This document shows positions 1 through 64,000 of a stretch of DNA of 64,000 nt, piece by piece (the first letter of the stretch is position 1; every line of letters starts with the position of its first letter). The DNA lies in the NCBI GenBank assembly GCA_026387435.1, contig JAPLLS010000093.1, forward strand, positions 1,059 through 65,058. Reading direction: 5' to 3'. Source of the DNA: Candidatus Omnitrophota bacterium (GTDB lineage Bacteria; Omnitrophota; Gorgyraeia; Gygaellales; Profunditerraquicolaceae). The notes under the pieces were generated by a model. It saw only the letters and a list, made by a program, of their open reading frames with translations, had not been told where the DNA came from and made no database searches. The position numbers and the translations under genes are program-made.

Positions 1-971
1 ATGAGCCGCATGCTGCCGCGGACATTTTTAAAAATAAATACGGCGACTGTAAAGATCAGGCCGTGCTCTTAGTAGCCATGTTAAACAGCGCCGGATTCCA
101 GGCCCGGCCCGTTCTTATCGGAACCAGAGATGCCTATAATCTTGACGAGAATTTTCCCAACATGCTTTTTAATCACGCCATCGCCGCGGTGATCTTCGAA
201 GGCAGGACGATTTTTCTCGATGCCACCGCCGAAACCTGCTCCTTCGGCGATTTACCTGCGGGAGATCAGGAAAGAAAAGTCCTGATGTGTTCGCAGGAAG
301 GCTACAAGATCGAAACTACGCCGCTTTATCCGGCCGGGCATAATCTTGTCCGTCAGGTAGCCGATATAAATATCAATGATGACGAAAGCATTATTGCCGA
401 TAAATCAGTTTATAGCTTCGGCGTGTATGATCAATCGCAAAGATACTGGTTGCTTTACACCATGCCCGAAGTAGTCAGGGACCAGATCGCGGAAAAAGCC
501 CAGGATGTTTCCATCGGCGCCAAGCTGGAAAGTTACAAGGTGAAAAATCTTAATGACTTGAATAAACCGGTAGAGTTGAATTATAAATTCCGCGGTCCGG
601 AATATCTGGTTCCGGGTGGCAACCTTCGGATCTTGCCGCAGGTTGGCAACTTAGACACGGGCCTTGTGGCCAAAGACAGCCGCAAATACCCCATAGATTT
701 CAATTTTTTGGACATCAAAGAGCTGGAGTTAAATTTACTTTTGCCGGCCAATTTTATGATAAAATATATTCCGGAAAAGATTTCTAAAGACAGCCCCTGG
801 ATGAAGTTTGAAGCCTCTTACAGTTCCGAGGGGAGGAAACTTGTTTTTAAGCAAAAGCTTGAAGTAAAAAAGAATAAAGTTCTCGAGAGCGAGTATCCTG
901 CTTTTAAGGCTTTTTTTGAGGGACTGGCTAAGTCACTCAAGCAGCGTGCGGTACTAGAAAGAAGAAAATGA
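1..971 (+). CDS. Transglutaminase-like domain protein (DUF3858-type C-terminus). The 5' end is cut by the window start.
   Basis: The reading frame is open from nt 3. Its translation begins ...KNKYGDCKDQAVLLVAMLNSAGF, which is the transglutaminase-like catalytic Cys motif (GDCxD). It continues into the 63..971 ORF. Confidence 0.6.
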   Translation, partial: EPHAAADIFKNKYGDCKDQAVLLVAMLNSAGFQARPVLIGTRDAYNLDENFPNMLFNHAIAAVIFEGRTIFLDATAETCSFGDLPAGDQERKVLMCSQEGYKIETTPLYPAGHNLVRQVADININDDESIIADKSVYSFGVYDQSQRYWLLYTMPEVVRDQIAEKAQDVSIGAKLESYKVKNLNDLNKPVELNYKFRGPEYLVPGGNLRILPQVGNLDTGLVAKDSRKYPIDFNFLDIKELELNLLLPANFMIKYIPEKISKDSPWMKFEASYSSEGRKLVFKQKLEVKKNKVLESEYPAFKAFFEGLAKSLKQRAVLERRK

Positions 972-2626
972 TCGAGAAGAGTTTTATCGACGAGCGCAGG
1001 CAATACAAAAGGCTGGATTCGGTTTTTCCCGTTCAGTTCAAGATTGTCAGCCCCGAAGGTAAGACTTTCTTAACGGACTGGATGCAGGGTTTTACCAGTA
1101 ATATCGGTAAGGGCGGCATAGTGAACGGCTACCTGAACATCAAGCTTGTCCAGGGCAACCGGGTGCTCGTGGAGCAGCTGATCAAGATTTTGCAGGACTC
1201 CAGCGTGGCCAAACAAAAGATAAAAGAAATAAACCGGAGTAAAGAAGAATTGCAGCTGAAAATCGACGCGCTGCAATCGCGCATCAAGACCGTAGAGGAG
1301 GAAAAGGTGAGTTGGGCGGCAAAAGCTAAGGCCGAAGAAGATAAATCTATCCTGAGCGCAAAGGAGCTCAGCGTTATCAGCGAGAAGCTGGGCCGGGAAA
1401 AAACAGCCTTGCAGGAACAGCTGATCGGCCTGCAGCGCAAAGAAAGCGTAGTAACCGGGCAGTTGCTGGATCTGGGCCAGAAGAAGTCGGCGTTGGAGAA
1501 AGCCAATTTCGATAAGATGTACCGCTGGCTGGTCGTTCATCAAAATCACCATACCGGGCTTCTAATGAGCTTTGAGGGGGACAGCGAGGTGGCTGACTGG
1601 GCTTTTATTTACGACCAGTCGCTGGCCTTGCAGGCTTATGTTAATTCCCTGGATTTTGAGCGCGCCAAACTGATGCTGGAATTCTTTAGCCGCAAAGCTA
1701 AAAAAGTCGACGGGCTTTTTGTCAACGCTTATTACGCGGATGACGGTAATCCCGCTGAATACATTGTGCATAGCGGACCGAATATCTGGCTGGGCTTAGC
1801 TATTTGCCAGTATACCAAAAAGACCGGCGATAATAAATATTTGCGCCTGGCGGAAGAGATAGCCCAGAATATAATCGGCCTACAGGCGCAGGATAAGGAA
1901 GGGGGATTGCGCGGCGGGCCCAGAGTGGAGTGGTATTCCACCGAGCATAACCTTGACGATTACGCTTTTTTCAATATGCTTTATAAAATCACCGCCAAAA
2001 ATGTTTATCAGCAAGCCCGGGATAATATCCTCAACTGGCTGGTCAGCCATACCTACGATAAAACAAATACTTCCATCAAACGCGGCAAGGGAGATTCGAC
2101 GATCGCCACGGATACCTATGCCTGGTCGATCGCGGCCATCGGCCCCAAGAAATTAAGTGAACTGGGAATGAACCCCGACAAGATCCTTGAGTTCGCCGAA
2201 GAGAATTGCGCGGTGGAAGTTGCTTTTGTCAGGCCCGAAGGGAAAAGTGTCAATGTCCGGGGTTTTGACTTCGCGGCCAAGAACCATATAGCCCGCGGCG
2301 GAGTGGTTTCTTCGGAATGGACCGCTCAAATGATCATGGCTTTCAAGATCATGGCCAGATATTACCATGAAAAAGGCCTGGACAATAAAGCCGTAAGCTA
2401 TGAAGAGAAAGCCGACGACTATATGTCGCAGCTTTGCAATATGATCATTTCCAGCCCTTCGCCTTCGGGCCAGGGCGCGGGCTGCTTGCCTTACGCCAGC
2501 ATTGATTTTGTAGATACCGGGCATGGTTGGATGACCCCTAAAGGACAAGCTACGGGTTCGGTTTCCGGGACTGCGTATGCTTTATTCGCGTATTATAATT
2601 ATAACCCTTTAGAGCTCAAAGAATAA
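968..2626 (+). CDS. PilZ domain protein with a coiled-coil segment and a C-terminal (alpha/alpha)6-barrel glycoside-hydrolase-like domain.
   Basis: The N-terminus RRQYKRLDSVFPVQFKI...TSNIGKGGI matches the PilZ RxxxR/DxSxGG pattern. The middle is a heptad-rich EELQLKIDALQ... segment. The C-terminal half resembles a six-hairpin glycosidase-like fold; this is a weak call. Confidence 0.55.
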   Translation: MIEKSFIDERRQYKRLDSVFPVQFKIVSPEGKTFLTDWMQGFTSNIGKGGIVNGYLNIKLVQGNRVLVEQLIKILQDSSVAKQKIKEINRSKEELQLKIDALQSRIKTVEEEKVSWAAKAKAEEDKSILSAKELSVISEKLGREKTALQEQLIGLQRKESVVTGQLLDLGQKKSALEKANFDKMYRWLVVHQNHHTGLLMSFEGDSEVADWAFIYDQSLALQAYVNSLDFERAKLMLEFFSRKAKKVDGLFVNAYYADDGNPAEYIVHSGPNIWLGLAICQYTKKTGDNKYLRLAEEIAQNIIGLQAQDKEGGLRGGPRVEWYSTEHNLDDYAFFNMLYKITAKNVYQQARDNILNWLVSHTYDKTNTSIKRGKGDSTIATDTYAWSIAAIGPKKLSELGMNPDKILEFAEENCAVEVAFVRPEGKSVNVRGFDFAAKNHIARGGVVSSEWTAQMIMAFKIMARYYHEKGLDNKAVSYEEKADDYMSQLCNMIISSPSPSGQGAGCLPYASIDFVDTGHGWMTPKGQATGSVSGTAYALFAYYNYNPLELKE

Positions 2627-2633
2627 ACAAAGA

Positions 2634-5477
2634 ATGAAAACCACCTGTTTTAGATCCTCATGGCCTGGATTCTGGGCGGGGATATTATTTTCACTATCAA
2701 TTGTTTTTTTTACTAAATGCTCGTTTGCTTCTGAATTGCCCCGCTACGATATCGCGGCATCCCTGGATGCTCAAAATCACAGCCTAAAAGCCAAAGAGAA
2801 GGTAGTTTTTACCAACAACTCCGATGTTCCGGTCAACGAAATATTTTTCCATATTTATCCCCACCGCCAATATACCAAAAAAGAGATAAAATTCATGTAT
2901 CAATATTCCGGGTATATTAAGGTTAATCTTTTTCCGGAAGGATTCCAAAGCGGCGATTTGAAGATCAATTCCGCTCAAAGCGCCGGCAAGCCCCTTACCT
3001 ATATAATAGAGGGCGATGATCAAACGATTTTGAAGGTTAAGCTGGATTCCGGATTGAACCCCGGGGAGTCCCGGGAGATCGAGATCGATTTTAGCCTGGA
3101 TATTCCCCATTGCTGGAACAGATTGGGATACCATCGGGATATTATTACCTTGACCCGCTGGTATCCTATTTTAAGCGTTCTGGATAAATCCGGGTGGCAT
3201 AATTATCCGTTTTACATCTATCATCAGCCGTTCTTTAGCGATGCCGCATACTATAAGCTGGAACTGACTTTACCCAAGGAGCAAAAATTAGCCTGCGGGG
3301 CTTATTTAAAAACCGAAACTTTAAATCCCGACAACACCAAAACTTTAGTTTTGGAAAATGAAGCGCCGATGCGCGATCTGGGTTTGGCTATTTCTGCGAA
3401 CTTCCAGGTTTTTTCTTTAAACCAGGACAATTTCCGGATCAATGTTTTTTATCCCCAAGGCGAGCTTAAATTTGCCCGGGAAGCTGCCAATAACGCTGCC
3501 GCGGCGATGAAATTTTACGGCCAGCGTTTTGGAGCCTATCCTTATAAAGAATTCACTATAGCCCCCAGCTACCTGGGGTTCGGCGGAGATCAGTCTTCCG
3601 GGATGATCTTTATCGATGTCCGGATGTTCCGGCTGCCAAGGTTTCTTTGCCGCTATTCTGATTTCATGATCGCCCATGAAACCGGACATCAATGGTTCTA
3701 TAACATCGTCGGCTCGGACGAATACAAAGAGATGTTTCTTGACGAAGGAGTGAATTCGTATTGGCTCCTGCGCCACCTGGAGGATAAGTACGGTTATAAC
3801 GCTCAGGTGATGGGCTTACCTAAAAGCTTGGTCTGGCTGGTTCCGAACTTTTCTTTCCGGGATTCCACCGCCAGCCGTTACATCTACCTGGCCAAGAACG
3901 GCTACGACCGGCCGGTGATCGGCGAGCTTTCCAGTTTCAAAGAACCTTCTTCGATCTTTGCCCTGGCTTATGGAAAAGGTTCTGCGTTCTTAAGCATGTT
4001 GGAAGCCCAGGTCGGCAAAGATGTCTTTGATCGGATCATGATCCATTACGCCCGGGAGTTTCGTTTCAAAAACGCCAGCCTTGACGATTTTATCCGGATT
4101 TGCCGGGAAGAATCCCGGCAAAAGCTGGATGAGTTCTTCCGCCAGTGGCTTAAGACCTCCCGGAGCTGCGATTTCGCGGTTAAATCCGTGCAGCCGGGCA
4201 AAGTTATCCTTGAAAACCGGGGCGACCTTCAAATGCCGGTAAAGACCCAAGTGGTCTTGAATGACGGGACCGAAGTCATCGATCAGTGGACGGGAGAAGA
4301 TAAATTCCGCGAGATAGCTATTCCTAAAGATAAAACAACAAAAGAAGTAAATATTGATCCGGATAAAATCATTGATTTGGACCTTGACCGCACCAATAAC
4401 CATTGGCCCAAAAAATTCAGGTTTAAACCGGTGTCGATATATTTTTTCCCCTGGGAGCTTTCAATTTTTCAAGATAGGGACGCTTACAATGCAGCGGCCG
4501 GGCCTTCTTTAGGCGGCTCTTCAATAGGCGCGGCCGCTTCAGCTCAAAAACCGTACGACCAGGTTATCCGGGCAAGTTCGGCCTATGATTTTAGCGGCAA
4601 GGCAGTGGACTCTAAACTGGGATATGAACTCGACCATATTTTGGGCCGGCATAACAGCCTGGGTTTTGAGATTTTTGATTACGATTCCAGCAAAGATGGT
4701 TTTGACGTTGCCGGAGGTAAGCTTTACTGGCGCAAGGAGCTTTGGCCGGCAGCTTACGGTATTTTCGATGTCAATGACCATGTAACTTTTTATCTAGTTA
4801 AAGACCGTAAATTAGACTCGACTGCGACTTTAAACGGCCAGGAATCCATAACCAACCTTAAGTACGCCAAAAAAGACGAGTCTATATTGGGGATAACCGG
4901 CTCGATGAACAGGTGCGGTCCTTCTTTTGACCCGGATTACGGCTGGAAATTCCTGCCTACGCAGGAATTTTCAGGACATTTTTTAGGCGGCAATCAGTCT
5001 TTTTGGCGGTCAAGCGCCGAGTTGGAAAATTATTATTTGGCCCTTCCCCGTTACCAGCAGAAGCTGGCCAGCCGGATCAAGGTTGGCCTGGGCGGACAAT
5101 TCGACAAGAATCTTTTCCAAATAGGCGGATGGGAAGGTTTGCGCGGCTACGATTTTAAGAGTATCGACGGATCGCGGATGATCCTGGGGAGCCTGGAATA
5201 CCGTTTTCCGGTCCTCGGTGACCTTAAATTTTATTTCCTGGATAATATTTTTTGTTTGAACAAGATCCAGGGCGTGGTTTTTTTTGACGCTGGCAAAGCC
5301 TGGTATTCTGATTTCTCGGCCAGGAATTTCAAGAAAGACGTCGGGTTGGGGCTGAGGATACATCTGGGCGCAGTAGGAATTCTGGAAAAAGCGGTTTTAC
5401 GCCTGGATGTTGCCCGGGCCATCAACGAGCCCAAAGAGGATCCGCATATCTGGGCGGGGATAAACCAGTCTTTTTAA
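2634..5477 (+). CDS. M1-family zinc metallopeptidase domain fused to a C-terminal Omp85/BamA-type (bacterial surface antigen) beta-barrel.
   Basis: An N-terminal signal peptide is present. The motif HETGHQWFYNIVGSDEYKEMFLDEG is HExxH-x18-E. The C-terminus GLRGYDFKS...LGSLEYRFPV...GLGLRIHLG...AGINQSF ends in an aromatic residue, as Omp85 barrels do. Confidence 0.65.
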   Translation: MKTTCFRSSWPGFWAGILFSLSIVFFTKCSFASELPRYDIAASLDAQNHSLKAKEKVVFTNNSDVPVNEIFFHIYPHRQYTKKEIKFMYQYSGYIKVNLFPEGFQSGDLKINSAQSAGKPLTYIIEGDDQTILKVKLDSGLNPGESREIEIDFSLDIPHCWNRLGYHRDIITLTRWYPILSVLDKSGWHNYPFYIYHQPFFSDAAYYKLELTLPKEQKLACGAYLKTETLNPDNTKTLVLENEAPMRDLGLAISANFQVFSLNQDNFRINVFYPQGELKFAREAANNAAAAMKFYGQRFGAYPYKEFTIAPSYLGFGGDQSSGMIFIDVRMFRLPRFLCRYSDFMIAHETGHQWFYNIVGSDEYKEMFLDEGVNSYWLLRHLEDKYGYNAQVMGLPKSLVWLVPNFSFRDSTASRYIYLAKNGYDRPVIGELSSFKEPSSIFALAYGKGSAFLSMLEAQVGKDVFDRIMIHYAREFRFKNASLDDFIRICREESRQKLDEFFRQWLKTSRSCDFAVKSVQPGKVILENRGDLQMPVKTQVVLNDGTEVIDQWTGEDKFREIAIPKDKTTKEVNIDPDKIIDLDLDRTNNHWPKKFRFKPVSIYFFPWELSIFQDRDAYNAAAGPSLGGSSIGAAASAQKPYDQVIRASSAYDFSGKAVDSKLGYELDHILGRHNSLGFEIFDYDSSKDGFDVAGGKLYWRKELWPAAYGIFDVNDHVTFYLVKDRKLDSTATLNGQESITNLKYAKKDESILGITGSMNRCGPSFDPDYGWKFLPTQEFSGHFLGGNQSFWRSSAELENYYLALPRYQQKLASRIKVGLGGQFDKNLFQIGGWEGLRGYDFKSIDGSRMILGSLEYRFPVLGDLKFYFLDNIFCLNKIQGVVFFDAGKAWYSDFSARNFKKDVGLGLRIHLGAVGILEKAVLRLDVARAINEPKEDPHIWAGINQSF

Positions 5478-5568
5478 CAAGACCTCACAGGGATTTGTGA
5501 TTGCCGGAGATTAAAAGCCGGGTATTGTGTTGACAGGGAAAGTGTTTTGTGCCAGAATAATTCCCGCG

Positions 5569-6696
5569 ATGATAAACAAAAGACGTTTAATAAAATTAAC
5601 TCAAGACCTGATCCGGATCGATTCCCAGAATCCGAATGGTAATGAGTATGAGATCGCTCGTTGGGTTAAAACCTACTTGGGTAGAATCGGAATTCCGGCC
5701 CGGTTATATGAGTTCAGGCCGAAACGGACCAATGTTGTGGCCACAATGGCCGGACAAGACAAAACTAAATCCTTGTTGATTACCCCTCATTTGGATACTG
5801 TGCCGGCCGGATCGGCCTGGAAATTCGATCCTTTTGCGGGGAAGATCAAAGGCGCAAAAATGTACGGGCTGGGCGCCACTGATTGTAAGGGTAATCTTGC
5901 TTGTGCCCTGGAAGTCATCAACAGTTTGGTCGAAGAAAAAATAAAACTGGGGTATGATCTGGTTTTCGCAGCTACTGCCAATGAGGAATCCGGCTCGGAA
6001 TTCGGGCTGATCGCTCTTCTGGATAAAGGGATACTCAAGCCCACGGCGGCAATGGTCCTGGACGCGGACGATTTCGAGGTTGTGGTCACTCAAAAGGGCT
6101 TGATCCATCTTAAAATAATAATCAGGGGGATCAAGGCTCACGGAGCCTATCCCTGGCTGGGGGTAAATGCTATCGACATCGCTCTGAAGGTCCTGGCCGA
6201 GTTAAAGTGCATGAAATCACGCTTTAGTCCAAATAAGTTCCTTAAGCCGCCGACCATGAACATCGGCACTATTAGGGGAGGGGACAAAGTCAACGTCGTT
6301 GCGGATCGCTGCGAGTTTGAACTGGATTTCCGCTACCTGCCCGGCATGTCCGCCGATACTTTATTGAAAGCTATCAGAAAGATCACGGCCAAGCACGCGA
6401 AAAAATTTGCGATAGAAATTGACGGGGTCCAGAAACCTTATGATATTTGCCCGGACCATCCGATGGTTCTTGGTTTACAGAACGCCGGGAAAAAATTCAA
6501 AGTAACTTGCCCGGTTCGGGGTTCTGAGGGGGCAACGGTTATTACTTTCTTCCAGGATAAATCAATTCCGGCGATCGCCACCGGTTTCGGCTCCGAAGGA
6601 ATGGCGCACATGGCCGATGAATACGTATTGGTCGACAACCTTTATAAAGGCAGCCTTGTTCTGGAAGAGTTTCTGAAAAATTACAAATTTTCTTAG
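5569..6696 (+). CDS. M20-family peptidase (ArgE/DapE-like deacylase).
   Basis: HLDTVPAG...WKFDPF, GLGATDCKGNLA and the EESGSEFG metal-binding motifs. The start is chosen at MINKRRL. The ORF track begins earlier at GTG 5527, inside a TTGACA-containing promoter-like sequence. Confidence 0.7.
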   Translation: MINKRRLIKLTQDLIRIDSQNPNGNEYEIARWVKTYLGRIGIPARLYEFRPKRTNVVATMAGQDKTKSLLITPHLDTVPAGSAWKFDPFAGKIKGAKMYGLGATDCKGNLACALEVINSLVEEKIKLGYDLVFAATANEESGSEFGLIALLDKGILKPTAAMVLDADDFEVVVTQKGLIHLKIIIRGIKAHGAYPWLGVNAIDIALKVLAELKCMKSRFSPNKFLKPPTMNIGTIRGGDKVNVVADRCEFELDFRYLPGMSADTLLKAIRKITAKHAKKFAIEIDGVQKPYDICPDHPMVLGLQNAGKKFKVTCPVRGSEGATVITFFQDKSIPAIATGFGSEGMAHMADEYVLVDNLYKGSLVLEEFLKNYKFS

Positions 6697-6755
6697 ATAT
6701 AAAAGTAATTTGTGTTAAAATTTATCTGGAAACCCAAGTTAAAAAGAGGAATAAA

Positions 6756-7721
6756 ATGGAACGCATAAAATTTTCCCGCAAACCCAGATTGAAAAACCCC
6801 TATTTGATCGTCGCCTGGCCCGGCATGGGCGAAGTGGCTTTTAAGGCTGCGAGTTTCCTGTTGGATAAACTTAAGGCCGAGGAATTCGCTGAGATCCTTG
6901 CCAACGAGTTCTTTTACTTGTCCGAAAGCGTGGTTCAAGACGGGATACTCAGCCTTCCTGAAATGCCTTTTAACAAGTTTTATTTCGCTAAATTGAAAAA
7001 CGCGAAAAATGACCTAATCATATTTTTAAGCGACGCCCAGCCTGACCTGACCAAAGCCGAGGAGTATTGTAACAGCATTATTGCCTTGGCCAAAAAGTAT
7101 AAGGTTAAAGAAGTGATCAGCTTTGCGGCCATGCCTCAGCCCGTAGACCACAGCCAGCAGCCCGGCGTCTGGTTTACTTCTACATCCATTCCTATCAACG
7201 AGCGATTGAAAAGTCTGGATCTCCGGCCTCTGACCGATGGCCAGATCAGCGGCCTTAACGGACTGTTCCTGGGTTTGGCTAAGAAAGCGGGTTTTGGCGG
7301 ATTTTGCCTTTTGGGGGAGATACCGCTTTATACCATACAGATCGAGAATCCTAAAGCTTCTTTTGCCGTGCTGGAGAGCCTCAAGAAGGTCATCGCCTTT
7401 GAGGTTGATTTATCCGAATTGCTCGATCAGGCCCATGTTATGGAAGAGCAAATCAACAGCCTTCTGGATCACCTGAAATCCGGTCCGACCCCCGGCCCTA
7501 TCGGCGAAGAAGAGATCGAAAAGATAAAGAAGACCCTCAGCCAGCTTACCAAGCTTCCTTTGTCGGTCAAGGAGAAGATCGAGAAGATGTTTATTCAGGC
7601 CAATAGCGATATCGCTAAGGCCCATGAATTAAAATCCGAGCTTGATAAATGGAGCGTTTATAAGGAGTACGAAGACAGGTTCCTCGATCTTTTTAAAAAA
7701 GCCAAAAACCAGAACAATTAG
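6756..7721 (+). CDS. PAC2-family (proteasome assembly chaperone-like) protein.
   Basis: The N-terminal NPYLIVAWPGMGEVAFKAASFLLDKL matches the PAC2 GxPGxGxVG signature. Confidence 0.5.
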   Translation: MERIKFSRKPRLKNPYLIVAWPGMGEVAFKAASFLLDKLKAEEFAEILANEFFYLSESVVQDGILSLPEMPFNKFYFAKLKNAKNDLIIFLSDAQPDLTKAEEYCNSIIALAKKYKVKEVISFAAMPQPVDHSQQPGVWFTSTSIPINERLKSLDLRPLTDGQISGLNGLFLGLAKKAGFGGFCLLGEIPLYTIQIENPKASFAVLESLKKVIAFEVDLSELLDQAHVMEEQINSLLDHLKSGPTPGPIGEEEIEKIKKTLSQLTKLPLSVKEKIEKMFIQANSDIAKAHELKSELDKWSVYKEYEDRFLDLFKKAKNQNN

Positions 7722-8344
7722 TGAATAACCAAATTAAAGTGATCGTTTTCGATCTGGGAAGGGTTTTGATCGATTTCGACCATCAGATCGCCGCGAAAAA
7801 GATCGCCGAGCTTACCCGAAAAGATCCCCAGCAAATCTTTGATCTTTTTTTCGATTCCCAGCTTATCCAGTCTTTTGAAAGAGGCAAGATCTCCGCCGAG
7901 GATTTTTTCGCAAGCGTATGCCGGCTGCTCGGCCTGCAGTTGAGTTTTGAGCAGTTCCTTTCGATCTGGAACCAGATTTTTTTCCTTTCCGAGGAGAACA
8001 AATCGGTCTACGCCCTGGGGAAAAGTCTTAAGAAAAACCTTCGCCTGGCTTTACTTTCCAATATCAACGCCCTGCATTTCGCTTATCTTAAGCTGAATTT
8101 TCCCGTCTTCGACATATTTAACGATATTTTCGCCTCCTGCGAGATGGGTTTTATCAAGCCCGAACCTGAGATTTATCGCCGGGTTATTTCTTCTTTAGGA
8201 GTCCTGCCTGAGGAGATTTTCTATGTAGACGACCGGCCGGAGTTGATCGAAGCGGCTTTAAAACTCGGCATCCGCGGTTTTGTTTTTAAAGGGGCCAACC
8301 AGCTTAAAATCGACCTGGTTTCTTGCGGCATTAACTTCCGATGA
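7721..8344 (+). CDS. HAD-family hydrolase.
   Basis: Motif I IKVIVFDLGRVLIDFD at the N-terminus and a C-terminal DDRPE motif. Confidence 0.65.
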   Translation: MNNQIKVIVFDLGRVLIDFDHQIAAKKIAELTRKDPQQIFDLFFDSQLIQSFERGKISAEDFFASVCRLLGLQLSFEQFLSIWNQIFFLSEENKSVYALGKSLKKNLRLALLSNINALHFAYLKLNFPVFDIFNDIFASCEMGFIKPEPEIYRRVISSLGVLPEEIFYVDDRPELIEAALKLGIRGFVFKGANQLKIDLVSCGINFR

Positions 8345-9075
8345 AAAGTCTCAAATATCAAAAAAGATTTTACCGAAAGTGGTACTATCCCCGGGATCTG
8401 TTTTCTAAGATTGTCGTTTTCCGGGAAACCGATCTGCAGATCCTCTGCGATAAGCTGATCGAAGCGGATTATGTTCTTGCCCGGGTCGAGAAATACCGCC
8501 GGCAGATCGAGCTGTATATTTGCAGAGACGAAAAGTTCCTGAGTTCTTTGAAACCCCTAACAGTAGAATTAACCGCGCCGATGATCGTTCGGGAAATGGC
8601 TGCAAGTTCCCGGAAAGCCAATGTCGGCCCCATGGCCGCGGTTGCCGGAGCTATTGCGGAGTATATCGGAAAGGATCTTTTGCGCAAAGGGGCAAAAACA
8701 GTGATTATTGAAAACGGGGGGGATATTTTCTTGAAAACCGAGCGTCCGGTCAAAGTTGGCTTATTCGCCGGCAAGACAAAGTTGTTAAGCCGATTGAAGT
8801 TAAAAATAAAGCCTCAGGATACCCCTTTAGGGATTTGCGCTTCTTCCGGGACGATCGGACATTCTTTGAGTTTCGGCTACGCCGACTGTGTGGTGATCAT
8901 AGCCCAAAATGCGCTTCTTGCCGACGCCACAGCTACCGCAACCGCCAACCGGGTCCGGGATAAAAAAGATCTGGAATCCGCCGTTAAATTCGCCCGCTCA
9001 ATAAAAGGTATAAGGGGTGTAGCGATTATTTTAAAAAATAATCTTGCCAGCTGGGGGGAAATCGAATTTGTTTAA
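8341..9075 (+). CDS. UPF0280/ApbE-related family protein.
   Basis: GPMAAVAGAIAEYIG...IENGGDIFL and ICASSGTIGHSLSFGYADCVVI resemble the UPF0280 family. This is recalled from memory, not searched. Confidence 0.35.
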   Translation: MKSLKYQKRFYRKWYYPRDLFSKIVVFRETDLQILCDKLIEADYVLARVEKYRRQIELYICRDEKFLSSLKPLTVELTAPMIVREMAASSRKANVGPMAAVAGAIAEYIGKDLLRKGAKTVIIENGGDIFLKTERPVKVGLFAGKTKLLSRLKLKIKPQDTPLGICASSGTIGHSLSFGYADCVVIIAQNALLADATATATANRVRDKKDLESAVKFARSIKGIRGVAIILKNNLASWGEIEFV

Positions 9076-9231
9076 AATTTTTAAAAAAATTATTTTAAAA
9101 AACCATTTTTCCGACGAGAGAAAACTCTTGACAAAAAGCGCAGTTATGGCAAAATTTACATTGTAATCAAGGTAACTTTAAGTAATTTTATGGAGGTTAG
9201 AGTACAAAATTGAAAAACTAAGGAAGTTTTT

Positions 9232-9264
9232 AAAGGCTCTGGTAATTCAAAGGAGCCTTTTTTT
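9232..9264 (+). promoter_or_regulatory. Leader hairpin that sequesters the Shine-Dalgarno sequence, followed by a U-run, immediately upstream of the ATP-grasp/kamA operon.
   Basis: The 5' arm aaaggctc (9232-9239) pairs with gagccttt (9253-9260) over 8 bp, with a 13-nt loop. The 3' arm contains the aaggag Shine-Dalgarno sequence, 11 nt before GTG 9267. A 7-T run follows at 9258-9264. Confidence 0.4.
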
Positions 9265-9266
9265 GT

Positions 9267-10268
9267 GTGAAAAAAATGATGAAAATCGGACTGACTTACG
9301 ATTTAAAAACTGATTACTCGCCTAAAAAAGACGATCCGCCGGATGCTAACGCCGAATTCGACCATCCGGACACGATCAAGTACATTGCCGATGCTTTTGA
9401 GTCCCAGGGTTTTTCGGTGAAAAAAATCGGCAATGTGTCCAGCCTTTTGGAAAACCTCGACAAATTAAACGTAGATATAGTTTTTAATATATCTGAAGGG
9501 CTTATCGGCAGAAACCGGGAATCCCAGGTGCCCATACTTCTGGAGATGGCCGGTGTGCCTTTTGTGGGCGCTGACGCTTTAAGCCTGGGGATATCGTTGG
9601 ACAAGATCATGGCCAAGAAGATCTTTATGGCCGAAGGGATACCTACTCCAAGGTTCGTGGAGGTTAAGTCTGTCGACGGCCTGGATCATCTCGATCATCT
9701 GAAATTCCCTCTTTTTGTCAAGCCTCGCTTTGAAGGATCTTCCAAGGGGTTGACCGAGACTTCCCGGGTAGAGAACAAAGCTGAGCTTAAGACCCAGGTC
9801 GAGCATATACTTTCTGTTTACAAGCAGCCGGCATTGATCGAGGAGTTTATCCGCGGCGAAGAGTTCACTGTAGCTGTCATCGGAAATGACCCGCCGGAAG
9901 CTTTGCCGATCGTACAGATAAAGATAGACGGAGAGCTTAACCTTAAAGACAAGTTTTATACATTCGGCCATATCAAGGACGACAAACTGGAATACGTTTG
10001 TCCGGCACCGATAAGCGAAAGCCTCAGGAAAAAACTTATTGACTTGGCTCTGAAGACTTTTAAAGCCATCGAATGCCAGGATTTCGGCAGGGTGGATTTC
10101 CGGGTCGATGAAAAAGGCAGCCCCTATGTTTTGGAGATTAATCCTCTGCCGTCTTTGTCAACGGAAGACGTCTACAGCGTGATCTCTAAGGTGCTGGGGA
10201 TTACTTACGAGAAGATGCTCGGCAAGATCCTTAACGCCGCGCTCAAGAGGAACAATTTAATAAAATGA
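9267..10268 (+). CDS. D-alanine--D-alanine ligase-family ATP-grasp enzyme (paralog 1).
   Basis: MKIGLTYDLK...DTIKYIADAFESQGF, a central ATP-grasp region and C-terminal LEINPLPSL. The size is typical of Ddl at 333 aa. Confidence 0.7.
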   Translation: MKKMMKIGLTYDLKTDYSPKKDDPPDANAEFDHPDTIKYIADAFESQGFSVKKIGNVSSLLENLDKLNVDIVFNISEGLIGRNRESQVPILLEMAGVPFVGADALSLGISLDKIMAKKIFMAEGIPTPRFVEVKSVDGLDHLDHLKFPLFVKPRFEGSSKGLTETSRVENKAELKTQVEHILSVYKQPALIEEFIRGEEFTVAVIGNDPPEALPIVQIKIDGELNLKDKFYTFGHIKDDKLEYVCPAPISESLRKKLIDLALKTFKAIECQDFGRVDFRVDEKGSPYVLEINPLPSLSTEDVYSVISKVLGITYEKMLGKILNAALKRNNLIK

Positions 10269-11272
10269 AAGTAGCCCTGGCGTACAATTTAAAGAAAGAA
10301 GATAATACTAAGCCCGAGGATTATGCTTCGGAATTCGACTCGGAAGAAACCATCGGTGCTATAGCCGGCGCTTTGCGTTCCCGCGGCCATAATGTCGAGT
10401 ATGTAGAGGCCAGCCAGCCGAATCTTTTGGAAGCTTTTAAGAAAAGCCGCGCGGATATGGTTTTTAATATCGCCGAAGGCGAAAAGGGAAAGTACCGCGA
10501 ATCGGAAATCCCGGCGATCCTTGATTTCCTGGGCATTCCTTATACCGGCTCGGGGACGTTATCGCTGGCGGTAGCTTTGAACAAGGCCTTGACCAAGAAG
10601 ATTTTGAAAGCCGATAACATTCCCACCCCGGCTTTTCAGCTTTTTACGACCGGAAAAGAAGTATTGGATCCCCAATTAAAATTTCCTCTGATCATTAAAC
10701 CGAATTTTGAAGGCTCGGCCAAGGGGATCAACCGTTCCAATGTAGTGGAAAACCAGAAAGATCTTTACCTTAAGGCCAGGGAGCTTATTGATGTATATCA
10801 GCAGGAGGCTCTAGTTGAGGAGTTTATCGAAGGCAAAGAGCTTACCGTCGGGATCTTGGAAAACGGGACTTGCAACGTACTGCCGATTTTAGAGATTGAT
10901 TTTGAATCTGCCAAGAAGTCCGGGGAATTTTTCTATTCCTGGAGGATGAAAGAGTTCCAGGGGGACGATGTGCAGGGGCTGACTCCGACATTTCATTGTC
11001 CGGCCCGCCTGGATAGCCAGACGGAGAAGCTGGTCAAGGATACCGCCGTAAAAACTCACCGGGCGGTCGGCTGTTACGGTATTTCGCGCACCGACATCCG
11101 GTTAAGTAAAAACAATATCCCTTATGTTCTGGAGATCAATCCTTTGCCCGGGCTTAATCCCAAGGAATCTAATTTCCCGATCATGGCTTATGCTGCGGGG
11201 ATGAAATATGATGATATAATCGAGGCGATCCTTACCAGCGCCTATCAAAAAAGAAAGGCGGAAAATGGCTAA
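10265..11272 (+). CDS. D-alanine--D-alanine ligase-family ATP-grasp enzyme (paralog 2).
   Basis: It has the same architecture as the upstream gene, with MKVALAYNLKKED... and C-terminal LEINPLPGL. Its start overlaps the preceding stop by 4 nt. Confidence 0.7.
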   Translation: MKVALAYNLKKEDNTKPEDYASEFDSEETIGAIAGALRSRGHNVEYVEASQPNLLEAFKKSRADMVFNIAEGEKGKYRESEIPAILDFLGIPYTGSGTLSLAVALNKALTKKILKADNIPTPAFQLFTTGKEVLDPQLKFPLIIKPNFEGSAKGINRSNVVENQKDLYLKARELIDVYQQEALVEEFIEGKELTVGILENGTCNVLPILEIDFESAKKSGEFFYSWRMKEFQGDDVQGLTPTFHCPARLDSQTEKLVKDTAVKTHRAVGCYGISRTDIRLSKNNIPYVLEINPLPGLNPKESNFPIMAYAAGMKYDDIIEAILTSAYQKRKAENG

Positions 11273-12449
11273 TACGGCGGTAACCGAAAATCAAAAGTTA
11301 CTCTCCGAAGCTGTTATTGCGCCGCGGCCGGCTAGAAAGTCCCGCGATTACCAGCAGATCAGTCTTTATAAAGAAGTTAACCCGCTGGACTGGGAAGACT
11401 GGCGCTGGCAGATGAGAAATCGGATCACTAAGCTCGATCAGATATCTCAAGTTGTTAATTTGACCAAGGAAGAAGAAGAGGGTATTAAAAACGCCAAGGG
11501 GCATATGGCCATGGCCGTCACCCCTTACTGGGCGACTTTACTGGATCCGGAAGACCCCGCCTGTCCGATCCGGCGGCAATGTATTCCTACGCAAAACGAA
11601 TCCAATATCAGCCCCTATGAGATGGCTGACCCTTGCGGGGAGGACAGCGATTCTCCGGCGCCGCATTTGGTGCACAGGTATCCCGACCGGGTTTTGCTTT
11701 TGGCTACCGAGTCCTGCGCTATGTATTGCCGCCATTGCACCAGAAGGCGGCTGGTCGGCCACGCGGAAAAAGTGGATAATTCCCCGGACCGCTGTGATGC
11801 GGCCATTGATTACATCCGCTCTAACAAAAAGATCCGTGATGTTCTTATTTCCGGCGGTGACCCGCTTACGCTGGAAGACGAAGTGCTGGAAGATCTGTTG
11901 AAGAAATTACGCACTATCCCTCATTTGGAATTCCTGCGTTTAGGCACCAGGGTGCCGGTGACCCTTCCTCAGCGGATCACCGAAAGCCTGGTTTCCATGC
12001 TTAAAAAATACTCCCCGCTTTGGATGAGCATCCATTTCAACCATCCCAAGGAGATAACCCGGCGCACCAAGATTGCCTGCGAAATGCTCGCCGACTCCGG
12101 GATTCCGCTGGGCAGCCAGACCGTACTCTTGAAAGGCATTAATGACCGGCCCAGCACCATGCGCAGGCTCATGCATGACCTTTTGAAGATCAGGGTCAGG
12201 CCTTATTACATTTACCAATGCGACTTAGTCCGGGGAACGCAGCATTTCCGCACTCCGGTCGAAGCCGGAATAAATATAATCGAAAAATTGCGCGGCCATA
12301 CCACCGGCTACGGGGTGCCGACCTATGTCATTGACGCTCCCGGCGGAGGCGGCAAGATCCCGATTAATCCTAATTACGTAGTTTCCCAGGGCAAAGGCAA
12401 ATACGTTTTGCGCAACTACGAAGGAAAGGTTTACACTTACCTGGAGTAA
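11265..12449 (+). CDS. kamA: KamA-family radical SAM enzyme (lysine 2,3-aminomutase type).
   Basis: CAMYCRHCTRR is the CxxxCxxC radical SAM cluster motif. LISGGDPL and a C-terminal Cys-rich tail are typical of KamA/EpmB. Confidence 0.75.
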   Translation: MANTAVTENQKLLSEAVIAPRPARKSRDYQQISLYKEVNPLDWEDWRWQMRNRITKLDQISQVVNLTKEEEEGIKNAKGHMAMAVTPYWATLLDPEDPACPIRRQCIPTQNESNISPYEMADPCGEDSDSPAPHLVHRYPDRVLLLATESCAMYCRHCTRRRLVGHAEKVDNSPDRCDAAIDYIRSNKKIRDVLISGGDPLTLEDEVLEDLLKKLRTIPHLEFLRLGTRVPVTLPQRITESLVSMLKKYSPLWMSIHFNHPKEITRRTKIACEMLADSGIPLGSQTVLLKGINDRPSTMRRLMHDLLKIRVRPYYIYQCDLVRGTQHFRTPVEAGINIIEKLRGHTTGYGVPTYVIDAPGGGGKIPINPNYVVSQGKGKYVLRNYEGKVYTYLE

Positions 12450-12459
12450 GGATTTTCCC

Positions 12460-12488
12460 TTGACCGTCCTAAAATTTCCCCCTATAAT
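12460..12488 (+). promoter_or_regulatory. Sigma70-like promoter upstream of the EF-G paralog.
   Basis: TTGACC (12460-12465), a 17-nt spacer, then TATAAT (12483-12488). An AAAGGAG Shine-Dalgarno sequence lies just before ATG 12641. Confidence 0.5.
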
Positions 12489-12640
12489 AACTTTATCGGC
12501 TTTCCCAATCCCTTTTAATCCGGATTGAGTTTAGTTCCGAGCTTAAAACACCTCTAAAATCTATTGTTAGGATATTTGGCTTAATTCCTTAACCCGCCTT
12601 TGGGTTTTTAATACTTTCTTAAAGATAAAGGAGTATAAAA

Positions 12641-14575
12641 ATGGATGCCAAAAACAAAAGAAGTGTTATTTTATTAGGCCATGCTCAATCGGGAAAAACC
12701 ACTCTTGCGGAAAGTATCCTCTTTCGCTGCAAAGCTATTTCGCGCAAAGGCTCGACAGCCGAAGGCAACACCACCAGCGACTACAACTGGGACGAAATAG
12801 AGCGAAAATCTTCTATTAACGCCGGGTTTATGTTTTGCGATTATCAGGATATCCGTATCCAGCTGGTGGATACCCCGGGTTTCGCTGATTTTTACGCGGA
12901 GGTTCTTTCCGGGGTGCGTGCGGTGGATAACGCGATCGTGGTTATCGACGGATCAAGCGGAGTGGAAGTGGGGACGGAGAAAGTCTGGGAGCTGTTGGAG
13001 GAAGCCGGGATCCCCAGGATAGTTTTTGTCAATAAAATAGATAAAGAAGGCGTAGACAAAGATAAGATAGTCGAGGACATCCGGAAATCGCTTTCTCCTC
13101 ACGCGGTAGTTTTGAATTCCAGCGCCCTGGAAGAATTGATGGAGCCTGTCGCTGAAAGCGACGACATGCTTCTGGAAAAATATCTAGCCGCGGGCAAGCT
13201 TACTTTGGAAGAAATCAACAGCGGCCTGCATAAAGCGGTTGCCAGCGCCAAGGTATTCCCCGTTCTTTTCGGCTCGGCGCTTACGGACAGCGGTCTTGAT
13301 GAGTTCTTGAAGGCGATCAAGGACGATCTGGTTTCTCCGGATGAACGGCCGAACATGCAGGTTAAAGACGGCGAAGTAAAATCTCAGGAAGCGGCGCCTT
13401 TTTCGGGGTTTGTATTTAAAAGTATATTTGACCCTTATGTCGGGCAGTTGAGTTTGGTGCGGGTATTTTCCGGCAAGCTTGCCGGCAATACGACTTTTTA
13501 CAACGTTAATCAGAAGAACGTGGAGCGTTTCGGCCAGCTGTATTTTCTCCAGGGAAAAGAACAGCGATTGGTGGAAGCGGCTACTTGCGGGGATATCGTA
13601 GCTATTCCTAAATTAAAATTTACTCATACCTCGGATACTTTGGCGGAGGCGGCTCACCCGGTGGTTTTTAATCCCATAGAATTCCCCGAGGGGATGATGT
13701 CGGCTTCGGTAAAACCCCGCACCCGTCAGGACGAAGAAAAAATTTCCCAGGCTTTGGCTAAATTGGTAGCCGAGGATCCTACGTTCAGGGAGAAAGTCGA
13801 CCCGCAGACCAAAGAAATGATCGTTTCCGGGCTGGGGGATCTGCATTTGCACGTGATGATCAACCGGCTCAAGAAACGTTTTAATGTGGAAGTTGAACTC
13901 GGCAAGCCCAAAGTACCTTACAAAGAAACTATTACCCGCTCAACTAAGATCCAGGGTAAATTCAAGCGCCAGTCGGGAGGCAGGGGCCAGTACGGTGACG
14001 TCTGGATTGAGGTGCACCCTCTGGAGCACGGGAAAGGTTTTGATTTCGTGGATAAGGTCGTCGGAGGAGCGATCCCGCGTAACTTCATTCCTTCGGCGGA
14101 AAAAGGCATAGTCAAAGCTATGTCGGAAGGGGTAATTGCCGGCTATCCTGTCGTAGATATGCAGGTAATCCTTTTTGACGGCTCTTACCACGATGTTGAT
14201 TCTTCGGATATGGCTTTTCAGATCGCCGGGTCCATGGCTTTGAAAAAAGCGGTTTCTGCCGCCGGCCCGGTATTGTTGGAACCGGTCATGGAAATAGAAG
14301 TTTTCATTCCCGAAGAGTACCTGGGGGCGGTTTCCGGAGATTTGAATTCCCGCAGGGGGCGCACTCTGGGAATGGAAGCAAAAGGAAGAACGCAGGCTTT
14401 AAGGGCCAGCGTTCCTTTATCGGAAATGTTTACCTACGCCAGCGACTTGCGCTCGTTGACGCAGGGAAAAGGAAGCTTCACCATGAAATTTTCCCATTAT
14501 GAGCAAGTTCCGGGTAAGATGGCGCAACCGGTTATAGCGCATTATCAGGAGCATCATAAAGCGGAAGAAGAGTAA
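12641..14575 (+). CDS. Elongation factor G-family GTPase paralog with a degenerate catalytic motif.
   Basis: G1 is GHAQSGKT and G4 is NKID, both intact. G3 reads DTPGF instead of the canonical DxPGH. EF-G domains III-V are recognisable (RGQYGDVWIEV...). At 644 aa it is shorter than canonical EF-G. Confidence 0.7.
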   Translation: MDAKNKRSVILLGHAQSGKTTLAESILFRCKAISRKGSTAEGNTTSDYNWDEIERKSSINAGFMFCDYQDIRIQLVDTPGFADFYAEVLSGVRAVDNAIVVIDGSSGVEVGTEKVWELLEEAGIPRIVFVNKIDKEGVDKDKIVEDIRKSLSPHAVVLNSSALEELMEPVAESDDMLLEKYLAAGKLTLEEINSGLHKAVASAKVFPVLFGSALTDSGLDEFLKAIKDDLVSPDERPNMQVKDGEVKSQEAAPFSGFVFKSIFDPYVGQLSLVRVFSGKLAGNTTFYNVNQKNVERFGQLYFLQGKEQRLVEAATCGDIVAIPKLKFTHTSDTLAEAAHPVVFNPIEFPEGMMSASVKPRTRQDEEKISQALAKLVAEDPTFREKVDPQTKEMIVSGLGDLHLHVMINRLKKRFNVEVELGKPKVPYKETITRSTKIQGKFKRQSGGRGQYGDVWIEVHPLEHGKGFDFVDKVVGGAIPRNFIPSAEKGIVKAMSEGVIAGYPVVDMQVILFDGSYHDVDSSDMAFQIAGSMALKKAVSAAGPVLLEPVMEIEVFIPEEYLGAVSGDLNSRRGRTLGMEAKGRTQALRASVPLSEMFTYASDLRSLTQGKGSFTMKFSHYEQVPGKMAQPVIAHYQEHHKAEEE

Positions 14576-14714
14576 AAAGTCACAAGTGCTCCCTCGGCAA
14601 GCTTTCGCGGATTTTGTTAAAATCCGCTCAGCCTCGGGATAAATTCGGCCCAATAACTTATGTCGCACTTCGTGCTCCATAAGTTATGGCCTCATTTAAA
14701 GGAGATGTGGATAA

Positions 14715-15419
14715 ATGAAAATAGGAATTTTAGGGACAGATATTTTTACTCCGGGTAAGGCTAATCTGGTAGATGAGCGAGTCAAGACTCTCAAGGCCAT
14801 GTTTAATTCCGCTAAAGAGGTTTATATCCAGGCGGATATAATCACTGACCAGGAAAAACTGGTCGAAGCCGACGGGATAATCGCCCCGGAAAACGCGAAG
14901 CTGGATTTGATCGTCCACGACATGGAGTTTGTGGAAACCAGGCTTAGCCGTGTCGAAGATCCTGCCGAGAAAACGCTTTTGACTAAATTCAAGGACCAGC
15001 TGGATAAAGAAAAGCTGCTTTGCGAACAGGTAATAAGCGAAACGGAAAAAGGCCTTATTTCCGGATATTCGCTCTGGAGCATACGGCCGGTTTATCTGAC
15101 CAAGCCCGGGGAATTGGAAGACAAGAATAAACTGCTTCTTAATGGCTATGCCCATTTCGGCTACATCAGCTTTTTCACCGCCGGGGATAAAGATTCCCAC
15201 GCTTGGAGCATAAAAAAAGGAGTTAGCGCCTGGGAAGCTGCCGGGGCGATCCACTCGGATATCCAAAATGGTTTTATCCGGGCAGAGGTGACCAGCTTTC
15301 AGGATTTGATCGCCGACGGAAGTTTGTCCAAGGCCCGGGCTAACAACCATATCCGCCTGGAGATGAAAGAGTATGTGGTCCAGGATGGGGATTATATGGT
15401 TATCCGCACCAATAAATAA
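14715..15419 (+). CDS. YchF/Ola1-like protein lacking a functional P-loop (DUF933/TGS-containing remnant).
   Basis: The C-terminus GFIRAEVTSFQDLIADGS...MKEYVVQDGDYMVIRTNK aligns with the YchF TGS domain. The N-terminus GILGTDIFTPGKA is a degenerate Walker A. The protein is about 130 aa shorter than YchF. Confidence 0.55.
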   Translation: MKIGILGTDIFTPGKANLVDERVKTLKAMFNSAKEVYIQADIITDQEKLVEADGIIAPENAKLDLIVHDMEFVETRLSRVEDPAEKTLLTKFKDQLDKEKLLCEQVISETEKGLISGYSLWSIRPVYLTKPGELEDKNKLLLNGYAHFGYISFFTAGDKDSHAWSIKKGVSAWEAAGAIHSDIQNGFIRAEVTSFQDLIADGSLSKARANNHIRLEMKEYVVQDGDYMVIRTNK

Positions 15420-15481
15420 GTCACAAGGTTACAAAGTCACACGTCACAAGTAAAAACAAACAAAAATCCTAGGAGACAGCG

Positions 15482-17029
15482 ATGATAAAGATCAAAAGGG
15501 CTTTAGTGAGTGTTTCCGACAAAACCGGTATCGTTGAATTTTGCGCGGCTTTAAGAAAATTCGGCGTGGAGATTCTTTCCACCGGAGGGACGGCCAGGGT
15601 GCTTTCGGAAAACAATATCCCGGTAATTGAGGTTTCCGATTACACCGGTTTCCCGGAGATGCTCGACGGACGGGTAAAGACATTGCATCCTAAGATTCAC
15701 GGTGGGCTTTTGGCTTTACGCGAGAACCCGTCGCATATGAAGACCCTTAAGGAGCACAACATCGGACTTATAGACATGGTGGTGGTCAATCTCTATCCGT
15801 TCGAAAAAACTGTGGCCAAGCCTGATGTCACCCGGGAGCAGGCCATCGAGAACATCGATATCGGCGGCCCGTCAATGCTGCGCTCCGCGGCCAAAAATCA
15901 TCAGTCGGTGGCGGTAGTTTCGAACGCGGGCCAGTATCAGTCGATAATCAAAGAGCTGGAGATCAATAAGGGCTCGATCAGCGAAGAAACCTGCCGGGAA
16001 TTAGCCTGTGCGGTATTTAAAACCACCTCGGCTTACGATGGAGCAATCTTTAATTATTTAAGCAAAAATCAGTCTTCGGGAAAATTCCCGCAGTCGTTGA
16101 ACCTGCAATTCTCCAAGGTCCAGGAATTGCGTTACGGCGAGAATCCTCACCAGAAAGCCGCTTTTTATTCCGAAGGCCAAGAGCTTAAGGGATTGAGCGC
16201 GCTGAAGCAATTATGGGGCAAAGAGCTTTCTTTCAACAATATCCTGGATTTGAATGCCGCAGTTAATTTGATCAGGGAATTCGAGGATCCGGCGGCGGTT
16301 TTCCTTAAACACAATAATCCCTGCGGAGCGGCCGAGAATAAGGATTTGCTTAAAGCTTATAAACAAGCCTGGGATTGCGACAAGCTTTCGGCTTTCGGCG
16401 GGATCATCGCCGTAAACAGGCCGATCGAACTGGCTTTGGCCAAATTGATCGCCAAAAGCGGGTTTCTGGAGTGCATCATCTGCCCGAAGTTTGCTCAGCC
16501 GGCCCTTGAACTGTTAAAAGCCAAGAAGAACCTGCGGCTTCTGGAATTACCGGGCCTCTCTAGTAAAACCGAGGCTTGGGATTTTAAACGGGTAAACGGC
16601 GGGCTTCTGGTCCAGGACGAGGATGTCCTTACTCTTGACCAGAAAACTTTAAAAGTAGTAACCAAAAAAAAGCCGGCCAAGGCGGATATGGAATCTTTGA
16701 TCTTTGCCTGGAAAGTATCCAAGCACGTAAAATCCAATGCCATAATCCTGGCCAAGGGAACTAAGACCGTTGGGATCGGCGCCGGCCAAATGTCGAGGGT
16801 CGACTCGGTGTTCATCACTAAAAGAAAAGCCGGTAAACTTACGAAAAATTCCTGCTTGGCTTCGGACGCGTTCTTCCCTAAAGATGATGCTGTCCTGGAA
16901 GCGGCCAAGATGGGGGTCAAAGCTATAATTCAACCGGGCGGCTCAATTGCCGACGAAGAAATCATCAAGACCTGCGATAAGCATTCAATCTCCATGGTCT
17001 TCACCGGCATTAGGCATTTCCGCCATTGA
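15482..17029 (+). CDS. purH: Bifunctional AICAR transformylase / IMP cyclohydrolase.
   Basis: ALVSVSDKTGIVEFCAALRKFGVEILSTGGTA is the MGS-like domain. The AICARFT core follows and the length is right for PurH at 515 aa. Confidence 0.9.
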   Translation: MIKIKRALVSVSDKTGIVEFCAALRKFGVEILSTGGTARVLSENNIPVIEVSDYTGFPEMLDGRVKTLHPKIHGGLLALRENPSHMKTLKEHNIGLIDMVVVNLYPFEKTVAKPDVTREQAIENIDIGGPSMLRSAAKNHQSVAVVSNAGQYQSIIKELEINKGSISEETCRELACAVFKTTSAYDGAIFNYLSKNQSSGKFPQSLNLQFSKVQELRYGENPHQKAAFYSEGQELKGLSALKQLWGKELSFNNILDLNAAVNLIREFEDPAAVFLKHNNPCGAAENKDLLKAYKQAWDCDKLSAFGGIIAVNRPIELALAKLIAKSGFLECIICPKFAQPALELLKAKKNLRLLELPGLSSKTEAWDFKRVNGGLLVQDEDVLTLDQKTLKVVTKKKPAKADMESLIFAWKVSKHVKSNAIILAKGTKTVGIGAGQMSRVDSVFITKRKAGKLTKNSCLASDAFFPKDDAVLEAAKMGVKAIIQPGGSIADEEIIKTCDKHSISMVFTGIRHFRH

Positions 17030-17047
17030 AATAGGAAATAACTGACC

Positions 17048-18433
17048 ATGTCCTACCTGGAAGTTATAAAATATCTGGACTCTTTCGTTAATTACGAGAA
17101 AAAACCGGACGAGCTTTATCTTGAATCGCTTAAACTTGAGCGGGTGGAAGGTTTCTTAAGGGTTATCGGCCATCCTCAGCAAAGTTTTAAAAGCGTGCAC
17201 GTTGCCGGAACCAAGGGCAAGGGCTCGGTATGCGCTTTTACCGCCTATATCCTGCGCGAGGCCGGATATAAAGTCGGGTTGTTTACTTCTCCGCACCTGA
17301 CTGATGTCAGAGAGAGGATCAGGGTCTTGCGGCCGCAAGATCCCAACAGCAAGCCTGTTGTCGAGGATTTTGAAGGCATGATCCCCAAAAAAGATTTTAC
17401 GGACCTGGTTACCCGGCTCAGGCCCAGGATCGATAAGTACTGCGAAATTTCCCAGTATGGTCCGCTGACGTTTTTTGAGATCTACACTATCCTGGCTTTC
17501 GAGTATTTTAAGGAGCAGAAAGTTGATTTCGCGGTGTTGGAAACCGGTATGGGCGGAAGATTGGACGCTACCAATGTAGTTAAGCCGGTCATTTGCGGGA
17601 TCACTTCGATCAGCTATGACCATACCAATAAATTAGGCAATACCCTCGCGGAGATCGCAACCGAGAAAGCCGGGATCATTAAAGGCGAGGCTGTGACGGT
17701 GATCAGCGCTCCGCAGGAAGAAGAGGTGATCAAGGTTTTAAGGAAGAAATGCGAGGAGTCTGGAGCTGTTCTTTATGAGATAAATAAGGATATAAAATTC
17801 GAACTGATAAGTTTAAACATAGACCATCAAGAATTCAATATCCGAGGCAGCCTGGGCAGGTTTAATAACCTCAAGATTAAATTGCTCGGCTCGCATCAGC
17901 TGTTTAATGCTACCCTGGCCGTAAGCCTGGTTGCGGGTATTTTTATGAACAGCCGCGAGCATTTTAAAGGCGGCGTTTTTAAAAAAGGGCTGCAGAATAC
18001 CTGCTGGCCGGCCAGATTTGAGATAGTCAGCCACGACCCATTGATAATACTCGACGGAGCGCATAATGTCGCCTCGGCCAGGGTATTAAAGGAAACGCTA
18101 AAGCGTACTTTCCCGGATAAGAAAGTGACCCTGGTCCTGGGTATTAGCCGGGACAAAGATGTTTTGGGGATCACCCGGGAGCTTTTTCCGCTGGCCCAAA
18201 GACTGATCTTGACTTGTGCCGATAATTCCCGTGCGGCCAGGCCTGCGGATATCCTTTCAACGGGAAAAGAGTTTTTAACGGACCAGAAAGCTGAAATCAC
18301 TAGGAGTGTCTTGGAAGCTTTAAAAATCGTGCGCAGCAACCCCGGCCGGGATATCCTTGTTCTGGTCGCCGGGTCTTTATTTGTCGTCGGCGAGGCCAGG
18401 GGGATCGTTAAGAACCTGCCTGCTGCCGGTTAG
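17048..18433 (+). CDS. folC: Folylpolyglutamate synthase / dihydrofolate synthase.
   Basis: HVAGTKGKGSV P-loop, a Mur-ligase-like fold and a size of 461 aa. Confidence 0.85.
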   Translation: MSYLEVIKYLDSFVNYEKKPDELYLESLKLERVEGFLRVIGHPQQSFKSVHVAGTKGKGSVCAFTAYILREAGYKVGLFTSPHLTDVRERIRVLRPQDPNSKPVVEDFEGMIPKKDFTDLVTRLRPRIDKYCEISQYGPLTFFEIYTILAFEYFKEQKVDFAVLETGMGGRLDATNVVKPVICGITSISYDHTNKLGNTLAEIATEKAGIIKGEAVTVISAPQEEEVIKVLRKKCEESGAVLYEINKDIKFELISLNIDHQEFNIRGSLGRFNNLKIKLLGSHQLFNATLAVSLVAGIFMNSREHFKGGVFKKGLQNTCWPARFEIVSHDPLIILDGAHNVASARVLKETLKRTFPDKKVTLVLGISRDKDVLGITRELFPLAQRLILTCADNSRAARPADILSTGKEFLTDQKAEITRSVLEALKIVRSNPGRDILVLVAGSLFVVGEARGIVKNLPAAG

Positions 18434-18443
18434 AGGCTCGATT

Positions 18444-19832
18444 ATGACCAAAGACGGTTTGCTGGATACAATTGCGGCTGTTGCTACATCTGTCGGAGTT
18501 GCCGGCATAGGAATCGTGCGCATCAGCGGAAAAGATGCCCTGGTTATCGCGGACAAGATCTTTGTGCCCCGGGACAAAACCAGGGTTTTTGATTTTAAGG
18601 CCTATACTTTGCATTACGGCTGGATTGTTCATCCCTCCGAAAAAACGATTGTGGACGAGGTTCTTCTTGGGGTTATGAGGGCTCCCCGAAGCTATACTCG
18701 CGAGGATGTAGTGGAGATCAATTGTCACGGTGGAATTGTCGCGGTCCGGGCGGTGCTGGAACTGGCCCTGGAAAACGGCTGCCGGCTGGCTAACCCTGGA
18801 GAGTTTACTAAAAGGGCTTTTTTAAACGGCAGGATCGATCTCTCTCAGGCGGAAGCGGTGTTGGATATTATTCAAGCCAAGACCGACGCGGCGCTAAAAC
18901 TGGGCTCAGAACAACTAAGGGGAACTTTATCCGCCGGGTTAAAAAAAATCCGCAAAATTATCCTGGACCAGCTGGTTGTCTTGGAGGCGAACATCGATTT
19001 TCCGGAAGAAGAAATTGGCTCTGCGGATTTAAGGATTATCCGCAAGAGATTGGGAGAGGCGAATTCCCTGCTCAAGGATCTATTGTATAGTTCCGGCCAG
19101 GGAAGAATAATGCGTGAGGGTATCAGTGTGGTTATTTGCGGAAAACCTAATGCCGGCAAATCCTCGCTTCTAAACGCCCTGCTTAAGCAGGAGCGCTCGA
19201 TCGTGACCGCCGTAGCCGGGACCACCCGGGATACTATCGAAGAAATAATCGATATCCAAGGAATTCCGGTGAGGATCGTTGATACCGCAGGCATCCTCGA
19301 ACCCCGCGATCTGGTGGAAAAAAAAGCGATCCAGAGGACCAAAAGATATATTGACCTGGCCGATCTGGTGATCGTCATTTTTGACGGCTCCCGGTCTCTT
19401 TCGGCCGATGACCGGTTGTTGATTAAAAGAGTGAAGAACAAATTGGCCTTGGCGGTGATCAATAAAATAGATCTTTTGCCCAAGATCAATGAGAAGGCGG
19501 TACAAGTTAATTTTAAACAGACGATCAGGATCTCGGCCAAGAAAATGCGCAATATCGGGCTCCTGGAAGAAGCGATTGCCGAGTTGGTCTATAAAGGCCG
19601 CTTGAGATCGACCGAATCAATACTGGTCAGCAATATCCGGCACATCGAGAAAATCAAAAAAGCGCAAAAATTAATTGCCGAATCGCTCTCTTCGCTGGAT
19701 AATAAGATATCTATTGAATTTGTCTCCCAGAATATAAAAGATGCCATCGGTTACCTGGATGATATTCTGGGAAAGAAGTTTTCCGAGGATCTGCTGGACA
19801 GGATTTTCAGCAGGTTTTGTATCGGCAAGTAA
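18444..19832 (+). CDS. mnmE: tRNA modification GTPase MnmE.
   Basis: GIVRISG..., VICGKPNAGKSSLLNAL and the C-terminal CIGK motif. The start is chosen at MTKDG (ATG 18444, with GAGG upstream), not the track's 18357, which overlaps folC. Confidence 0.85.
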   Translation: MTKDGLLDTIAAVATSVGVAGIGIVRISGKDALVIADKIFVPRDKTRVFDFKAYTLHYGWIVHPSEKTIVDEVLLGVMRAPRSYTREDVVEINCHGGIVAVRAVLELALENGCRLANPGEFTKRAFLNGRIDLSQAEAVLDIIQAKTDAALKLGSEQLRGTLSAGLKKIRKIILDQLVVLEANIDFPEEEIGSADLRIIRKRLGEANSLLKDLLYSSGQGRIMREGISVVICGKPNAGKSSLLNALLKQERSIVTAVAGTTRDTIEEIIDIQGIPVRIVDTAGILEPRDLVEKKAIQRTKRYIDLADLVIVIFDGSRSLSADDRLLIKRVKNKLALAVINKIDLLPKINEKAVQVNFKQTIRISAKKMRNIGLLEEAIAELVYKGRLRSTESILVSNIRHIEKIKKAQKLIAESLSSLDNKISIEFVSQNIKDAIGYLDDILGKKFSEDLLDRIFSRFCIGK

Positions 19833-19854
19833 GTTATTATAAATAGGAGAATAA

Positions 19855-20409
19855 ATGGATAAAAAGAAAATAGAAAAATCGGTCAAACTCTTGCTGGAAG
19901 CGATAGGCGAAGACCTTAATCGCCGGGATATTGCCGCTACTCCTAGAAGGGTTGCAGAGATGTACGAAGAAATCTTTTGGGGGTTGACTAAGGATCCGGC
20001 CAAGGAGCTGGAAGTTGTCCTCGATCAGAAACACAATGAGATTGTTCTCTTAAAGGATATCCCGCTCTACAGCATGTGCGAGCATCACCTGCTCCCTTTT
20101 ATAGGTAAAGCCCACGTTGCCTATATTCCCAAGAAAGGAAGGGTCACCGGCTTAAGCAAGCTCGCGCGCGTGGTGGAGATCCTTTCGCGCCGGCCGCAGG
20201 TCCAGGAACGCTTGACCACCCAGATCGCGGATATAATAATGTCAAAACTCAAGCCCCAGGGCTGCATGGTGGTTATAGAGGCGGAGCATTTGTGTATGTC
20301 GATGCGGGGGATCAAGAAACCCGGAATTCTGACCGTGACATCGGCGGTAAGAGGGATATTCCAGGAGAATGAGAAGACCCGTTCGGAAACCCTGTCTTTA
20401 ATGAAATAG
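19855..20409 (+). CDS. folE: GTP cyclohydrolase I.
   Basis: [21 protein letters not shown] is the active-site motif. The size is 184 aa. Confidence 0.9.
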
Positions 20410-20455
20410 GATAAAAAATGTTAATTTTATTTTAAATAATAGTATAATATAAATA

Positions 20456-20869
20456 ATGAAAGACAAGCATAGTTCAGAAGTGATTTATGCCCTGGCGGAC
20501 TACAAACAGCTGGTTCTGGCTTACCGGACCAAGCATTCGGAATTGATTAAATCTCTGACTTTCTGGAAAACCTCCGTTGTCTGGCTTTCGGTTTTTACGG
20601 GCTTGTTCGTTTTGGTGATGATCTCCTGGATGCTGGAAAACGGCAAAGAGTCAGAGAGCAGCAGAAAGAACATGGAAATCATTAATGCCCGGGCCAACGC
20701 CGTTTCCGAGAAACTGACCAGGATCGAAGATGAGTTTTCCCGGACCAAGGAGGAACTGAAGAAAAAAGAGGAACTGATCAGAAGTTTAGAGAAGAACATT
20801 TCGACGGCATCCAAGAAATTACTGGAAAAATTACTGGATGAACAGGAAGAAGCAGCAGCAACCAAGTAA
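20456..20869 (+). CDS. Hypothetical membrane-anchored coiled-coil protein.
   Basis: One transmembrane segment (VVWLSVFTGLFVLVMISWML) followed by a charged heptad-rich tail. No family was recognised. Confidence 0.4.
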   Translation: MKDKHSSEVIYALADYKQLVLAYRTKHSELIKSLTFWKTSVVWLSVFTGLFVLVMISWMLENGKESESSRKNMEIINARANAVSEKLTRIEDEFSRTKEELKKKEELIRSLEKNISTASKKLLEKLLDEQEEAAATK

Positions 20870-20886
20870 TATACCCGGAGGATATT

Positions 20887-21294
20887 GTGGCGGACAAGAT
20901 TTATAGCAGTGAGCAGCGCAGATTTAAACGGATAAAGATCAACCTTTCGGTTGTTTTTCGCCTGGCCCGGCCTGCGGCTATTCGCTTGTTGGTCGGCAAT
21001 AAGGAGGTCAGGGCCACGATGCTGGATTTAAGCGAGGGGGGGCTATCGGTATTGACCAATTATGATATCCCGAAATCCACGGCCCTGCTTATAAAATTCA
21101 CTTTATTTAAAGTTGAGAATGACGACGTGAGTTTCTACGGCCCCATGGAGATAATCGGAGAAGTCCGCTACAACATGCCGCTGGGCGGAAACGAATACCG
21201 CCTGGGGATTTACTATAAAAAGATAAAAAACCAGGATAAGATCGAAATCGCCAATTTTCTCAAGTTAAAAGCCGCGATGCACTTAACCCCGTAA
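20887..21294 (+). CDS. PilZ domain protein.
   Basis: QRRFKRIKINLSVVF...DLSEGGLSV follows the RxxxR...DxSxGG pattern of PilZ. It starts at a GTG. Confidence 0.6.
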   Translation: MADKIYSSEQRRFKRIKINLSVVFRLARPAAIRLLVGNKEVRATMLDLSEGGLSVLTNYDIPKSTALLIKFTLFKVENDDVSFYGPMEIIGEVRYNMPLGGNEYRLGIYYKKIKNQDKIEIANFLKLKAAMHLTP

Positions 21295-21410
21295 CCCTTC
21301 CCCCTCTGAAAACGCTTTCAAAAAAAACTGTTTTTGGTATTGTAATTACCCTTTTCATAAGGCATAATTATCTCAACGAACTCTTTAGCGCAAGCTTAAA
21401 TGTCCAATGT

Positions 21411-21755
21411 GTGAAAGGGGATATGTCATACGAGGATCGGCGCACTTATGAACGATTTCAGGTAGAAGTTCCCTTGGACTGCTCTGAAGAAAACTGCAAA
21501 GAAGAGCACAATCTCTGCGCTCACGATATAAGCGCGGAAGGTATGGGCGTTATTTCTGATAAGAAATTTCGTCCCGGAGCTGAAGTTAATATGTCGCTTC
21601 ATCTGCCAGGCTTCAACAAAGAATTAACCGCCCAGGGCAAAGTGATCTGGTCCGAAAAATCGGGAGACGGTTTCAGAGTAGGAATAAGTCTGGAGCAGAC
21701 CGGATTAATGGAAGTTTCGACCATCTTGCGCTTCCTGCGCACAAAGCCTTCCTAA
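21411..21755 (+). CDS. PilZ domain protein.
   Basis: DRRTYERFQVEVPLDC...DISAEGMGV matches the PilZ pattern. Confidence 0.6.
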   Translation: MKGDMSYEDRRTYERFQVEVPLDCSEENCKEEHNLCAHDISAEGMGVISDKKFRPGAEVNMSLHLPGFNKELTAQGKVIWSEKSGDGFRVGISLEQTGLMEVSTILRFLRTKPS

Positions 21756-21854
21756 AAAATCATTCCCAACTATATTTTAAAACGGTTCAATCTTTGCTCT
21801 TTAAGTATCTTTAATTTTCTGCTATAATTAATATCATTATCAAGGAGGCAGAGG

Positions 21855-22241
21855 ATGCTTAGAAAAGCGAGGATTTTGGTTATTGACGACGAAGAGGACA
21901 TCTGTCATTTCACCAAAAGTGTTTTAGAGCGGACAGGTAAATTTGAGGTGGCAGTTTCGACTGATTCCGCCAAGGGTATCGCCCTGGCTAAAACCAACCA
22001 ACCGGACCTGGTCATCCTGGATATCAATATGCCTGATATCGACGGGGGAGAGGTTGCCCAGACCCTTCACGAATTTAAATCAACCAGCGATATCCCGATA
22101 ATATTTCTTACCGGACTTCTGAAGAAAGAAGAGATAGAAAATAATTCCGGAAAAATCGGCGCGCATACTTATATCGCTAAACCCGCCAGCCCCCAGGAAC
22201 TTATCGAGAAGATCGAATCCGCACTAAAAATCAGGGATTAA
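21855..22241 (+). CDS. Single-domain response regulator (CheY-like receiver).
   Basis: ILVIDDEEDI...DLVILDINMPDIDG...IIFLTG...K is the receiver-domain pattern. Confidence 0.8.
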   Translation: MLRKARILVIDDEEDICHFTKSVLERTGKFEVAVSTDSAKGIALAKTNQPDLVILDINMPDIDGGEVAQTLHEFKSTSDIPIIFLTGLLKKEEIENNSGKIGAHTYIAKPASPQELIEKIESALKIRD

Positions 22242-23760
22242 CCCGGTCTAAACTCCGGTATTGTATCGCCTCGGAGATGTGCTCTGCTTGTATAATCTGC
22301 TTCCCGTCAAGATCAGTAATGGTCCTGCTTACTTTCAATATTTTGTTATAGGCCCGGGCAGACAGCCCTAATTCCGTCATTGCCGTTTTTAATAGTTCTT
22401 TAGCCGCTACTTCCAAAACACAGTATTTTTTAATTAACCGGTTGTGCATCTGGGCATTAGAGAATATTCCTTCGTTTTTGAACCGGGATCTTTGAATTTT
22501 CCGGGCAATTTCCACCCGGTTCTTGATCGCTGCCGAAGTTTCGGCGTCTTGAGTATCCGTGAGCTCTTTGTATTTAATCGAAGGCAATTCCACGTGAATG
22601 TCGATCCGGTCCAACAGCGGTCCGGAAATTTTAGCCATGTAATTCTGGATCTTAGTGGAGTTGCACCGGCAGGTTTTTTGAGTATCGGTGAAATATCCGC
22701 ACGGGCAGGGGTTCATGGCGCAGACCAGCATGAAATCAGACGGGAAAGTAAAAGATTTGTTTATTCTGGCTATCCGGATCTCGCCGTCTTCCATGGGCTG
22801 CCTTAGTGCTTCCAGGCAGTCACGTCTGAATTCCGGAAGCTCATCGAGGAATAATACTCCTTGGTGGGCCAGGCTTATTTCTCCGGGCTGTGGCATTGAT
22901 CCTCCTCCCACAAGCGCGGCACAAGAAATGGAGTGATGGGGCCACCTGAAAGGATGAACTGTCATTAATCCGTGTTCGGGCTGGATTTTGCCGCTGGCAG
23001 AATGGATTTTAGTTACTTCCAGAGCTTCTTCCAAGGATAAATCCGGCATGATCGTAGGGATCCTTTGGGCCAGCATAGTTTTCCCGCTTCCCGGAGGACC
23101 GATCATCAGCAGGTTGTGGCCACCGGCAACCGCCACTTCCAAGGCTCTTTTAGCGGCATATTGGCCTTTGATCTCCGAAAAATCTTCAACATAGAAGCGC
23201 TTGTCCTGCAATAATTCTTCCAGGTTGCTTTTAAAAGGAGCCAATCCTTCGTGGTTATTCAGAAATTCTACGGTTTGTTTTAAATTCTTCTGCGGCCAGA
23301 TTCGCAATCCGGAGATTATGGCGGCTTCTCTGGCGTTATCTAGCGGCAAGATAAGGTCTTTGGTTTGAGATTTAACCAGGGCCAGGCCTGTAGGAAGGAT
23401 CCCTTTGACCGGCCGTAACGATCCATCTAAGGATAATTCCCCCAGTATGCAAAAATCCCGCAGCCATTGCGGGTTAATCTGTTCCGAGGCAGCCAGGATT
23501 CCCAGGGCAATGGCCAGATCGATCCCGGTACCGTCCTTTTTGATATCTGAAGGAGCCAGGCTAATAGTGATTCTTTCTCCCGGCCATTTGAACCCGGAGT
23601 TTTTGATGGCGGGCTTAACCCGGACCTTGCTTTCTTTTACGGCGGGAGTGGCTAGCCCGACCAGGTTTACAACCGGCAGTCCCCAGGACACATCTACTTC
23701 AGCTTCAATAGGATATGCGTCTATTCCCATCAACCCGTAACTTAAAACCTTGGCTAACAT
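22231..23760 (-). CDS. comM: YifB/ComM-family Mg-chelatase-like AAA+ ATPase.
   Basis: N-terminal MLAKVLSYGLMGIDAYPIEAEVD, Walker A GPPGSGKT, a Cys-rich zinc motif and 509 aa. Confidence 0.85.
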   Translation of the reverse strand: MLAKVLSYGLMGIDAYPIEAEVDVSWGLPVVNLVGLATPAVKESKVRVKPAIKNSGFKWPGERITISLAPSDIKKDGTGIDLAIALGILAASEQINPQWLRDFCILGELSLDGSLRPVKGILPTGLALVKSQTKDLILPLDNAREAAIISGLRIWPQKNLKQTVEFLNNHEGLAPFKSNLEELLQDKRFYVEDFSEIKGQYAAKRALEVAVAGGHNLLMIGPPGSGKTMLAQRIPTIMPDLSLEEALEVTKIHSASGKIQPEHGLMTVHPFRWPHHSISCAALVGGGSMPQPGEISLAHQGVLFLDELPEFRRDCLEALRQPMEDGEIRIARINKSFTFPSDFMLVCAMNPCPCGYFTDTQKTCRCNSTKIQNYMAKISGPLLDRIDIHVELPSIKYKELTDTQDAETSAAIKNRVEIARKIQRSRFKNEGIFSNAQMHNRLIKKYCVLEVAAKELLKTAMTELGLSARAYNKILKVSRTITDLDGKQIIQAEHISEAIQYRSLDRVNP

Positions 23761-23913
23761 ATTTTCTCCTTATGTTTTATTTAGCTTCTACCTATAATAG
23801 ACGGCTAAATTCCAAAAATCTAACATAAATTTTAAAAATTTACCTTAAGTTTAAACTTAAAACTTGCTTTTTGGGTTTACTATTATATAATGATAAGATT
23901 AAGAGAGGGCGCT

Positions 23914-24534
23914 ATGAAGAATATCAAAGTTATTATAATCGCGGTCCTGGCGGGAATAACGTTTTTCTGCGTATATAAATATATCGCTTCGGTTCACGAA
24001 AACAATTCTTTGTCCGCCAACATTCGTCAGCTGAATATAGATGTTCAGGCTCTTGAAGGCGAAAAGAACGGGTTAGTCCAGGATTTCGGCCGGGAAAAAG
24101 AAATAAACAGCGCGCTTAACCAGGATATAACTGGTTTAAAAGATAGCTTAGATCAGAGCAAAGAAAGAATGGCGAAGCTTGAAACTGATTTTCAGGCTTC
24201 CCGGAAGACTATTGAGGATTTGAACTCGGAATTCTCCCTGGTGAAGGCGGAAAATACGGCTTTGCGGGATCAGGTTCAGGGGCTGCAGCTGGATATCAGC
24301 CAGGCTAAAGCGGAAAAAGAACAAATGCAGGTGCGGTTAAGTTCTGTAGCCGAGCTTAAGAAAGCTATTAGAGAACTTCGCCAGAAGGCTCGATTGGCTA
24401 AGAAACAAGTTCAGAATCGGATTAAGGCAATAGAGAAAATAATCTTGGGCAATAGCGGATTCTTAGTTAAAAACGGGAAGTCTACGCTTTCTGGAACAAT
24501 CAAAATTAAGGTAGAACCTTTACCGGGCAGTTGA
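23914..24534 (+). CDS. Hypothetical membrane-anchored coiled-coil protein.
   Basis: N-terminal transmembrane segment (IKVIIIAVLAGITFFCV) and a long heptad-rich region. The start may instead be at 23890. Confidence 0.4.
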   Translation: MKNIKVIIIAVLAGITFFCVYKYIASVHENNSLSANIRQLNIDVQALEGEKNGLVQDFGREKEINSALNQDITGLKDSLDQSKERMAKLETDFQASRKTIEDLNSEFSLVKAENTALRDQVQGLQLDISQAKAEKEQMQVRLSSVAELKKAIRELRQKARLAKKQVQNRIKAIEKIILGNSGFLVKNGKSTLSGTIKIKVEPLPGS

Positions 24535-24983
24535 TAATGCAAGAAATTTTTTCGCAGATGTACCGTAATAAGATTTTCATGGTTACCCTGTCCAGCTGGG
24601 TGATCGCTCAGTCCGTTAAGGTGGTGATCGGTGTTATTCAGGAGCGCAGATTTGATTTCCGCTGGTTTGTGGGGACCGGGGGAATGCCCTCCAGCCATTC
24701 TGCCGGCGCTTCCTGCCTGGCCACGGTCGTAGGCATTAACTATGGATTTGACAGCGTTTATTTCGCCCTGGCCGCAGCGTTTTCTATAGTAGTCATGTTC
24801 GATGCCCAAGGTGTGCGCCGGGCAACCGGAAGACAGGCCCGCATCCTCAACCGGATCATGGAAGACATTTATTGGAAAGGTAAGATCCAGGAAGGAAGGC
24901 TGCGTGAGCTTGTCGGTCATACCCCCCTGGAAGTGATCATGGGTTTTCTTTTAGGCATACTTATCGCGGTAATCGCTTATTAA
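24531..24983 (+). CDS. Divergent PAP2-family (DUF212) membrane protein.
   Basis: GGMPSSHSA...FDAQGVRR is the divergent PAP2 signature. Confidence 0.7.
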   Translation: MIMQEIFSQMYRNKIFMVTLSSWVIAQSVKVVIGVIQERRFDFRWFVGTGGMPSSHSAGASCLATVVGINYGFDSVYFALAAAFSIVVMFDAQGVRRATGRQARILNRIMEDIYWKGKIQEGRLRELVGHTPLEVIMGFLLGILIAVIAY

Positions 24984-25004
24984 TTCGGTAAAGGAGGATT
25001 TCCG

Positions 25005-25811
25005 GTGAATAAGAAACTGATTTTGATCATTGTCCCGGCAGCCGTTATCATTGCTGTTGCCGTTGTTTTTTATATGAACAGGGGCGGTTCGGTAGTGATC
25101 CAGCAGCCCCAGGTTTCCGCGCTTTCCGCTGACGCCAAGAAAATGGAGGAAGGCGGCGACCTGGTTTCCGCCAGGGCCGCTTATCAGAAACTGATCAATG
25201 ATTATTCCAACTCCCGGGAAGTTATGGACTGGCAGAAGAGGTTCGAGGATTTGAATATCAGGCTGTTGTTCTCCCCGGTCATCACTTCGAAGTCGATAGA
25301 ATACGAGATCAAACCCGGGGATTCCCTGGATAAGATCGCCAGAGAGTACAAGACTACAGTTGAATTAATAATGAAGAGCAACAATCTTTCCAGTGAGAAT
25401 ATCTTCCCGGGGAAAAAGATCAAGGTCTGGACCGCGCCTTTTAGCATCGTAGTGGACAAATCTCAGAATACCCTGATCTTAAAAAGCAATGAAGAAGTAA
25501 TCAAAACCTACATCGTGGCCACCGGGCTGAACAATTCTACGCCCGTGGGGACTTTTAAAATTATCGAAAAAATCGTTAATCCGCCCTGGTACAAGCCGGG
25601 GGGAGGGATGATTCCCGCCGGGAACCCCCAGAATATCCTGGGCGCCCGCTGGCTGGGCCTGGATAAAGAAGGTTATGGTATCCACGGCACAACCGACCCG
25701 CAGAGTCTCGGTAAACAGGCTACTGCCGGATGCGTTCGTATGCTCAATGCCGAAGTGGAACAGCTATACAGTATCGTCCCCAAAGGCACGGAAGTGACGA
25801 TTGTAGATTAA
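25005..25811 (+). CDS. LysM domain-containing L,D-transpeptidase (YkuD family).
   Basis: The LysM domain is YEIKPGDSLDKIAREYKTTVELIMKSNNL. The catalytic region is HGT...GCVRM. There is an N-terminal transmembrane segment, a GTG start and an AAAGGAGGA Shine-Dalgarno sequence. Confidence 0.75.
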   Translation: MNKKLILIIVPAAVIIAVAVVFYMNRGGSVVIQQPQVSALSADAKKMEEGGDLVSARAAYQKLINDYSNSREVMDWQKRFEDLNIRLLFSPVITSKSIEYEIKPGDSLDKIAREYKTTVELIMKSNNLSSENIFPGKKIKVWTAPFSIVVDKSQNTLILKSNEEVIKTYIVATGLNNSTPVGTFKIIEKIVNPPWYKPGGGMIPAGNPQNILGARWLGLDKEGYGIHGTTDPQSLGKQATAGCVRMLNAEVEQLYSIVPKGTEVTIVD

Positions 25812-25833
25812 CCCTAACAATTAAAATAGACAT

Positions 25834-26799
25834 ATGGCCGGACTTGATTTCGAAAAACCGATTGTTGATCTGGAAAAAAAGATCCAAGAGCTCCAGAATT
25901 TCTCCAAAGAGAAGCACGTTGACCTCTCTTTGGAGGTAAAAAAACTCCAAGGTAAACTGGAGGGGCTCAAAAAAGATATCTATGCTAACCTATCTCCCTG
26001 GCAGAAAGTTCAGATCGCCCGCCATCCGCAGCGCCCGTATACCATGGATTATATTTCTTTGATCATGACCGATTTTATCGAATTGCACGGGGACCGGTTG
26101 TTTGCCGACGATAAGGCTCTGGTGGGAGGATTAGCTAAGATCGGGGATATTAAAGTGCTGGTTATGGGTCACCAGAAAGGCCGCGATATCAAAGAGAATC
26201 TTAAGCGGAACTTCGGTTGCGCTCATCCCGAAGGGTACCGTAAAGCTCTTCGCCTTATGCAAATGGCTCAGGATTTTAGCTTGCCGATAGTGGTTTTCAT
26301 CGATACTCCCGGCGCATACCCGGGAATAGGCGCGGAAGAGCGCGGCCAGGCTCAGGCGATCGCCACCAATTTAAGAGAAATGATCTCTATTTCAACGCCC
26401 ATTATTTCCATAATAATCGGCGAGGGGGGCTCAGGCGGAGCTTTGGGTGTCGCTATTGCCGACAAGGTCTGCGTTTTGGAAAACGCTTATTATTCTGTTA
26501 TCTCTCCTGAGGGCTGCGCGGCTATCCTTTGGAAAGACAGCTCTAAGGCTCCGGAAGCCGCGGAGGCGCTGAAATTAACCGCCCAGGACCTGCTGAAAAT
26601 GGGACTGATCGACGAGATCGCTCCCGAGCCTCAGGGCGGAGCCCACCGTGACCCTCAGAAAATGGCCCAAACGCTCAAAGAGGTAATCCTGGAAAACCTC
26701 AAAGAGTTATCTAAAGAAAAAAAAGAAGAGCTTCTCAAGTCCCGGTACAATAAATTCCGGGCCATGGGGCAAATCGGCCCGGCTTCTCCCGCCCAATAA
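25834..26799 (+). CDS. accA: Acetyl-CoA carboxylase carboxyltransferase alpha subunit.
   Basis: PQRPYTMDYI, IDTPGAYPGIGAEERGQ and 321 aa. Confidence 0.9.
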   Translation: MAGLDFEKPIVDLEKKIQELQNFSKEKHVDLSLEVKKLQGKLEGLKKDIYANLSPWQKVQIARHPQRPYTMDYISLIMTDFIELHGDRLFADDKALVGGLAKIGDIKVLVMGHQKGRDIKENLKRNFGCAHPEGYRKALRLMQMAQDFSLPIVVFIDTPGAYPGIGAEERGQAQAIATNLREMISISTPIISIIIGEGGSGGALGVAIADKVCVLENAYYSVISPEGCAAILWKDSSKAPEAAEALKLTAQDLLKMGLIDEIAPEPQGGAHRDPQKMAQTLKEVILENLKELSKEKKEELLKSRYNKFRAMGQIGPASPAQ

Positions 26800-26846
26800 C
26801 CATCTCCGTAATTCCTATTTATTAAATCCCGATAACCTAAAAAAAC

Positions 26847-26875
26847 TTGACAAAAGTAATTAATGTGGTATATTT
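26847..26875 (+). promoter_or_regulatory. Sigma70-like promoter for the marR-efflux operon. An AT-rich palindrome, possibly an operator, lies downstream.
   Basis: TTGACA (26847-26852), a 16-17-nt spacer, then an extended -10 tgGTATATT. The palindrome TTAAT-A-ATTAA sits near 26900, just before the Shine-Dalgarno sequence. Confidence 0.45.
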
Positions 26876-26922
26876 TTAATAGAATTGATAGTTAAGTATA
26901 TTAATAATTAAGGAGGTTTAAG

Positions 26923-27381
26923 ATGACTCCTATACCTATAACCGAATTCGCCGATAAGCTTAGTAAGTTGATGCCGGAGATCGCCAGGGGCACTCTCCGG
27001 CGCGAGGCGTTTGAATTGTCCAGCGGGCACATAACTTTGCCGCAATTCGTTATCTTAAATATGCTGGATAGAGAAGAGGAGCTTCGGATGACGGATATTG
27101 CCCGCGCTCTGGGAGTGACTACCGCGGCGGCCACGGGCATTGTCGACAGGCTGGTGAAATCTTCCTACGCGCAACGCGTTTATGACGCCAATGACAGAAG
27201 GATAATCAAGATCCGGCTCAGCCTTAAAGGCCGGGATCTGGTTCAGAGGGTCAATAAACATAAAAAGCAGAATATAATCGAGATATTCGGCAAGATCCCT
27301 TCCGAAGACCGTGACAGTTTTCTTAAAATACTGATGAAGGTTCACGAGATCGTGACCCAGGACAAGGAACCAGCTAAATAA
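26923..27381 (+). CDS. MarR-family transcriptional regulator.
   Basis: A winged-helix region (ITLPQFVILNML...LTDIARALGVTTAAATGIVDRLV) and 152 aa. Confidence 0.8.
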   Translation: MTPIPITEFADKLSKLMPEIARGTLRREAFELSSGHITLPQFVILNMLDREEELRMTDIARALGVTTAAATGIVDRLVKSSYAQRVYDANDRRIIKIRLSLKGRDLVQRVNKHKKQNIIEIFGKIPSEDRDSFLKILMKVHEIVTQDKEPAK

Positions 27382-28649
27382 TGAAGAAAATCATTATTTT
27401 TTCAATCGCGGTTTTTTTTATTCTATTTTCTGTTCTCGCTTTAAGGGCGGAAGAGATCTCTTTGTCTTTAGATGAGGTGGTGAGTATCGCTCTTCGGGAT
27501 AATCCGGATGTCCGGCTCAAGGTTGAAGATGTTAAGAAGGCCAAGGCTAAGATCAACGAGGCCAGGTCAGCGCTGTTTCCTTCTTTAAACCTCGGCGCAG
27601 GATGGAGTGATACTCGGGGATTATATTCCAAAGACGTGAGCGGATTTTCCGGCCAGGCCGGAGTAAGCCAGGTTATTTATGCGGGCGGTCGAGTGATTAA
27701 CACCATCAAAGCCGGAGAGGATAATTATCTGGCAACCCAAGCGGTGCTGGATAAAGCCAAACTCGATACGGTGGCTAGCGTCAAACAAGCCTATTATACC
27801 ATTTTACTGGCGGAGAAACTGGCAGGAATCAATAAGGCGATAGTCGAGAATACCAGGGAGCACCAGGAATTTATCCAGGCGCGCTATTTGGCGGGCCAGG
27901 TTTCCGAATCTGAATCGATCAAGATGCGTTCGGCTCTGGCCGGTGTAGTCCAGGCGTATGAAGCGGCATTGAACCAACTTGAATCATCCCGGGCGTTACT
28001 GAATAATCTGCTCTTCTTGGATAACCAGATACAGATCGATCTATCGGGCGATTTTAGTTACTCGCCTTTAGAGGTTGTTTACGATGAGGCTTTTTTGAAA
28101 GCTTTACGATCTCGTCCGGAGATCCGCCAATTGGAAGCCCAGAAAAATGCCGCGGGAAAGAATGTCGAGATCGCCAAGTCCGGGAACCGGCCGCAGGTGG
28201 CCGCTGCCTGGGATTATTACAGCAATTCTCGCCAGCCCAGTACCGCCGCCCGCAATCAGAATGATTACAATGTCCTGGGGGTCAGCGTCAGCTGGCCGGT
28301 CTTCGACGGAAGATTGACCCGTTCCAAGGTGGAGCAGGCGATCATTGATCTAAAAGAAATGCAGTTATTGAAAGAAAAGGCGGTCAGGGACATCGTCCTG
28401 GAATTAAAGACCGCTTACCTGGCGCTTAAAGACGCCATCGAGAAAACCAGATCTGTTGCCGAGGAAGTCGCGGTTTACAAAGATAACCTTTCGGTCATCG
28501 AAGAAAAACATAAATCAGGAATAGTTAGCGGCCTTGACCTGCACGACGCCCAATTAAGCTGCAGCGTGGCTTTATTCGGCCAGGCTCAGGCGGATTACGA
28601 CTATCTCATAGCTAAAGCGCGGTTCGAAAGGGCCGTAGGAGGAAAATAA
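27381..28649 (+). CDS. TolC-family outer membrane efflux protein.
   Basis: A signal peptide and two repeated OEP domains (e.g. ...LPSLNLGAGWS...), 422 aa. It is immediately followed by the adaptor and the RND pump. Confidence 0.8.
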   Translation: MKKIIIFSIAVFFILFSVLALRAEEISLSLDEVVSIALRDNPDVRLKVEDVKKAKAKINEARSALFPSLNLGAGWSDTRGLYSKDVSGFSGQAGVSQVIYAGGRVINTIKAGEDNYLATQAVLDKAKLDTVASVKQAYYTILLAEKLAGINKAIVENTREHQEFIQARYLAGQVSESESIKMRSALAGVVQAYEAALNQLESSRALLNNLLFLDNQIQIDLSGDFSYSPLEVVYDEAFLKALRSRPEIRQLEAQKNAAGKNVEIAKSGNRPQVAAAWDYYSNSRQPSTAARNQNDYNVLGVSVSWPVFDGRLTRSKVEQAIIDLKEMQLLKEKAVRDIVLELKTAYLALKDAIEKTRSVAEEVAVYKDNLSVIEEKHKSGIVSGLDLHDAQLSCSVALFGQAQADYDYLIAKARFERAVGGK

Positions 28650-29548
28650 TGAATGATCTTAAAGGGTTTCTGCGCATAATCACGGCACTTGTGTTTCTTC
28701 TGGCAGCCTTTGGCTGCCAGAAAAAAGAGATCATTGCCATCAAGGATTCTGCCAGCGAAGCGATCCCGGTCAAGGTAGTCACGGTTAAATCCGGGACTAT
28801 GCAGGAATTCATCGATTATGTGGCTAATGTCAAGGCCCAGGAAGAGACCCAGGTTTTTCCCAAGGTAACCGGAAAGATCGTTGAAAAAGTTAAACAGGAA
28901 GGTGACCCGGTGGTCAAAGGGGAAACTATCGCTTTGGTCGACCGCGACGAAACCGGCTTGAAATTCGCACAAGCCGCGGTGGAGAGCCCGCTCTCCGGAG
29001 TGGTGGCTAGGGTGCTGGTGGATATCGGAGCCAACGTTTCGCCGCAGACCCCGGTGGCCCTGGTCGTGGACATGGAAAAAGTAAAAGTCTTTCTGGATGT
29101 TCCGGAGAAATACCTGCCGAGCATATCCGTAGGGATGAGCGCCACCGTCGGTGTTGAGGCTTACCCGGATGAGACATTTACCGGGACTATCGTACGTATC
29201 AGTCCGATCGTGGACATCGCGACCCGCACCTGCCCGGTGGAGATCGCTATAGATAATAAAGAACATAAATTGCGTTCCGGGATGTACGCCAAGGTTAAGG
29301 TGGTTACCAGGGAATATAAAGACGCTATAGTATTGCTCAAAGAAGCGGTATTGGGCCGGGAACCGCAGCAATATGTTTACGTGATCAAGGATCAGAAGGC
29401 CAAATTGCGCGAGGTCAAGACCGGGGTGCGCCAGGGGCCATATCTGCAGATTGTTGAAGGCCTGACGTTGGGGGATAAAGTGGTGGTCATGGGCCAGCAG
29501 CGCCTGCGTGAAGGCGCCGCGGTATTAGTCGAGGAGAACGGCGAATAG
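28649..29548 (+). CDS. RND efflux periplasmic adaptor subunit (membrane fusion protein).
   Basis: A lipobox-like N-terminus (LAAFGC), a biotinyl/lipoyl-like hairpin and a beta-barrel region. It sits between tolC and the RND permease. Confidence 0.8.
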   Translation: MNDLKGFLRIITALVFLLAAFGCQKKEIIAIKDSASEAIPVKVVTVKSGTMQEFIDYVANVKAQEETQVFPKVTGKIVEKVKQEGDPVVKGETIALVDRDETGLKFAQAAVESPLSGVVARVLVDIGANVSPQTPVALVVDMEKVKVFLDVPEKYLPSISVGMSATVGVEAYPDETFTGTIVRISPIVDIATRTCPVEIAIDNKEHKLRSGMYAKVKVVTREYKDAIVLLKEAVLGREPQQYVYVIKDQKAKLREVKTGVRQGPYLQIVEGLTLGDKVVVMGQQRLREGAAVLVEENGE

Positions 29549-29566
29549 CCGGGGAGGAATCATAAA

Positions 29567-32500
29567 ATGAGTCTTGCGGAATTCGGCGTTAGGAAGCCGG
29601 TAACTAACCTGATGATATTTTTAGCGCTGATCATTGTGTCTCTTTACGCTATGACCCGGCTCGGTGTGGATATGATGCCTACGATCGAGTCCCCGGCCAT
29701 ATCGGTGATCACTTCTTATCCCGGCGCCAGCCCCGAGGATGTGGAGATCAAGGTTACCGAGCCGCTGGAGAACCAATTGGCGATCACTCCGGGTTTAGAT
29801 AAGATCACTTCCACTTCATCGGAGGGGATGTCCGCGGTCACCCTGCTTTTTAAGTGGGGGATTAATGTGGACGCGGCCTCTAATGACGTCCGTGACCGGA
29901 TCGACCAGGCTAAACCATCCCTTCCGGATATTCCCGATGAGATTTCTACTCCTTTCTTATGGAAATTCAATACCGCGAACATGCCGATCTTAGTTTATGG
30001 ATTTAAGGCCGGACGCAGCTATCCTGAGCTCTATGATCTTATCGACCGGCGTATTTGTGATCCTTTAAAGCAGCTTGCCGGAGTTGGCACCGTGCAGTTA
30101 AACGGCGGGTTGGAACGCCAGATCAATGTCTGGCTGGACCGCCAGAAGCTGGAAGGTTATGGTTTTGCCACCTCAGATATACTGCTTGCTTTAGAGAGAG
30201 AGAACGTTACCCTGCCCGTAGGTAACCTTAAAACCGGCTTAACCGATTATCTACTGCGTTTGCCCGGAGAATTCGCCACTCCCGAAGAGATTAACTCGGT
30301 GATCCTGGGTACCCGCAGCGGAAAAGTGGTATATTTGCGCGACGTGGCCCGGATCGAGGACGCTTTCAAAGAGATCTCTACGCTCGTGCGCATTGACCGT
30401 AAACGCGGCTTGACTATGATGGTCCAGAAACAGACCGGTACCAATACTGTTGAAGTAGCCGCCAGGGTGCAAAAGAGATTTCAGGAATTGATGAAGACTT
30501 TACCGTCCGATATTCAGGCGGAAATAGTTTTTGATACCTCCGAAGACATTATTTTAGCTTTAAAATCGCTGAGTAATTCCCTGTGGCTGGCGATCTTACT
30601 GGTAATTTTGGTGGTCTGGTTCTTCCTGCGGCAATTCCTGCCGAGCTTAGTCATCGCTCTGACAATTCCGTTCTCTTTATTGATCACGTTTTTGTATCTT
30701 TTCTTAAGCGGTAGGACCATTAATGTCGTCAGTCTTTCTTCCATCGCCATTGCTTCCGGGATGGTGGTGGACAACGCCATAGTTGTCGTGGATAATATCT
30801 TCCGTTATCTTTCCCGCGGCCAGCGCGCGACCGAAGCTTCTATATTTGGCACCTCAGAAATGTTCTTATCCATCGCCGCGTCTACGCTTACCACTATCGT
30901 AGTATTTCTTCCGATGTTTTTTATTACCGGCGTGGTGGGGGTGATGTTCTCGGAATTAGCGGCGATCATTAGCGCGACCCTCTTGGCGTCGTTGTTTACC
31001 GCCGCGACTTTCAGCCCCATGCTTTGTTCGAAATGGCTTAAGCCGGTAACGGCTTCTTCCACCGACAAGAAAAAGGGGATATTTAGCGGGATTTATAACG
31101 CTATCGAGAAGATCATCGTCGGCTGGGAAAGTATTTATGAAAAGTCTCTGGGTTGGTGCTTAGGCCATAAAAAGCTGGTGCTAATTGCTTTTACCGGAGT
31201 TTTCTTTTTCACTCTGATGCTTACCAGGTTCGTTGGAAATGAATTCATCCCCCAGGAAGATACCGGTGACCTGCAGGTTTCGATCAGGCTTCCGGTAGGG
31301 ACCCGGATGGAAGAATCGGATAAGGTGGCCAAGAAGATCGAGGACATTTTTGACTCGGTAAAAGAAAAGAAATTCAGCTACGTGCGCAGCGGCCAGGTCC
31401 AGGGTATCGGCCGGGTGACCGGCCAGGCCTCGGGATCGCATGTGATTTATTCCGGGCTAAGGTTGGTGCCTAAGACCGAGCGTAAAAGATCGGATAAGGC
31501 AGTTGGTCAGAATATCCGTGAACAGGTGCGTAAAATTCCTGGCGTCGAAAAAGTTGATGTTTCCACCGGAAGTATGGTTAACCGTTTGATACTCGGAGGT
31601 AGCGGAAAGTCTATTCAAATTGAGATTATCGGAAATTCTTTTGAGGATACGAATATGCTCGCGGAAAAGATCAAGAAGATAGTCGAGTCGGTTCCCGGAG
31701 CGGTGGACGCGGCGATCTCCCGCGACGCCAGCCGTCCGGAGATCCGTATTGCGGTGGATCGGGAGCGCGCGGCCAGCCTCGGTTTGAACATGGAGGCGGT
31801 AGCCAGGAGCATCAAGACTTTCATTGAAGGAAGCAGCGCCTCCAAGTACCGGGAAAAAGGCCGGACCTATGATATTTACGTGCGGCTGCAAGAATCTTCC
31901 CGGACCCGGCTGGAAGATGTGGAGAACCTGACCCTGGTTTCTCCGCTGACCGGCAAACAAATCAAGCTCTCCAGTTTTGCCAAGATCTACGAGACCACCG
32001 GACCGCTTTCGATCGAGCGCAAGAATCGCGAGAGGGTGGTTAAGGTGGAAGCCAATACTCTTAACCGCTCCAGCGGTAAGATCGTCGAGGATATCAAAAA
32101 GGAAATGGCCAAGCTGGCCATTCCTTCGGATATGATCATCAATTTCGGCGGAGAAGCGGAAGAACAGGGGAAGGCTTTTGCTGACATGGCTATGTTGTTG
32201 TCTTTAGGCGTAGTCCTGGTGTATATGGTTATCGCCGCGCAGTTCGAGTCGCTCCTGGATCCTTTTATCATCATGTTTTCCATTCCTTTCACTTTTACCG
32301 GAGTGATCTGGGCATTAGCTGCGACCGGGATGACCCTCAACGTTATGTCGTTCTTAGGCACGGTCATGCTCATGGGGATCGTGGTGAACAACGCTATCGT
32401 GCTGATAAGCTATATCAATATCCTGCGGGCTAGGGGAAATTCGCTCTATGACGCGGTAACTAAAGGCGGAAAAGACCGCTTGCGCCCGGTACTCATGACT

Positions 32501-32716
32501 ACGATCACCACCCTAGTCGGCTTGTTGCCGCTGGCCATTTCCCGGGGCGAAGGTTCGGAACAATGGCAGCCGATCGGCATCTGTATGGTGGGAGGACTTA
32601 CCGTATCCACTTTTATTACTATGCTTTTTGTGCCGACATTATACTCGGTATTTCACCGTAAATCAGCCGGTCAGGTAAAAGTGAGGAAATGCGATATTCC
32701 CGCGGAGGTTAAATAA
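29567..32716 (+). CDS. RND efflux transporter permease (AcrB/CzcA family).
   Basis: 1049 aa with 12 predicted transmembrane segments, two large periplasmic loops and the conserved GMVVDNAIVVVDN motif. Confidence 0.9.
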   Translation: MSLAEFGVRKPVTNLMIFLALIIVSLYAMTRLGVDMMPTIESPAISVITSYPGASPEDVEIKVTEPLENQLAITPGLDKITSTSSEGMSAVTLLFKWGINVDAASNDVRDRIDQAKPSLPDIPDEISTPFLWKFNTANMPILVYGFKAGRSYPELYDLIDRRICDPLKQLAGVGTVQLNGGLERQINVWLDRQKLEGYGFATSDILLALERENVTLPVGNLKTGLTDYLLRLPGEFATPEEINSVILGTRSGKVVYLRDVARIEDAFKEISTLVRIDRKRGLTMMVQKQTGTNTVEVAARVQKRFQELMKTLPSDIQAEIVFDTSEDIILALKSLSNSLWLAILLVILVVWFFLRQFLPSLVIALTIPFSLLITFLYLFLSGRTINVVSLSSIAIASGMVVDNAIVVVDNIFRYLSRGQRATEASIFGTSEMFLSIAASTLTTIVVFLPMFFITGVVGVMFSELAAIISATLLASLFTAATFSPMLCSKWLKPVTASSTDKKKGIFSGIYNAIEKIIVGWESIYEKSLGWCLGHKKLVLIAFTGVFFFTLMLTRFVGNEFIPQEDTGDLQVSIRLPVGTRMEESDKVAKKIEDIFDSVKEKKFSYVRSGQVQGIGRVTGQASGSHVIYSGLRLVPKTERKRSDKAVGQNIREQVRKIPGVEKVDVSTGSMVNRLILGGSGKSIQIEIIGNSFEDTNMLAEKIKKIVESVPGAVDAAISRDASRPEIRIAVDRERAASLGLNMEAVARSIKTFIEGSSASKYREKGRTYDIYVRLQESSRTRLEDVENLTLVSPLTGKQIKLSSFAKIYETTGPLSIERKNRERVVKVEANTLNRSSGKIVEDIKKEMAKLAIPSDMIINFGGEAEEQGKAFADMAMLLSLGVVLVYMVIAAQFESLLDPFIIMFSIPFTFTGVIWALAATGMTLNVMSFLGTVMLMGIVVNNAIVLISYINILRARGNSLYDAVTKGGKDRLRPVLMTTITTLVGLLPLAISRGEGSEQWQPIGICMVGGLTVSTFITMLFVPTLYSVFHRKSAGQVKVRKCDIPAEVK

Positions 32717-33015
32717 TGACCAATAAAATGGTGATGATTTCTTTTAATGAAGCGATTGACTTCGAAGTAATGGAAGTCCTGGAGCAATCCTGCGCCTTGA
32801 ATAATTATACAAAGATCCCGGGAGTGTTTGGCAAAGGCAGTTCTTCGGGCACCCATATGGGAGACGACATCTGGCCTGGACGGAATAATCTTCTTTTTAT
32901 CTGCTGTTCTGAAAAAGAAGCCCAGGCCTTGATGTCCAGCGTTAAACAACTGCGGACGAAACTCGGTAAAGAAGGTGTCAAGGCATTTGTCCTTCCAGTA
33001 GAAGCGATCACCTGA
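32716..33015 (+). CDS. PII-like small protein associated with the RND pump (DUF3240-like).
   Basis: YTKIPGVFGKGSSSG and VKAFVLPVEAI mirror the PII GFGRQKG and GKIFV motifs. It is 99 aa and its start overlaps the RND gene stop. Confidence 0.45.
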   Translation: MTNKMVMISFNEAIDFEVMEVLEQSCALNNYTKIPGVFGKGSSSGTHMGDDIWPGRNNLLFICCSEKEAQALMSSVKQLRTKLGKEGVKAFVLPVEAIT

Positions 33016-34010
33016 TGCTTAAGATCGGCAGCCTCAAGCTTCAATCCAACCTGATCCTTGCTCCGATGGCCGGAGTAAGTGACCTGCCTTTTCGAAAGCT
33101 CAATCATAAATTCGGCTGTGAGCTGGCTTTTGTGGAGATGATCAATGCCCGCTGTCTTGGTCATAAGAGCAAGAAGACTGCGGAGATCCTTCGCACGGAT
33201 AAGATCGACAAGCCCCTTGGTATGCAGCTTCTGGGCTGCGAGCCGGCGTATATTGAGCGGGCCATGGATGTCTTAGTTAAATATAACTTCGATCTTTTGG
33301 ATTTCAACGCGGCCTGCCCGGAAAGAAAAGTGACCCGCAGGGGAGAAGGAGCTAGTTTATTGCAGGAGCCGGGAAAACTGGCTAAACTTTTAAAGATCGT
33401 GGTAAAAAGATCTTCGGTTCCGGTGACAGTTAAGATCCGTACCGGCTATGATAAGGACTGCATTAATGCTCCGGAAGTCGCCCAATATGCCCAGGATGCC
33501 GGGGTAAAAGCGATATTCATTCACGGCCGGACCAAGCAGCAGTTATATTCCGGAGCCGTGGATTATGAAACGATCCGCAAAGTTAAGAAAGCGGTAAACG
33601 TGCCGGTCATCGGCTCCGGTGATGTTTTTTCCGGGGAACTGGCCAAGAAGCTGTTCGATGGTACCGGTTGCGATGGGATCACGGTGGCCCGTGGAGCTTT
33701 AGGTAATCCCTGGATCTTCGAAGAAATCCGGCATTATCTGAAAACCGGCCAGGAGCTCCCTAAGCCGGGGATGGAAGAAATAATCCGGACCATGCTTGAA
33801 CACCTGGATTTTTCGGTTGATTTTTTCGGGCCTAAATACGGTGTAGTGATTTTTCGTAAATTCTTCGGATGGTATACCAAGGGTTTCCGCAAGATCCGGC
33901 CGCTGCGCGAAACCATCAGCCGCCTGAAAACCCGCAAAGACGTTGAAGAAGTAATAAACCAGATCTGCCTTATCCGTTATCCCCGACAACCCGGCACATC
34001 AGTTAAATAA
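33015..34010 (+). CDS. dusB: tRNA-dihydrouridine synthase.
   Basis: LAPMAGVSDLPFR, FDLLDFNAACP and a TIM-barrel. It is 331 aa. Confidence 0.8.
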   Translation: MLKIGSLKLQSNLILAPMAGVSDLPFRKLNHKFGCELAFVEMINARCLGHKSKKTAEILRTDKIDKPLGMQLLGCEPAYIERAMDVLVKYNFDLLDFNAACPERKVTRRGEGASLLQEPGKLAKLLKIVVKRSSVPVTVKIRTGYDKDCINAPEVAQYAQDAGVKAIFIHGRTKQQLYSGAVDYETIRKVKKAVNVPVIGSGDVFSGELAKKLFDGTGCDGITVARGALGNPWIFEEIRHYLKTGQELPKPGMEEIIRTMLEHLDFSVDFFGPKYGVVIFRKFFGWYTKGFRKIRPLRETISRLKTRKDVEEVINQICLIRYPRQPGTSVK

Positions 34011-34019
34011 AACTAAAGG

Positions 34020-34544
34020 CTATTGAGGCTGTTTCGAGTAGAGCCCGATTAATTCCGCACTGGCCAAAATATGCCCATGCATGGCCTTTTCCAATTCTTC
34101 TTTTGTCGGCGGGCTTTTAAATTCCAGTTGGCTGTTTAAAGCATAGATTTTAAAATAATACCGGTGAACGCCTGAACGGGGGCAGGGTCCGACGTATAAG
34201 CCTTTTTCACTGGCGTCGGTTTTTCCGGGTTTGCCCGGAAGGCTGTCTGGCGCGATGGTTCTTTTCGGGGGTATATTGTAACGTACCCAGTGCACATAGA
34301 TTCCTTGAGGAACGTCGGGGTCTTCCATGATCAGAGCCATGCTTTTTGTTTTTTCCGGAATACAGGCAAATTTTAAGGGTGGATTTATATTGCGGCCTTC
34401 ACATGTATATTCCGGGGGGATCAACTCGCCCGATCTAAACACTATGGAAGTAATTGTGAACTTTCTGGTCCGGTATTGGGCCGAACTTAAAGCCGGAAAC
34501 AAAGACAGTAACAATGCAGCGATTATCAGCGATCGCTTGGCCAT
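34020..34544 (-). CDS. YbhB/YbcL-family PEBP (Raf-kinase-inhibitor-like) secreted protein.
   Basis: A signal peptide (MAKRSLIIAALLLSLFPALSSAQ) and the PEBP core DPDVPQGIYVHWVRYNIPP...GP..RSGVHRYYFKIYAL. Confidence 0.75.
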   Translation of the reverse strand: MAKRSLIIAALLLSLFPALSSAQYRTRKFTITSIVFRSGELIPPEYTCEGRNINPPLKFACIPEKTKSMALIMEDPDVPQGIYVHWVRYNIPPKRTIAPDSLPGKPGKTDASEKGLYVGPCPRSGVHRYYFKIYALNSQLEFKSPPTKEELEKAMHGHILASAELIGLYSKQPQ

Positions 34545-34552
34545 AAAACCTC

Positions 34553-34732
34553 CTATTTGATCATGTAAATTATGAAGCTGAACAATGCTATTAATATGAT
34601 GATCAGGAAAATTATTCTTGATTTAGGGAAATGCTTGCCTGGACGGTTAAGGCTTTCCCCGCAGAAAAGGCACAAGATGGCTTCGTCGTCATAGATCGGG
34701 TTCTTGCAATGCGGGCAGAGATATTCACTCAT
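34553..34732 (-). CDS. Small zinc-ribbon membrane protein (59 aa), absent from the ORF track.
   Basis: Reading the minus strand gives MSEYLCPHCKNPIYDDEAILCLFCGESLNRPGKHFPKSRIIFLIIILIALFSFIIYMIK*. It has two CxxC pairs and a C-terminal transmembrane helix. The Shine-Dalgarno sequence is weak. It lies directly upstream of the PEBP gene on the same strand. Confidence 0.45.
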   Translation of the reverse strand: MSEYLCPHCKNPIYDDEAILCLFCGESLNRPGKHFPKSRIIFLIIILIALFSFIIYMIK

Positions 34733-34824
34733 GGCGTTATTCTACCGCGTTTAGGAGGAAGCTGTCAAGAGTCCAGATTTTGCGGTCCCTGTCGCGGGCC
34801 TCAAGAAATTTTGCCAGGAGCCGG

Positions 34825-34917
34825 GATTATTTGGTATAATAATGTTTGGAAAAAATCTTTCCCCCTCGCGCTATCCGCGCTCGGGGTCAATTTTTTCTTC
34901 TATAATAATGTTTGGAA
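34825..34917 (+). repeat. Copy A of a ~70-bp intergenic repeat family (plus a 22-bp partial unit), immediately upstream of the ACT-like gene.
   Basis: ctttccccctcgcgctatccgcgctcggggtcaattttttcttctataataatgtttggaaaaaattgagg at 34847-34917, preceded by tataataatgtttggaaaaaat at 34825-34846. It is about 90% identical to the copies at 39430-39570. Confidence 0.8.
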
Positions 34918-34935
34918 AAAATTGAGGAGGTGGTT

Positions 34936-35190
34936 ATGAGCAAAACTTTGTTGGTGATTCTTATGCGGACGAGGCGTTCATCGGCAGTAAAGGTCCAGAA
35001 AGTGCTTACGGATTTCGGCTGCATGATCAAGACCCGGCTGGGAATTCATGACGGAGTGCTGGATAAATGTTCGGACACGGGATTGGTCATCCTCGAGCTG
35101 GTGGGTTCTAAAGCCGATAGATCAAGCTTGAATAAGAAGCTAAAAGCGATTTCCGGAGTAAAAACCAAATTGGTCGGGATTTCACTGTGA
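34936..35190 (+). CDS. ACT-like small regulatory protein (NikR C-terminal-like / TM1266-type family).
   Basis: The 84-aa sequence MSKTLLVILMRTRRSSAVKVQKVL...GIHDG...GLVILELVG...ISGVKTKLV has a beta-alpha-beta-beta-alpha-beta ACT-like pattern. It begins at ATG 34936, which has a GAGGAGG Shine-Dalgarno sequence. The family assignment is from memory. Confidence 0.4.
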   Translation: MSKTLLVILMRTRRSSAVKVQKVLTDFGCMIKTRLGIHDGVLDKCSDTGLVILELVGSKADRSSLNKKLKAISGVKTKLVGISL

Positions 35191-35825
35191 AACCTGCAAA
35201 AGAAAATATAATTAAACGGCGGATAATTGCCATAGGAAAGAAATTAATTGATTGCCGGCTGGTGACGGCCAGGGCTGGGAATTTAAGCGCCCGGCTTGAC
35301 GCCAAAAGCATTCTGATCACTGTTACCGGCAGCGAATTGGGTAACTTAAAATACAGCGACATCGTAAAAGTTTCGCTGGAAAACGGGGTTTTGGCCAAGA
35401 CTAAGAGAAAGCCAAGTTCCGAATTGCCGGCGCACGGCTCGATTTATAAAAATTTCCCCTGCCAGGTGGTTATCCATTGTCATCCTCCTTTGACCAACGC
35501 TTATTTCGCCGTCTTGCCAAGATTAAAGGTGCTGACTTTTGAGACGAGGTTCTATTTGAAAGAAGTCCCGGTGGTCGCACAAAAAAGCCTTAACGTTACC
35601 CGGGTGGATAAGTTGATCGCAGCGCTGCGGAAGAACAAAATCGCCGTTGTCAAGAATCACGGAGTTTTTTCGATAGCCGATACTTTTTCTCAGGCTTTAG
35701 GCCCGATCTTGATCCTTGAGGAAGCGATAAAAGTTGCGGCGATCGCGCGATTGTTCAAGAAGAAGGCTCTCGACAAGATCGACCGGCAAATAAAAAAGTG
35801 CCTTTTAAACCCAAAAGCAGGCTAA
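35187..35825 (+). CDS. Class II aldolase/adducin-family protein.
   Basis: ARAGNLSARLD...ILITVTGSELGNL...VVIHCHPP fits this family. Confidence 0.7.
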   Translation: MKPAKENIIKRRIIAIGKKLIDCRLVTARAGNLSARLDAKSILITVTGSELGNLKYSDIVKVSLENGVLAKTKRKPSSELPAHGSIYKNFPCQVVIHCHPPLTNAYFAVLPRLKVLTFETRFYLKEVPVVAQKSLNVTRVDKLIAALRKNKIAVVKNHGVFSIADTFSQALGPILILEEAIKVAAIARLFKKKALDKIDRQIKKCLLNPKAG

Positions 35826-35831
35826 GAGATC

Positions 35832-37118
35832 ATGCAAAGACACGCGATTAAAAAAAGCCTGAGAGTCTCTTTTTGGGACGGGGTGTTTGCCGCCGCCATG
35901 ACCGGTTTGACCGCGGAATATTTTACCCCATACGCTCTGGCCTTAAAGGCCAGCGTCTCCCAGATCGGGCTCCTGACCGCATTGCCCAGTTTAGCCGGTT
36001 CTTTCTCCCAGCTTAAATCCGCAGATATCACCGAAAGCGTCGGCAGCAGGAGAAAAGTGATTTGTTTTCTTGTTTTCCTGCAGGCCCTGGTGCTTTTACC
36101 TGTAGTTTTTGTCCCCCATCTTTTCAAGAATTGGGCCGTGGGATCTTTGATTGTCCTGGTTTCCCTGTTCAACGTTTTCGGGGCTTTTTCTCTGCCGGTA
36201 TGGCAGAGTTTGATGACCGATTACCTGCCGTATAATAAAAGAGGCAGGTATTTCGGCTGGAGAAACAAGGTCTTGGGCGGGGTTACGATAATCAGCCTTT
36301 TTGGCGCGGGCATGACCTTGAATTTTTTTAAAAGTAATATTCTCCTGGGATTCCTGATAATCTTTAGCCTGGCCTGTTTATGCCGTTTTATCTGCGTGTA
36401 TTTTCTGGCTCAAATGTACGAATCCAGGCAACACCTTAAAAAAGAAGCCTACTTCAGCTTTTGGGATTTCCTTAAACGCGCCCGGGAGTCAAATTTTGCC
36501 AGATTCGTTATTTTTAACTCGGCTTTTATCTTTTGTGTATACCTGGCTTCCCCGTTTTTTTCGGTGCTTATGCTCAAGGACCTCAAGTTTAATTATTTTA
36601 CCTATACGGTTTTGATCTCTACCGTGAGTATCGCCGCCATTTTCACTATCGACCGCTGGGGTAGAAGCGCGGACAGGATCGGAAGCATCAAGGTTTTGAG
36701 GGTGAGCTCTCTTTTGATCGCCAGCCTTCCTTTTTGGTGGATCTTGAACCAGCACCCGGTTTACCTGATTTTTGCCCAGGTGCTTTCGGGAATAGCCTGG
36801 GCGGGTTTTAATCTTTGCAGCGTTAATTTCATTTATGACGCGGTAACCCCGGCCAAAAGGACGCGCTGTATCGCTTATTTCTATTTTTTTAACGGCCTGG
36901 CAATTTGCCTGGGTTCGTTTGTCGGCGGGTTGCTGGCCAATCGCCTGCCGAATGTTTTTGGTTACCGGCTGTTCAGCCTTTTTTTCATTGCCGGAACGTT
37001 AAGGTTTATTGTGGCTCTGACCCTTCCCCGGAGGATCAAAGAGGTAAGGCCGGTGGAAAAGATATCCAGCAAAGATTTGTTTCTGCGCATAGTCGGCCTG
37101 AGGCCGAACCTGGAATAA
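35832..37118 (+). CDS. MFS-family transporter.
   Basis: 428 aa with about 12 hydrophobic segments and a loop motif (DRWGRSADRIG) between transmembrane segments 8 and 9. Confidence 0.6.
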   Translation: MQRHAIKKSLRVSFWDGVFAAAMTGLTAEYFTPYALALKASVSQIGLLTALPSLAGSFSQLKSADITESVGSRRKVICFLVFLQALVLLPVVFVPHLFKNWAVGSLIVLVSLFNVFGAFSLPVWQSLMTDYLPYNKRGRYFGWRNKVLGGVTIISLFGAGMTLNFFKSNILLGFLIIFSLACLCRFICVYFLAQMYESRQHLKKEAYFSFWDFLKRARESNFARFVIFNSAFIFCVYLASPFFSVLMLKDLKFNYFTYTVLISTVSIAAIFTIDRWGRSADRIGSIKVLRVSSLLIASLPFWWILNQHPVYLIFAQVLSGIAWAGFNLCSVNFIYDAVTPAKRTRCIAYFYFFNGLAICLGSFVGGLLANRLPNVFGYRLFSLFFIAGTLRFIVALTLPRRIKEVRPVEKISSKDLFLRIVGLRPNLE

Positions 37119-37119
37119 A

Positions 37120-38148
37120 ATGAAAGAAAATATCAAACAATTATCCCTGGAAGAATTAACTGGTGTTTTGGCTTCCTGGAAAGAGCCGGCTTTTCGGGCC
37201 GGGCAGATTTTTTCCTGGATTTACCAGAAGGGCGCCGATGATTTCGCCGGAATGAGCAATCTTCCCCAGCCGCTGCGTCGGCGGCTTGGGGAGAATTTTT
37301 GTCTTTCCGGCCTGGAACTGGCCAGTTTCAGGGAATCGCTCGATGGCACTAAAAAATTTTTGTTCAAACTTCCTGACGGCAAGTTCATCGAAGCTGTAAA
37401 TATCCCCGCGCAAAATAGAGCGACCGGTTGTATTTCCAGCCAGGCCGGCTGCAAATTCGCCTGCGCTTTCTGCGCCAGCGGAGCGCTGGGGTTTAAGAGA
37501 AATCTTTCCAGCGCCGAGATCCTGGATCAGGTTTTATATTTAAAGAACGATTCTTCCCAGGCTTTGACCCATATAGTTTTCATGGGGACCGGCGAGCCGC
37601 TGGATAACTACGATAATGTCCTGAAAGCCGTGCGGATCATGAACTCGGATTGGGCTTTTAATATCGGAGCCCGCAGGATCACTATTTCCACCTGCGGCCT
37701 GGTCCCGGCCATAGCCAGGCTTGCTGAAGAAGGGCTGCAGATCGAGCTTTCCGTGTCGCTGCACGCCGCCGATGACAAGGTCAGGGATGCTTTGATGCCG
37801 GTAAATAAACGTTATCCGATTAAAGAATTGATCGATAGCTGCCGAAAATATATTAATAGGACAAATCGTCAGGTTACTTTCGAGTATATCCTGGCCAGAG
37901 GGGTCAATTCGGATTTGCCAAACGCCGGAAAATTGAGTAAAATATTAGCAGGGTTGAATTGCAAAGTTAATCTGATACCAATAAATCCTCAAAAAGAAGA
38001 GGGGCTCCAGCCTCCTTCCAAACGGGATATCCTATTTTTCCGGGATGCGCTGGTAAAGTCAGGGGTGGCGGTGACCTTGCGCCGGCCGCGGGGCCAGGAT
38101 ATTGAGGCTGCCTGCGGACAACTAAGGCTTAGATATGAGAAAGATTAA
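37120..38148 (+). CDS. rlmN: 23S rRNA (adenine2503-C2)-methyltransferase, a radical SAM enzyme.
   Basis: CKFACAFCASG, MGTGEPLDNY and 342 aa. Confidence 0.85.
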   Translation: MKENIKQLSLEELTGVLASWKEPAFRAGQIFSWIYQKGADDFAGMSNLPQPLRRRLGENFCLSGLELASFRESLDGTKKFLFKLPDGKFIEAVNIPAQNRATGCISSQAGCKFACAFCASGALGFKRNLSSAEILDQVLYLKNDSSQALTHIVFMGTGEPLDNYDNVLKAVRIMNSDWAFNIGARRITISTCGLVPAIARLAEEGLQIELSVSLHAADDKVRDALMPVNKRYPIKELIDSCRKYINRTNRQVTFEYILARGVNSDLPNAGKLSKILAGLNCKVNLIPINPQKEEGLQPPSKRDILFFRDALVKSGVAVTLRRPRGQDIEAACGQLRLRYEKD

Positions 38149-38818
38149 AATTCCATCTATTGTTCTGGGGGTATCCTTGCTTGGTTTAATGATATTGCAT
38201 GCCGGATGCGTCAGGAGCGATATCGCTAATCTTGAATCCCGGGGTAAGAATATCGTTTGTTTCGGGGACAGTATTACCAGGGGCAAGGGGGTTAATCCTT
38301 CCGAAAGCTACCCAGCGGCGTTAGCTAAAATGACCAGTGTTCCAATAGTCAATGCAGGAATAAACGGCGACATTACTCCCGAAGCTTTGAAAAGGGTAAA
38401 GACCGATGTTCTGGACAACGATCCGTTTTTAGTAGTTATCGAATTTGGCGGCAACGATTATTTAAATAAAGTCCCCTTGGAAGAGACCATCAAAAATATC
38501 GAGGAGATGATCAAAATTATCCAGGCCCAAGGGGTAATGGTAGCAATAGTGGATATCAGCAACATTTTGTTTATGGAAGAATACCGCCAGGAATTCCAGC
38601 GGTTAAGCCATAAATACCGGACAATATTCATTCCCCGGATCCTGGATGACATAGTCTCCGACGAAAGCTTAAAAAGCGACGCTATCCATCCTAATGCCAA
38701 AGGCTACAAAATAATCGCTTACCGGGTTTACCGCGGGATTATCCCTTATATTAACCTTAATACGATCCGCCGTGGACTGCAAAAGAAGATCTTTGATTCT
38801 TCTAAAATTTTTCGGTAA
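38135..38818 (+). CDS. SGNH/GDSL-family hydrolase (arylesterase-like), secreted.
   Basis: A signal peptide, the IVCFGDSIT block I motif and a C-terminal DAIHPN DxxH motif. It overlaps the end of rlmN by 14 nt. Confidence 0.7.
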   Translation: MRKIKIPSIVLGVSLLGLMILHAGCVRSDIANLESRGKNIVCFGDSITRGKGVNPSESYPAALAKMTSVPIVNAGINGDITPEALKRVKTDVLDNDPFLVVIEFGGNDYLNKVPLEETIKNIEEMIKIIQAQGVMVAIVDISNILFMEEYRQEFQRLSHKYRTIFIPRILDDIVSDESLKSDAIHPNAKGYKIIAYRVYRGIIPYINLNTIRRGLQKKIFDSSKIFR

Positions 38819-38975
38819 CAGTTCAAGCGCGGTTTAGCTTTAAAACAGGGGAGTTGTCTGATCGTTTTGGGGGGGTAAAAAAATGCCGGTCGCCCTCAAC
38901 AGCTTTTGAGGCTGCCGCGTATGCCATTTCGCCACCTCGGCAAGAGTAATATAACTATACTATCCAAAATCTTGT

Positions 38976-39004
38976 TTGTCAATTCCGTAAATTTGGGGTA
39001 TAAT
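38976..39004 (+). promoter_or_regulatory. Sigma70-like promoter upstream of the peptidoglycan-binding lipoprotein gene.
   Basis: TTGTCA (38976-38981), a 17-nt spacer, then TATAAT (38999-39004). An AAAGGAGG Shine-Dalgarno sequence lies before ATG 39028. Confidence 0.5.
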
Positions 39005-39027
39005 GTTTTTTCTTAAAGGAGGGGTAT

Positions 39028-39426
39028 ATGTTCAGGATGAATTTATTCGTGATTATTGCAATGCTCGCGTTTGTTTCAGGCTGCGTGACTACGCCTGTCG
39101 TGAATTATTCCGGAGAAAATCAGCAGCTCAAAACGCAGGTTAATTCCCTGGAAACGCAATTGAACCAGTTAAAGCAGGAGAATTTCCAGCTGCGCCAGCA
39201 GTTGCAGCAGCAGGCTGCCGTTAAAAAAGAAGTGCGCATGCCCAATGCCTCCGAGATCCAAGCTGCTCTGAAGAAAGCCGGGTTCTATAAAGGGCCGGTA
39301 GACGGGCAGATCGGCACGCAGACCAAAGAATCGATCAAGAAATTCCAGGAAGCGAATAAGATCAATCCTGACGGGGTAGTGGGAAGCAAGACCTGGCAGT
39401 TGTTGTTGAGATATTTGGAAAAATAG
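39028..39426 (+). CDS. Lipoprotein with a coiled-coil and a C-terminal peptidoglycan-binding (PG_binding_1) domain.
   Basis: Lipobox AFVSGC, a Q-rich coiled coil, and the peptidoglycan-binding motif EIQAALKKAGFYKGPVDGQIGTQTKESIKKFQEANKINPDGVVGSKTW. Confidence 0.7.
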   Translation: MFRMNLFVIIAMLAFVSGCVTTPVVNYSGENQQLKTQVNSLETQLNQLKQENFQLRQQLQQQAAVKKEVRMPNASEIQAALKKAGFYKGPVDGQIGTQTKESIKKFQEANKINPDGVVGSKTWQLLLRYLEK

Positions 39427-39570
39427 AGGAAAATTTTCTCTCCCTCGCTTCTGCGCTCGGGGTCAAAATTTTCTTCTTGAAATATATGTGATGAAAATTT
39501 TTCTCCCCCTCGCGCTATCTGCGCTCGGGGTCAAAATTTTCTTCTATATAAAATGTTGGGAAAATTTTGA
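39411..39570 (+). repeat. Tandem copies B and C (plus a partial) of the ~70-bp intergenic repeat family. They overlap the stop of the lipoprotein gene and abut the tRNA-Ala 5' end.
   Basis: Partial unit 39411-39429, unit B 39430-39497 and unit C 39498-39570. Each carries ccctcgc(g/t)ct(a/t)tc(t/c)gcgctcggggtcaaaattttcttct... The final 'gagg' of unit C overlaps the first two nucleotides of the tRNA. Confidence 0.8.
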
Positions 39571-39646
39571 GGGGCTGTAGCTCAGTTGGGAGAGCACTTG
39601 CATGGCATGCAAGGGGTCGAGGGTTCAACTCCCTCCAGCTCCACCA
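39571..39646 (+). tRNA. tRNA-Ala (anticodon GGC).
   Basis: A 76-nt cloverleaf reads by eye: acceptor ggggctg/cagctcc with the G3:U70 Ala identity pair, D-arm gctc-agttggg-agagc, anticodon stem cttgc/gcaag with loop atGGCat, T-arm gaggg-ttcaact-ccctc, and an encoded CCA. Confidence 0.85.
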
Positions 39647-39652
39647 AAATAA

Positions 39653-39681
39653 AAAGGCGGGTAAATCCCCGCCTTTTTTAT
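39653..39681 (+). terminator. Rho-independent terminator downstream of tRNA-Ala.
   Basis: aaaaaggcggg-taaatc-cccgcctttttt forms a 6-bp GC stem followed by a T-run. Confidence 0.7.
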
Positions 39682-39724
39682 TGTAAATTGACCTTTAAAT
39701 CCGGTTGTGCTACAATTTAACATT

Positions 39725-40570
39725 ATGCTGCTTGGAGTACACGTTTCTATTGCCGGACATATCTGGGAATCGATCGACCGCGCGCAAGCGTTGGGCTGCA
39801 GCGCCATGCAGATATTTTCCCGCGACCCCAGGCAGTGGCGCAGATCCAAACTTAAAACCGAGGATATCCGGGAATTCCGGCTGCGCCGGGAAAAAAGCGG
39901 GATCAAAAAAGTTTTTATCCATATTCCATATCTGATCAACCTGGCTTCTCCGTATAATATTTTATACCAGGGCTCTTTGCGGGCTTATATTCAGGACATG
40001 AAAGAAGCCCAGGCTTTGGGGGCGGATTATATCGTCACCCATATGGGCAGCCATAAGGAATCCGGAGAGAAACAGGGGCTAAAAAGAATTATTGTCGCTT
40101 TGAATCGTATCTTGGACAAGACCAGGGATTCTGCGGTCGGGATACTTCTGGAAAATACTTCCGGTTCAGGCTCCTGGTTGGGGTATAAATTCGAACATCA
40201 GCGCTTGATCATTGATGGACTGGAAAACAAAAAGCGGGTGGGGATTTGTTTTGATACCTGCCACGCTTATACTGCGGGATATGATCTGGCCAGTCCGGAA
40301 GGCTATCTTAAGACTATTGAAAGTCTTGAGCAGACCGTCGGTCTGAAAAGATTGAAATTGGTGCACCTGAATGACAGCCGCGACGAATTAGGTTCCCACG
40401 CTGACCGCCACGAGCATATCGGCAAAGGCAAGCTTGGGCTGGAGGCGTTTCGCAGGATAGTTAATGACCCGCGGCTGGCCGAGGCAGCTTTTGTTCTGGA
40501 AACTCCGAAAGACAGCGATAGTGCCGACAAGCGTAACCTTAAGATCGTAAAAAAACTGATAAAAAAATAA
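39725..40570 (+). CDS. nfo: Endonuclease IV (apurinic/apyrimidinic endonuclease).
   Basis: MLLGVHVSIAG..., the conserved HAYTAGYD...VHLNDS metal-binding motifs and about 281 aa. An extended -10 TGTGCTACAAT lies at 39704-39714. An alternative ATG is at 39707. Confidence 0.85.
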   Translation: MLLGVHVSIAGHIWESIDRAQALGCSAMQIFSRDPRQWRRSKLKTEDIREFRLRREKSGIKKVFIHIPYLINLASPYNILYQGSLRAYIQDMKEAQALGADYIVTHMGSHKESGEKQGLKRIIVALNRILDKTRDSAVGILLENTSGSGSWLGYKFEHQRLIIDGLENKKRVGICFDTCHAYTAGYDLASPEGYLKTIESLEQTVGLKRLKLVHLNDSRDELGSHADRHEHIGKGKLGLEAFRRIVNDPRLAEAAFVLETPKDSDSADKRNLKIVKKLIKK

Positions 40571-40573
40571 ACC

Positions 40574-40966
40574 ATGGCAAATAAAAATTTAAAGATACTG
40601 GTGGTTGACGACGAAAAAGACATCGTGGAGTTCGTGGAAAGAAAGCTCCAGCAGGAGGGGTATGCAACGGTGTGCGCCTATGACGGAGAAGAAGCGCTGC
40701 TTAAGGTTAAAAGCGACAACCCGGATATGGTAATCCTGGATTTAACCATGCCTAAACTTAACGGTTTTGAGGTGTTAAAAGAAATCCGGAATAAACATAA
40801 TGACAAATGGCGTCCGGTGATCATTGTCAGCGGAAACTCGGAAATGGAATCGCTAAAAAAAGGTTATAACATGGAGGCTGACCTTTATTTGAACAAGCCC
40901 TGCGAAATGGAGAATCTGCTGCGCGGGATAAAAACCCTGACGTCATTTATACCCTTAAGGATATAA
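40574..40966 (+). CDS. Single-domain response regulator (receiver).
   Basis: ILVVDDEKDI...DMVILDLTMPKLNG...IIVSG...K is the receiver-domain pattern. Confidence 0.8.
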   Translation: MANKNLKILVVDDEKDIVEFVERKLQQEGYATVCAYDGEEALLKVKSDNPDMVILDLTMPKLNGFEVLKEIRNKHNDKWRPVIIVSGNSEMESLKKGYNMEADLYLNKPCEMENLLRGIKTLTSFIPLRI

Positions 40967-40972
40967 TAGATT

Positions 40973-43375
40973 ATGGCTGAGTATAATTTCAAAGAGATCG
41001 AGGAAAAGTGGCAGAAATACTGGCACAAGAACAAAAGTTTTAAGGCCGAAGTTTCTTCCCGACCAAAATTCTATTGCCTGGAAATGTTCCCTTATCCATC
41101 AGGGAAGATCCATATGGGGCATGTGCGTAATTATTCTATCGGCGACGTTTACAGCCGCTACAAGCTGGCGCAAGGTTTTAATGTCCTGCATCCTATGGGA
41201 TTCGACGCTTTCGGACAACCCGCGGAGAACGCGGCCATCAAGAATAAGACCAAGCCCGGCGCCTGGACCCACAAATGCATCGAGGAGATGGAGACCGAGT
41301 TAAAGAAAATGGGCTTATCTTATGACTGGGATCGGGAGGTTTCCACCTGCGACCCCGATTATTATCGCTGGAACCAGTGGATATTCATCAAGATGTTTGA
41401 AAAAGGGCTGGCCTATAAGAAAGCTTCTGGTGTGAACTGGTGCCCTTCCTGCGCCACAACCTTGGCTAATGAAGAAGTTATCGACGGCGGATGCTGGAGG
41501 TGCCATACTAAAGTTGAGCAGAAGGATCTTGATCAATGGTATTTAAAGATCACCGGGTATAAAGAAAGGCTTTTGGAAGATTTAAATCAGCTTAAGCTTT
41601 GGCCGGAGCGGGTAATTGCCATGCAAACCAACTGGATCGGCAAGAGCTCAGGCTGCGAGATCTATTTCCGGCGCAAGGATAATAACGGGGTGATCCCGGT
41701 ATTTACGACCCGGGCGGATACCATTTTTGGAGCCACCTACATCGTGCTCGCTCCGGAACATCCGACGGTCTTGGAATTGATCAAAGGCCAGCCGCAGGAA
41801 AAAGAAGTTCTTAAATTTATCGATAAAGTCAGCCAGGAAAGCAAGGTGGTCCGATCTTCGAGCGACGTGAAAAAAGAAGGGATATTTACCGGCTCCTACG
41901 CGATCAACCCGGTTAATAATGAAGTTATTCCTATCTGGGTCGCGGATTATGTTTTGATGGAATACGGCACCGGCGTGATCATGGCCGTTCCCACGCATGA
42001 CCAGAGGGATTTTTTGTTCGCCAAAGAACACGGCCTAGCCATGCGGGTAGTCATTCAGCCGTTTACGCAGCAATGCGAGTTGTGCGCCGAAGATTTGAGC
42101 GAGGCTTATGAAGGTGACGGCCGGCAGATCAATTCCGCCCAGTTCAACGGCCTGCCTAATCTGGAAGGCAAAGCGGCGATCGCTGAGTGGATGGAGAAAA
42201 CCAGGATCGGCAAGATCCAGACCCACTGGCGGCTGCGCGATTGGCTGATCTCCCGCCAGCGTTACTGGGGCACACCCATTCCCATGATTTACTGTGATAA
42301 ATGCGGGGTTGTTTCCGTGGCTTATGAGGATCTGCCGGTTGAGCTGCCCAAGGATGCGCCGTTTACCGGTGAAGGCGGCAGCCCTTTAGGTAAAGTTAAA
42401 GAATTTGTAGATTGCTTTTGCCCGAAATGTAAAGCCAAAGCCCGCCGGGAAACCGATACCATGGCTACTTTCTTCGATTCTTCCTGGTATTTTTTAAGAT
42501 ATTGTTCCCCGGAATTCACAAATGGGCCTTTTGAGGTCAAAGACGCTAAATACTGGATGCCTGTCGATCAATATATCGGGGGGATCGAACACGCTATTCT
42601 ACATTTGTTATATTCCCGCTTTTTTACCAAATTTTTCAAAGATCTGGGAATGATCGACTTTGACGAGCCTTTTACTAAACTTCTGACCCAGGGCATGGTT
42701 TTAAAAGACGGCGAAGTGATGTCCAAATCCCGCGGCAATATCGTCGATCCGGATTCTATGATCCAGAGATACGGGGCGGATACTTTGCGGCTGTTCATGC
42801 TTTTTGCCGCCCCGCCGGAGACAGAGCTGGAATGGGATGATCGGGGCATGGATGGCGCGTTTAAGTTCCTTAACCGGGTCTGGAGGATCCAGGATAATCT
42901 TAAAGATAAAGCTGATGAGCCTGTTGTGCGCAGCCTGCACAAGGCCATTAAAAAGATCAGCGAAGACATGGAAGCTTTTAAATTCAACACCGCCATTGCT
43001 TCGATGATGGAACTGGTCAATGCCATCTATCAATCCGGAGCGGATAAAGAGGTCTACTCGAAATTGATCATCATGCTCAGCCCTATCGCTCCTCATTTTT
43101 GCGAAGAGCTCTGGCAGAACCTGGGCAACCAGGGATCGATCATCAAAGCCGGCTGGCCGAAATTTGACCAGAAATTACTAGTTGAAGATACTGTTGAGAT
43201 GCCTGTTCAGATCAATGGAAAGGTCCGCTCAAAAATCTCTTTTCCTACTAACGCTTCAGTTGAAATTATCCAGGCCATTGTGGCTAAAGACGAAAAAGTC
43301 CAACAGTGGATTCAAGCTAAGCCCATCAAGAAATTCATCGTCGTCCCCAATAAAATCGTTACCATCGTAGTTTAA
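40973..43375 (+). CDS. leuS: Leucine--tRNA ligase.
   Basis: The HIGH variant PYPSGKIHMGHVRNY, the KMSKS motif as MSKSRGN, a CP1 editing domain and 800 aa. Confidence 0.95.
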   Translation: MAEYNFKEIEEKWQKYWHKNKSFKAEVSSRPKFYCLEMFPYPSGKIHMGHVRNYSIGDVYSRYKLAQGFNVLHPMGFDAFGQPAENAAIKNKTKPGAWTHKCIEEMETELKKMGLSYDWDREVSTCDPDYYRWNQWIFIKMFEKGLAYKKASGVNWCPSCATTLANEEVIDGGCWRCHTKVEQKDLDQWYLKITGYKERLLEDLNQLKLWPERVIAMQTNWIGKSSGCEIYFRRKDNNGVIPVFTTRADTIFGATYIVLAPEHPTVLELIKGQPQEKEVLKFIDKVSQESKVVRSSSDVKKEGIFTGSYAINPVNNEVIPIWVADYVLMEYGTGVIMAVPTHDQRDFLFAKEHGLAMRVVIQPFTQQCELCAEDLSEAYEGDGRQINSAQFNGLPNLEGKAAIAEWMEKTRIGKIQTHWRLRDWLISRQRYWGTPIPMIYCDKCGVVSVAYEDLPVELPKDAPFTGEGGSPLGKVKEFVDCFCPKCKAKARRETDTMATFFDSSWYFLRYCSPEFTNGPFEVKDAKYWMPVDQYIGGIEHAILHLLYSRFFTKFFKDLGMIDFDEPFTKLLTQGMVLKDGEVMSKSRGNIVDPDSMIQRYGADTLRLFMLFAAPPETELEWDDRGMDGAFKFLNRVWRIQDNLKDKADEPVVRSLHKAIKKISEDMEAFKFNTAIASMMELVNAIYQSGADKEVYSKLIIMLSPIAPHFCEELWQNLGNQGSIIKAGWPKFDQKLLVEDTVEMPVQINGKVRSKISFPTNASVEIIQAIVAKDEKVQQWIQAKPIKKFIVVPNKIVTIVV

Positions 43376-43551
43376 TTGTATCCATCCTTGGGGCGGGTAA
43401 GAAGAAACCGCTTTCAAATTCCGCCCTTGCCCGTCTTGAAAACTACTCTATATATTATATACTTATTATATAAGGTTGAGAGACTCTAGTGCCTTCCAGC
43501 TGGTTACTGGGAGGTCTCTTTTTCTCCACAAAACAAAAAGTTTGTAAAAGT

Positions 43552-44580
43552 ATGATCAATCGGATTTTAGCATTTCTAATTTCGTTTTGTCTTATCTTCG
43601 AGCAGACCGGGTTTGCCCAGCTGGCTATTCCTATAGGCATACCCGGATATTTGAGTTTGCTGGCTCCGGTCGCCGATAAATTCCGGCCGATCCATCTGCG
43701 TTCCATTGATCTTAGCTCCGGTAATGGTAATTTCGAACTCATCCTGGACAAAGGCGACCTCAAGGATATCCAGCCCCGCCAGCTGGAAGAAACGACCAAA
43801 GAACTCTACCGATATTTCCAAATAGGTTTAGCTTTACCGAACAAGTATTTCTGGGTCAACCTCAGGCCGGATTCCCCTGATAGCATGATCGAGCCTTTGC
43901 TGGCCAAGACCGATCTGGGCAAGGTGATGCTAGAAGCCGATCTGCAGCTGAAAAAAGACCTGGCCAATTTTACATCTCTCCAGACTCCGGAAGGCAAACT
44001 TTACTGGGACAAACTTTACTCTAAAGCCAGCGAGCTTTACAACCAGCAGGATATCCAAATTCCCACCTTGACCCGTCCCTGGATCGTTCCCGGAGAAGTG
44101 GTGATTCGCTCTAGCCAAACCGGGGCTTTTGTTTACAAGGCTACGCTTAAGGTAATGCTGGAGCAGGACTATATCAAAGATTCCCCGGCGTATAATTTTA
44201 ACGACCCCCGGCTAAAAGAACTCAATGGTTATTCCTCTCAGCTTATCCGCGAACTGATCATTCCCAAGCTGACCCGGGAAGTCAATTCTTCCCGGCGCTA
44301 CTCGCAATTGCGCCAGGTTTATTATTCGTTGATCCTGGCCCAGTGGTTTAAGTCGAAATCTTTTGGAGTGGCTATGGTCGAAGGTCGGGTGGCGATGGCA
44401 CAAAAGACCGATAGCCAGGACTTGAGCGGGTTGACTTCCAAAACCAGCTGGTCAAAAGACACTTATTTCCAGGCCTACAAGAAGTCGTTCCAGAAAGGCG
44501 AATACAACCAGCAGGAGCAGGTGAATTCGCTCAATGGAATATCGATCCGGCAATACACCAGCGGCGGGATCCAGATAATG
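43552..44580 (+). repeat. About 1.03 kb direct repeat (copy 1): the shared 5' module of the two giant genes.
   Basis: About 88% nucleotide identity to 58476-59504. One example of several long identical runs: cggtcgggtggcgatggcacaaaagaccgatagccaggacttgagcgggttgacttccaaaaccagctggtcaaaagacacttatt occurs in both copies. Confidence 0.85.
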
Positions 44581-47500
44581 GATCAACTGAAGATCCAGGA
44601 GATCCCGGGCAGTGTCGCTGACTTCTTCACGGGTAACCAGGAATACTTTGCCAGGTTGTCGATGAATTCCCTGACCGGTGATGTGAATATCTTACCGGCA
44701 AGTCCTGTTTTAAAATCCGGCGGAGCACAGGAGTTTGACGGCGGGAAAAAGATAAGTCAGGAATCGGAGAAGGCAAAAGACGCAAAGCGAGGTAATGATC
44801 AGGCTTTTTCCTCGGTGCGCGAAAAGTTCATGTTGTTGACCGAGGCCGAAAAGGAGGAGCTTAATCGCAGGCTTAGAGAGCTGCACCAGGATTCACTCAG
44901 TCAGACGAGTCTCAATAAAGAAGAAAGCGATCGGGAATTCTATACCATCACTATCCGCGAGCAAAGGAGATTCATCGCGGTGTTCCTGGATAAATTCTGC
45001 GCGGAGATCGATCTGGAAGTCGCGTTAAGAAAGGAAGAAGCTGCTGTCCGCACTCTCGGTTATTTATTCTCGAAGATCGCGGGGTTGTTCGCCAAATATC
45101 TATCAAAGAAGAAGGAAATAGGAAAGAACAGGCTGGAAGCGGTCAAGCGCCGGGAGATTTTCGACCGGGCCTGGCAGGAAGCAAGCCGGATCTATCTGGA
45201 CATGTTCCCGCAGCCGGAGAAAAGAACTTGGAACGCGCCTGCCAATGTGCCGGCTATCTACGCCGAGGCATACGACAAATTGCAGAGTTGTCTGACAACA
45301 GACATCCCGGCTTTATTCCTTTATTCGCTTGAGTCGCGGGACAGCCTGGACAGGGCGTTTGAGCTTTATCAACGGAATAATCCTCAGGTCATTGTTGAGC
45401 GGGTCATTTGTACGCCGGACAGCGACCGCATGCAGTTGATCGGCGCGGACATGCCGGTTAGCGCGCAGGATCGGGAATTCTCCAAAGAAAAGATACGTTT
45501 CCAGAAAGGCGTATTATACCGGTTGGTAGACCAGGCCAAGGCGGATCCTTCCAAGATTTTCGTGCTTCGATTAGAGCAGGTCGAGGCTTTGTCGGCCAAG
45601 GTCTGGGTGCAGTTGAACCAGTTCTTGCTTACGGGAGAGTTGTGGATACCCGAAACCAACGAAAAACTTATTCTTCCCGACAACCTTAAGATCGTAGCTT
45701 CCCTTTCCAGCGGCCTAAGGGACAGCGCCTTTTACGACCGCTTCCTGCGTAAGCAGTTGAATATCCCGGACAGGAAAAGCCTGGTTGATTACGCTGTGAC
45801 CAGGTTCGGACTGCCTCAGGTGTTGATAGAGGAATATTGTAATCTGCAGGCGGATAACAGCGACAAGATCACCATGGGGCAGCTTTTAGTGCTGTTTTCA
45901 TATATGAAGGGGCGGCTGGCTGATGAAAATATCAGCGCGAATTCCCAACGCGGCAGGGCGATCATCACTGAAGAACGGGATCTGTTTTTCAGATCGATGG
46001 CCAGGGGCAAGGAGAATATTTTGCTGGCAATGGGCAAAAAAGAGGAAGAACCCGGCGGAGGAAACGATCCGGATACGGAAATGCTTAATGAAGTATTGGA
46101 ATTCTCGACGGAGAACCGATTGCAAATTACAGCTGATTTCACTCCTGAAGAGATAGGGGAGATTGTACTCAAATATCCCGCTGACTGGAAGAATAAACTG
46201 AAAGAGTTGAAGCTTATAAAAGAAGAAGAACGGGATCTGTTTTTCCTGGCCCGTCGGAGCAATGAGGGTCCTCTAAAAGGAATTAATCCGGACGACGAAA
46301 CAGCAATGATGGTCCTGGAGTACGGCGGCAAGATTGGCGAAGTTTATTCCCGGATGGGAGAACTTCGCACTTATGCTGGTCTGCACAAGATAGACCTTTC
46401 ACTTGAAGAAGCCCGTGTGATCGCGATATTAGCTCCTGACCAGATAGAGGGGATTCTGAAAGGCCGGGAGGATGTTAGTGAGGTTTTGATGCTGGTTGAG
46501 ATGCGTATGGCGTTCCAGTCCGTAATAACCATTGTCCCGGGAGTAAAGAACGTTTTGGTGTTCGAGCCCAAAACCGGCCGGTTCATGGCGGATGGAGTGG
46601 AATTGCCTATTCGCTCTGAACTCAAGGACAAGATCGCCGAGGCGATGAAAACACGGGATATGGAGCAGGCGATCAGGGAAGTGTTCAAGGCTGAGCTGGG
46701 TTTGACTTTGACCCAGGACGTAGCGCGCACGCTGAGCGCTATTTCCCGTAATTACCGCTACGGCACCCGGGTCCTGCGGCTGGAAGGCCCGACCGGGACC
46801 GGCAAGACGTTCATGGCCCAGGCTTTGGCCAAGATGCTGGACATTCCTTTTTACGGAGAGCCGTTCCACGCCGCCAGCAAACAGTCGAAACTTCTGGGAG
46901 CGCTCAAGCCCGATGAGAAAGCGGATTATTACATGGATTCGGACACGCCGTTTCTGCAAATACTGGAAAAGGGCGGGGTTGTCGCGCTTTCCGAGCTTAA
47001 TGCGGCGGTAAAAGATGATAAAGCCCGCTTCGGCTGGCTGATGGTGCCTTTGGCTCGGGGTGACGAAAAGTTCATCCTTAACCAGTATCCTGACGGTAAA
47101 GAAACGACGCGGGAACTGACCCGCCATCCGGATTCAATGGTGATCATCGATATCAACCCCACGGAATCATACGAGGCCCGCGGCCAACTTCCGGGTCCGC
47201 TTAATGAAGTTACTCCCGCGGTCTGGGTGGAAGGCAGGTTCGAGTCTCAAGAACTCGAGGATATTTCCGGCGATTATCTCGCCGGCCTCGCGCAGGAAGA
47301 TCTTGACTATTACCGCGGAAAGATCGCCGGCCTGCATTTCGCGATACAACAGGAGCTGGCGGATGAGGATGGCCCGTGGCGGCAGGAGGAAAAAGAGAAG
47401 CGCGAGAAATTCGGAGGCGTAGATATTACCCAGATGCTTAAGGCAGGGCGTATGTCGCCGATGAAGGCAATGAAGGTCTTCGGTCCAATGTTCGGGGTTA

Positions 47501-50500
47501 AGATGGAAGGGCATGATGAGGAAATGGCGATACAAAAGACGCTGGCAATAGACGCGCCGCATATCATCAGCCTGCGCGAGCTCAAGCGCGCCTGCCGGAT
47601 GATCGCGGAGAATAACGGGAAGCTCAGCCGGGAGCAGAACCTGATCGAAGCGGTGATGTTTTATTACGGTTTCGCTTTCAAGGAGATCGGCGATCAAGAG
47701 CGGGTTGAGCGGTTTATCCGCAGGATCCTCGCCCCTTCGGCTCCGAAGTGGGAACCGCCGATCGCCATCGAGAAATTCGTCGCGTCAGGACACAGGGTGA
47801 TATGTCTGGTGCTGGATCCCGAAGGCGCAGACATGCAGGAATTGCGGAAGGCAATGAAGAATAACGAGATCGACAAGCTAAATATTGAACGGATAAATGG
47901 CTGGGTGCCCCTTGAAGTAGCCAAACAGGGTAAAATTGTCAACGCTGAAAAGGAATATCCGCGGCTTAGAGCCACTATTGAACAATTATTCGAGAATGAT
48001 TCTGAGTCTTTCGAGAAATCGATAGGATTTTTGATCACCTTAAAGAAGCAGAATAAACCTGATCAGGGAGTTGTTGTTAGCAATGAACTCGATCAGAAGC
48101 TCCAGGAGCTAAAATCGGCAGCGGAACAATGGGCCGGTTCAGGAAACAAGTTAGTTAAGCCCTGGGAGATGTTAGATATGATCGAAAAGGAGCAGCAGCG
48201 CAAGTCCGGAACAACGGTTGAAGTAATGGCGAAAGTCCTGGCAGGTAAGCCGCCGAGCATTTCGAAAGAATTTGCAAAAAAACTGCTGGAATTGCGGTCA
48301 AGGCCAGCGCGCACATCCGGAGTGGCTGAAGAAATCGAGAAAGAACTGAAGGAAACGCCGCCGCCGTTTGTTAGTTCGGGAACCAATGATATCCCGCTGC
48401 GTACAAGGTCCGTGAGAGAAGATATCAGGGATTGGGGGACCAATCCTGACCGGCCGATTGTTGCAAGGCCAGACATGAAATCAGATGAGTACGGGGTAAT
48501 GGTAATGGATGTTGATGGTACTTTAATCGGGTCGCGCTTATCGGGCGTGGCAGAAGATATTGAAAAAGAGTTAATTAAACTGATGCGTTCAGCTGTTGAA
48601 CCTGCTACCGGTGTTCCAGTGGATTGGAATCAAATAATGCTGAAATATTTGAAGGAGCCGGAGCCTCCGCTGGCGGAGTTCCAGGATAAGGGGTTGCAGT
48701 ATTATCTCGACTATTCGCTATTCAGGACGAAGGAGCCGACCCTGTTATCCATGGACGCGGTGAATGATCCTATGGCTCAGTTGCGCTCTGCAGCGGAAAA
48801 ACGCGGCCGGGTGGTTATCGAGAAGCTCAATACCAACCTGTTCACCGACGATTTCACCCTTTTCGGCGGATATATCCCGGACAGCGAGCGGGAAGCAGAA
48901 ACCGGCGAAGCCCAGCTGCGCTTGGCTGACGGAGCGATGTCGCGTTTCATCGCTCAGGCGGCCAAAGCCCGGGAAGAGGATAAAAACCTGCCTGAGGCAG
49001 AACGCCGGATATTCGTCCTGGCTTTCGAGAATTACCATTACCTGCGGCCGCAGATCGCGGTGGCGCTTAACGTGATCCTTCAGGAACGGGTGTATTATCC
49101 TCCGACAAGCACAGACAGGATAGAACTGCCGGATAACCTGCGTTTCTTCGCCACAGCGACCAATGAGGCGGAATTCAACCTGTCGCTGGCCGAGCAGTCA
49201 CGCTGGGCGAGGATATTCTTCCATAAGCCTAACGGGCCTGCTCCGCAGGCAGATAATGATCTGTACAGCTCAGCTGATCCTGGATTGGCGGGTATGCTGC
49301 CGACTGTAGCCGGCGGAGCAATGCCATACGATAACGATTCGATTAGCGCAAAGGATCTGATGAGAATGGCGAGAGTAGATGTAGAAGGTATGTTGGTAAA
49401 CAAGCCCTCACGGCCGCCTTCTGACAGCGGTTCAATGACCACCGCCGGCGGTGCTATGCTGGATATCCTCACCTCAGCGTCTGAGCTGGCTGAAAAGTAT
49501 TTAAAGGATGCAGGTATTAAGATCAAGATCGAGGATAATGGTAAAATTACTTTGCCGGAGTTGAGGGAGATGAAATACAAGAGGCTAGGTTCCCTGGAAG
49601 AAAAACTTAAGGGGGCGGATGATAAGGAAATCTCCAGCTTTGCTCAAGATGACCTTGTGCCGCGTTTCACCGCCGACCCAAAGCTTGAGCAGTTGATCGA
49701 GGACTATTGCCGGGAATTTCCTGCGGTGGACAAGGAGGAGGTCCGGGTCGCGGCAGAAGCAGTTGCCAAAAAGAAGGGCCCGGGTGAGGAGCCGGTTACT
49801 ATAAAAGAAGTACAGTATACCAGCGCGGAAGAATTGCGCAACGCCTACAAGATTGAACCTTTCGAGCGCCAGCACGAGCCATTGGCAGAAGAGGAGTTGA
49901 TGGTCCCCACTAATGAACTTCTGCGCCAGGAAAGCATGATGGTCAACGCCATGAACCGGGGCCAGGTGATCATCTGCGAAGGCGAGCCGGGCGGAGGAAA
50001 AACGGACATGGGCATCGACATCGCCGAACGCCTCGGACTTGATTCCTATATTTATTCCGGCCATGCCGGAGCGCATTTGCGCGATTTTATCGGCGCCTAT
50101 ACCAAAGACGAGAAAGGCAGGTTCGTTCTGACCTGCCTGCCGGATAAGGACGGACATTTCAAGGTGCCGTTCTTGGAATTCTACACTCACGGCGGAGTTT
50201 ATACTTTCGACGAAGGCGCGCTGGGTAAATATCCCCAGGCTTTGATCAGCTGGCTGACCGGGATCGCCCGCGGGGAGCAGGAGTTGGTGATCAATGAGCA
50301 TCCCGGCCAGGAGCCATTGCGGCTCAAGCGGCATAAACATTTCCATATCGTCATTACTACTAACCCTGTTGATGAGACTCCGGGAAGAGAATCGATCTCC
50401 GTTGAAGTCCTCAAAGCGGCGCGCCGGATCTGGGTGGAGAACAAACTTAGCGACGCCTCGTACCAGGCGATCCTGGACCGTTTTTACGATTTTTACTCCC

Positions 50501-53500
50501 GTCAGAGCAAGGTAGAGCTGATTGCTGACCGCGACGGCCTGATCGGACTTAATATCGCTTTGCACAAACTGATGCAGAAGTTCGTGAGCGATGAAGTCAC
50601 CCTCGAGAATCCCGAACGCCACCTGTTGACCATGCGCGACATGCGCGGATGGGTCAAGGCGTTCATGAGCGAGTTGGGCAAAGGCGTTTTGCTTGAGGAA
50701 GCGTTCATGACGCCGTTCGAGCTTTTTTACCTGAAGCAATTCAGCCCTGAGGCATATGCGCTGGCGAGGGAACAGGTTGATAGCCTGCTGCTGAATCAGG
50801 AGATCGCCAAGGTGTTCAACAAAAAAGCATTAAAAGAAAGTAATGGGCGGCCATTGAAATACGCGGCAGCCGAAACGATCAGGACAACCCCCTCAAAGAC
50901 AATCAAGTCGGGGTCGGCCGGAAATGTCAAAGCTCAGGCCAATGAACAAAGCCTTATCGCGCATGAATGGACGGGGGAACTAAAGGTAAGCAAAGAAGAT
51001 GCGGTTATGACTGATGAGCGCCTGAAATCTCTCCAGGAATTAGTGGCTAGTCTGAGTTTTCCCGAGTCTTCTGTGCATTTCCACTACGGGGATATGGCAA
51101 TCCTGAAGGGCGCCTCTGGAGAAGATGTGTTCGTGTACACAGAAGCAGGATCGATCATGATTTTAAGAAAGAATTCCGCGGGCAGATTTGAGCGGACTGA
51201 AATCAAGAATTCGTTGCAAGGATCCGGTCGCTCTTTTAACGCGTTTCTCAATGAAAGAGGTTTGCTTACTGTCGTAACCAAGGAGTTTGATAGTGACAAG
51301 ATCACCCTGACCAGGGAAATGGAGCCGGATGTTTTTAGATCCAAGACTATCCAGGTAAACGGCATCGATCATTTTGGCCTTAGCTTTAAGGCGATTCAGG
51401 ATCTTCAGGGCAAGTTGGTTTTTGCCGACACCAACGAGCAAAAGAGCGTGATTACTCTATGCCGGGAGAGGGACAATTTTATTCCTAAAGACCTGATGTT
51501 CTCAGGGCATGATCTTTGCCGCAGGATAGATCTCCTGGAAGACGCGCAAGGAAAGTTGACAATAGCCGTTTCCGGCGAAGATACGCTGGCGATCATGCAG
51601 GAGAAGAACCCGGATGAGTTTGAGGTCAGGGAGCTCCGGAAGTCAACCCTTTCCAACGGCCAAGTCCAGCTGATGCGAGATAAAGAAAGCAAACTGATCA
51701 TTGCTGCCGTCGGAATGTTAAGCGGTACAGGCCCCAAGGATCCCCTTCCGGAGAAGAAAGACGGGCTCACTATCTTGCGGGAAGAGGATGATCAGACTTT
51801 CTCGGAAAGCCGGTTGGAAGGGAAAATTTACGGCAGTTTTGACGCGATGACGGACGAAGAAGGGTTTTTGTCGATAGTTTCATATAATCCGGAAAGACAT
51901 AGCCAAGCGGGGAAGGAAGAGTTGTATAATTCTCCTGAGATTGCTCTCTTGAAAGAGGTCTCGCTTGATGAATTTACCCGGAAGATTATGAAAAGGCCGG
52001 AAGAAAAAACGGTGACCAATAAAGTCAATATATTCAGGGATCAAGATGGCAGCGTGTCATTTGTTTCCGGGCACGTTGGCTATATCAACATCTGGAAAGA
52101 CGATGAGGCGCAGTTTACGGCATTTGGCGCGGCCGACCCGGCCCGGGCTAAGCCGAAGAAGTTCGCCAGCTCCGAAGTAGTTAAGCATACAAGTGGCCCC
52201 ATTGCGACGAAGAACATCGGCGCCTTAGAGGTGAGCGATGTTAAAGATTATTCCGCCGGGGAGCTGAAAACAAAGACAGTCGAAGCGGTCAGCGCGGTCG
52301 GTAAAGTTGAAAATATGAGCTCGAGCGTCTTGCGAGAACTGAAGTTTGAGTTAAGGATCGAGGAGTATCCGAATTTTTCCGGAGATAAGATCAGGGTGGT
52401 CCGGGATGAACAAGGGCTTTTGACCATTGTCACCATTTCTTCCGCGGATATCGCGATCTGGCGGCAGAACGCCGAAGGCGGCTTCGAGGTCTCGATGGTA
52501 AAAGGCGCGCAGGACAATTGGGGCACGCAGATGAGAGTTGTTCCGGGCAGCGACGGGTTGCTTTACATTGTTACCGAAGCTGAAAAAGACGATGGGTTGA
52601 AAGTGTGGCAGGAGATCGAAAAAAATAAGTTCCGGATCACGATCTTGCCGCGCCCCGCTTCAGGCAGAGGATTCGACGCATTTTCTGACGACAAGGGAGG
52701 GCTGACTATTGTCAACAGCCATTCCAGGGCCCAAGATGAAGATTCGATCAAGAACGGGGATTCTACCTTTGATATCTGGGAAATCCATAAAGACGGCTCG
52801 TGTGCCCTGCGCCAGGGGGTGTTGCCTGCAGTTCCAACTCGAAAGAAGGTGTTTTTGCTGTGGGCGGGCAGGGATCCTTCAGGCCGCTTGCAGTTCATGT
52901 GTGACGATCCGGCAAACTCGAATGATATTCTTATTTGCACCGAGGTTCAGAAAGATCGTTTTAGTATCGAGTTATTGAGGGCGGGGAATGAGGATATTCT
53001 GCTTGCTAAGGGAGCGTTCCGGGATGGAGCGGGAAAACTAAATATTTTTGGCCGTATGTCAAAGCAGGGGCCGGTGTTATTCGACCAGACCGAGCAGGGG
53101 AAATTCGTCCAGACAGTATTAGATATGCCTCTGTTTGGGGCGAGTGTCGCGGTGACTAAAAACAGCTGGGGTTTGTATTCGCTGGGGGTGAATAGTAAGG
53201 AGTACGAATCCAGCATAGGTATCGAGTCCAAGGTGAGCCTGATTGCCCAGGGGCAAGACAAAGAATTCCGGGTCAAAAAATTCAGGTTAAGGGAAAATTT
53301 CGACGAAATTATTGCTTTCGTCGATGAAGAAGGATACAGCACGTTCGTGTCAAGCCATGAGGGAGTGATCAGGATCTGGAAAGACGATGAGGAACGGTTC
53401 AAGAAAGCGCCTGAGCCATTGCCGGATGAGCAGGAAGAATTCGTCGATAAGGGGTTGACCATCGGATCTGAGGAACAGGTTAAGGCTGATCTGTCCAGGG

Positions 53501-56500
53501 TCTTCGAATACGGAGCGCACGGTTTGCTGCTTTTGGAACCGGGTGCGCGGGAACATCAGATTATCAGGGAATTCGGAAAAGAAAACGGCTACCAGTTGCT
53601 TCATCTTGAAAGCGTTCCGGAAATGACCGATATGGAGATCATCGGAGGGCTCTTCCCGATACTGGAGGATGAGCCGCGGGATAACGGCAGGGAATTCCGC
53701 GTCAAGCCGGGATTCCTCAGCCGCCACCTGGTGCCCGAGGAACAGCGCAACGAGCCGGGCAAAAAGAAGCTGCTGATTTTGCATAATATCGACGCTCTTC
53801 CGGAGCGGGTCCGCGCGGCGCTGAATAATTTCCTGATCAAGGGTTACTTGGAGATCAAGGATGATTCGGGCAGGAGCAAAAGGTATTATCTGCCTTCCGG
53901 CACGGACATCGTCGCGACGATATCCTCAAAAAGCCAGCGGGAATTTTCATCCGCGTTCTTCAACAGGTTCGTCAAAATTTATGTGCCATCGATAAAAGTA
54001 TTCCACCGGGGTTTTTCCGAACTGCTCCAGTTATTGATGTTCCAGTGCGGTCTTTCGGAATACGAAGCGCGCCAGCTGCAGAAGATCTATATCATGGTCA
54101 AGGCTCTGGAAGAAGGCGGCCAGTTCTGGCCTTCGGGGACCGATTATAATTTCACGGCCAAGGACGCGCTGCTCTTAGGAGAATTCGTCAGGCTGGCCAG
54201 GCAGGAAGCAGGCGGACAACTGGGCCGGAAAGACATGGAACGGTTGATCGTTCAGGAAGCGCTGCGCGCCTACGGTGGCCGGCTCTGCGAGCATGAAGAG
54301 GATTATACTAATTTTGTCGATTTGATCCTTAAGAATATTTTCGATCACGAAGTGGTAGAGGAGCTTTCCGGTGAGGTTTTGATGGAAGAAGGCCGACTGC
54401 TCGCTCTTTCGGGAGTGAATCTTCCCGCGGGAAGCCGCGGCTTGGCCTGGGATAAGACCGATCCGCGCTACCGCTTGACCCTGGTGCCGACGATCACCCG
54501 GACGATGTCCGGGATCCTGCGCGGATGGCAGGCGGGCAGGATGGTCAGCATTGTCGGCGAGACCGGGGTGGCCAAGACCACGATGGGTGTTTTTCTTTCC
54601 CAATTGCTGTTCGGAGCGTCAAACGGCATGGAGCATTATTACATCTACTCGACCCACGGCGAATCCAAGGCCAGGGACATGACCGTTCAGCTGCGCATGA
54701 ACCGCGAAGGGGCATTCCGCTTGGAGATGCAGGAATTCCTCAAGCGGGTCAAAGCCGGCAACCAGGTGATAATAGTCGACGAAGCGAACATGCGCCCGGA
54801 AATGCTCTGGGTGCTCAACGGCATTGCCCGCGGTGAGAAAGAGGTAAGCGTGGAGATCCCCGGTGAAGAGCCGTTTACCGTCGAGATTGGCGACAATGTC
54901 TATATCCTTCTGACTATGAACCCGGAGAGTTACACTGACCGCGGAGAGGTCCCGGGAGTGCTTCTGGAGAATGTTTTCCGGCTCTGGGCACCGGCACGTT
55001 ACGCTCAAGATGAGGTCATCCGGATCCTGAATGATCTTATCGACGCCTCCCAGCAGGCGGCGGTTTCCAAACGGTTATCGTTAATACAGGCGCGGTCAAC
55101 GCTTTCCGGAGCGGCGGCGCTGGTGACCCTTGAGGATTTTATCAAGCGCGTCGATGAGATAGGCTTCGATAATGCGCTGGAAGAACGCACGATCAAAGAA
55201 TTGCGCAAGCTGGAGAGGGATATCCTGGCCATGGAAAGCGTGCGAAAGAAGATGAACAAGGTGCGCTCCGGTGTGGCGGTCGCCGTTCCTAAAACCCGGA
55301 TCATCTTCTCGATCCTGACCTGGTGGGGTTCGACCGACGACCGCACGACCATCATCGTTCCGCTGCACGAGCTGGCCAATTCCAAGCGCACTCCCGAGAC
55401 GATCATCGGGATCGTCCTGCATGAGGCGCGCCATCAGCTTTATTCGCTTTCTCACCCGGAAATGGAAAAAGTCGCGGAGCCCGAACATTTGCAGATCGTA
55501 AAAAAAGAAGAATTCCACAATTTCTGGAACGGCTTGGAGGATGTGCGCATAAATTATATCAACGATCCGGTAATGGCCGGGGAACGCGCTTATATCAAGG
55601 CCTCGCTTGATGAGATGTGTAAGGATCTGACCCAGGAGCAGATCTCCGAGATGGTAAAGAACTATGAGTTCGAGATGGACAATATCTTCTTATTTGAGCT
55701 GGTTTTTTACGGAAGGACAGGCCGCTACCGGAATTCATTCGCCTCCCTTCCTGAGCCGATGCAGCAGGCGCTTAGATCGGTCATCGAGAAAAACGGCGCG
55801 GAACAATCATTGCTTGATCAGGTTACGAACAACGAGCAGGTCCTGCCGGATATGGCCGGGATACAGCAGGGGAAAAAGGATTTTGCCCAGGAGCGTTTGC
55901 GCTCGGGAAAGGTTTCGCTGGGCGCGATGTGCGCGAAGATCTGGCCAATATACGAGAAACTATTGAAGCAGGCCGATGAAAACCGCGAGAAAGCCGGCAA
56001 GAAAAAAGAGGGCAAAGGCGGGCGCGGCAAGGGAGGGGGTAAAGGTAGTGGCGGGCAAAGAGACGGAATGCCGTCATTCGGAAGGATTAGTCGGGAAGAA
56101 TTGGAGGATCTGATCGAAAATACTCCTCTTGGCGCGCTGCCTGAATCGCTGAGGGGCGGCCGGTCCGGCGGCAGACCCGGGAGAGGTAATCCAGCCGGCC
56201 AGGATGATGCCGGGGGTGGCGAGGGATCGGAAGGGGACGGATCCGAGGGAGATAATAACGACGATAACCAGTCAGGGCGGCCGAATTTCATGAATGACGA
56301 AGACCGCGACAAGGACGCGGATAATGATCTGGATAGAAAGATCAATGAGGCCAAGAATAAGCGTACGGAAGAGATGAAGAAAAATGAACCGTTAAATTAC
56401 GCTTTAAGCAATATTCCGGCGGCCAGTAAGCGGCTTGCCGACGGACTGGTGCAGCTGTTCCGCGTCCCGGACGAGCCGGATATAGAGGAGTCTCCTTCAG

Positions 56501-58470
56501 GATGGAAGATAAATCCGGTGCGCTATCTTTTGCGCAACATGAATCCCTTCGACGAAGAAGAAGACCGGCCGGGTAAGCCTGATCTGGCGTTCGGGGTGAC
56601 CATAGATCTGAGCGGCAGCATGCAGGGGTATTTTAAAGCGATCAAGGACATGAACGCGCTGTTCATGGCTACGTTCCAGAAGATCGGCAGGAAAAAGATA
56701 GATTACAGCATGGGTTACGAGAACAGGGCTTTCGGGGTGGTCAAGGCATTCGACGAGAAGCTGGGGCAGTCAGAATTGAACCGCAAATACGGGGAGTTCG
56801 GCGCCATCATCGATGCCCGCGGAAGGCCGGAAGATATAGGGGGAGAGGGGATCCATCTCTATGTCGCGGTGTGCGGAGTGATCGATAAATACAAGGCCAC
56901 TAAAAAGAAGAATAAGATCGAGATTATCATTACCGATGGGCAGGATATGGGAGGAGACTTGAGTTACGACATGTCCGGTCGTCCGATACCTTCTTTCAGG
57001 CTGAAACGCAAGCTGGATGAAGCCCGGCACCTGGGGATCGAGATCGTGGGGGTTGGTTTTAATACCCGCGATACCGAGGTCTTCGGAAAGTGGGTGCAGC
57101 TGGACGCGAACCAGGCGGACGCGGTGGTGGAGGCGCTTCTAAAGATCGCGCGCAGAAAGGCGCTCAGCGGCAAGCTGCCTGACGGGAACCTGGTTTCGGC
57201 GCTGAATATCAACCTCAACAGGTCCTGGGATAAAAGTCGAGCCGACGGCGGCAGCGAAGAGGCGGGATTCCGGTACGGCCAGAACGATAATGTTCAAACG
57301 GAAGATTTCGGTATTTCCCGCACAGCGCTTTCAACCCAGCAGCTTGGGCAGATGGAGCGGGGGGACGCGGTCATTACCATCGGCAGCTCCAAAGAATGGC
57401 GGGAAGCGAATGAGTCATACGCAGGATTCGTATTCAAGAATGGGACATTAATGCGATCCTGGGCGGCCGGAAAACCGCCGGCGATAAGCGGTGTTGTGCT
57501 GGCGAAATCCCTTGTCCGTGCCCAATCAAGACAGGAAGACAAGTCAGGGGGGGCGGTCAGCAAATATAGTGATTTTCGTACCGATTTAGAATCGTACAAT
57601 CGGCGTTTTTCTCCTCTTCTGGGAACAAAGATAGAGGAATATGTGATCGCGCAGGTGCGAAAAACAAAACAGATAATGCGGATCCTTGATTGGGGCTGCG
57701 GCGAAGGAGTCGCTTTAGTTGAACTGCTCAAGCGCCTGCCTGAAGATGTGCGTCCTATGGTCAAACTGTACGGCTTTAGCAATATGTATTTCGACGACTG
57801 GAAATTCCCCGAAGCAGCTGGTATCGATTTTATCCTCGATGACGGCCAGAACATCGGCTCTTATTTCGGAGGGGAACTCCCGATCGACATGGTCATCAGC
57901 AATCTCGGCTTGTGCCATGTCGAAGATATCGCTTATCTGGAAAAGATCGGCGCGATCATGAAGGACGAGGGGATACTGTTGACCGATGCTGTTTATGATG
58001 AACAGACCTGGGAAGACTGGCAAAAGTCGGCAAGGCAATTGTTCGAAATCAACTTTGATAAAAGAGCGACAAGATTAATGGCAAAGAAGAAGTCAACTTC
58101 CCGACCAGTCGGTCAGGACGGTGGAACGGCGCAAACAGATGATTTGGGCGGTATCGATTTTCGCCAGATCCCAGTAGCTGGTGAATCAGCGGTGACTACA
58201 GCGCTTACTCCGCAGCTGCAGCAGCTGGCGCAGAATTCCAAGATGGCAGATTTGGACCAGGAATGGAGCTGCATCCGTGGAGAAATGCTCGCTCCCCAGA
58301 TGCCGTACGGGAAGATCAGGGAATACATCGCGGTCTGCCTGAGCAGGCCGGGCTGCCGGAAGAAACTGGACCAGGCAGTAACCTGCATCATCGATATTCT
58401 CAGGATGGAAGAAGATCAGGCTCTGGCTACTAACCAGGAGCTCAAAGATATATTGATGTATTTAAGCTAA
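43552..58470 (+). CDS. Giant (about 4,973 aa) secreted or anchored midasin-like protein. It has an N-terminal conserved module, five or more AAA+ (AAA_5/MoxR-dynein class) modules, a repeat-rich linker, an acidic low-complexity tract, a VWA/MIDAS domain and a C-terminal class I SAM methyltransferase-like domain.
   Basis: One uninterrupted ORF. The start is chosen at MINRILAFLISFCLIFEQTGFA (signal-like), in line with the downstream paralog. Walker A motifs: GPTGTGKT (~46785), GEPGGGKT (~49981) and GETGVAKT (~54557). Degenerate AAA_5 modules at ~45556-45710 and ~53521-54000 carry the family's ...HP.F.hhhT.NP-like signatures. MIDAS motif DLSGS at 56604-56618, with ITDGQD at ~56925. MTase motif I ILDWGCGEG at 57681-57707. 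Confidence 0.85.
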   Translation: MINRILAFLISFCLIFEQTGFAQLAIPIGIPGYLSLLAPVADKFRPIHLRSIDLSSGNGNFELILDKGDLKDIQPRQLEETTKELYRYFQIGLALPNKYFWVNLRPDSPDSMIEPLLAKTDLGKVMLEADLQLKKDLANFTSLQTPEGKLYWDKLYSKASELYNQQDIQIPTLTRPWIVPGEVVIRSSQTGAFVYKATLKVMLEQDYIKDSPAYNFNDPRLKELNGYSSQLIRELIIPKLTREVNSSRRYSQLRQVYYSLILAQWFKSKSFGVAMVEGRVAMAQKTDSQDLSGLTSKTSWSKDTYFQAYKKSFQKGEYNQQEQVNSLNGISIRQYTSGGIQIMDQLKIQEIPGSVADFFTGNQEYFARLSMNSLTGDVNILPASPVLKSGGAQEFDGGKKISQESEKAKDAKRGNDQAFSSVREKFMLLTEAEKEELNRRLRELHQDSLSQTSLNKEESDREFYTITIREQRRFIAVFLDKFCAEIDLEVALRKEEAAVRTLGYLFSKIAGLFAKYLSKKKEIGKNRLEAVKRREIFDRAWQEASRIYLDMFPQPEKRTWNAPANVPAIYAEAYDKLQSCLTTDIPALFLYSLESRDSLDRAFELYQRNNPQVIVERVICTPDSDRMQLIGADMPVSAQDREFSKEKIRFQKGVLYRLVDQAKADPSKIFVLRLEQVEALSAKVWVQLNQFLLTGELWIPETNEKLILPDNLKIVASLSSGLRDSAFYDRFLRKQLNIPDRKSLVDYAVTRFGLPQVLIEEYCNLQADNSDKITMGQLLVLFSYMKGRLADENISANSQRGRAIITEERDLFFRSMARGKENILLAMGKKEEEPGGGNDPDTEMLNEVLEFSTENRLQITADFTPEEIGEIVLKYPADWKNKLKELKLIKEEERDLFFLARRSNEGPLKGINPDDETAMMVLEYGGKIGEVYSRMGELRTYAGLHKIDLSLEEARVIAILAPDQIEGILKGREDVSEVLMLVEMRMAFQSVITIVPGVKNVLVFEPKTGRFMADGVELPIRSELKDKIAEAMKTRDMEQAIREVFKAELGLTLTQDVARTLSAISRNYRYGTRVLRLEGPTGTGKTFMAQALAKMLDIPFYGEPFHAASKQSKLLGALKPDEKADYYMDSDTPFLQILEKGGVVALSELNAAVKDDKARFGWLMVPLARGDEKFILNQYPDGKETTRELTRHPDSMVIIDINPTESYEARGQLPGPLNEVTPAVWVEGRFESQELEDISGDYLAGLAQEDLDYYRGKIAGLHFAIQQELADEDGPWRQEEKEKREKFGGVDITQMLKAGRMSPMKAMKVFGPMFGVKMEGHDEEMAIQKTLAIDAPHIISLRELKRACRMIAENNGKLSREQNLIEAVMFYYGFAFKEIGDQERVERFIRRILAPSAPKWEPPIAIEKFVASGHRVICLVLDPEGADMQELRKAMKNNEIDKLNIERINGWVPLEVAKQGKIVNAEKEYPRLRATIEQLFENDSESFEKSIGFLITLKKQNKPDQGVVVSNELDQKLQELKSAAEQWAGSGNKLVKPWEMLDMIEKEQQRKSGTTVEVMAKVLAGKPPSISKEFAKKLLELRSRPARTSGVAEEIEKELKETPPPFVSSGTNDIPLRTRSVREDIRDWGTNPDRPIVARPDMKSDEYGVMVMDVDGTLIGSRLSGVAEDIEKELIKLMRSAVEPATGVPVDWNQIMLKYLKEPEPPLAEFQDKGLQYYLDYSLFRTKEPTLLSMDAVNDPMAQLRSAAEKRGRVVIEKLNTNLFTDDFTLFGGYIPDSEREAETGEAQLRLADGAMSRFIAQAAKAREEDKNLPEAERRIFVLAFENYHYLRPQIAVALNVILQERVYYPPTSTDRIELPDNLRFFATATNEAEFNLSLAEQSRWARIFFHKPNGPAPQADNDLYSSADPGLAGMLPTVAGGAMPYDNDSISAKDLMRMARVDVEGMLVNKPSRPPSDSGSMTTAGGAMLDILTSASELAEKYLKDAGIKIKIEDNGKITLPELREMKYKRLGSLEEKLKGADDKEISSFAQDDLVPRFTADPKLEQLIEDYCREFPAVDKEEVRVAAEAVAKKKGPGEEPVTIKEVQYTSAEELRNAYKIEPFERQHEPLAEEELMVPTNELLRQESMMVNAMNRGQVIICEGEPGGGKTDMGIDIAERLGLDSYIYSGHAGAHLRDFIGAYTKDEKGRFVLTCLPDKDGHFKVPFLEFYTHGGVYTFDEGALGKYPQALISWLTGIARGEQELVINEHPGQEPLRLKRHKHFHIVITTNPVDETPGRESISVEVLKAARRIWVENKLSDASYQAILDRFYDFYSRQSKVELIADRDGLIGLNIALHKLMQKFVSDEVTLENPERHLLTMRDMRGWVKAFMSELGKGVLLEEAFMTPFELFYLKQFSPEAYALAREQVDSLLLNQEIAKVFNKKALKESNGRPLKYAAAETIRTTPSKTIKSGSAGNVKAQANEQSLIAHEWTGELKVSKEDAVMTDERLKSLQELVASLSFPESSVHFHYGDMAILKGASGEDVFVYTEAGSIMILRKNSAGRFERTEIKNSLQGSGRSFNAFLNERGLLTVVTKEFDSDKITLTREMEPDVFRSKTIQVNGIDHFGLSFKAIQDLQGKLVFADTNEQKSVITLCRERDNFIPKDLMFSGHDLCRRIDLLEDAQGKLTIAVSGEDTLAIMQEKNPDEFEVRELRKSTLSNGQVQLMRDKESKLIIAAVGMLSGTGPKDPLPEKKDGLTILREEDDQTFSESRLEGKIYGSFDAMTDEEGFLSIVSYNPERHSQAGKEELYNSPEIALLKEVSLDEFTRKIMKRPEEKTVTNKVNIFRDQDGSVSFVSGHVGYINIWKDDEAQFTAFGAADPARAKPKKFASSEVVKHTSGPIATKNIGALEVSDVKDYSAGELKTKTVEAVSAVGKVENMSSSVLRELKFELRIEEYPNFSGDKIRVVRDEQGLLTIVTISSADIAIWRQNAEGGFEVSMVKGAQDNWGTQMRVVPGSDGLLYIVTEAEKDDGLKVWQEIEKNKFRITILPRPASGRGFDAFSDDKGGLTIVNSHSRAQDEDSIKNGDSTFDIWEIHKDGSCALRQGVLPAVPTRKKVFLLWAGRDPSGRLQFMCDDPANSNDILICTEVQKDRFSIELLRAGNEDILLAKGAFRDGAGKLNIFGRMSKQGPVLFDQTEQGKFVQTVLDMPLFGASVAVTKNSWGLYSLGVNSKEYESSIGIESKVSLIAQGQDKEFRVKKFRLRENFDEIIAFVDEEGYSTFVSSHEGVIRIWKDDEERFKKAPEPLPDEQEEFVDKGLTIGSEEQVKADLSRVFEYGAHGLLLLEPGAREHQIIREFGKENGYQLLHLESVPEMTDMEIIGGLFPILEDEPRDNGREFRVKPGFLSRHLVPEEQRNEPGKKKLLILHNIDALPERVRAALNNFLIKGYLEIKDDSGRSKRYYLPSGTDIVATISSKSQREFSSAFFNRFVKIYVPSIKVFHRGFSELLQLLMFQCGLSEYEARQLQKIYIMVKALEEGGQFWPSGTDYNFTAKDALLLGEFVRLARQEAGGQLGRKDMERLIVQEALRAYGGRLCEHEEDYTNFVDLILKNIFDHEVVEELSGEVLMEEGRLLALSGVNLPAGSRGLAWDKTDPRYRLTLVPTITRTMSGILRGWQAGRMVSIVGETGVAKTTMGVFLSQLLFGASNGMEHYYIYSTHGESKARDMTVQLRMNREGAFRLEMQEFLKRVKAGNQVIIVDEANMRPEMLWVLNGIARGEKEVSVEIPGEEPFTVEIGDNVYILLTMNPESYTDRGEVPGVLLENVFRLWAPARYAQDEVIRILNDLIDASQQAAVSKRLSLIQARSTLSGAAALVTLEDFIKRVDEIGFDNALEERTIKELRKLERDILAMESVRKKMNKVRSGVAVAVPKTRIIFSILTWWGSTDDRTTIIVPLHELANSKRTPETIIGIVLHEARHQLYSLSHPEMEKVAEPEHLQIVKKEEFHNFWNGLEDVRINYINDPVMAGERAYIKASLDEMCKDLTQEQISEMVKNYEFEMDNIFLFELVFYGRTGRYRNSFASLPEPMQQALRSVIEKNGAEQSLLDQVTNNEQVLPDMAGIQQGKKDFAQERLRSGKVSLGAMCAKIWPIYEKLLKQADENREKAGKKKEGKGGRGKGGGKGSGGQRDGMPSFGRISREELEDLIENTPLGALPESLRGGRSGGRPGRGNPAGQDDAGGGEGSEGDGSEGDNNDDNQSGRPNFMNDEDRDKDADNDLDRKINEAKNKRTEEMKKNEPLNYALSNIPAASKRLADGLVQLFRVPDEPDIEESPSGWKINPVRYLLRNMNPFDEEEDRPGKPDLAFGVTIDLSGSMQGYFKAIKDMNALFMATFQKIGRKKIDYSMGYENRAFGVVKAFDEKLGQSELNRKYGEFGAIIDARGRPEDIGGEGIHLYVAVCGVIDKYKATKKKNKIEIIITDGQDMGGDLSYDMSGRPIPSFRLKRKLDEARHLGIEIVGVGFNTRDTEVFGKWVQLDANQADAVVEALLKIARRKALSGKLPDGNLVSALNINLNRSWDKSRADGGSEEAGFRYGQNDNVQTEDFGISRTALSTQQLGQMERGDAVITIGSSKEWREANESYAGFVFKNGTLMRSWAAGKPPAISGVVLAKSLVRAQSRQEDKSGGAVSKYSDFRTDLESYNRRFSPLLGTKIEEYVIAQVRKTKQIMRILDWGCGEGVALVELLKRLPEDVRPMVKLYGFSNMYFDDWKFPEAAGIDFILDDGQNIGSYFGGELPIDMVISNLGLCHVEDIAYLEKIGAIMKDEGILLTDAVYDEQTWEDWQKSARQLFEINFDKRATRLMAKKKSTSRPVGQDGGTAQTDDLGGIDFRQIPVAGESAVTTALTPQLQQLAQNSKMADLDQEWSCIRGEMLAPQMPYGKIREYIAVCLSRPGCRKKLDQAVTCIIDILRMEEDQALATNQELKDILMYLS

Positions 58471-58475
58471 AACTA

Positions 58476-59504
58476 TGATCAAACAGATAGTAGCATTCCT
58501 AATCTCATTTTGCTTAATTTTCGAACAGACCGGGTTTGCCAAGCTGGCTATTCCTATGGGCATACCTGGTTATTTAAGTTCGCTCGCTCCGGTTGCCGAT
58601 AAATTCCGGCCAATCCATCTGCGTTCCATTGATCTCAATCCCGGTAATGGTAATTTTGAACTTATCCTGGATAAAGGCGACCTGAATGATATCCAGCCCC
58701 GTCAGTTGGAAGAAACCACCCAACAGCTTTACCGGTATTTCCAGGTAGGATTAGTTTTGCCGAACAAGTATTTCTGGGTCAACCTCAGGCCGGATTCCCC
58801 GGATGAAGTTATCGAGCCTTTACTGGAAAAGACCGATGTCGGCCGGATCATGTTAGCTAGCGATCTGCAATTAAAGAAAGACCTGGCCAATTTCACTTCT
58901 CCCCAGACTCCGGAAGGCAAACTTTACTGGGACAGGCTTTACGCCAAAGCAGGTGAGCTTTACAACCAGCAAGATATTCAAATCCCCACCTTGACCAGGC
59001 CGTGGATAGTTCCCGGGGAAATCGTGATCCGTTCCAGCCCAACCGGGGCTTTTGTTTACAAGGCTACTTTAAAAGTAATGCTGGAGCAGGACTATATCAA
59101 AGATTCCCCGGCTTATAATTTCAGCGACCCAAGGCTAAAAGAGTTGAACAGTTATTCCTCCAAGCTTATCCGCGAACTGATCATTCCCAAGCTGACCCGG
59201 GAAGTCAACTCATCCAAAAGATACGCTCAGTTGCGCCAGGTGTATTATTCGTTGATCCTGGCCCAGTGGTTTAAGTCGAAATCTTTTGGAATGGCTATGA
59301 TCGAAGGTCGGGTGGCGATGGCACAAAAGACCGATAGCCAGGACTTGAGCGGGTTGACTTCCAAAACCAGCTGGTCAAAAGACACTTATTATCGGGATTA
59401 CCGTAAATCATTCCAGAAGGGGGAATACAATCGCCAGGAGCAGGTCAGTTCCGTCTCAGGCCTTTCCATCCGCCAGTATTTCAGCGGCGGGATCATGATG
59501 ATGG
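58476..59504 (+). repeat. About 1.03 kb direct repeat (copy 2): the shared 5' module of the two giant genes.
   Basis: See copy 1. Identity falls off after ...SGGI(Q/M)IMD. Confidence 0.85.
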
Positions 59505-62500
59505 ATAAGCCGGTTGGAGAGTGGACCGTGATCAGTAAAGACGGCGGATTTGCGGCTAACCAGCCATTTTTCGAGCGGTTGGCCATAGATTCCCGCGGGG
59601 ATGTTGCTAATTTACCGGCCAGCTCTACTTTAGCCGACGGCGGACAGAAAACCAATGTGCCCAGTGTAGAAACGGTTAAGGCCGCTTCCGGTTCCAACCC
59701 AAAAAAGGCTGTGCGTTTACGCGATATCCCTCAGAAAATCATAGATTACGAAGCTTATTTAGCTCCGCCGTTGGGCGTAGGGGCTGCGGTATTCGTGTAT
59801 TCTATCAGTCCGGTTTTACTGTTGTGGCTGATCCCCGTCGGAATTGCCGCCGTAGCTATAATCGGAGCGGAGCTTGCGTCATTAGAGTATCGTAATATAA
59901 AGAAAACCGATCCGGATCTGCTTTTGATCGTCCGGGGAAATCCGCTTAGCCTGATCAATGCCGTAGAATCGTTGGCATTGGGATTAGACGGGATCTTTGA
60001 TATGGGGGAAGTCTGGCGTTCCCCGAGTAAAGTTTTTGTCAACCTTACCCGGATTATGTACTCTTTGCCGACAGGGCTTATTTGGACCGCCATGGAATTG
60101 GCCATTGATTACTTTAATGGTTCGCGCACGGGTGAAAATATTCTTAAATCCAAGCTGGATATGATGCGCTTTGCGATCCGCCACTCAAGCGGGATCAATC
60201 CGCTAAAAGTCATGTACAAGTTATTTCCTAGGTGGTGTTTTGCCAAAGGCGATGTCGAACGCAGGTTCATGCTTTATGAGACAACGCTGTTGCATGTACG
60301 AAGCAGCGGCGACCTTGAGGCCGCCAAGGAAGACACTTTCCGAAACAATACTTTCTTTGCTTCTGAAGCGGCTTTTTACCACCTGCTCAAACAGTTAAAG
60401 TTGGAAGAGTTCGATGAGACCCTGGAGAAAATTAAACAAGGCGACAACATCCTTTATCGGGGGTCGCAGATCAAGAAAAAGAACATAAGTTCCGATGACC
60501 TGATCAATCTCTATCTGGCAGAGCGCAACAGTATCTGGCAAGTACGTCAGGATAGAGGTTTGACTGAACAGGACCAGGCGCTTATTGATTTTTTCGCCAA
60601 ACGCGGCTTATCCGCCACACCCGATTACCGGAATATGCCGTATTATGCGTTCGTTGTTTTAAAATTGCTTGACCGGCATTTCAAGGATTACTTCAGCGCA
60701 AATGAACTCCTGGGAACACCCAAGTGTAACGAGCTTCTGGAAATGGACCACTTGACGAATGAGGAAGTCATCAAGGATTTGATAGAAGCAAGGATCGTCA
60801 TCGAAAACGGCGATGAATATTTCCTCTCTGAAAACTTCAAACAAATCTTCCTGCGATTCCTCGATAAAAACTACAGCGAAATAACCGAAGCCGAGCTTTC
60901 CGGAGTGCCCGAACACGAAGGAGCGCTCCATGTCGACGGTAAATTATATCGCTGGGCTCAAAACGCGGCATCATCGCAGCGGGGCAAAGAGGCGTTAGAC
61001 GGCGGCACGAAATCAATAATGCAAGCGCAGGGGCAAAATAAAATAAAGGTGATTAACTATCCCCGCAGCGGAGTAATAGCGGAACCGAATGTTATCGGTT
61101 TGAAGAATATCGTTACCGGCAAAGATTTTGAACTCCGCAGGATCAGCTCGAAGAAGAACAGTTTTTCGGTATGGATGGATAATGTCAAACTAAAAAGCCT
61201 TTTCGAGTTTGATGAGGATGAAAAGGAGGTCGCCGTACATAATATGGCCGTTCCGAGCGAGTATACTTCGCAGGGAATAGGGCTTACCGTCCTGCGATAT
61301 TTGGCCCAGCGCGCCAGGACAGGAGGCAAGGATCTGGTTTTACATACCGTATTCAGTTATGCCGTGGCCCGGATGTGCTACGAACATATCAGTAAGAATG
61401 CGCGATACCGGGAAAAGGTGCGTCATATTGAAGATGAGTTCGCCAAAATGATCTCAGTGCGGTTATTGGATGACGGCAGGGTTTTGGCGGACTGGAAGTC
61501 GGCTGCGGGAAAATCACCTCTTACCTACCAGGTTTTTTTATCAAAAGGCGTTTTGGATATTTCTATCAGGAACGAAGATATTATGACGACAGGGGAGGAA
61601 TCCGATGGCGGAAAGGAGTTAGAGGTCGCAGAGGCAGGGTTGAACCGGGATGATATGGAGAAATGGGTTTCTGATGCTTTGGAGAGGCCTGAACTCGCAG
61701 CGGGCATAAAGTCGGATGTCGGCGATGTGCTGGAGATGTCCGAGCAAGAGCTGGGGGGATGGTACGATTATTTCAGGGCGCGCGCGCTCAAGCAGTTGCG
61801 CGAATCGAAATCAGTCAGGATGCTGGAGAACAAAAAAGGTTTCAAGCTCTGGTTCCGGCTGAATGACTTTGACTTGGGTGGGTTGTTGTATCTTCTGGAT
61901 GAATTTAAAGATCATTCTTTGTCGCCGGAAGTTTCTTCGGCGCGAACAAAGCCCGGGATCTTAGAATCGCGCTGGCTGCGGTATACGATGCTGTTTTTGT
62001 TTGGGGCAACGCTATTTTCGAGTTTAGTCCCTCTTGTTTCCGGCTTAGACGCGCAGCTACTTGAAAATCACAGCGGTACAAACAACACCTTTGACCAGCC
62101 GGTTACCGTTTCTACTGAGGTTTTGTTCGACGAAATCCTCTCCCAGGATCGATCCCAGCTTGTGGTCGTGAACCCCTACCTGGAACAATATGTCAATAAG
62201 CTGCTGGACTGGGATAGTAAGGATTTAAAGAACAAAGCTTCTAAACTCACTGTTATCAGCACCCGCGACTTAAGAACTTCCGGGGAATTTAATAATCTTT
62301 TACAAAGCGAAAAGAAGCAAGGCAACGCGGACAGGGTAATTTTTGTCGGGAAATACGATAAATATCAGATAACACAATATCTTTCGCAGGATCAAAAGCT
62401 GGCGGTTGGCGATAGCGGGCGCATAAATAAACTAATCTCATTGCGCGACCAGCTTAATAATCTGACCGCCGGTATGGACCCGAACGCTTTCTATGAATAC

Positions 62501-64000
62501 GTCAGTTATCGAAATAAACTCAATAGATGGCCTACCGAGAAAGCGATCAGCATCCAAGGCGGGACTCCCCAGGAGCAGATCGATCGGACAGAGCGAGATT
62601 TGGCGCAAACCCAGGCGTGGGTTGATCAAAACAAGGAGCAATTCCAGGAAACCTACGATCGGTTTTTAGAGTATGATAATTTGCTGTACGATGAGACATC
62701 CGAAGGCAACGTCCCGGCTTACCTGGAAGAAAATAATCTGACGGTCCAATCGCTGTTCCCGGATATTTTTAATCAAGCCCAACGGGGCAAGCACGCCTCT
62801 CATGTCGAGAAATTCATTTTAGACCATCAAATCAACGGCCAGATACCCGGCAATATGGTCTCTGAGATAGTGGAGCCATTACCGGACTTATTTCTGTCCG
62901 GACACAACAAAACTTACGGCCAGGATCAGAACCGGCCGTTATTGCTTGTGGTCGAAGGCGACGCGATACAATCTTTGAGTCAATACCTGAGTGATTACCA
63001 ATTTTACGGCGCAAGAGAAGGCCGCGTTATCGAAGTGTTTAATCCCACCGGACGGGATCTGGGAGAAAGCGTTTCTTACGTCGAATATAAAGGTGAGTTA
63101 GGTTATCAGATAGGGTTTTTAGGGAATAATTCCGGGATGGCTAAAAATAATTACCGGCCTGATGACCTGAAAACGCTGGAGGAGCTGGAAAAACTAAAGG
63201 AAAAAGTGAACGGGCTCGCGCAAAATTATGATGGCGATCCCGCCGCTGATTACGACAAGTATAGGCGCCTCTCGGATGAAAGTTACGAAATCAGCCTTCA
63301 TATGCTGGCTATTGAGACTTCGGAGGACGCTTATGAAAGACGCCAGGAATGGGAGGATTACAACAGGCAGCATGATGAACTTCAGCCTGAGCTGGATAAG
63401 ATAAGCGGAAAACTGGGCCAACCGCTTCTCTGGGCAACGTACAAATTCAAAGAGAAGCTCTACGAGGAAGAGCGAACAGGAGCAATCTACAGGCTTATTC
63501 AGGCGGGGAACGATCCTCAAAGCTGGTTCCCTGTGACTTTTAGCAAGGATTCATCCTTCCAGTATGGCAGTTCTCTCTTTCCGGACGCGATATACTCATT
63601 GAAAACCTACGAAAAGGTGGGTGGGGCTTATCATGAGCATGATGCGGATAAGATAAAGGATATTGAGAAAGCCAAAGCCCTAAAGATACTGCTGGAAGCA
63701 TCGCTAAGCGACTACAAGAAAAACCACCCCAACTCAACTTTCGAGAAAGATTGTGAAGAACTTAAGTCGAGGATAACCAAATCTGATACTGACGTTTACA
63801 TGGAAATATTATTCAGCGGAGACCCCCGGGCTAAAGATATCTGCAGGATCCTGGACATTGAGGGCGCCCTCGGGCAAAGCGGATTTTACGGTGTCTATCA
63901 GGGGGAAGACGGCAAGATTTACTCGAGCGAAGAATCTTATCATGCCTACAGGGATTACACTGCTTTCAGGGATTATGTCGAGGCGAAATGGGGATCCGAA
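58476..64000 (+). CDS. Second giant gene, open at the 3' end of the window with at least 1,841 codons. It shares the N-terminal ~343-aa module with the upstream giant protein and then diverges into a transmembrane-containing region and further uncharacterised domains.
   Basis: ATG 58476 lies 5 nt after the upstream stop. The translation MIKQIVAFLISFCLIFEQTGFAKLAIPMGIPGYLSSLAPVADKFRPIHLRSIDL... parallels the upstream N-terminus. The frame was checked by eye and no stop was seen through 64000. The ORF track omitted it because no stop falls in the window. Confidence 0.7.

What the first reader, a model, noticed from the sequence alone, without database searches (positions are those of the whole stretch)
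58476..64000. Second giant ORF runs off the window end and was missed by the ORF track
From ATG 58476 the plus-strand frame stays open through 64000 as far as I can read, more than 1,840 codons. After the shared N-module it contains a strongly hydrophobic stretch (VGAAVFVYSISPVLLLWLIPVGIAAVAIIGA, ~59760-59880), consistent with one or two transmembrane helices. Further on there is a possible GNAT-like motif, SQGIGLTVLRYLAQRA (~61270), which I can only call tentative. All minus-strand ORFs listed across this region are short and overlap it. The locus is therefore a multi-giant-gene operon of more than 20 kb.
Basis: partly seen in the sequence, partly recalled or inferred. Interest (0 to 1): 0.65.

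Follow-up and report, generated by a model that had tools for sequence, protein, structure and literature searches.

The report
Truncated modular surface-protein gene, Omnitrophota family
The open frame is a real, large gene cut off by the window edge, and it belongs to a previously uncatalogued, very large Omnitrophota family in which a conserved N-terminal export/surface domain (and normally a conserved C-terminal domain) brackets freely swapped enzyme modules.

Summary
The ATG is at 58475, not 58476, and the frame stays open for 1,842 codons to 64000 (chance about 4e-45). ORF2 lies 4 nt after the stop of a 4,973-aa gene (ORF1) and shares an 81%-identical N-terminal module with it.

That module ("N-cap") has a signal-peptide-like leader and a confidently modelled domain with no PDB neighbour. 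It heads at least 814 proteins and 455 loci, nearly all Omnitrophota. 101 of 120 relatives also end in the ~115-aa "C-cap" seen at ORF1's C-terminus. The cargo between the caps varies widely and is separated by (K/R)DGG joints.

ORF2's cargo:
- a second hydrophobic segment;
- about 630 aa of orphan sequence.

The N-cap core is homologous (hhalign E 8e-41) to a domain of signal-peptide-bearing Streptomyces proteins with C-terminal anchors, one of them sortase-type. This argues that the family is exported. ORF2's 3' end could not be recovered. No Pfam or NCBIfam model or searched paper describes the caps.

The parts
58475..64000 (+). ORF2, 5'-complete and 3'-truncated CDS (1,842 codons seen)
   Evidence: Open frame with no stop; coding signature and chance estimate; homologs.
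58475..58540 (+). Signal-peptide-like leader MIKQIVAFLISFCLIFEQTGFA (basic n-region, 12-residue h-region, G-F-A at -3..-1)
   Evidence: Sequence inspection. Q18, G20, F21 and A22 are invariant or nearly so in alignment A1. No dedicated signal-peptide predictor was run.
58601..59506 (+). N-cap core domain (aa 43-344), an alpha/beta fold with no PDB neighbour
59636..59644 (+). DGG joint 1 (aa 388-390), end of the N-cap
   Evidence: The first DGG after aa 330 falls at a median of aa 397 in 70 family proteins.
59645..60997 (+). Cargo module 1 (aa 391-841): hydrophobic hairpin plus a ~360-aa domain shared with P0007
   Evidence: The single BLAST alignment to P0007 (38% identity overall, aa 1-832) continues past the N-cap through this module. 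No Pfam, NCBIfam or PDB-sequence match.
59765..59887 (+). Hydrophobic segment aa 431-471, probably a two-helix hairpin
   Evidence: Kyte-Doolittle 19-residue window peak 2.62. P0007 has two separate hydrophobic helices at the aligned position.
60998..61006 (+). DGG joint 2 (aa 842-844)
   Evidence: It coincides with the start of homology to P0001, P0002, P0005 and P0121.
61007..61603 (+). Cargo module 2 (aa 845-1043): divergent GNAT-like module, with motif-A-like YTSQGIGLT at aa 930-938 (nt 61262-61288)
61604..61612 (+). DGG joint 3 (aa 1044-1046)
   Evidence: Homology to the L002 module starts at aa 1045.
61607..62098 (+). Cargo module 3 (aa 1045-1208), including a second hydrophobic segment at aa 1170-1191 (nt 61982-62047)
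   Evidence: 69% identical to a module of the syntenic N-cap gene in L002. Hydrophobicity.
62099..64000 (+). Distal orphan cargo (aa 1209-1842); aa 1462-1842 is 38% identical to P0003 aa 835-1223
   Evidence: No hit among 1.84 billion representatives, in PDB sequences, or in Pfam/NCBIfam.
43549..58470 (+). ORF1, the 4,973-aa upstream family member: N-cap, several AAA_5-type ATPase modules, an acidic tract, a weak vWA, a methyltransferase and a C-cap
58114..58467 (+). C-cap of ORF1 (last ~118 aa: GGIDFRQIPV ... ILRMEEDQALATNQELKDILMYLS)
   Evidence: Found at the extreme C-terminus of 101 of 120 N-cap proteins. G[IV]D[FLM]R lies 90-150 aa from the C-terminus in nearly all of the 101/120 proteins that carry it. 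Alignment A7. No Pfam or NCBIfam model.
58468..58474 (+). ORF1 stop (TAA) plus the 4-nt spacer before the ORF2 ATG
   Evidence: No promoter-like or terminator-like site in 58200-58700. Both genes share TAAAA-N-TATGATCAA around the start codon.

Best explanation
ORF2 is a genuine protein-coding gene of a Candidatus Omnitrophota genome. Its 5' end is complete and its 3' end is cut by the window. It sits in tandem with ORF1, 4 nt downstream.

Both genes belong to a large paralogous family with a fixed chassis:
1. a Sec-type leader;
2. a ~300-aa 'N-cap' core domain;
3. a variable train of cargo modules joined by (K/R)DGG linkers;
4. a ~115-aa 'C-cap' at the very C-terminus.

ORF2's visible cargo is a membrane hairpin with a ~360-aa domain, a divergent GNAT-fold module, a module with a further hydrophobic helix, and about 630 aa of orphan sequence. 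By analogy with 101 of 120 relatives, the missing end should carry a C-cap.

Proposed mechanism (inferred): the leader sends the N-cap across the cytoplasmic membrane, and the N-cap acts as a common extracytoplasmic, envelope-associated domain. The hydrophobic segments tether ORF2 in the membrane. The constant caps perform a shared targeting, anchoring or assembly step, while recombination swaps cargo modules at the flexible DGG joints. Each genome thereby gets a repertoire of surface-tethered or exported multi-enzyme proteins.

Shown: the gene is real, N-cap membership, the mosaic cargo, the GNAT-like fold, the tandem arrangement, and N-cap homology to exported Streptomyces proteins.

Inferred: export and topology, co-transcription, a C-cap on ORF2, and any enzymatic activity.
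For: - Real gene: open frame and coding statistics and purifying selection on the N-cap.
- Family size: at least 814 proteins with E<=1e-3. 455 loci in GTDB representative genomes, nearly all labelled Omnitrophota, with several copies per genome and tandem arrays.
- C-cap: present at the extreme C-terminus of 101 of 120 relatives.
- Mosaic cargo: different ORF2 segments match P0007, P0001/P0002/P0005/P0121, L002 and P0003 separately.
- DGG joints: 350 observed against 66 expected in 121 proteins. All 21 sites in the three closest relatives lie outside their Pfam-detected domains, at the edges of the BLAST-defined modules. Observed/expected is 3.6 in family genes and 0.74 in neighbouring genes.
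- Rapid cargo turnover: a genome with 92%-identical LeuRS and the same synteny carries a different cargo at this position.
- GNAT fold.
- Exported topology: the leader has basic n-, hydrophobic h- and G-F-A c-regions. The N-cap core is homologous (probability 100%, E 8e-41) to a domain of Streptomyces proteins that have a signal peptide and a C-terminal TM+RRR anchor, one with a LADTG/LAETG-type sortase signal.
- Tandem, operon-like arrangement.
Against: - The C-cap of ORF2 is not seen, and the contig could not be extended.
- No signal-peptide or TM predictor was available, so topology rests on hydrophobicity and the positive-inside rule.
- Family cargo is dominated by cytoplasm-type enzymes that need ATP, SAM, NAD or acetyl-CoA (AAA+ ATPases, methyltransferases, GNATs, glycolytic enzymes, response regulators). 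65 of 120 members have no internal hydrophobic segment, which is hard to reconcile with an extracytoplasmic workplace.
- The GNAT-like module is below Pfam's threshold, seems to lack the N-terminal helices, and rests on a 6-sequence alignment (overall pLDDT 63.5).
- No conserved neighbouring gene such as a protease or transporter supports a dedicated pathway.
Confidence: 0.62

Rival explanations
1. Cytoplasmic, membrane-tethered enzyme scaffold. The N-terminal hydrophobic helix is an uncleaved anchor, or is not membrane-spanning at all. The N-cap, cargo and C-cap all stay in the cytoplasm, where the caps organise multi-enzyme assemblies at the membrane.
For: Cargo domains are typical cytoplasmic enzymes that need ATP, SAM, NAD or acetyl-CoA. 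More than half of the members have no internal TM segment, so the caps and cargo sit on one side of the membrane. Both Omnitrophota preprints note that predicted extracellular locations of such enzymes look implausible.
Against: The leader has the n/h/c layout of a Sec signal, with positive charges on the N-side and a G-F-A site. The homologous domain in Streptomyces sits in proteins with a signal peptide and a C-terminal membrane or sortase anchor, i.e. outside the cytoplasm.
Confidence: 0.2
2. Polyprotein precursor. The (K/R)DGG joints are double-glycine-type cleavage sites, so ORF1 and ORF2 are processed into separate enzymes after synthesis or export. This could be true together with either topology.
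For: DGG is 5.3-fold enriched, usually follows K or R, lies at domain boundaries and has domain-sized spacing (median ~210 aa). C39-type peptidase domains have been proposed to cleave Omnitrophota giant proteins.
Against: No peptidase domain was detected in ORF1 or ORF2, and none recurs nearby. The median is only one DGG per protein across the 120 relatives, so the motif is concentrated in this sub-lineage. A flexible linker explains the same data. There are no proteomic data.
Confidence: 0.15
3. Non-functional or artefactual ORF: a decaying duplicate of ORF1's 5' end fused to junk, or an assembly chimera created by the repeated N-cap.
For: The 84%-identical N-cap repeat could mislead assemblers. 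The distal ~800 aa has no hit among 1.84 billion representatives. The source contig was not found elsewhere.
Against: A 1,842-codon open frame has P about 4e-45 by chance. The coding signature is uniform to the window end. Third-position divergence between the two N-caps shows purifying selection. Four separate cargo segments have homologs in other family members. Tandem N-cap genes are common elsewhere.
Confidence: 0.03

Closest known systems
Long or giant multi-enzyme proteins of Omnitrophota (West-Roberts et al. 2023, bioRxiv 10.1101/2023.11.21.568195; bioRxiv 10.64898/2026.06.07.730766)
   Same: Same phylum. The cargo repertoire is the same (GNAT, methyltransferase, HK-type ATPase, AAA_5, PGM, ROK, HEAT, response regulator). 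Both have N-terminal signal or TM predictions, few annotated domains, sequence-unique cargo, and the same localisation paradox.
   Different: Those studies treat proteins of >=10 kaa or >30 kaa and define Archaeovorin, Dockerin-type, tandem-repeat and multi-enzyme classes by Pfam content. ORF1 and ORF2 are 1.8-5 kaa and show no SecA_DEAD, C39 or dockerin domains. In the passages I read, the conserved N-cap/C-cap bookends and DGG joints are not described.
Streptomyces hypothetical surface proteins (e.g. WP_121549542.1, WP_251091514.1), one with an LAETG-type sortase signal (NF041528)
   Same: They share the whole N-cap core, including the FWVNL.P, TD.GR..L.ADLQLK, R.WIVPG, Y..LR.VY and GE[FY] motifs (hhalign probability 100%, E 8e-41). 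They also have an N-terminal signal peptide.
   Different: The domain is internal (aa ~380-667 of ~770), preceded by an unrelated ~350-aa region. There is no variable enzyme cargo and no C-cap. Anchoring is by a C-terminal TM or sortase signal. The proteins are uncharacterised, so the homology gives location but not function.
Polymorphic toxin / Rhs / CDI-type modular proteins
   Same: Large multi-copy families with constant trafficking parts and rapidly exchanged functional modules. Closely related genomes carry different cargo at the same locus.
   Different: In those systems the variable part is the extreme C-terminus and is paired with an immunity gene. Here both termini are conserved and the variable part is internal. 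The cargo is metabolic or regulatory enzymes, not recognisable toxins, and no immunity-like partner recurs.
GNAT (GCN5-related N-acetyltransferase) superfamily
   Different: The module is below Pfam's gathering score. The modelled core begins with beta-strands rather than the GNAT N-terminal helices. Motif A is T-S-Q-G-I-G rather than Q/R-x-x-G-x-G/A. ORF2 lacks a ~50-aa insertion present in its four closest homologs. Activity is unknown.

Membership tests
Omnitrophota N-cap/C-cap modular family (defined here) | Leader plus N-cap domain at the N-terminus | tested here: met
   ORF2 aa 1-390 is 49-80% identical to the N-termini of the 120 listed relatives. It carries the invariant motifs of alignment A1.
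Omnitrophota N-cap/C-cap modular family (defined here) | C-cap (~115 aa, GGIDFR...LRxEE...) at the extreme C-terminus | not testable with these tools
   ORF2 runs off the window, and all attempts to extend it failed. The C-cap is present in ORF1 and in 101 of 120 relatives.
Omnitrophota N-cap/C-cap modular family (defined here) | Cargo modules separated by DGG joints | tested here: met
   DGG occurs at aa 356, 388, 842 and 1044 (0.5 expected). Three of these coincide with BLAST-defined module boundaries.
GNAT acetyltransferase superfamily (module aa 845-1043) | GNAT core fold (beta4-alpha3-beta5-alpha4-beta6) | tested here: met
GNAT acetyltransferase superfamily (module aa 845-1043) | Score above the Pfam PF00583 gathering threshold | tested here: not met
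   18.5 bits against a 20.7 cutoff, E 0.0025. A profile of the module finds no PDB sequence at E<=1.
GNAT acetyltransferase superfamily (module aa 845-1043) | Motif A (Q/R-x-x-G-x-G/A) for acetyl-CoA pyrophosphate binding | tested here: inconclusive
   The sequence is T-S-Q-G-I-G-L-T. The G-x-G is invariant in 6 homologs, but the first position is T, or the last is T if the register is shifted.
GNAT acetyltransferase superfamily (module aa 845-1043) | Acyl-CoA-dependent transferase activity | not testable with these tools
   This needs biochemistry.
Omnitrophota 'giant genes' (Archaeovorin / Dockerin-type) | Length >=10 kaa (or >30 kaa), SecA_DEAD, C39 or dockerin domains, many TM helices | tested here: not met
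   ORF1 is 4,973 aa and ORF2 at least 1,842 aa. Pfam finds none of these domains. ORF1 has no internal hydrophobic segment and ORF2 has two.
Sec-type signal peptide | Basic n-region, 10-15-residue h-region, small residues at -3/-1 | tested here: inconclusive
   MIKQ / IVAFLISFCLIF / EQTGFA fits by inspection and is conserved. No SignalP or DeepTMHMM was available.
Operon with ORF1 | Same strand, short gap, no intervening terminator or promoter; co-transcription | tested here: inconclusive
   The gap is 4 nt and no consensus sites are found. Transcription itself cannot be tested here.
Polymorphic toxin systems | Variable C-terminal toxin tip plus an adjacent immunity gene | tested here: not met
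   The C-terminus is the conserved part. No neighbour family recurs in more than 12 of 77 loci.
Sortase-dependent surface proteins | C-terminal LPXTG/LAETG motif plus TM plus basic tail | tested here: not met
   This was found only in a Streptomyces homolog. The Omnitrophota C-cap has no TM segment or sorting motif.

The most novel reading that the evidence does not exclude
The N-cap and C-cap form a phylum-wide export and display chassis. An extracytoplasmic domain shared with sortase-anchored actinobacterial surface proteins, together with a dedicated C-terminal domain, lets ultra-small, host-dependent Omnitrophota place or deliver interchangeable cytoplasm-type enzymes (AAA+ machines, acetyl- and methyltransferases, glycolytic enzymes) at the cell surface or into a partner cell. 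Cargo is reshuffled at DGG joints, and the proteins may be cut there. The GGIDF motif opens the core domain in Streptomyces but opens the C-cap in Omnitrophota. That could mean the C-cap docks back onto the N-cap, either closing the protein into a loop or linking molecules head to tail.
Probability: 0.25. Interest if true: 0.8.

Novelty: new variant of a known kind. Interest (0 to 1): 0.58.

Why it matters
Omnitrophota are widespread, uncultured, ultra-small bacteria thought to live on other cells. Their long multi-enzyme proteins are a recognised puzzle: nobody knows where these proteins work or how they are handled.

This locus shows that many mid-sized members share a constant N-terminal domain, and usually a constant C-terminal domain, around swappable cargo. 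The N-terminal domain is homologous to one in exported Streptomyces proteins that carry C-terminal membrane or sortase-type anchors.

This provides:
- concrete handles for family-wide annotation (hundreds of 'hypothetical' or 'HEAT repeat' proteins could be grouped);
- a testable prediction about localisation;
- defined junctions (DGG) for probing processing and domain shuffling.

For this window specifically, it shows that an ORF track which drops edge-truncated ORFs hid a 5.5-kb gene.

Tried and rejected
- **Extending the contig.** Exact 53-mer scans of genome contigs and metagenome contigs found nothing. Look-ups of ORF1 with either start found nothing. A neighbouring leuS is only on a 4.2-kb Logan contig. 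A relative search with ORF2 aa 1442-1842 in metagenomes found nothing.
- **Homolog searches of the cargo.** The word-indexed search with aa 401-1842 gave one hit, and the GNAT-like profile gave one. Exhaustive HMMER with aa 1045-1842 gave zero, even though P0003 and L002 share parts of it, so that library's representatives miss them.
- **N-cap/C-cap docking.** Coordinates and PAE are not returned in any case.
- **GACGGCGG as a recombination or RNA signal at DGG joints.** It looked striking: 70% of joints, 109 in frame against 3.2 expected. A control then showed that non-family genes of the same genomes encode DGG the same way (57%, Fisher p=0.17) and that D before G is generally GAC. Rejected: it is genome-wide codon-context bias.
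- **C-cap start as a mimic of the N-cap's first strand.** hhalign probability is 0.3% against the N-cap, and only a 12-residue GGIDF match (4%) against Streptomyces. Rejected as homology and kept only as an unexplained motif.
- **A conserved partner gene near family members.** None recurs in more than 12 of 77 loci.
- **Other checks.** Rfam finds no regulatory RNA near the genes. Literature searches for the motifs and for descriptions of the caps found nothing.

Full report
**Observation.** Translating from exactly 58476 gives a frame full of stops. The ATG is at 58475-58477, in the frame that is open from 58466 to the window end, giving 1,842 codons. The other five frames carry 65-118 stops over the same 5.5 kb. 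The chance of no stop is about 3.8e-45. GC by codon position (about 0.52/0.35/0.56) is uniform in six successive windows and resembles leuS. The ORF lister omits ORFs that run off the source, which explains the 'missed' gene. Minus-strand ORFs here are at most 116 aa and have no Pfam match.

**Relation to the upstream gene.** ORF1 most likely starts at ATG 43549. The longer GTG-43489 reading would include a terminator-like hairpin downstream of a promoter-like site, and homologs start at the MI(K/N)R position. ORF1 ends at TAA 58468-58470, 4 nt before ORF2's ATG. No promoter-like or terminator-like site lies between them. The first ~390 aa of the two proteins are 81% identical. At nucleotide level they are 84% identical, with 88/92/72% identity by codon position, so both copies are under purifying selection. 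Co-transcription is plausible but was not tested.

**The N-module is a family hallmark.**
- A database search with ORF2 returned at least 814 proteins. Every one that carries an organism name is from Candidatus Omnitrophota, and the alignments cover only the first 18-26% of the query in all but one case.
- Their other domains are extremely diverse: HEAT repeats, phosphoglucomutase, enolase, GAPDH/PGK, transaldolase, ROK kinases, response regulators, histidine-kinase ATPases, GNATs, methyltransferases and metallophosphatases.
- Scanning one genome per GTDB species found 455 loci, with many copies per genome and tandem arrays such as four N-caps in 20 kb in L003.
- The last ~115 aa of ORF1 (GGIDFRQIPV...ILRMEEDQALATNQELKDILMYLS) recur at the extreme C-terminus of 101 of the 120 listed relatives. 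The family therefore has a constant N-cap, a constant C-cap and variable cargo. Gene sizes run from about 640 aa to more than 3,500 aa.
- Neither cap matches any Pfam-A or NCBIfam model, even at E<=1.
- I found no description of the caps in the Omnitrophota giant-protein papers or by motif search. Those papers do describe the same kind of multi-enzyme cargo in much longer proteins.

**Anatomy of ORF2.** The visible part is a mosaic in which each segment matches a different relative:
- aa 1-390, N-cap;
- aa 391-841, a hydrophobic segment (431-471) plus a ~360-aa domain covered by the single alignment to P0007 (38% identity over aa 1-832). P0007 has two separate hydrophobic helices at the aligned position, so a hairpin is likely;
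- aa 845-1043, a module shared with P0001, P0002, P0005 and P0121 at 42-51% identity;
- aa 1045-1208, 69% identical to a module in L002, and containing a second hydrophobic segment at aa 1170-1191;
- aa 1462-1842, 38% identical to the middle of P0003.

The distal 798 aa found nothing in an exhaustive HMMER search of 1.84 billion representatives, in PDB sequences, or in Pfam/NCBIfam. That part is effectively orphan sequence.

**DGG joints.** The module boundaries coincide with the tripeptide DGG (aa 388, 842, 1044).
- Across the family DGG is 5.3-fold enriched (350 observed against 66 expected), with K or R before it in 54% of cases.
- Spacing is domain-sized, with a median of about 210 aa.
- All 21 sites in the three closest relatives lie outside their Pfam-detected domains, at the edges of the BLAST-defined modules.
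- Observed/expected is 3.6 in family genes and 0.74 in neighbouring genes of the same genomes.
- The motif is concentrated in this sub-lineage: the median over all 120 relatives is one per protein.

**Cargo turnover.** L002, from an Omnitrophota MAG, has the same gene order (AP endonuclease, LeuRS, N-cap gene), with LeuRS 92% and the endonuclease 88% identical to the window. Its N-cap gene (at least 3,593 aa) shares only the N-cap with ORF1. With ORF2 it shares only the N-cap plus one 164-aa module. Cargo is therefore exchanged on a short evolutionary timescale.

**What the N-cap is.**
- A tblastn against plasmids unexpectedly found homologs on Streptomyces megaplasmids (E to 9e-33). Profile-profile comparison aligns N-cap aa 43-344 with aa 379-667 of these ~770-aa hypothetical proteins at 100% probability, E 8e-41.
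- Those proteins have a classical signal peptide and a C-terminal TM helix with a basic tail. One has LADTG and a near-threshold hit to the Streptomyces LAETG sortase-signal model. The domain is thus found in proteins built for export and surface anchoring.
- The Omnitrophota leader has a basic n-region, a 12-residue h-region and a conserved G-F-A. Taken together, this favours an exported N-cap.
- The difficulty, already noted in the literature for the giant proteins, is that the cargo looks cytoplasmic and over half the family has no further TM segment. I therefore keep a cytoplasmic-scaffold rival at about 0.2 and a processing (polyprotein) add-on at about 0.15.

**Ideas tested and dropped.**
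- GACGGCGG. DGG joints are encoded by this octamer in 70% of cases and in a strictly frame-specific way. Non-family genes of the same genomes encode DGG the same way in 57% of cases (p=0.17), so this is general codon-context bias and not a recombination or RNA signal.
- The C-cap is not related to the N-cap. Its resemblance to the start of the Streptomyces core is limited to the GGIDF motif.
- No neighbouring gene family is conserved around family members.
- The family is essentially absent from viral contigs: 2 loci in 2.9 million contigs.

**Limits.** ORF2's 3' end could not be recovered by any route. Its total length and its C-cap are therefore predictions. Topology was not computed with a dedicated predictor. 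The GNAT model rests on a shallow alignment. Function is inferred.

**Verdict.** The gene is an ordinary member of an unusual and apparently undescribed family architecture within the known phenomenon of long modular Omnitrophota proteins.

Noticed in passing
window 43549-58470 (+), ORF1: ORF1 has a midasin/MoxR-like layout: AAA_5-type P-loop modules near aa 1078, 2115 and 3664; a long Gly/Asp/Glu-rich acidic tract; a weak vWA with a DLSGS MIDAS-like motif (E 0.0094, sub-threshold); a SAM-methyltransferase; and the C-cap. All of this follows a signal-peptide-like leader, and there is no internal hydrophobic segment.
   Followed up: partly
window 43376-43548: The leuS-ORF1 spacer is AT-rich. 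It has a promoter-like site (43436-43463, 10 of 12 matches) followed by a terminator-like hairpin with a T-tract (43491-43515), lying inside the alternative GTG-43489 reading of ORF1. It could be the leuS terminator or a 5'-leader structure. Rfam finds nothing here.
   Followed up: partly
L081 6726-9044, L082 6717-8993, L083 4828-7206 (Streptomyces megaplasmids): These are uncharacterised ~770-aa Streptomyces proteins with a signal peptide, an unknown ~350-aa region, an N-cap-like core bracketed by GGIDF... and GGVDF... motifs, and a C-terminal TM or LADTG sortase signal. They have no Pfam family. In L082 a PrsW-family intramembrane protease lies immediately upstream, and sigma-70 family sigma-factor genes lie near two of the three.
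   Followed up: partly
ORF1 C-cap (window 58114-58467) and Streptomyces L081 aa 374-385: The motif GGIDF(R/T)xL opens the C-cap in Omnitrophota but opens the N-cap-like core in Streptomyces, whereas the Omnitrophota N-cap has DKFRPLHL at that position. Only 12 residues match (hhalign probability 4%), so it is an unexplained motif coincidence or a hint of cap-cap interaction.
   Followed up: partly
L002 (JBFZAG010000031.1), 4338-15117: This is a syntenic locus in a closely related MAG (LeuRS 92% identical). It carries one N-cap gene of at least 3,593 aa that runs off its contig, with cargo unrelated to ORF1. The whole ORF1 cargo has therefore been gained, lost or replaced between close relatives.
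   Followed up: partly
77 Omnitrophota loci plus the window: There is genome-wide codon-context bias. Asp is GAC in 33% of cases overall but in 66% when the next residue is Gly, and DGG is encoded as GACGGC in 57% of non-family cases.
   Followed up: yes
(representative library): The exhaustive HMMER search returned no hit for ORF2 aa 1045-1842, although P0003 and L002 clearly share parts of it. Clustering at 50% identity probably files such mosaic proteins under representatives with different cargo, so modular families are under-sampled there.
   Followed up: no
L079, L080 (IMG/VR contigs): Two contigs classed as viral encode N-cap proteins (60-63% identical). They are probably misclassified cellular fragments or host-derived genes.
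   Followed up: no
window 39571-39643 (+): A tRNA gene, the only Rfam hit in the window, lies just upstream of the AP-endonuclease / response-regulator / leuS block that precedes ORF1.
   Followed up: no
L001 (Logan SRR20698647, 4,248 bp): A public sequencing run contains a contig whose LeuRS protein is exactly identical to the window's. The contig breaks 105 codons into the gene that follows leuS (ORF1's position). This suggests that short-read assemblies fragment at the repeated N-cap.
   Followed up: no
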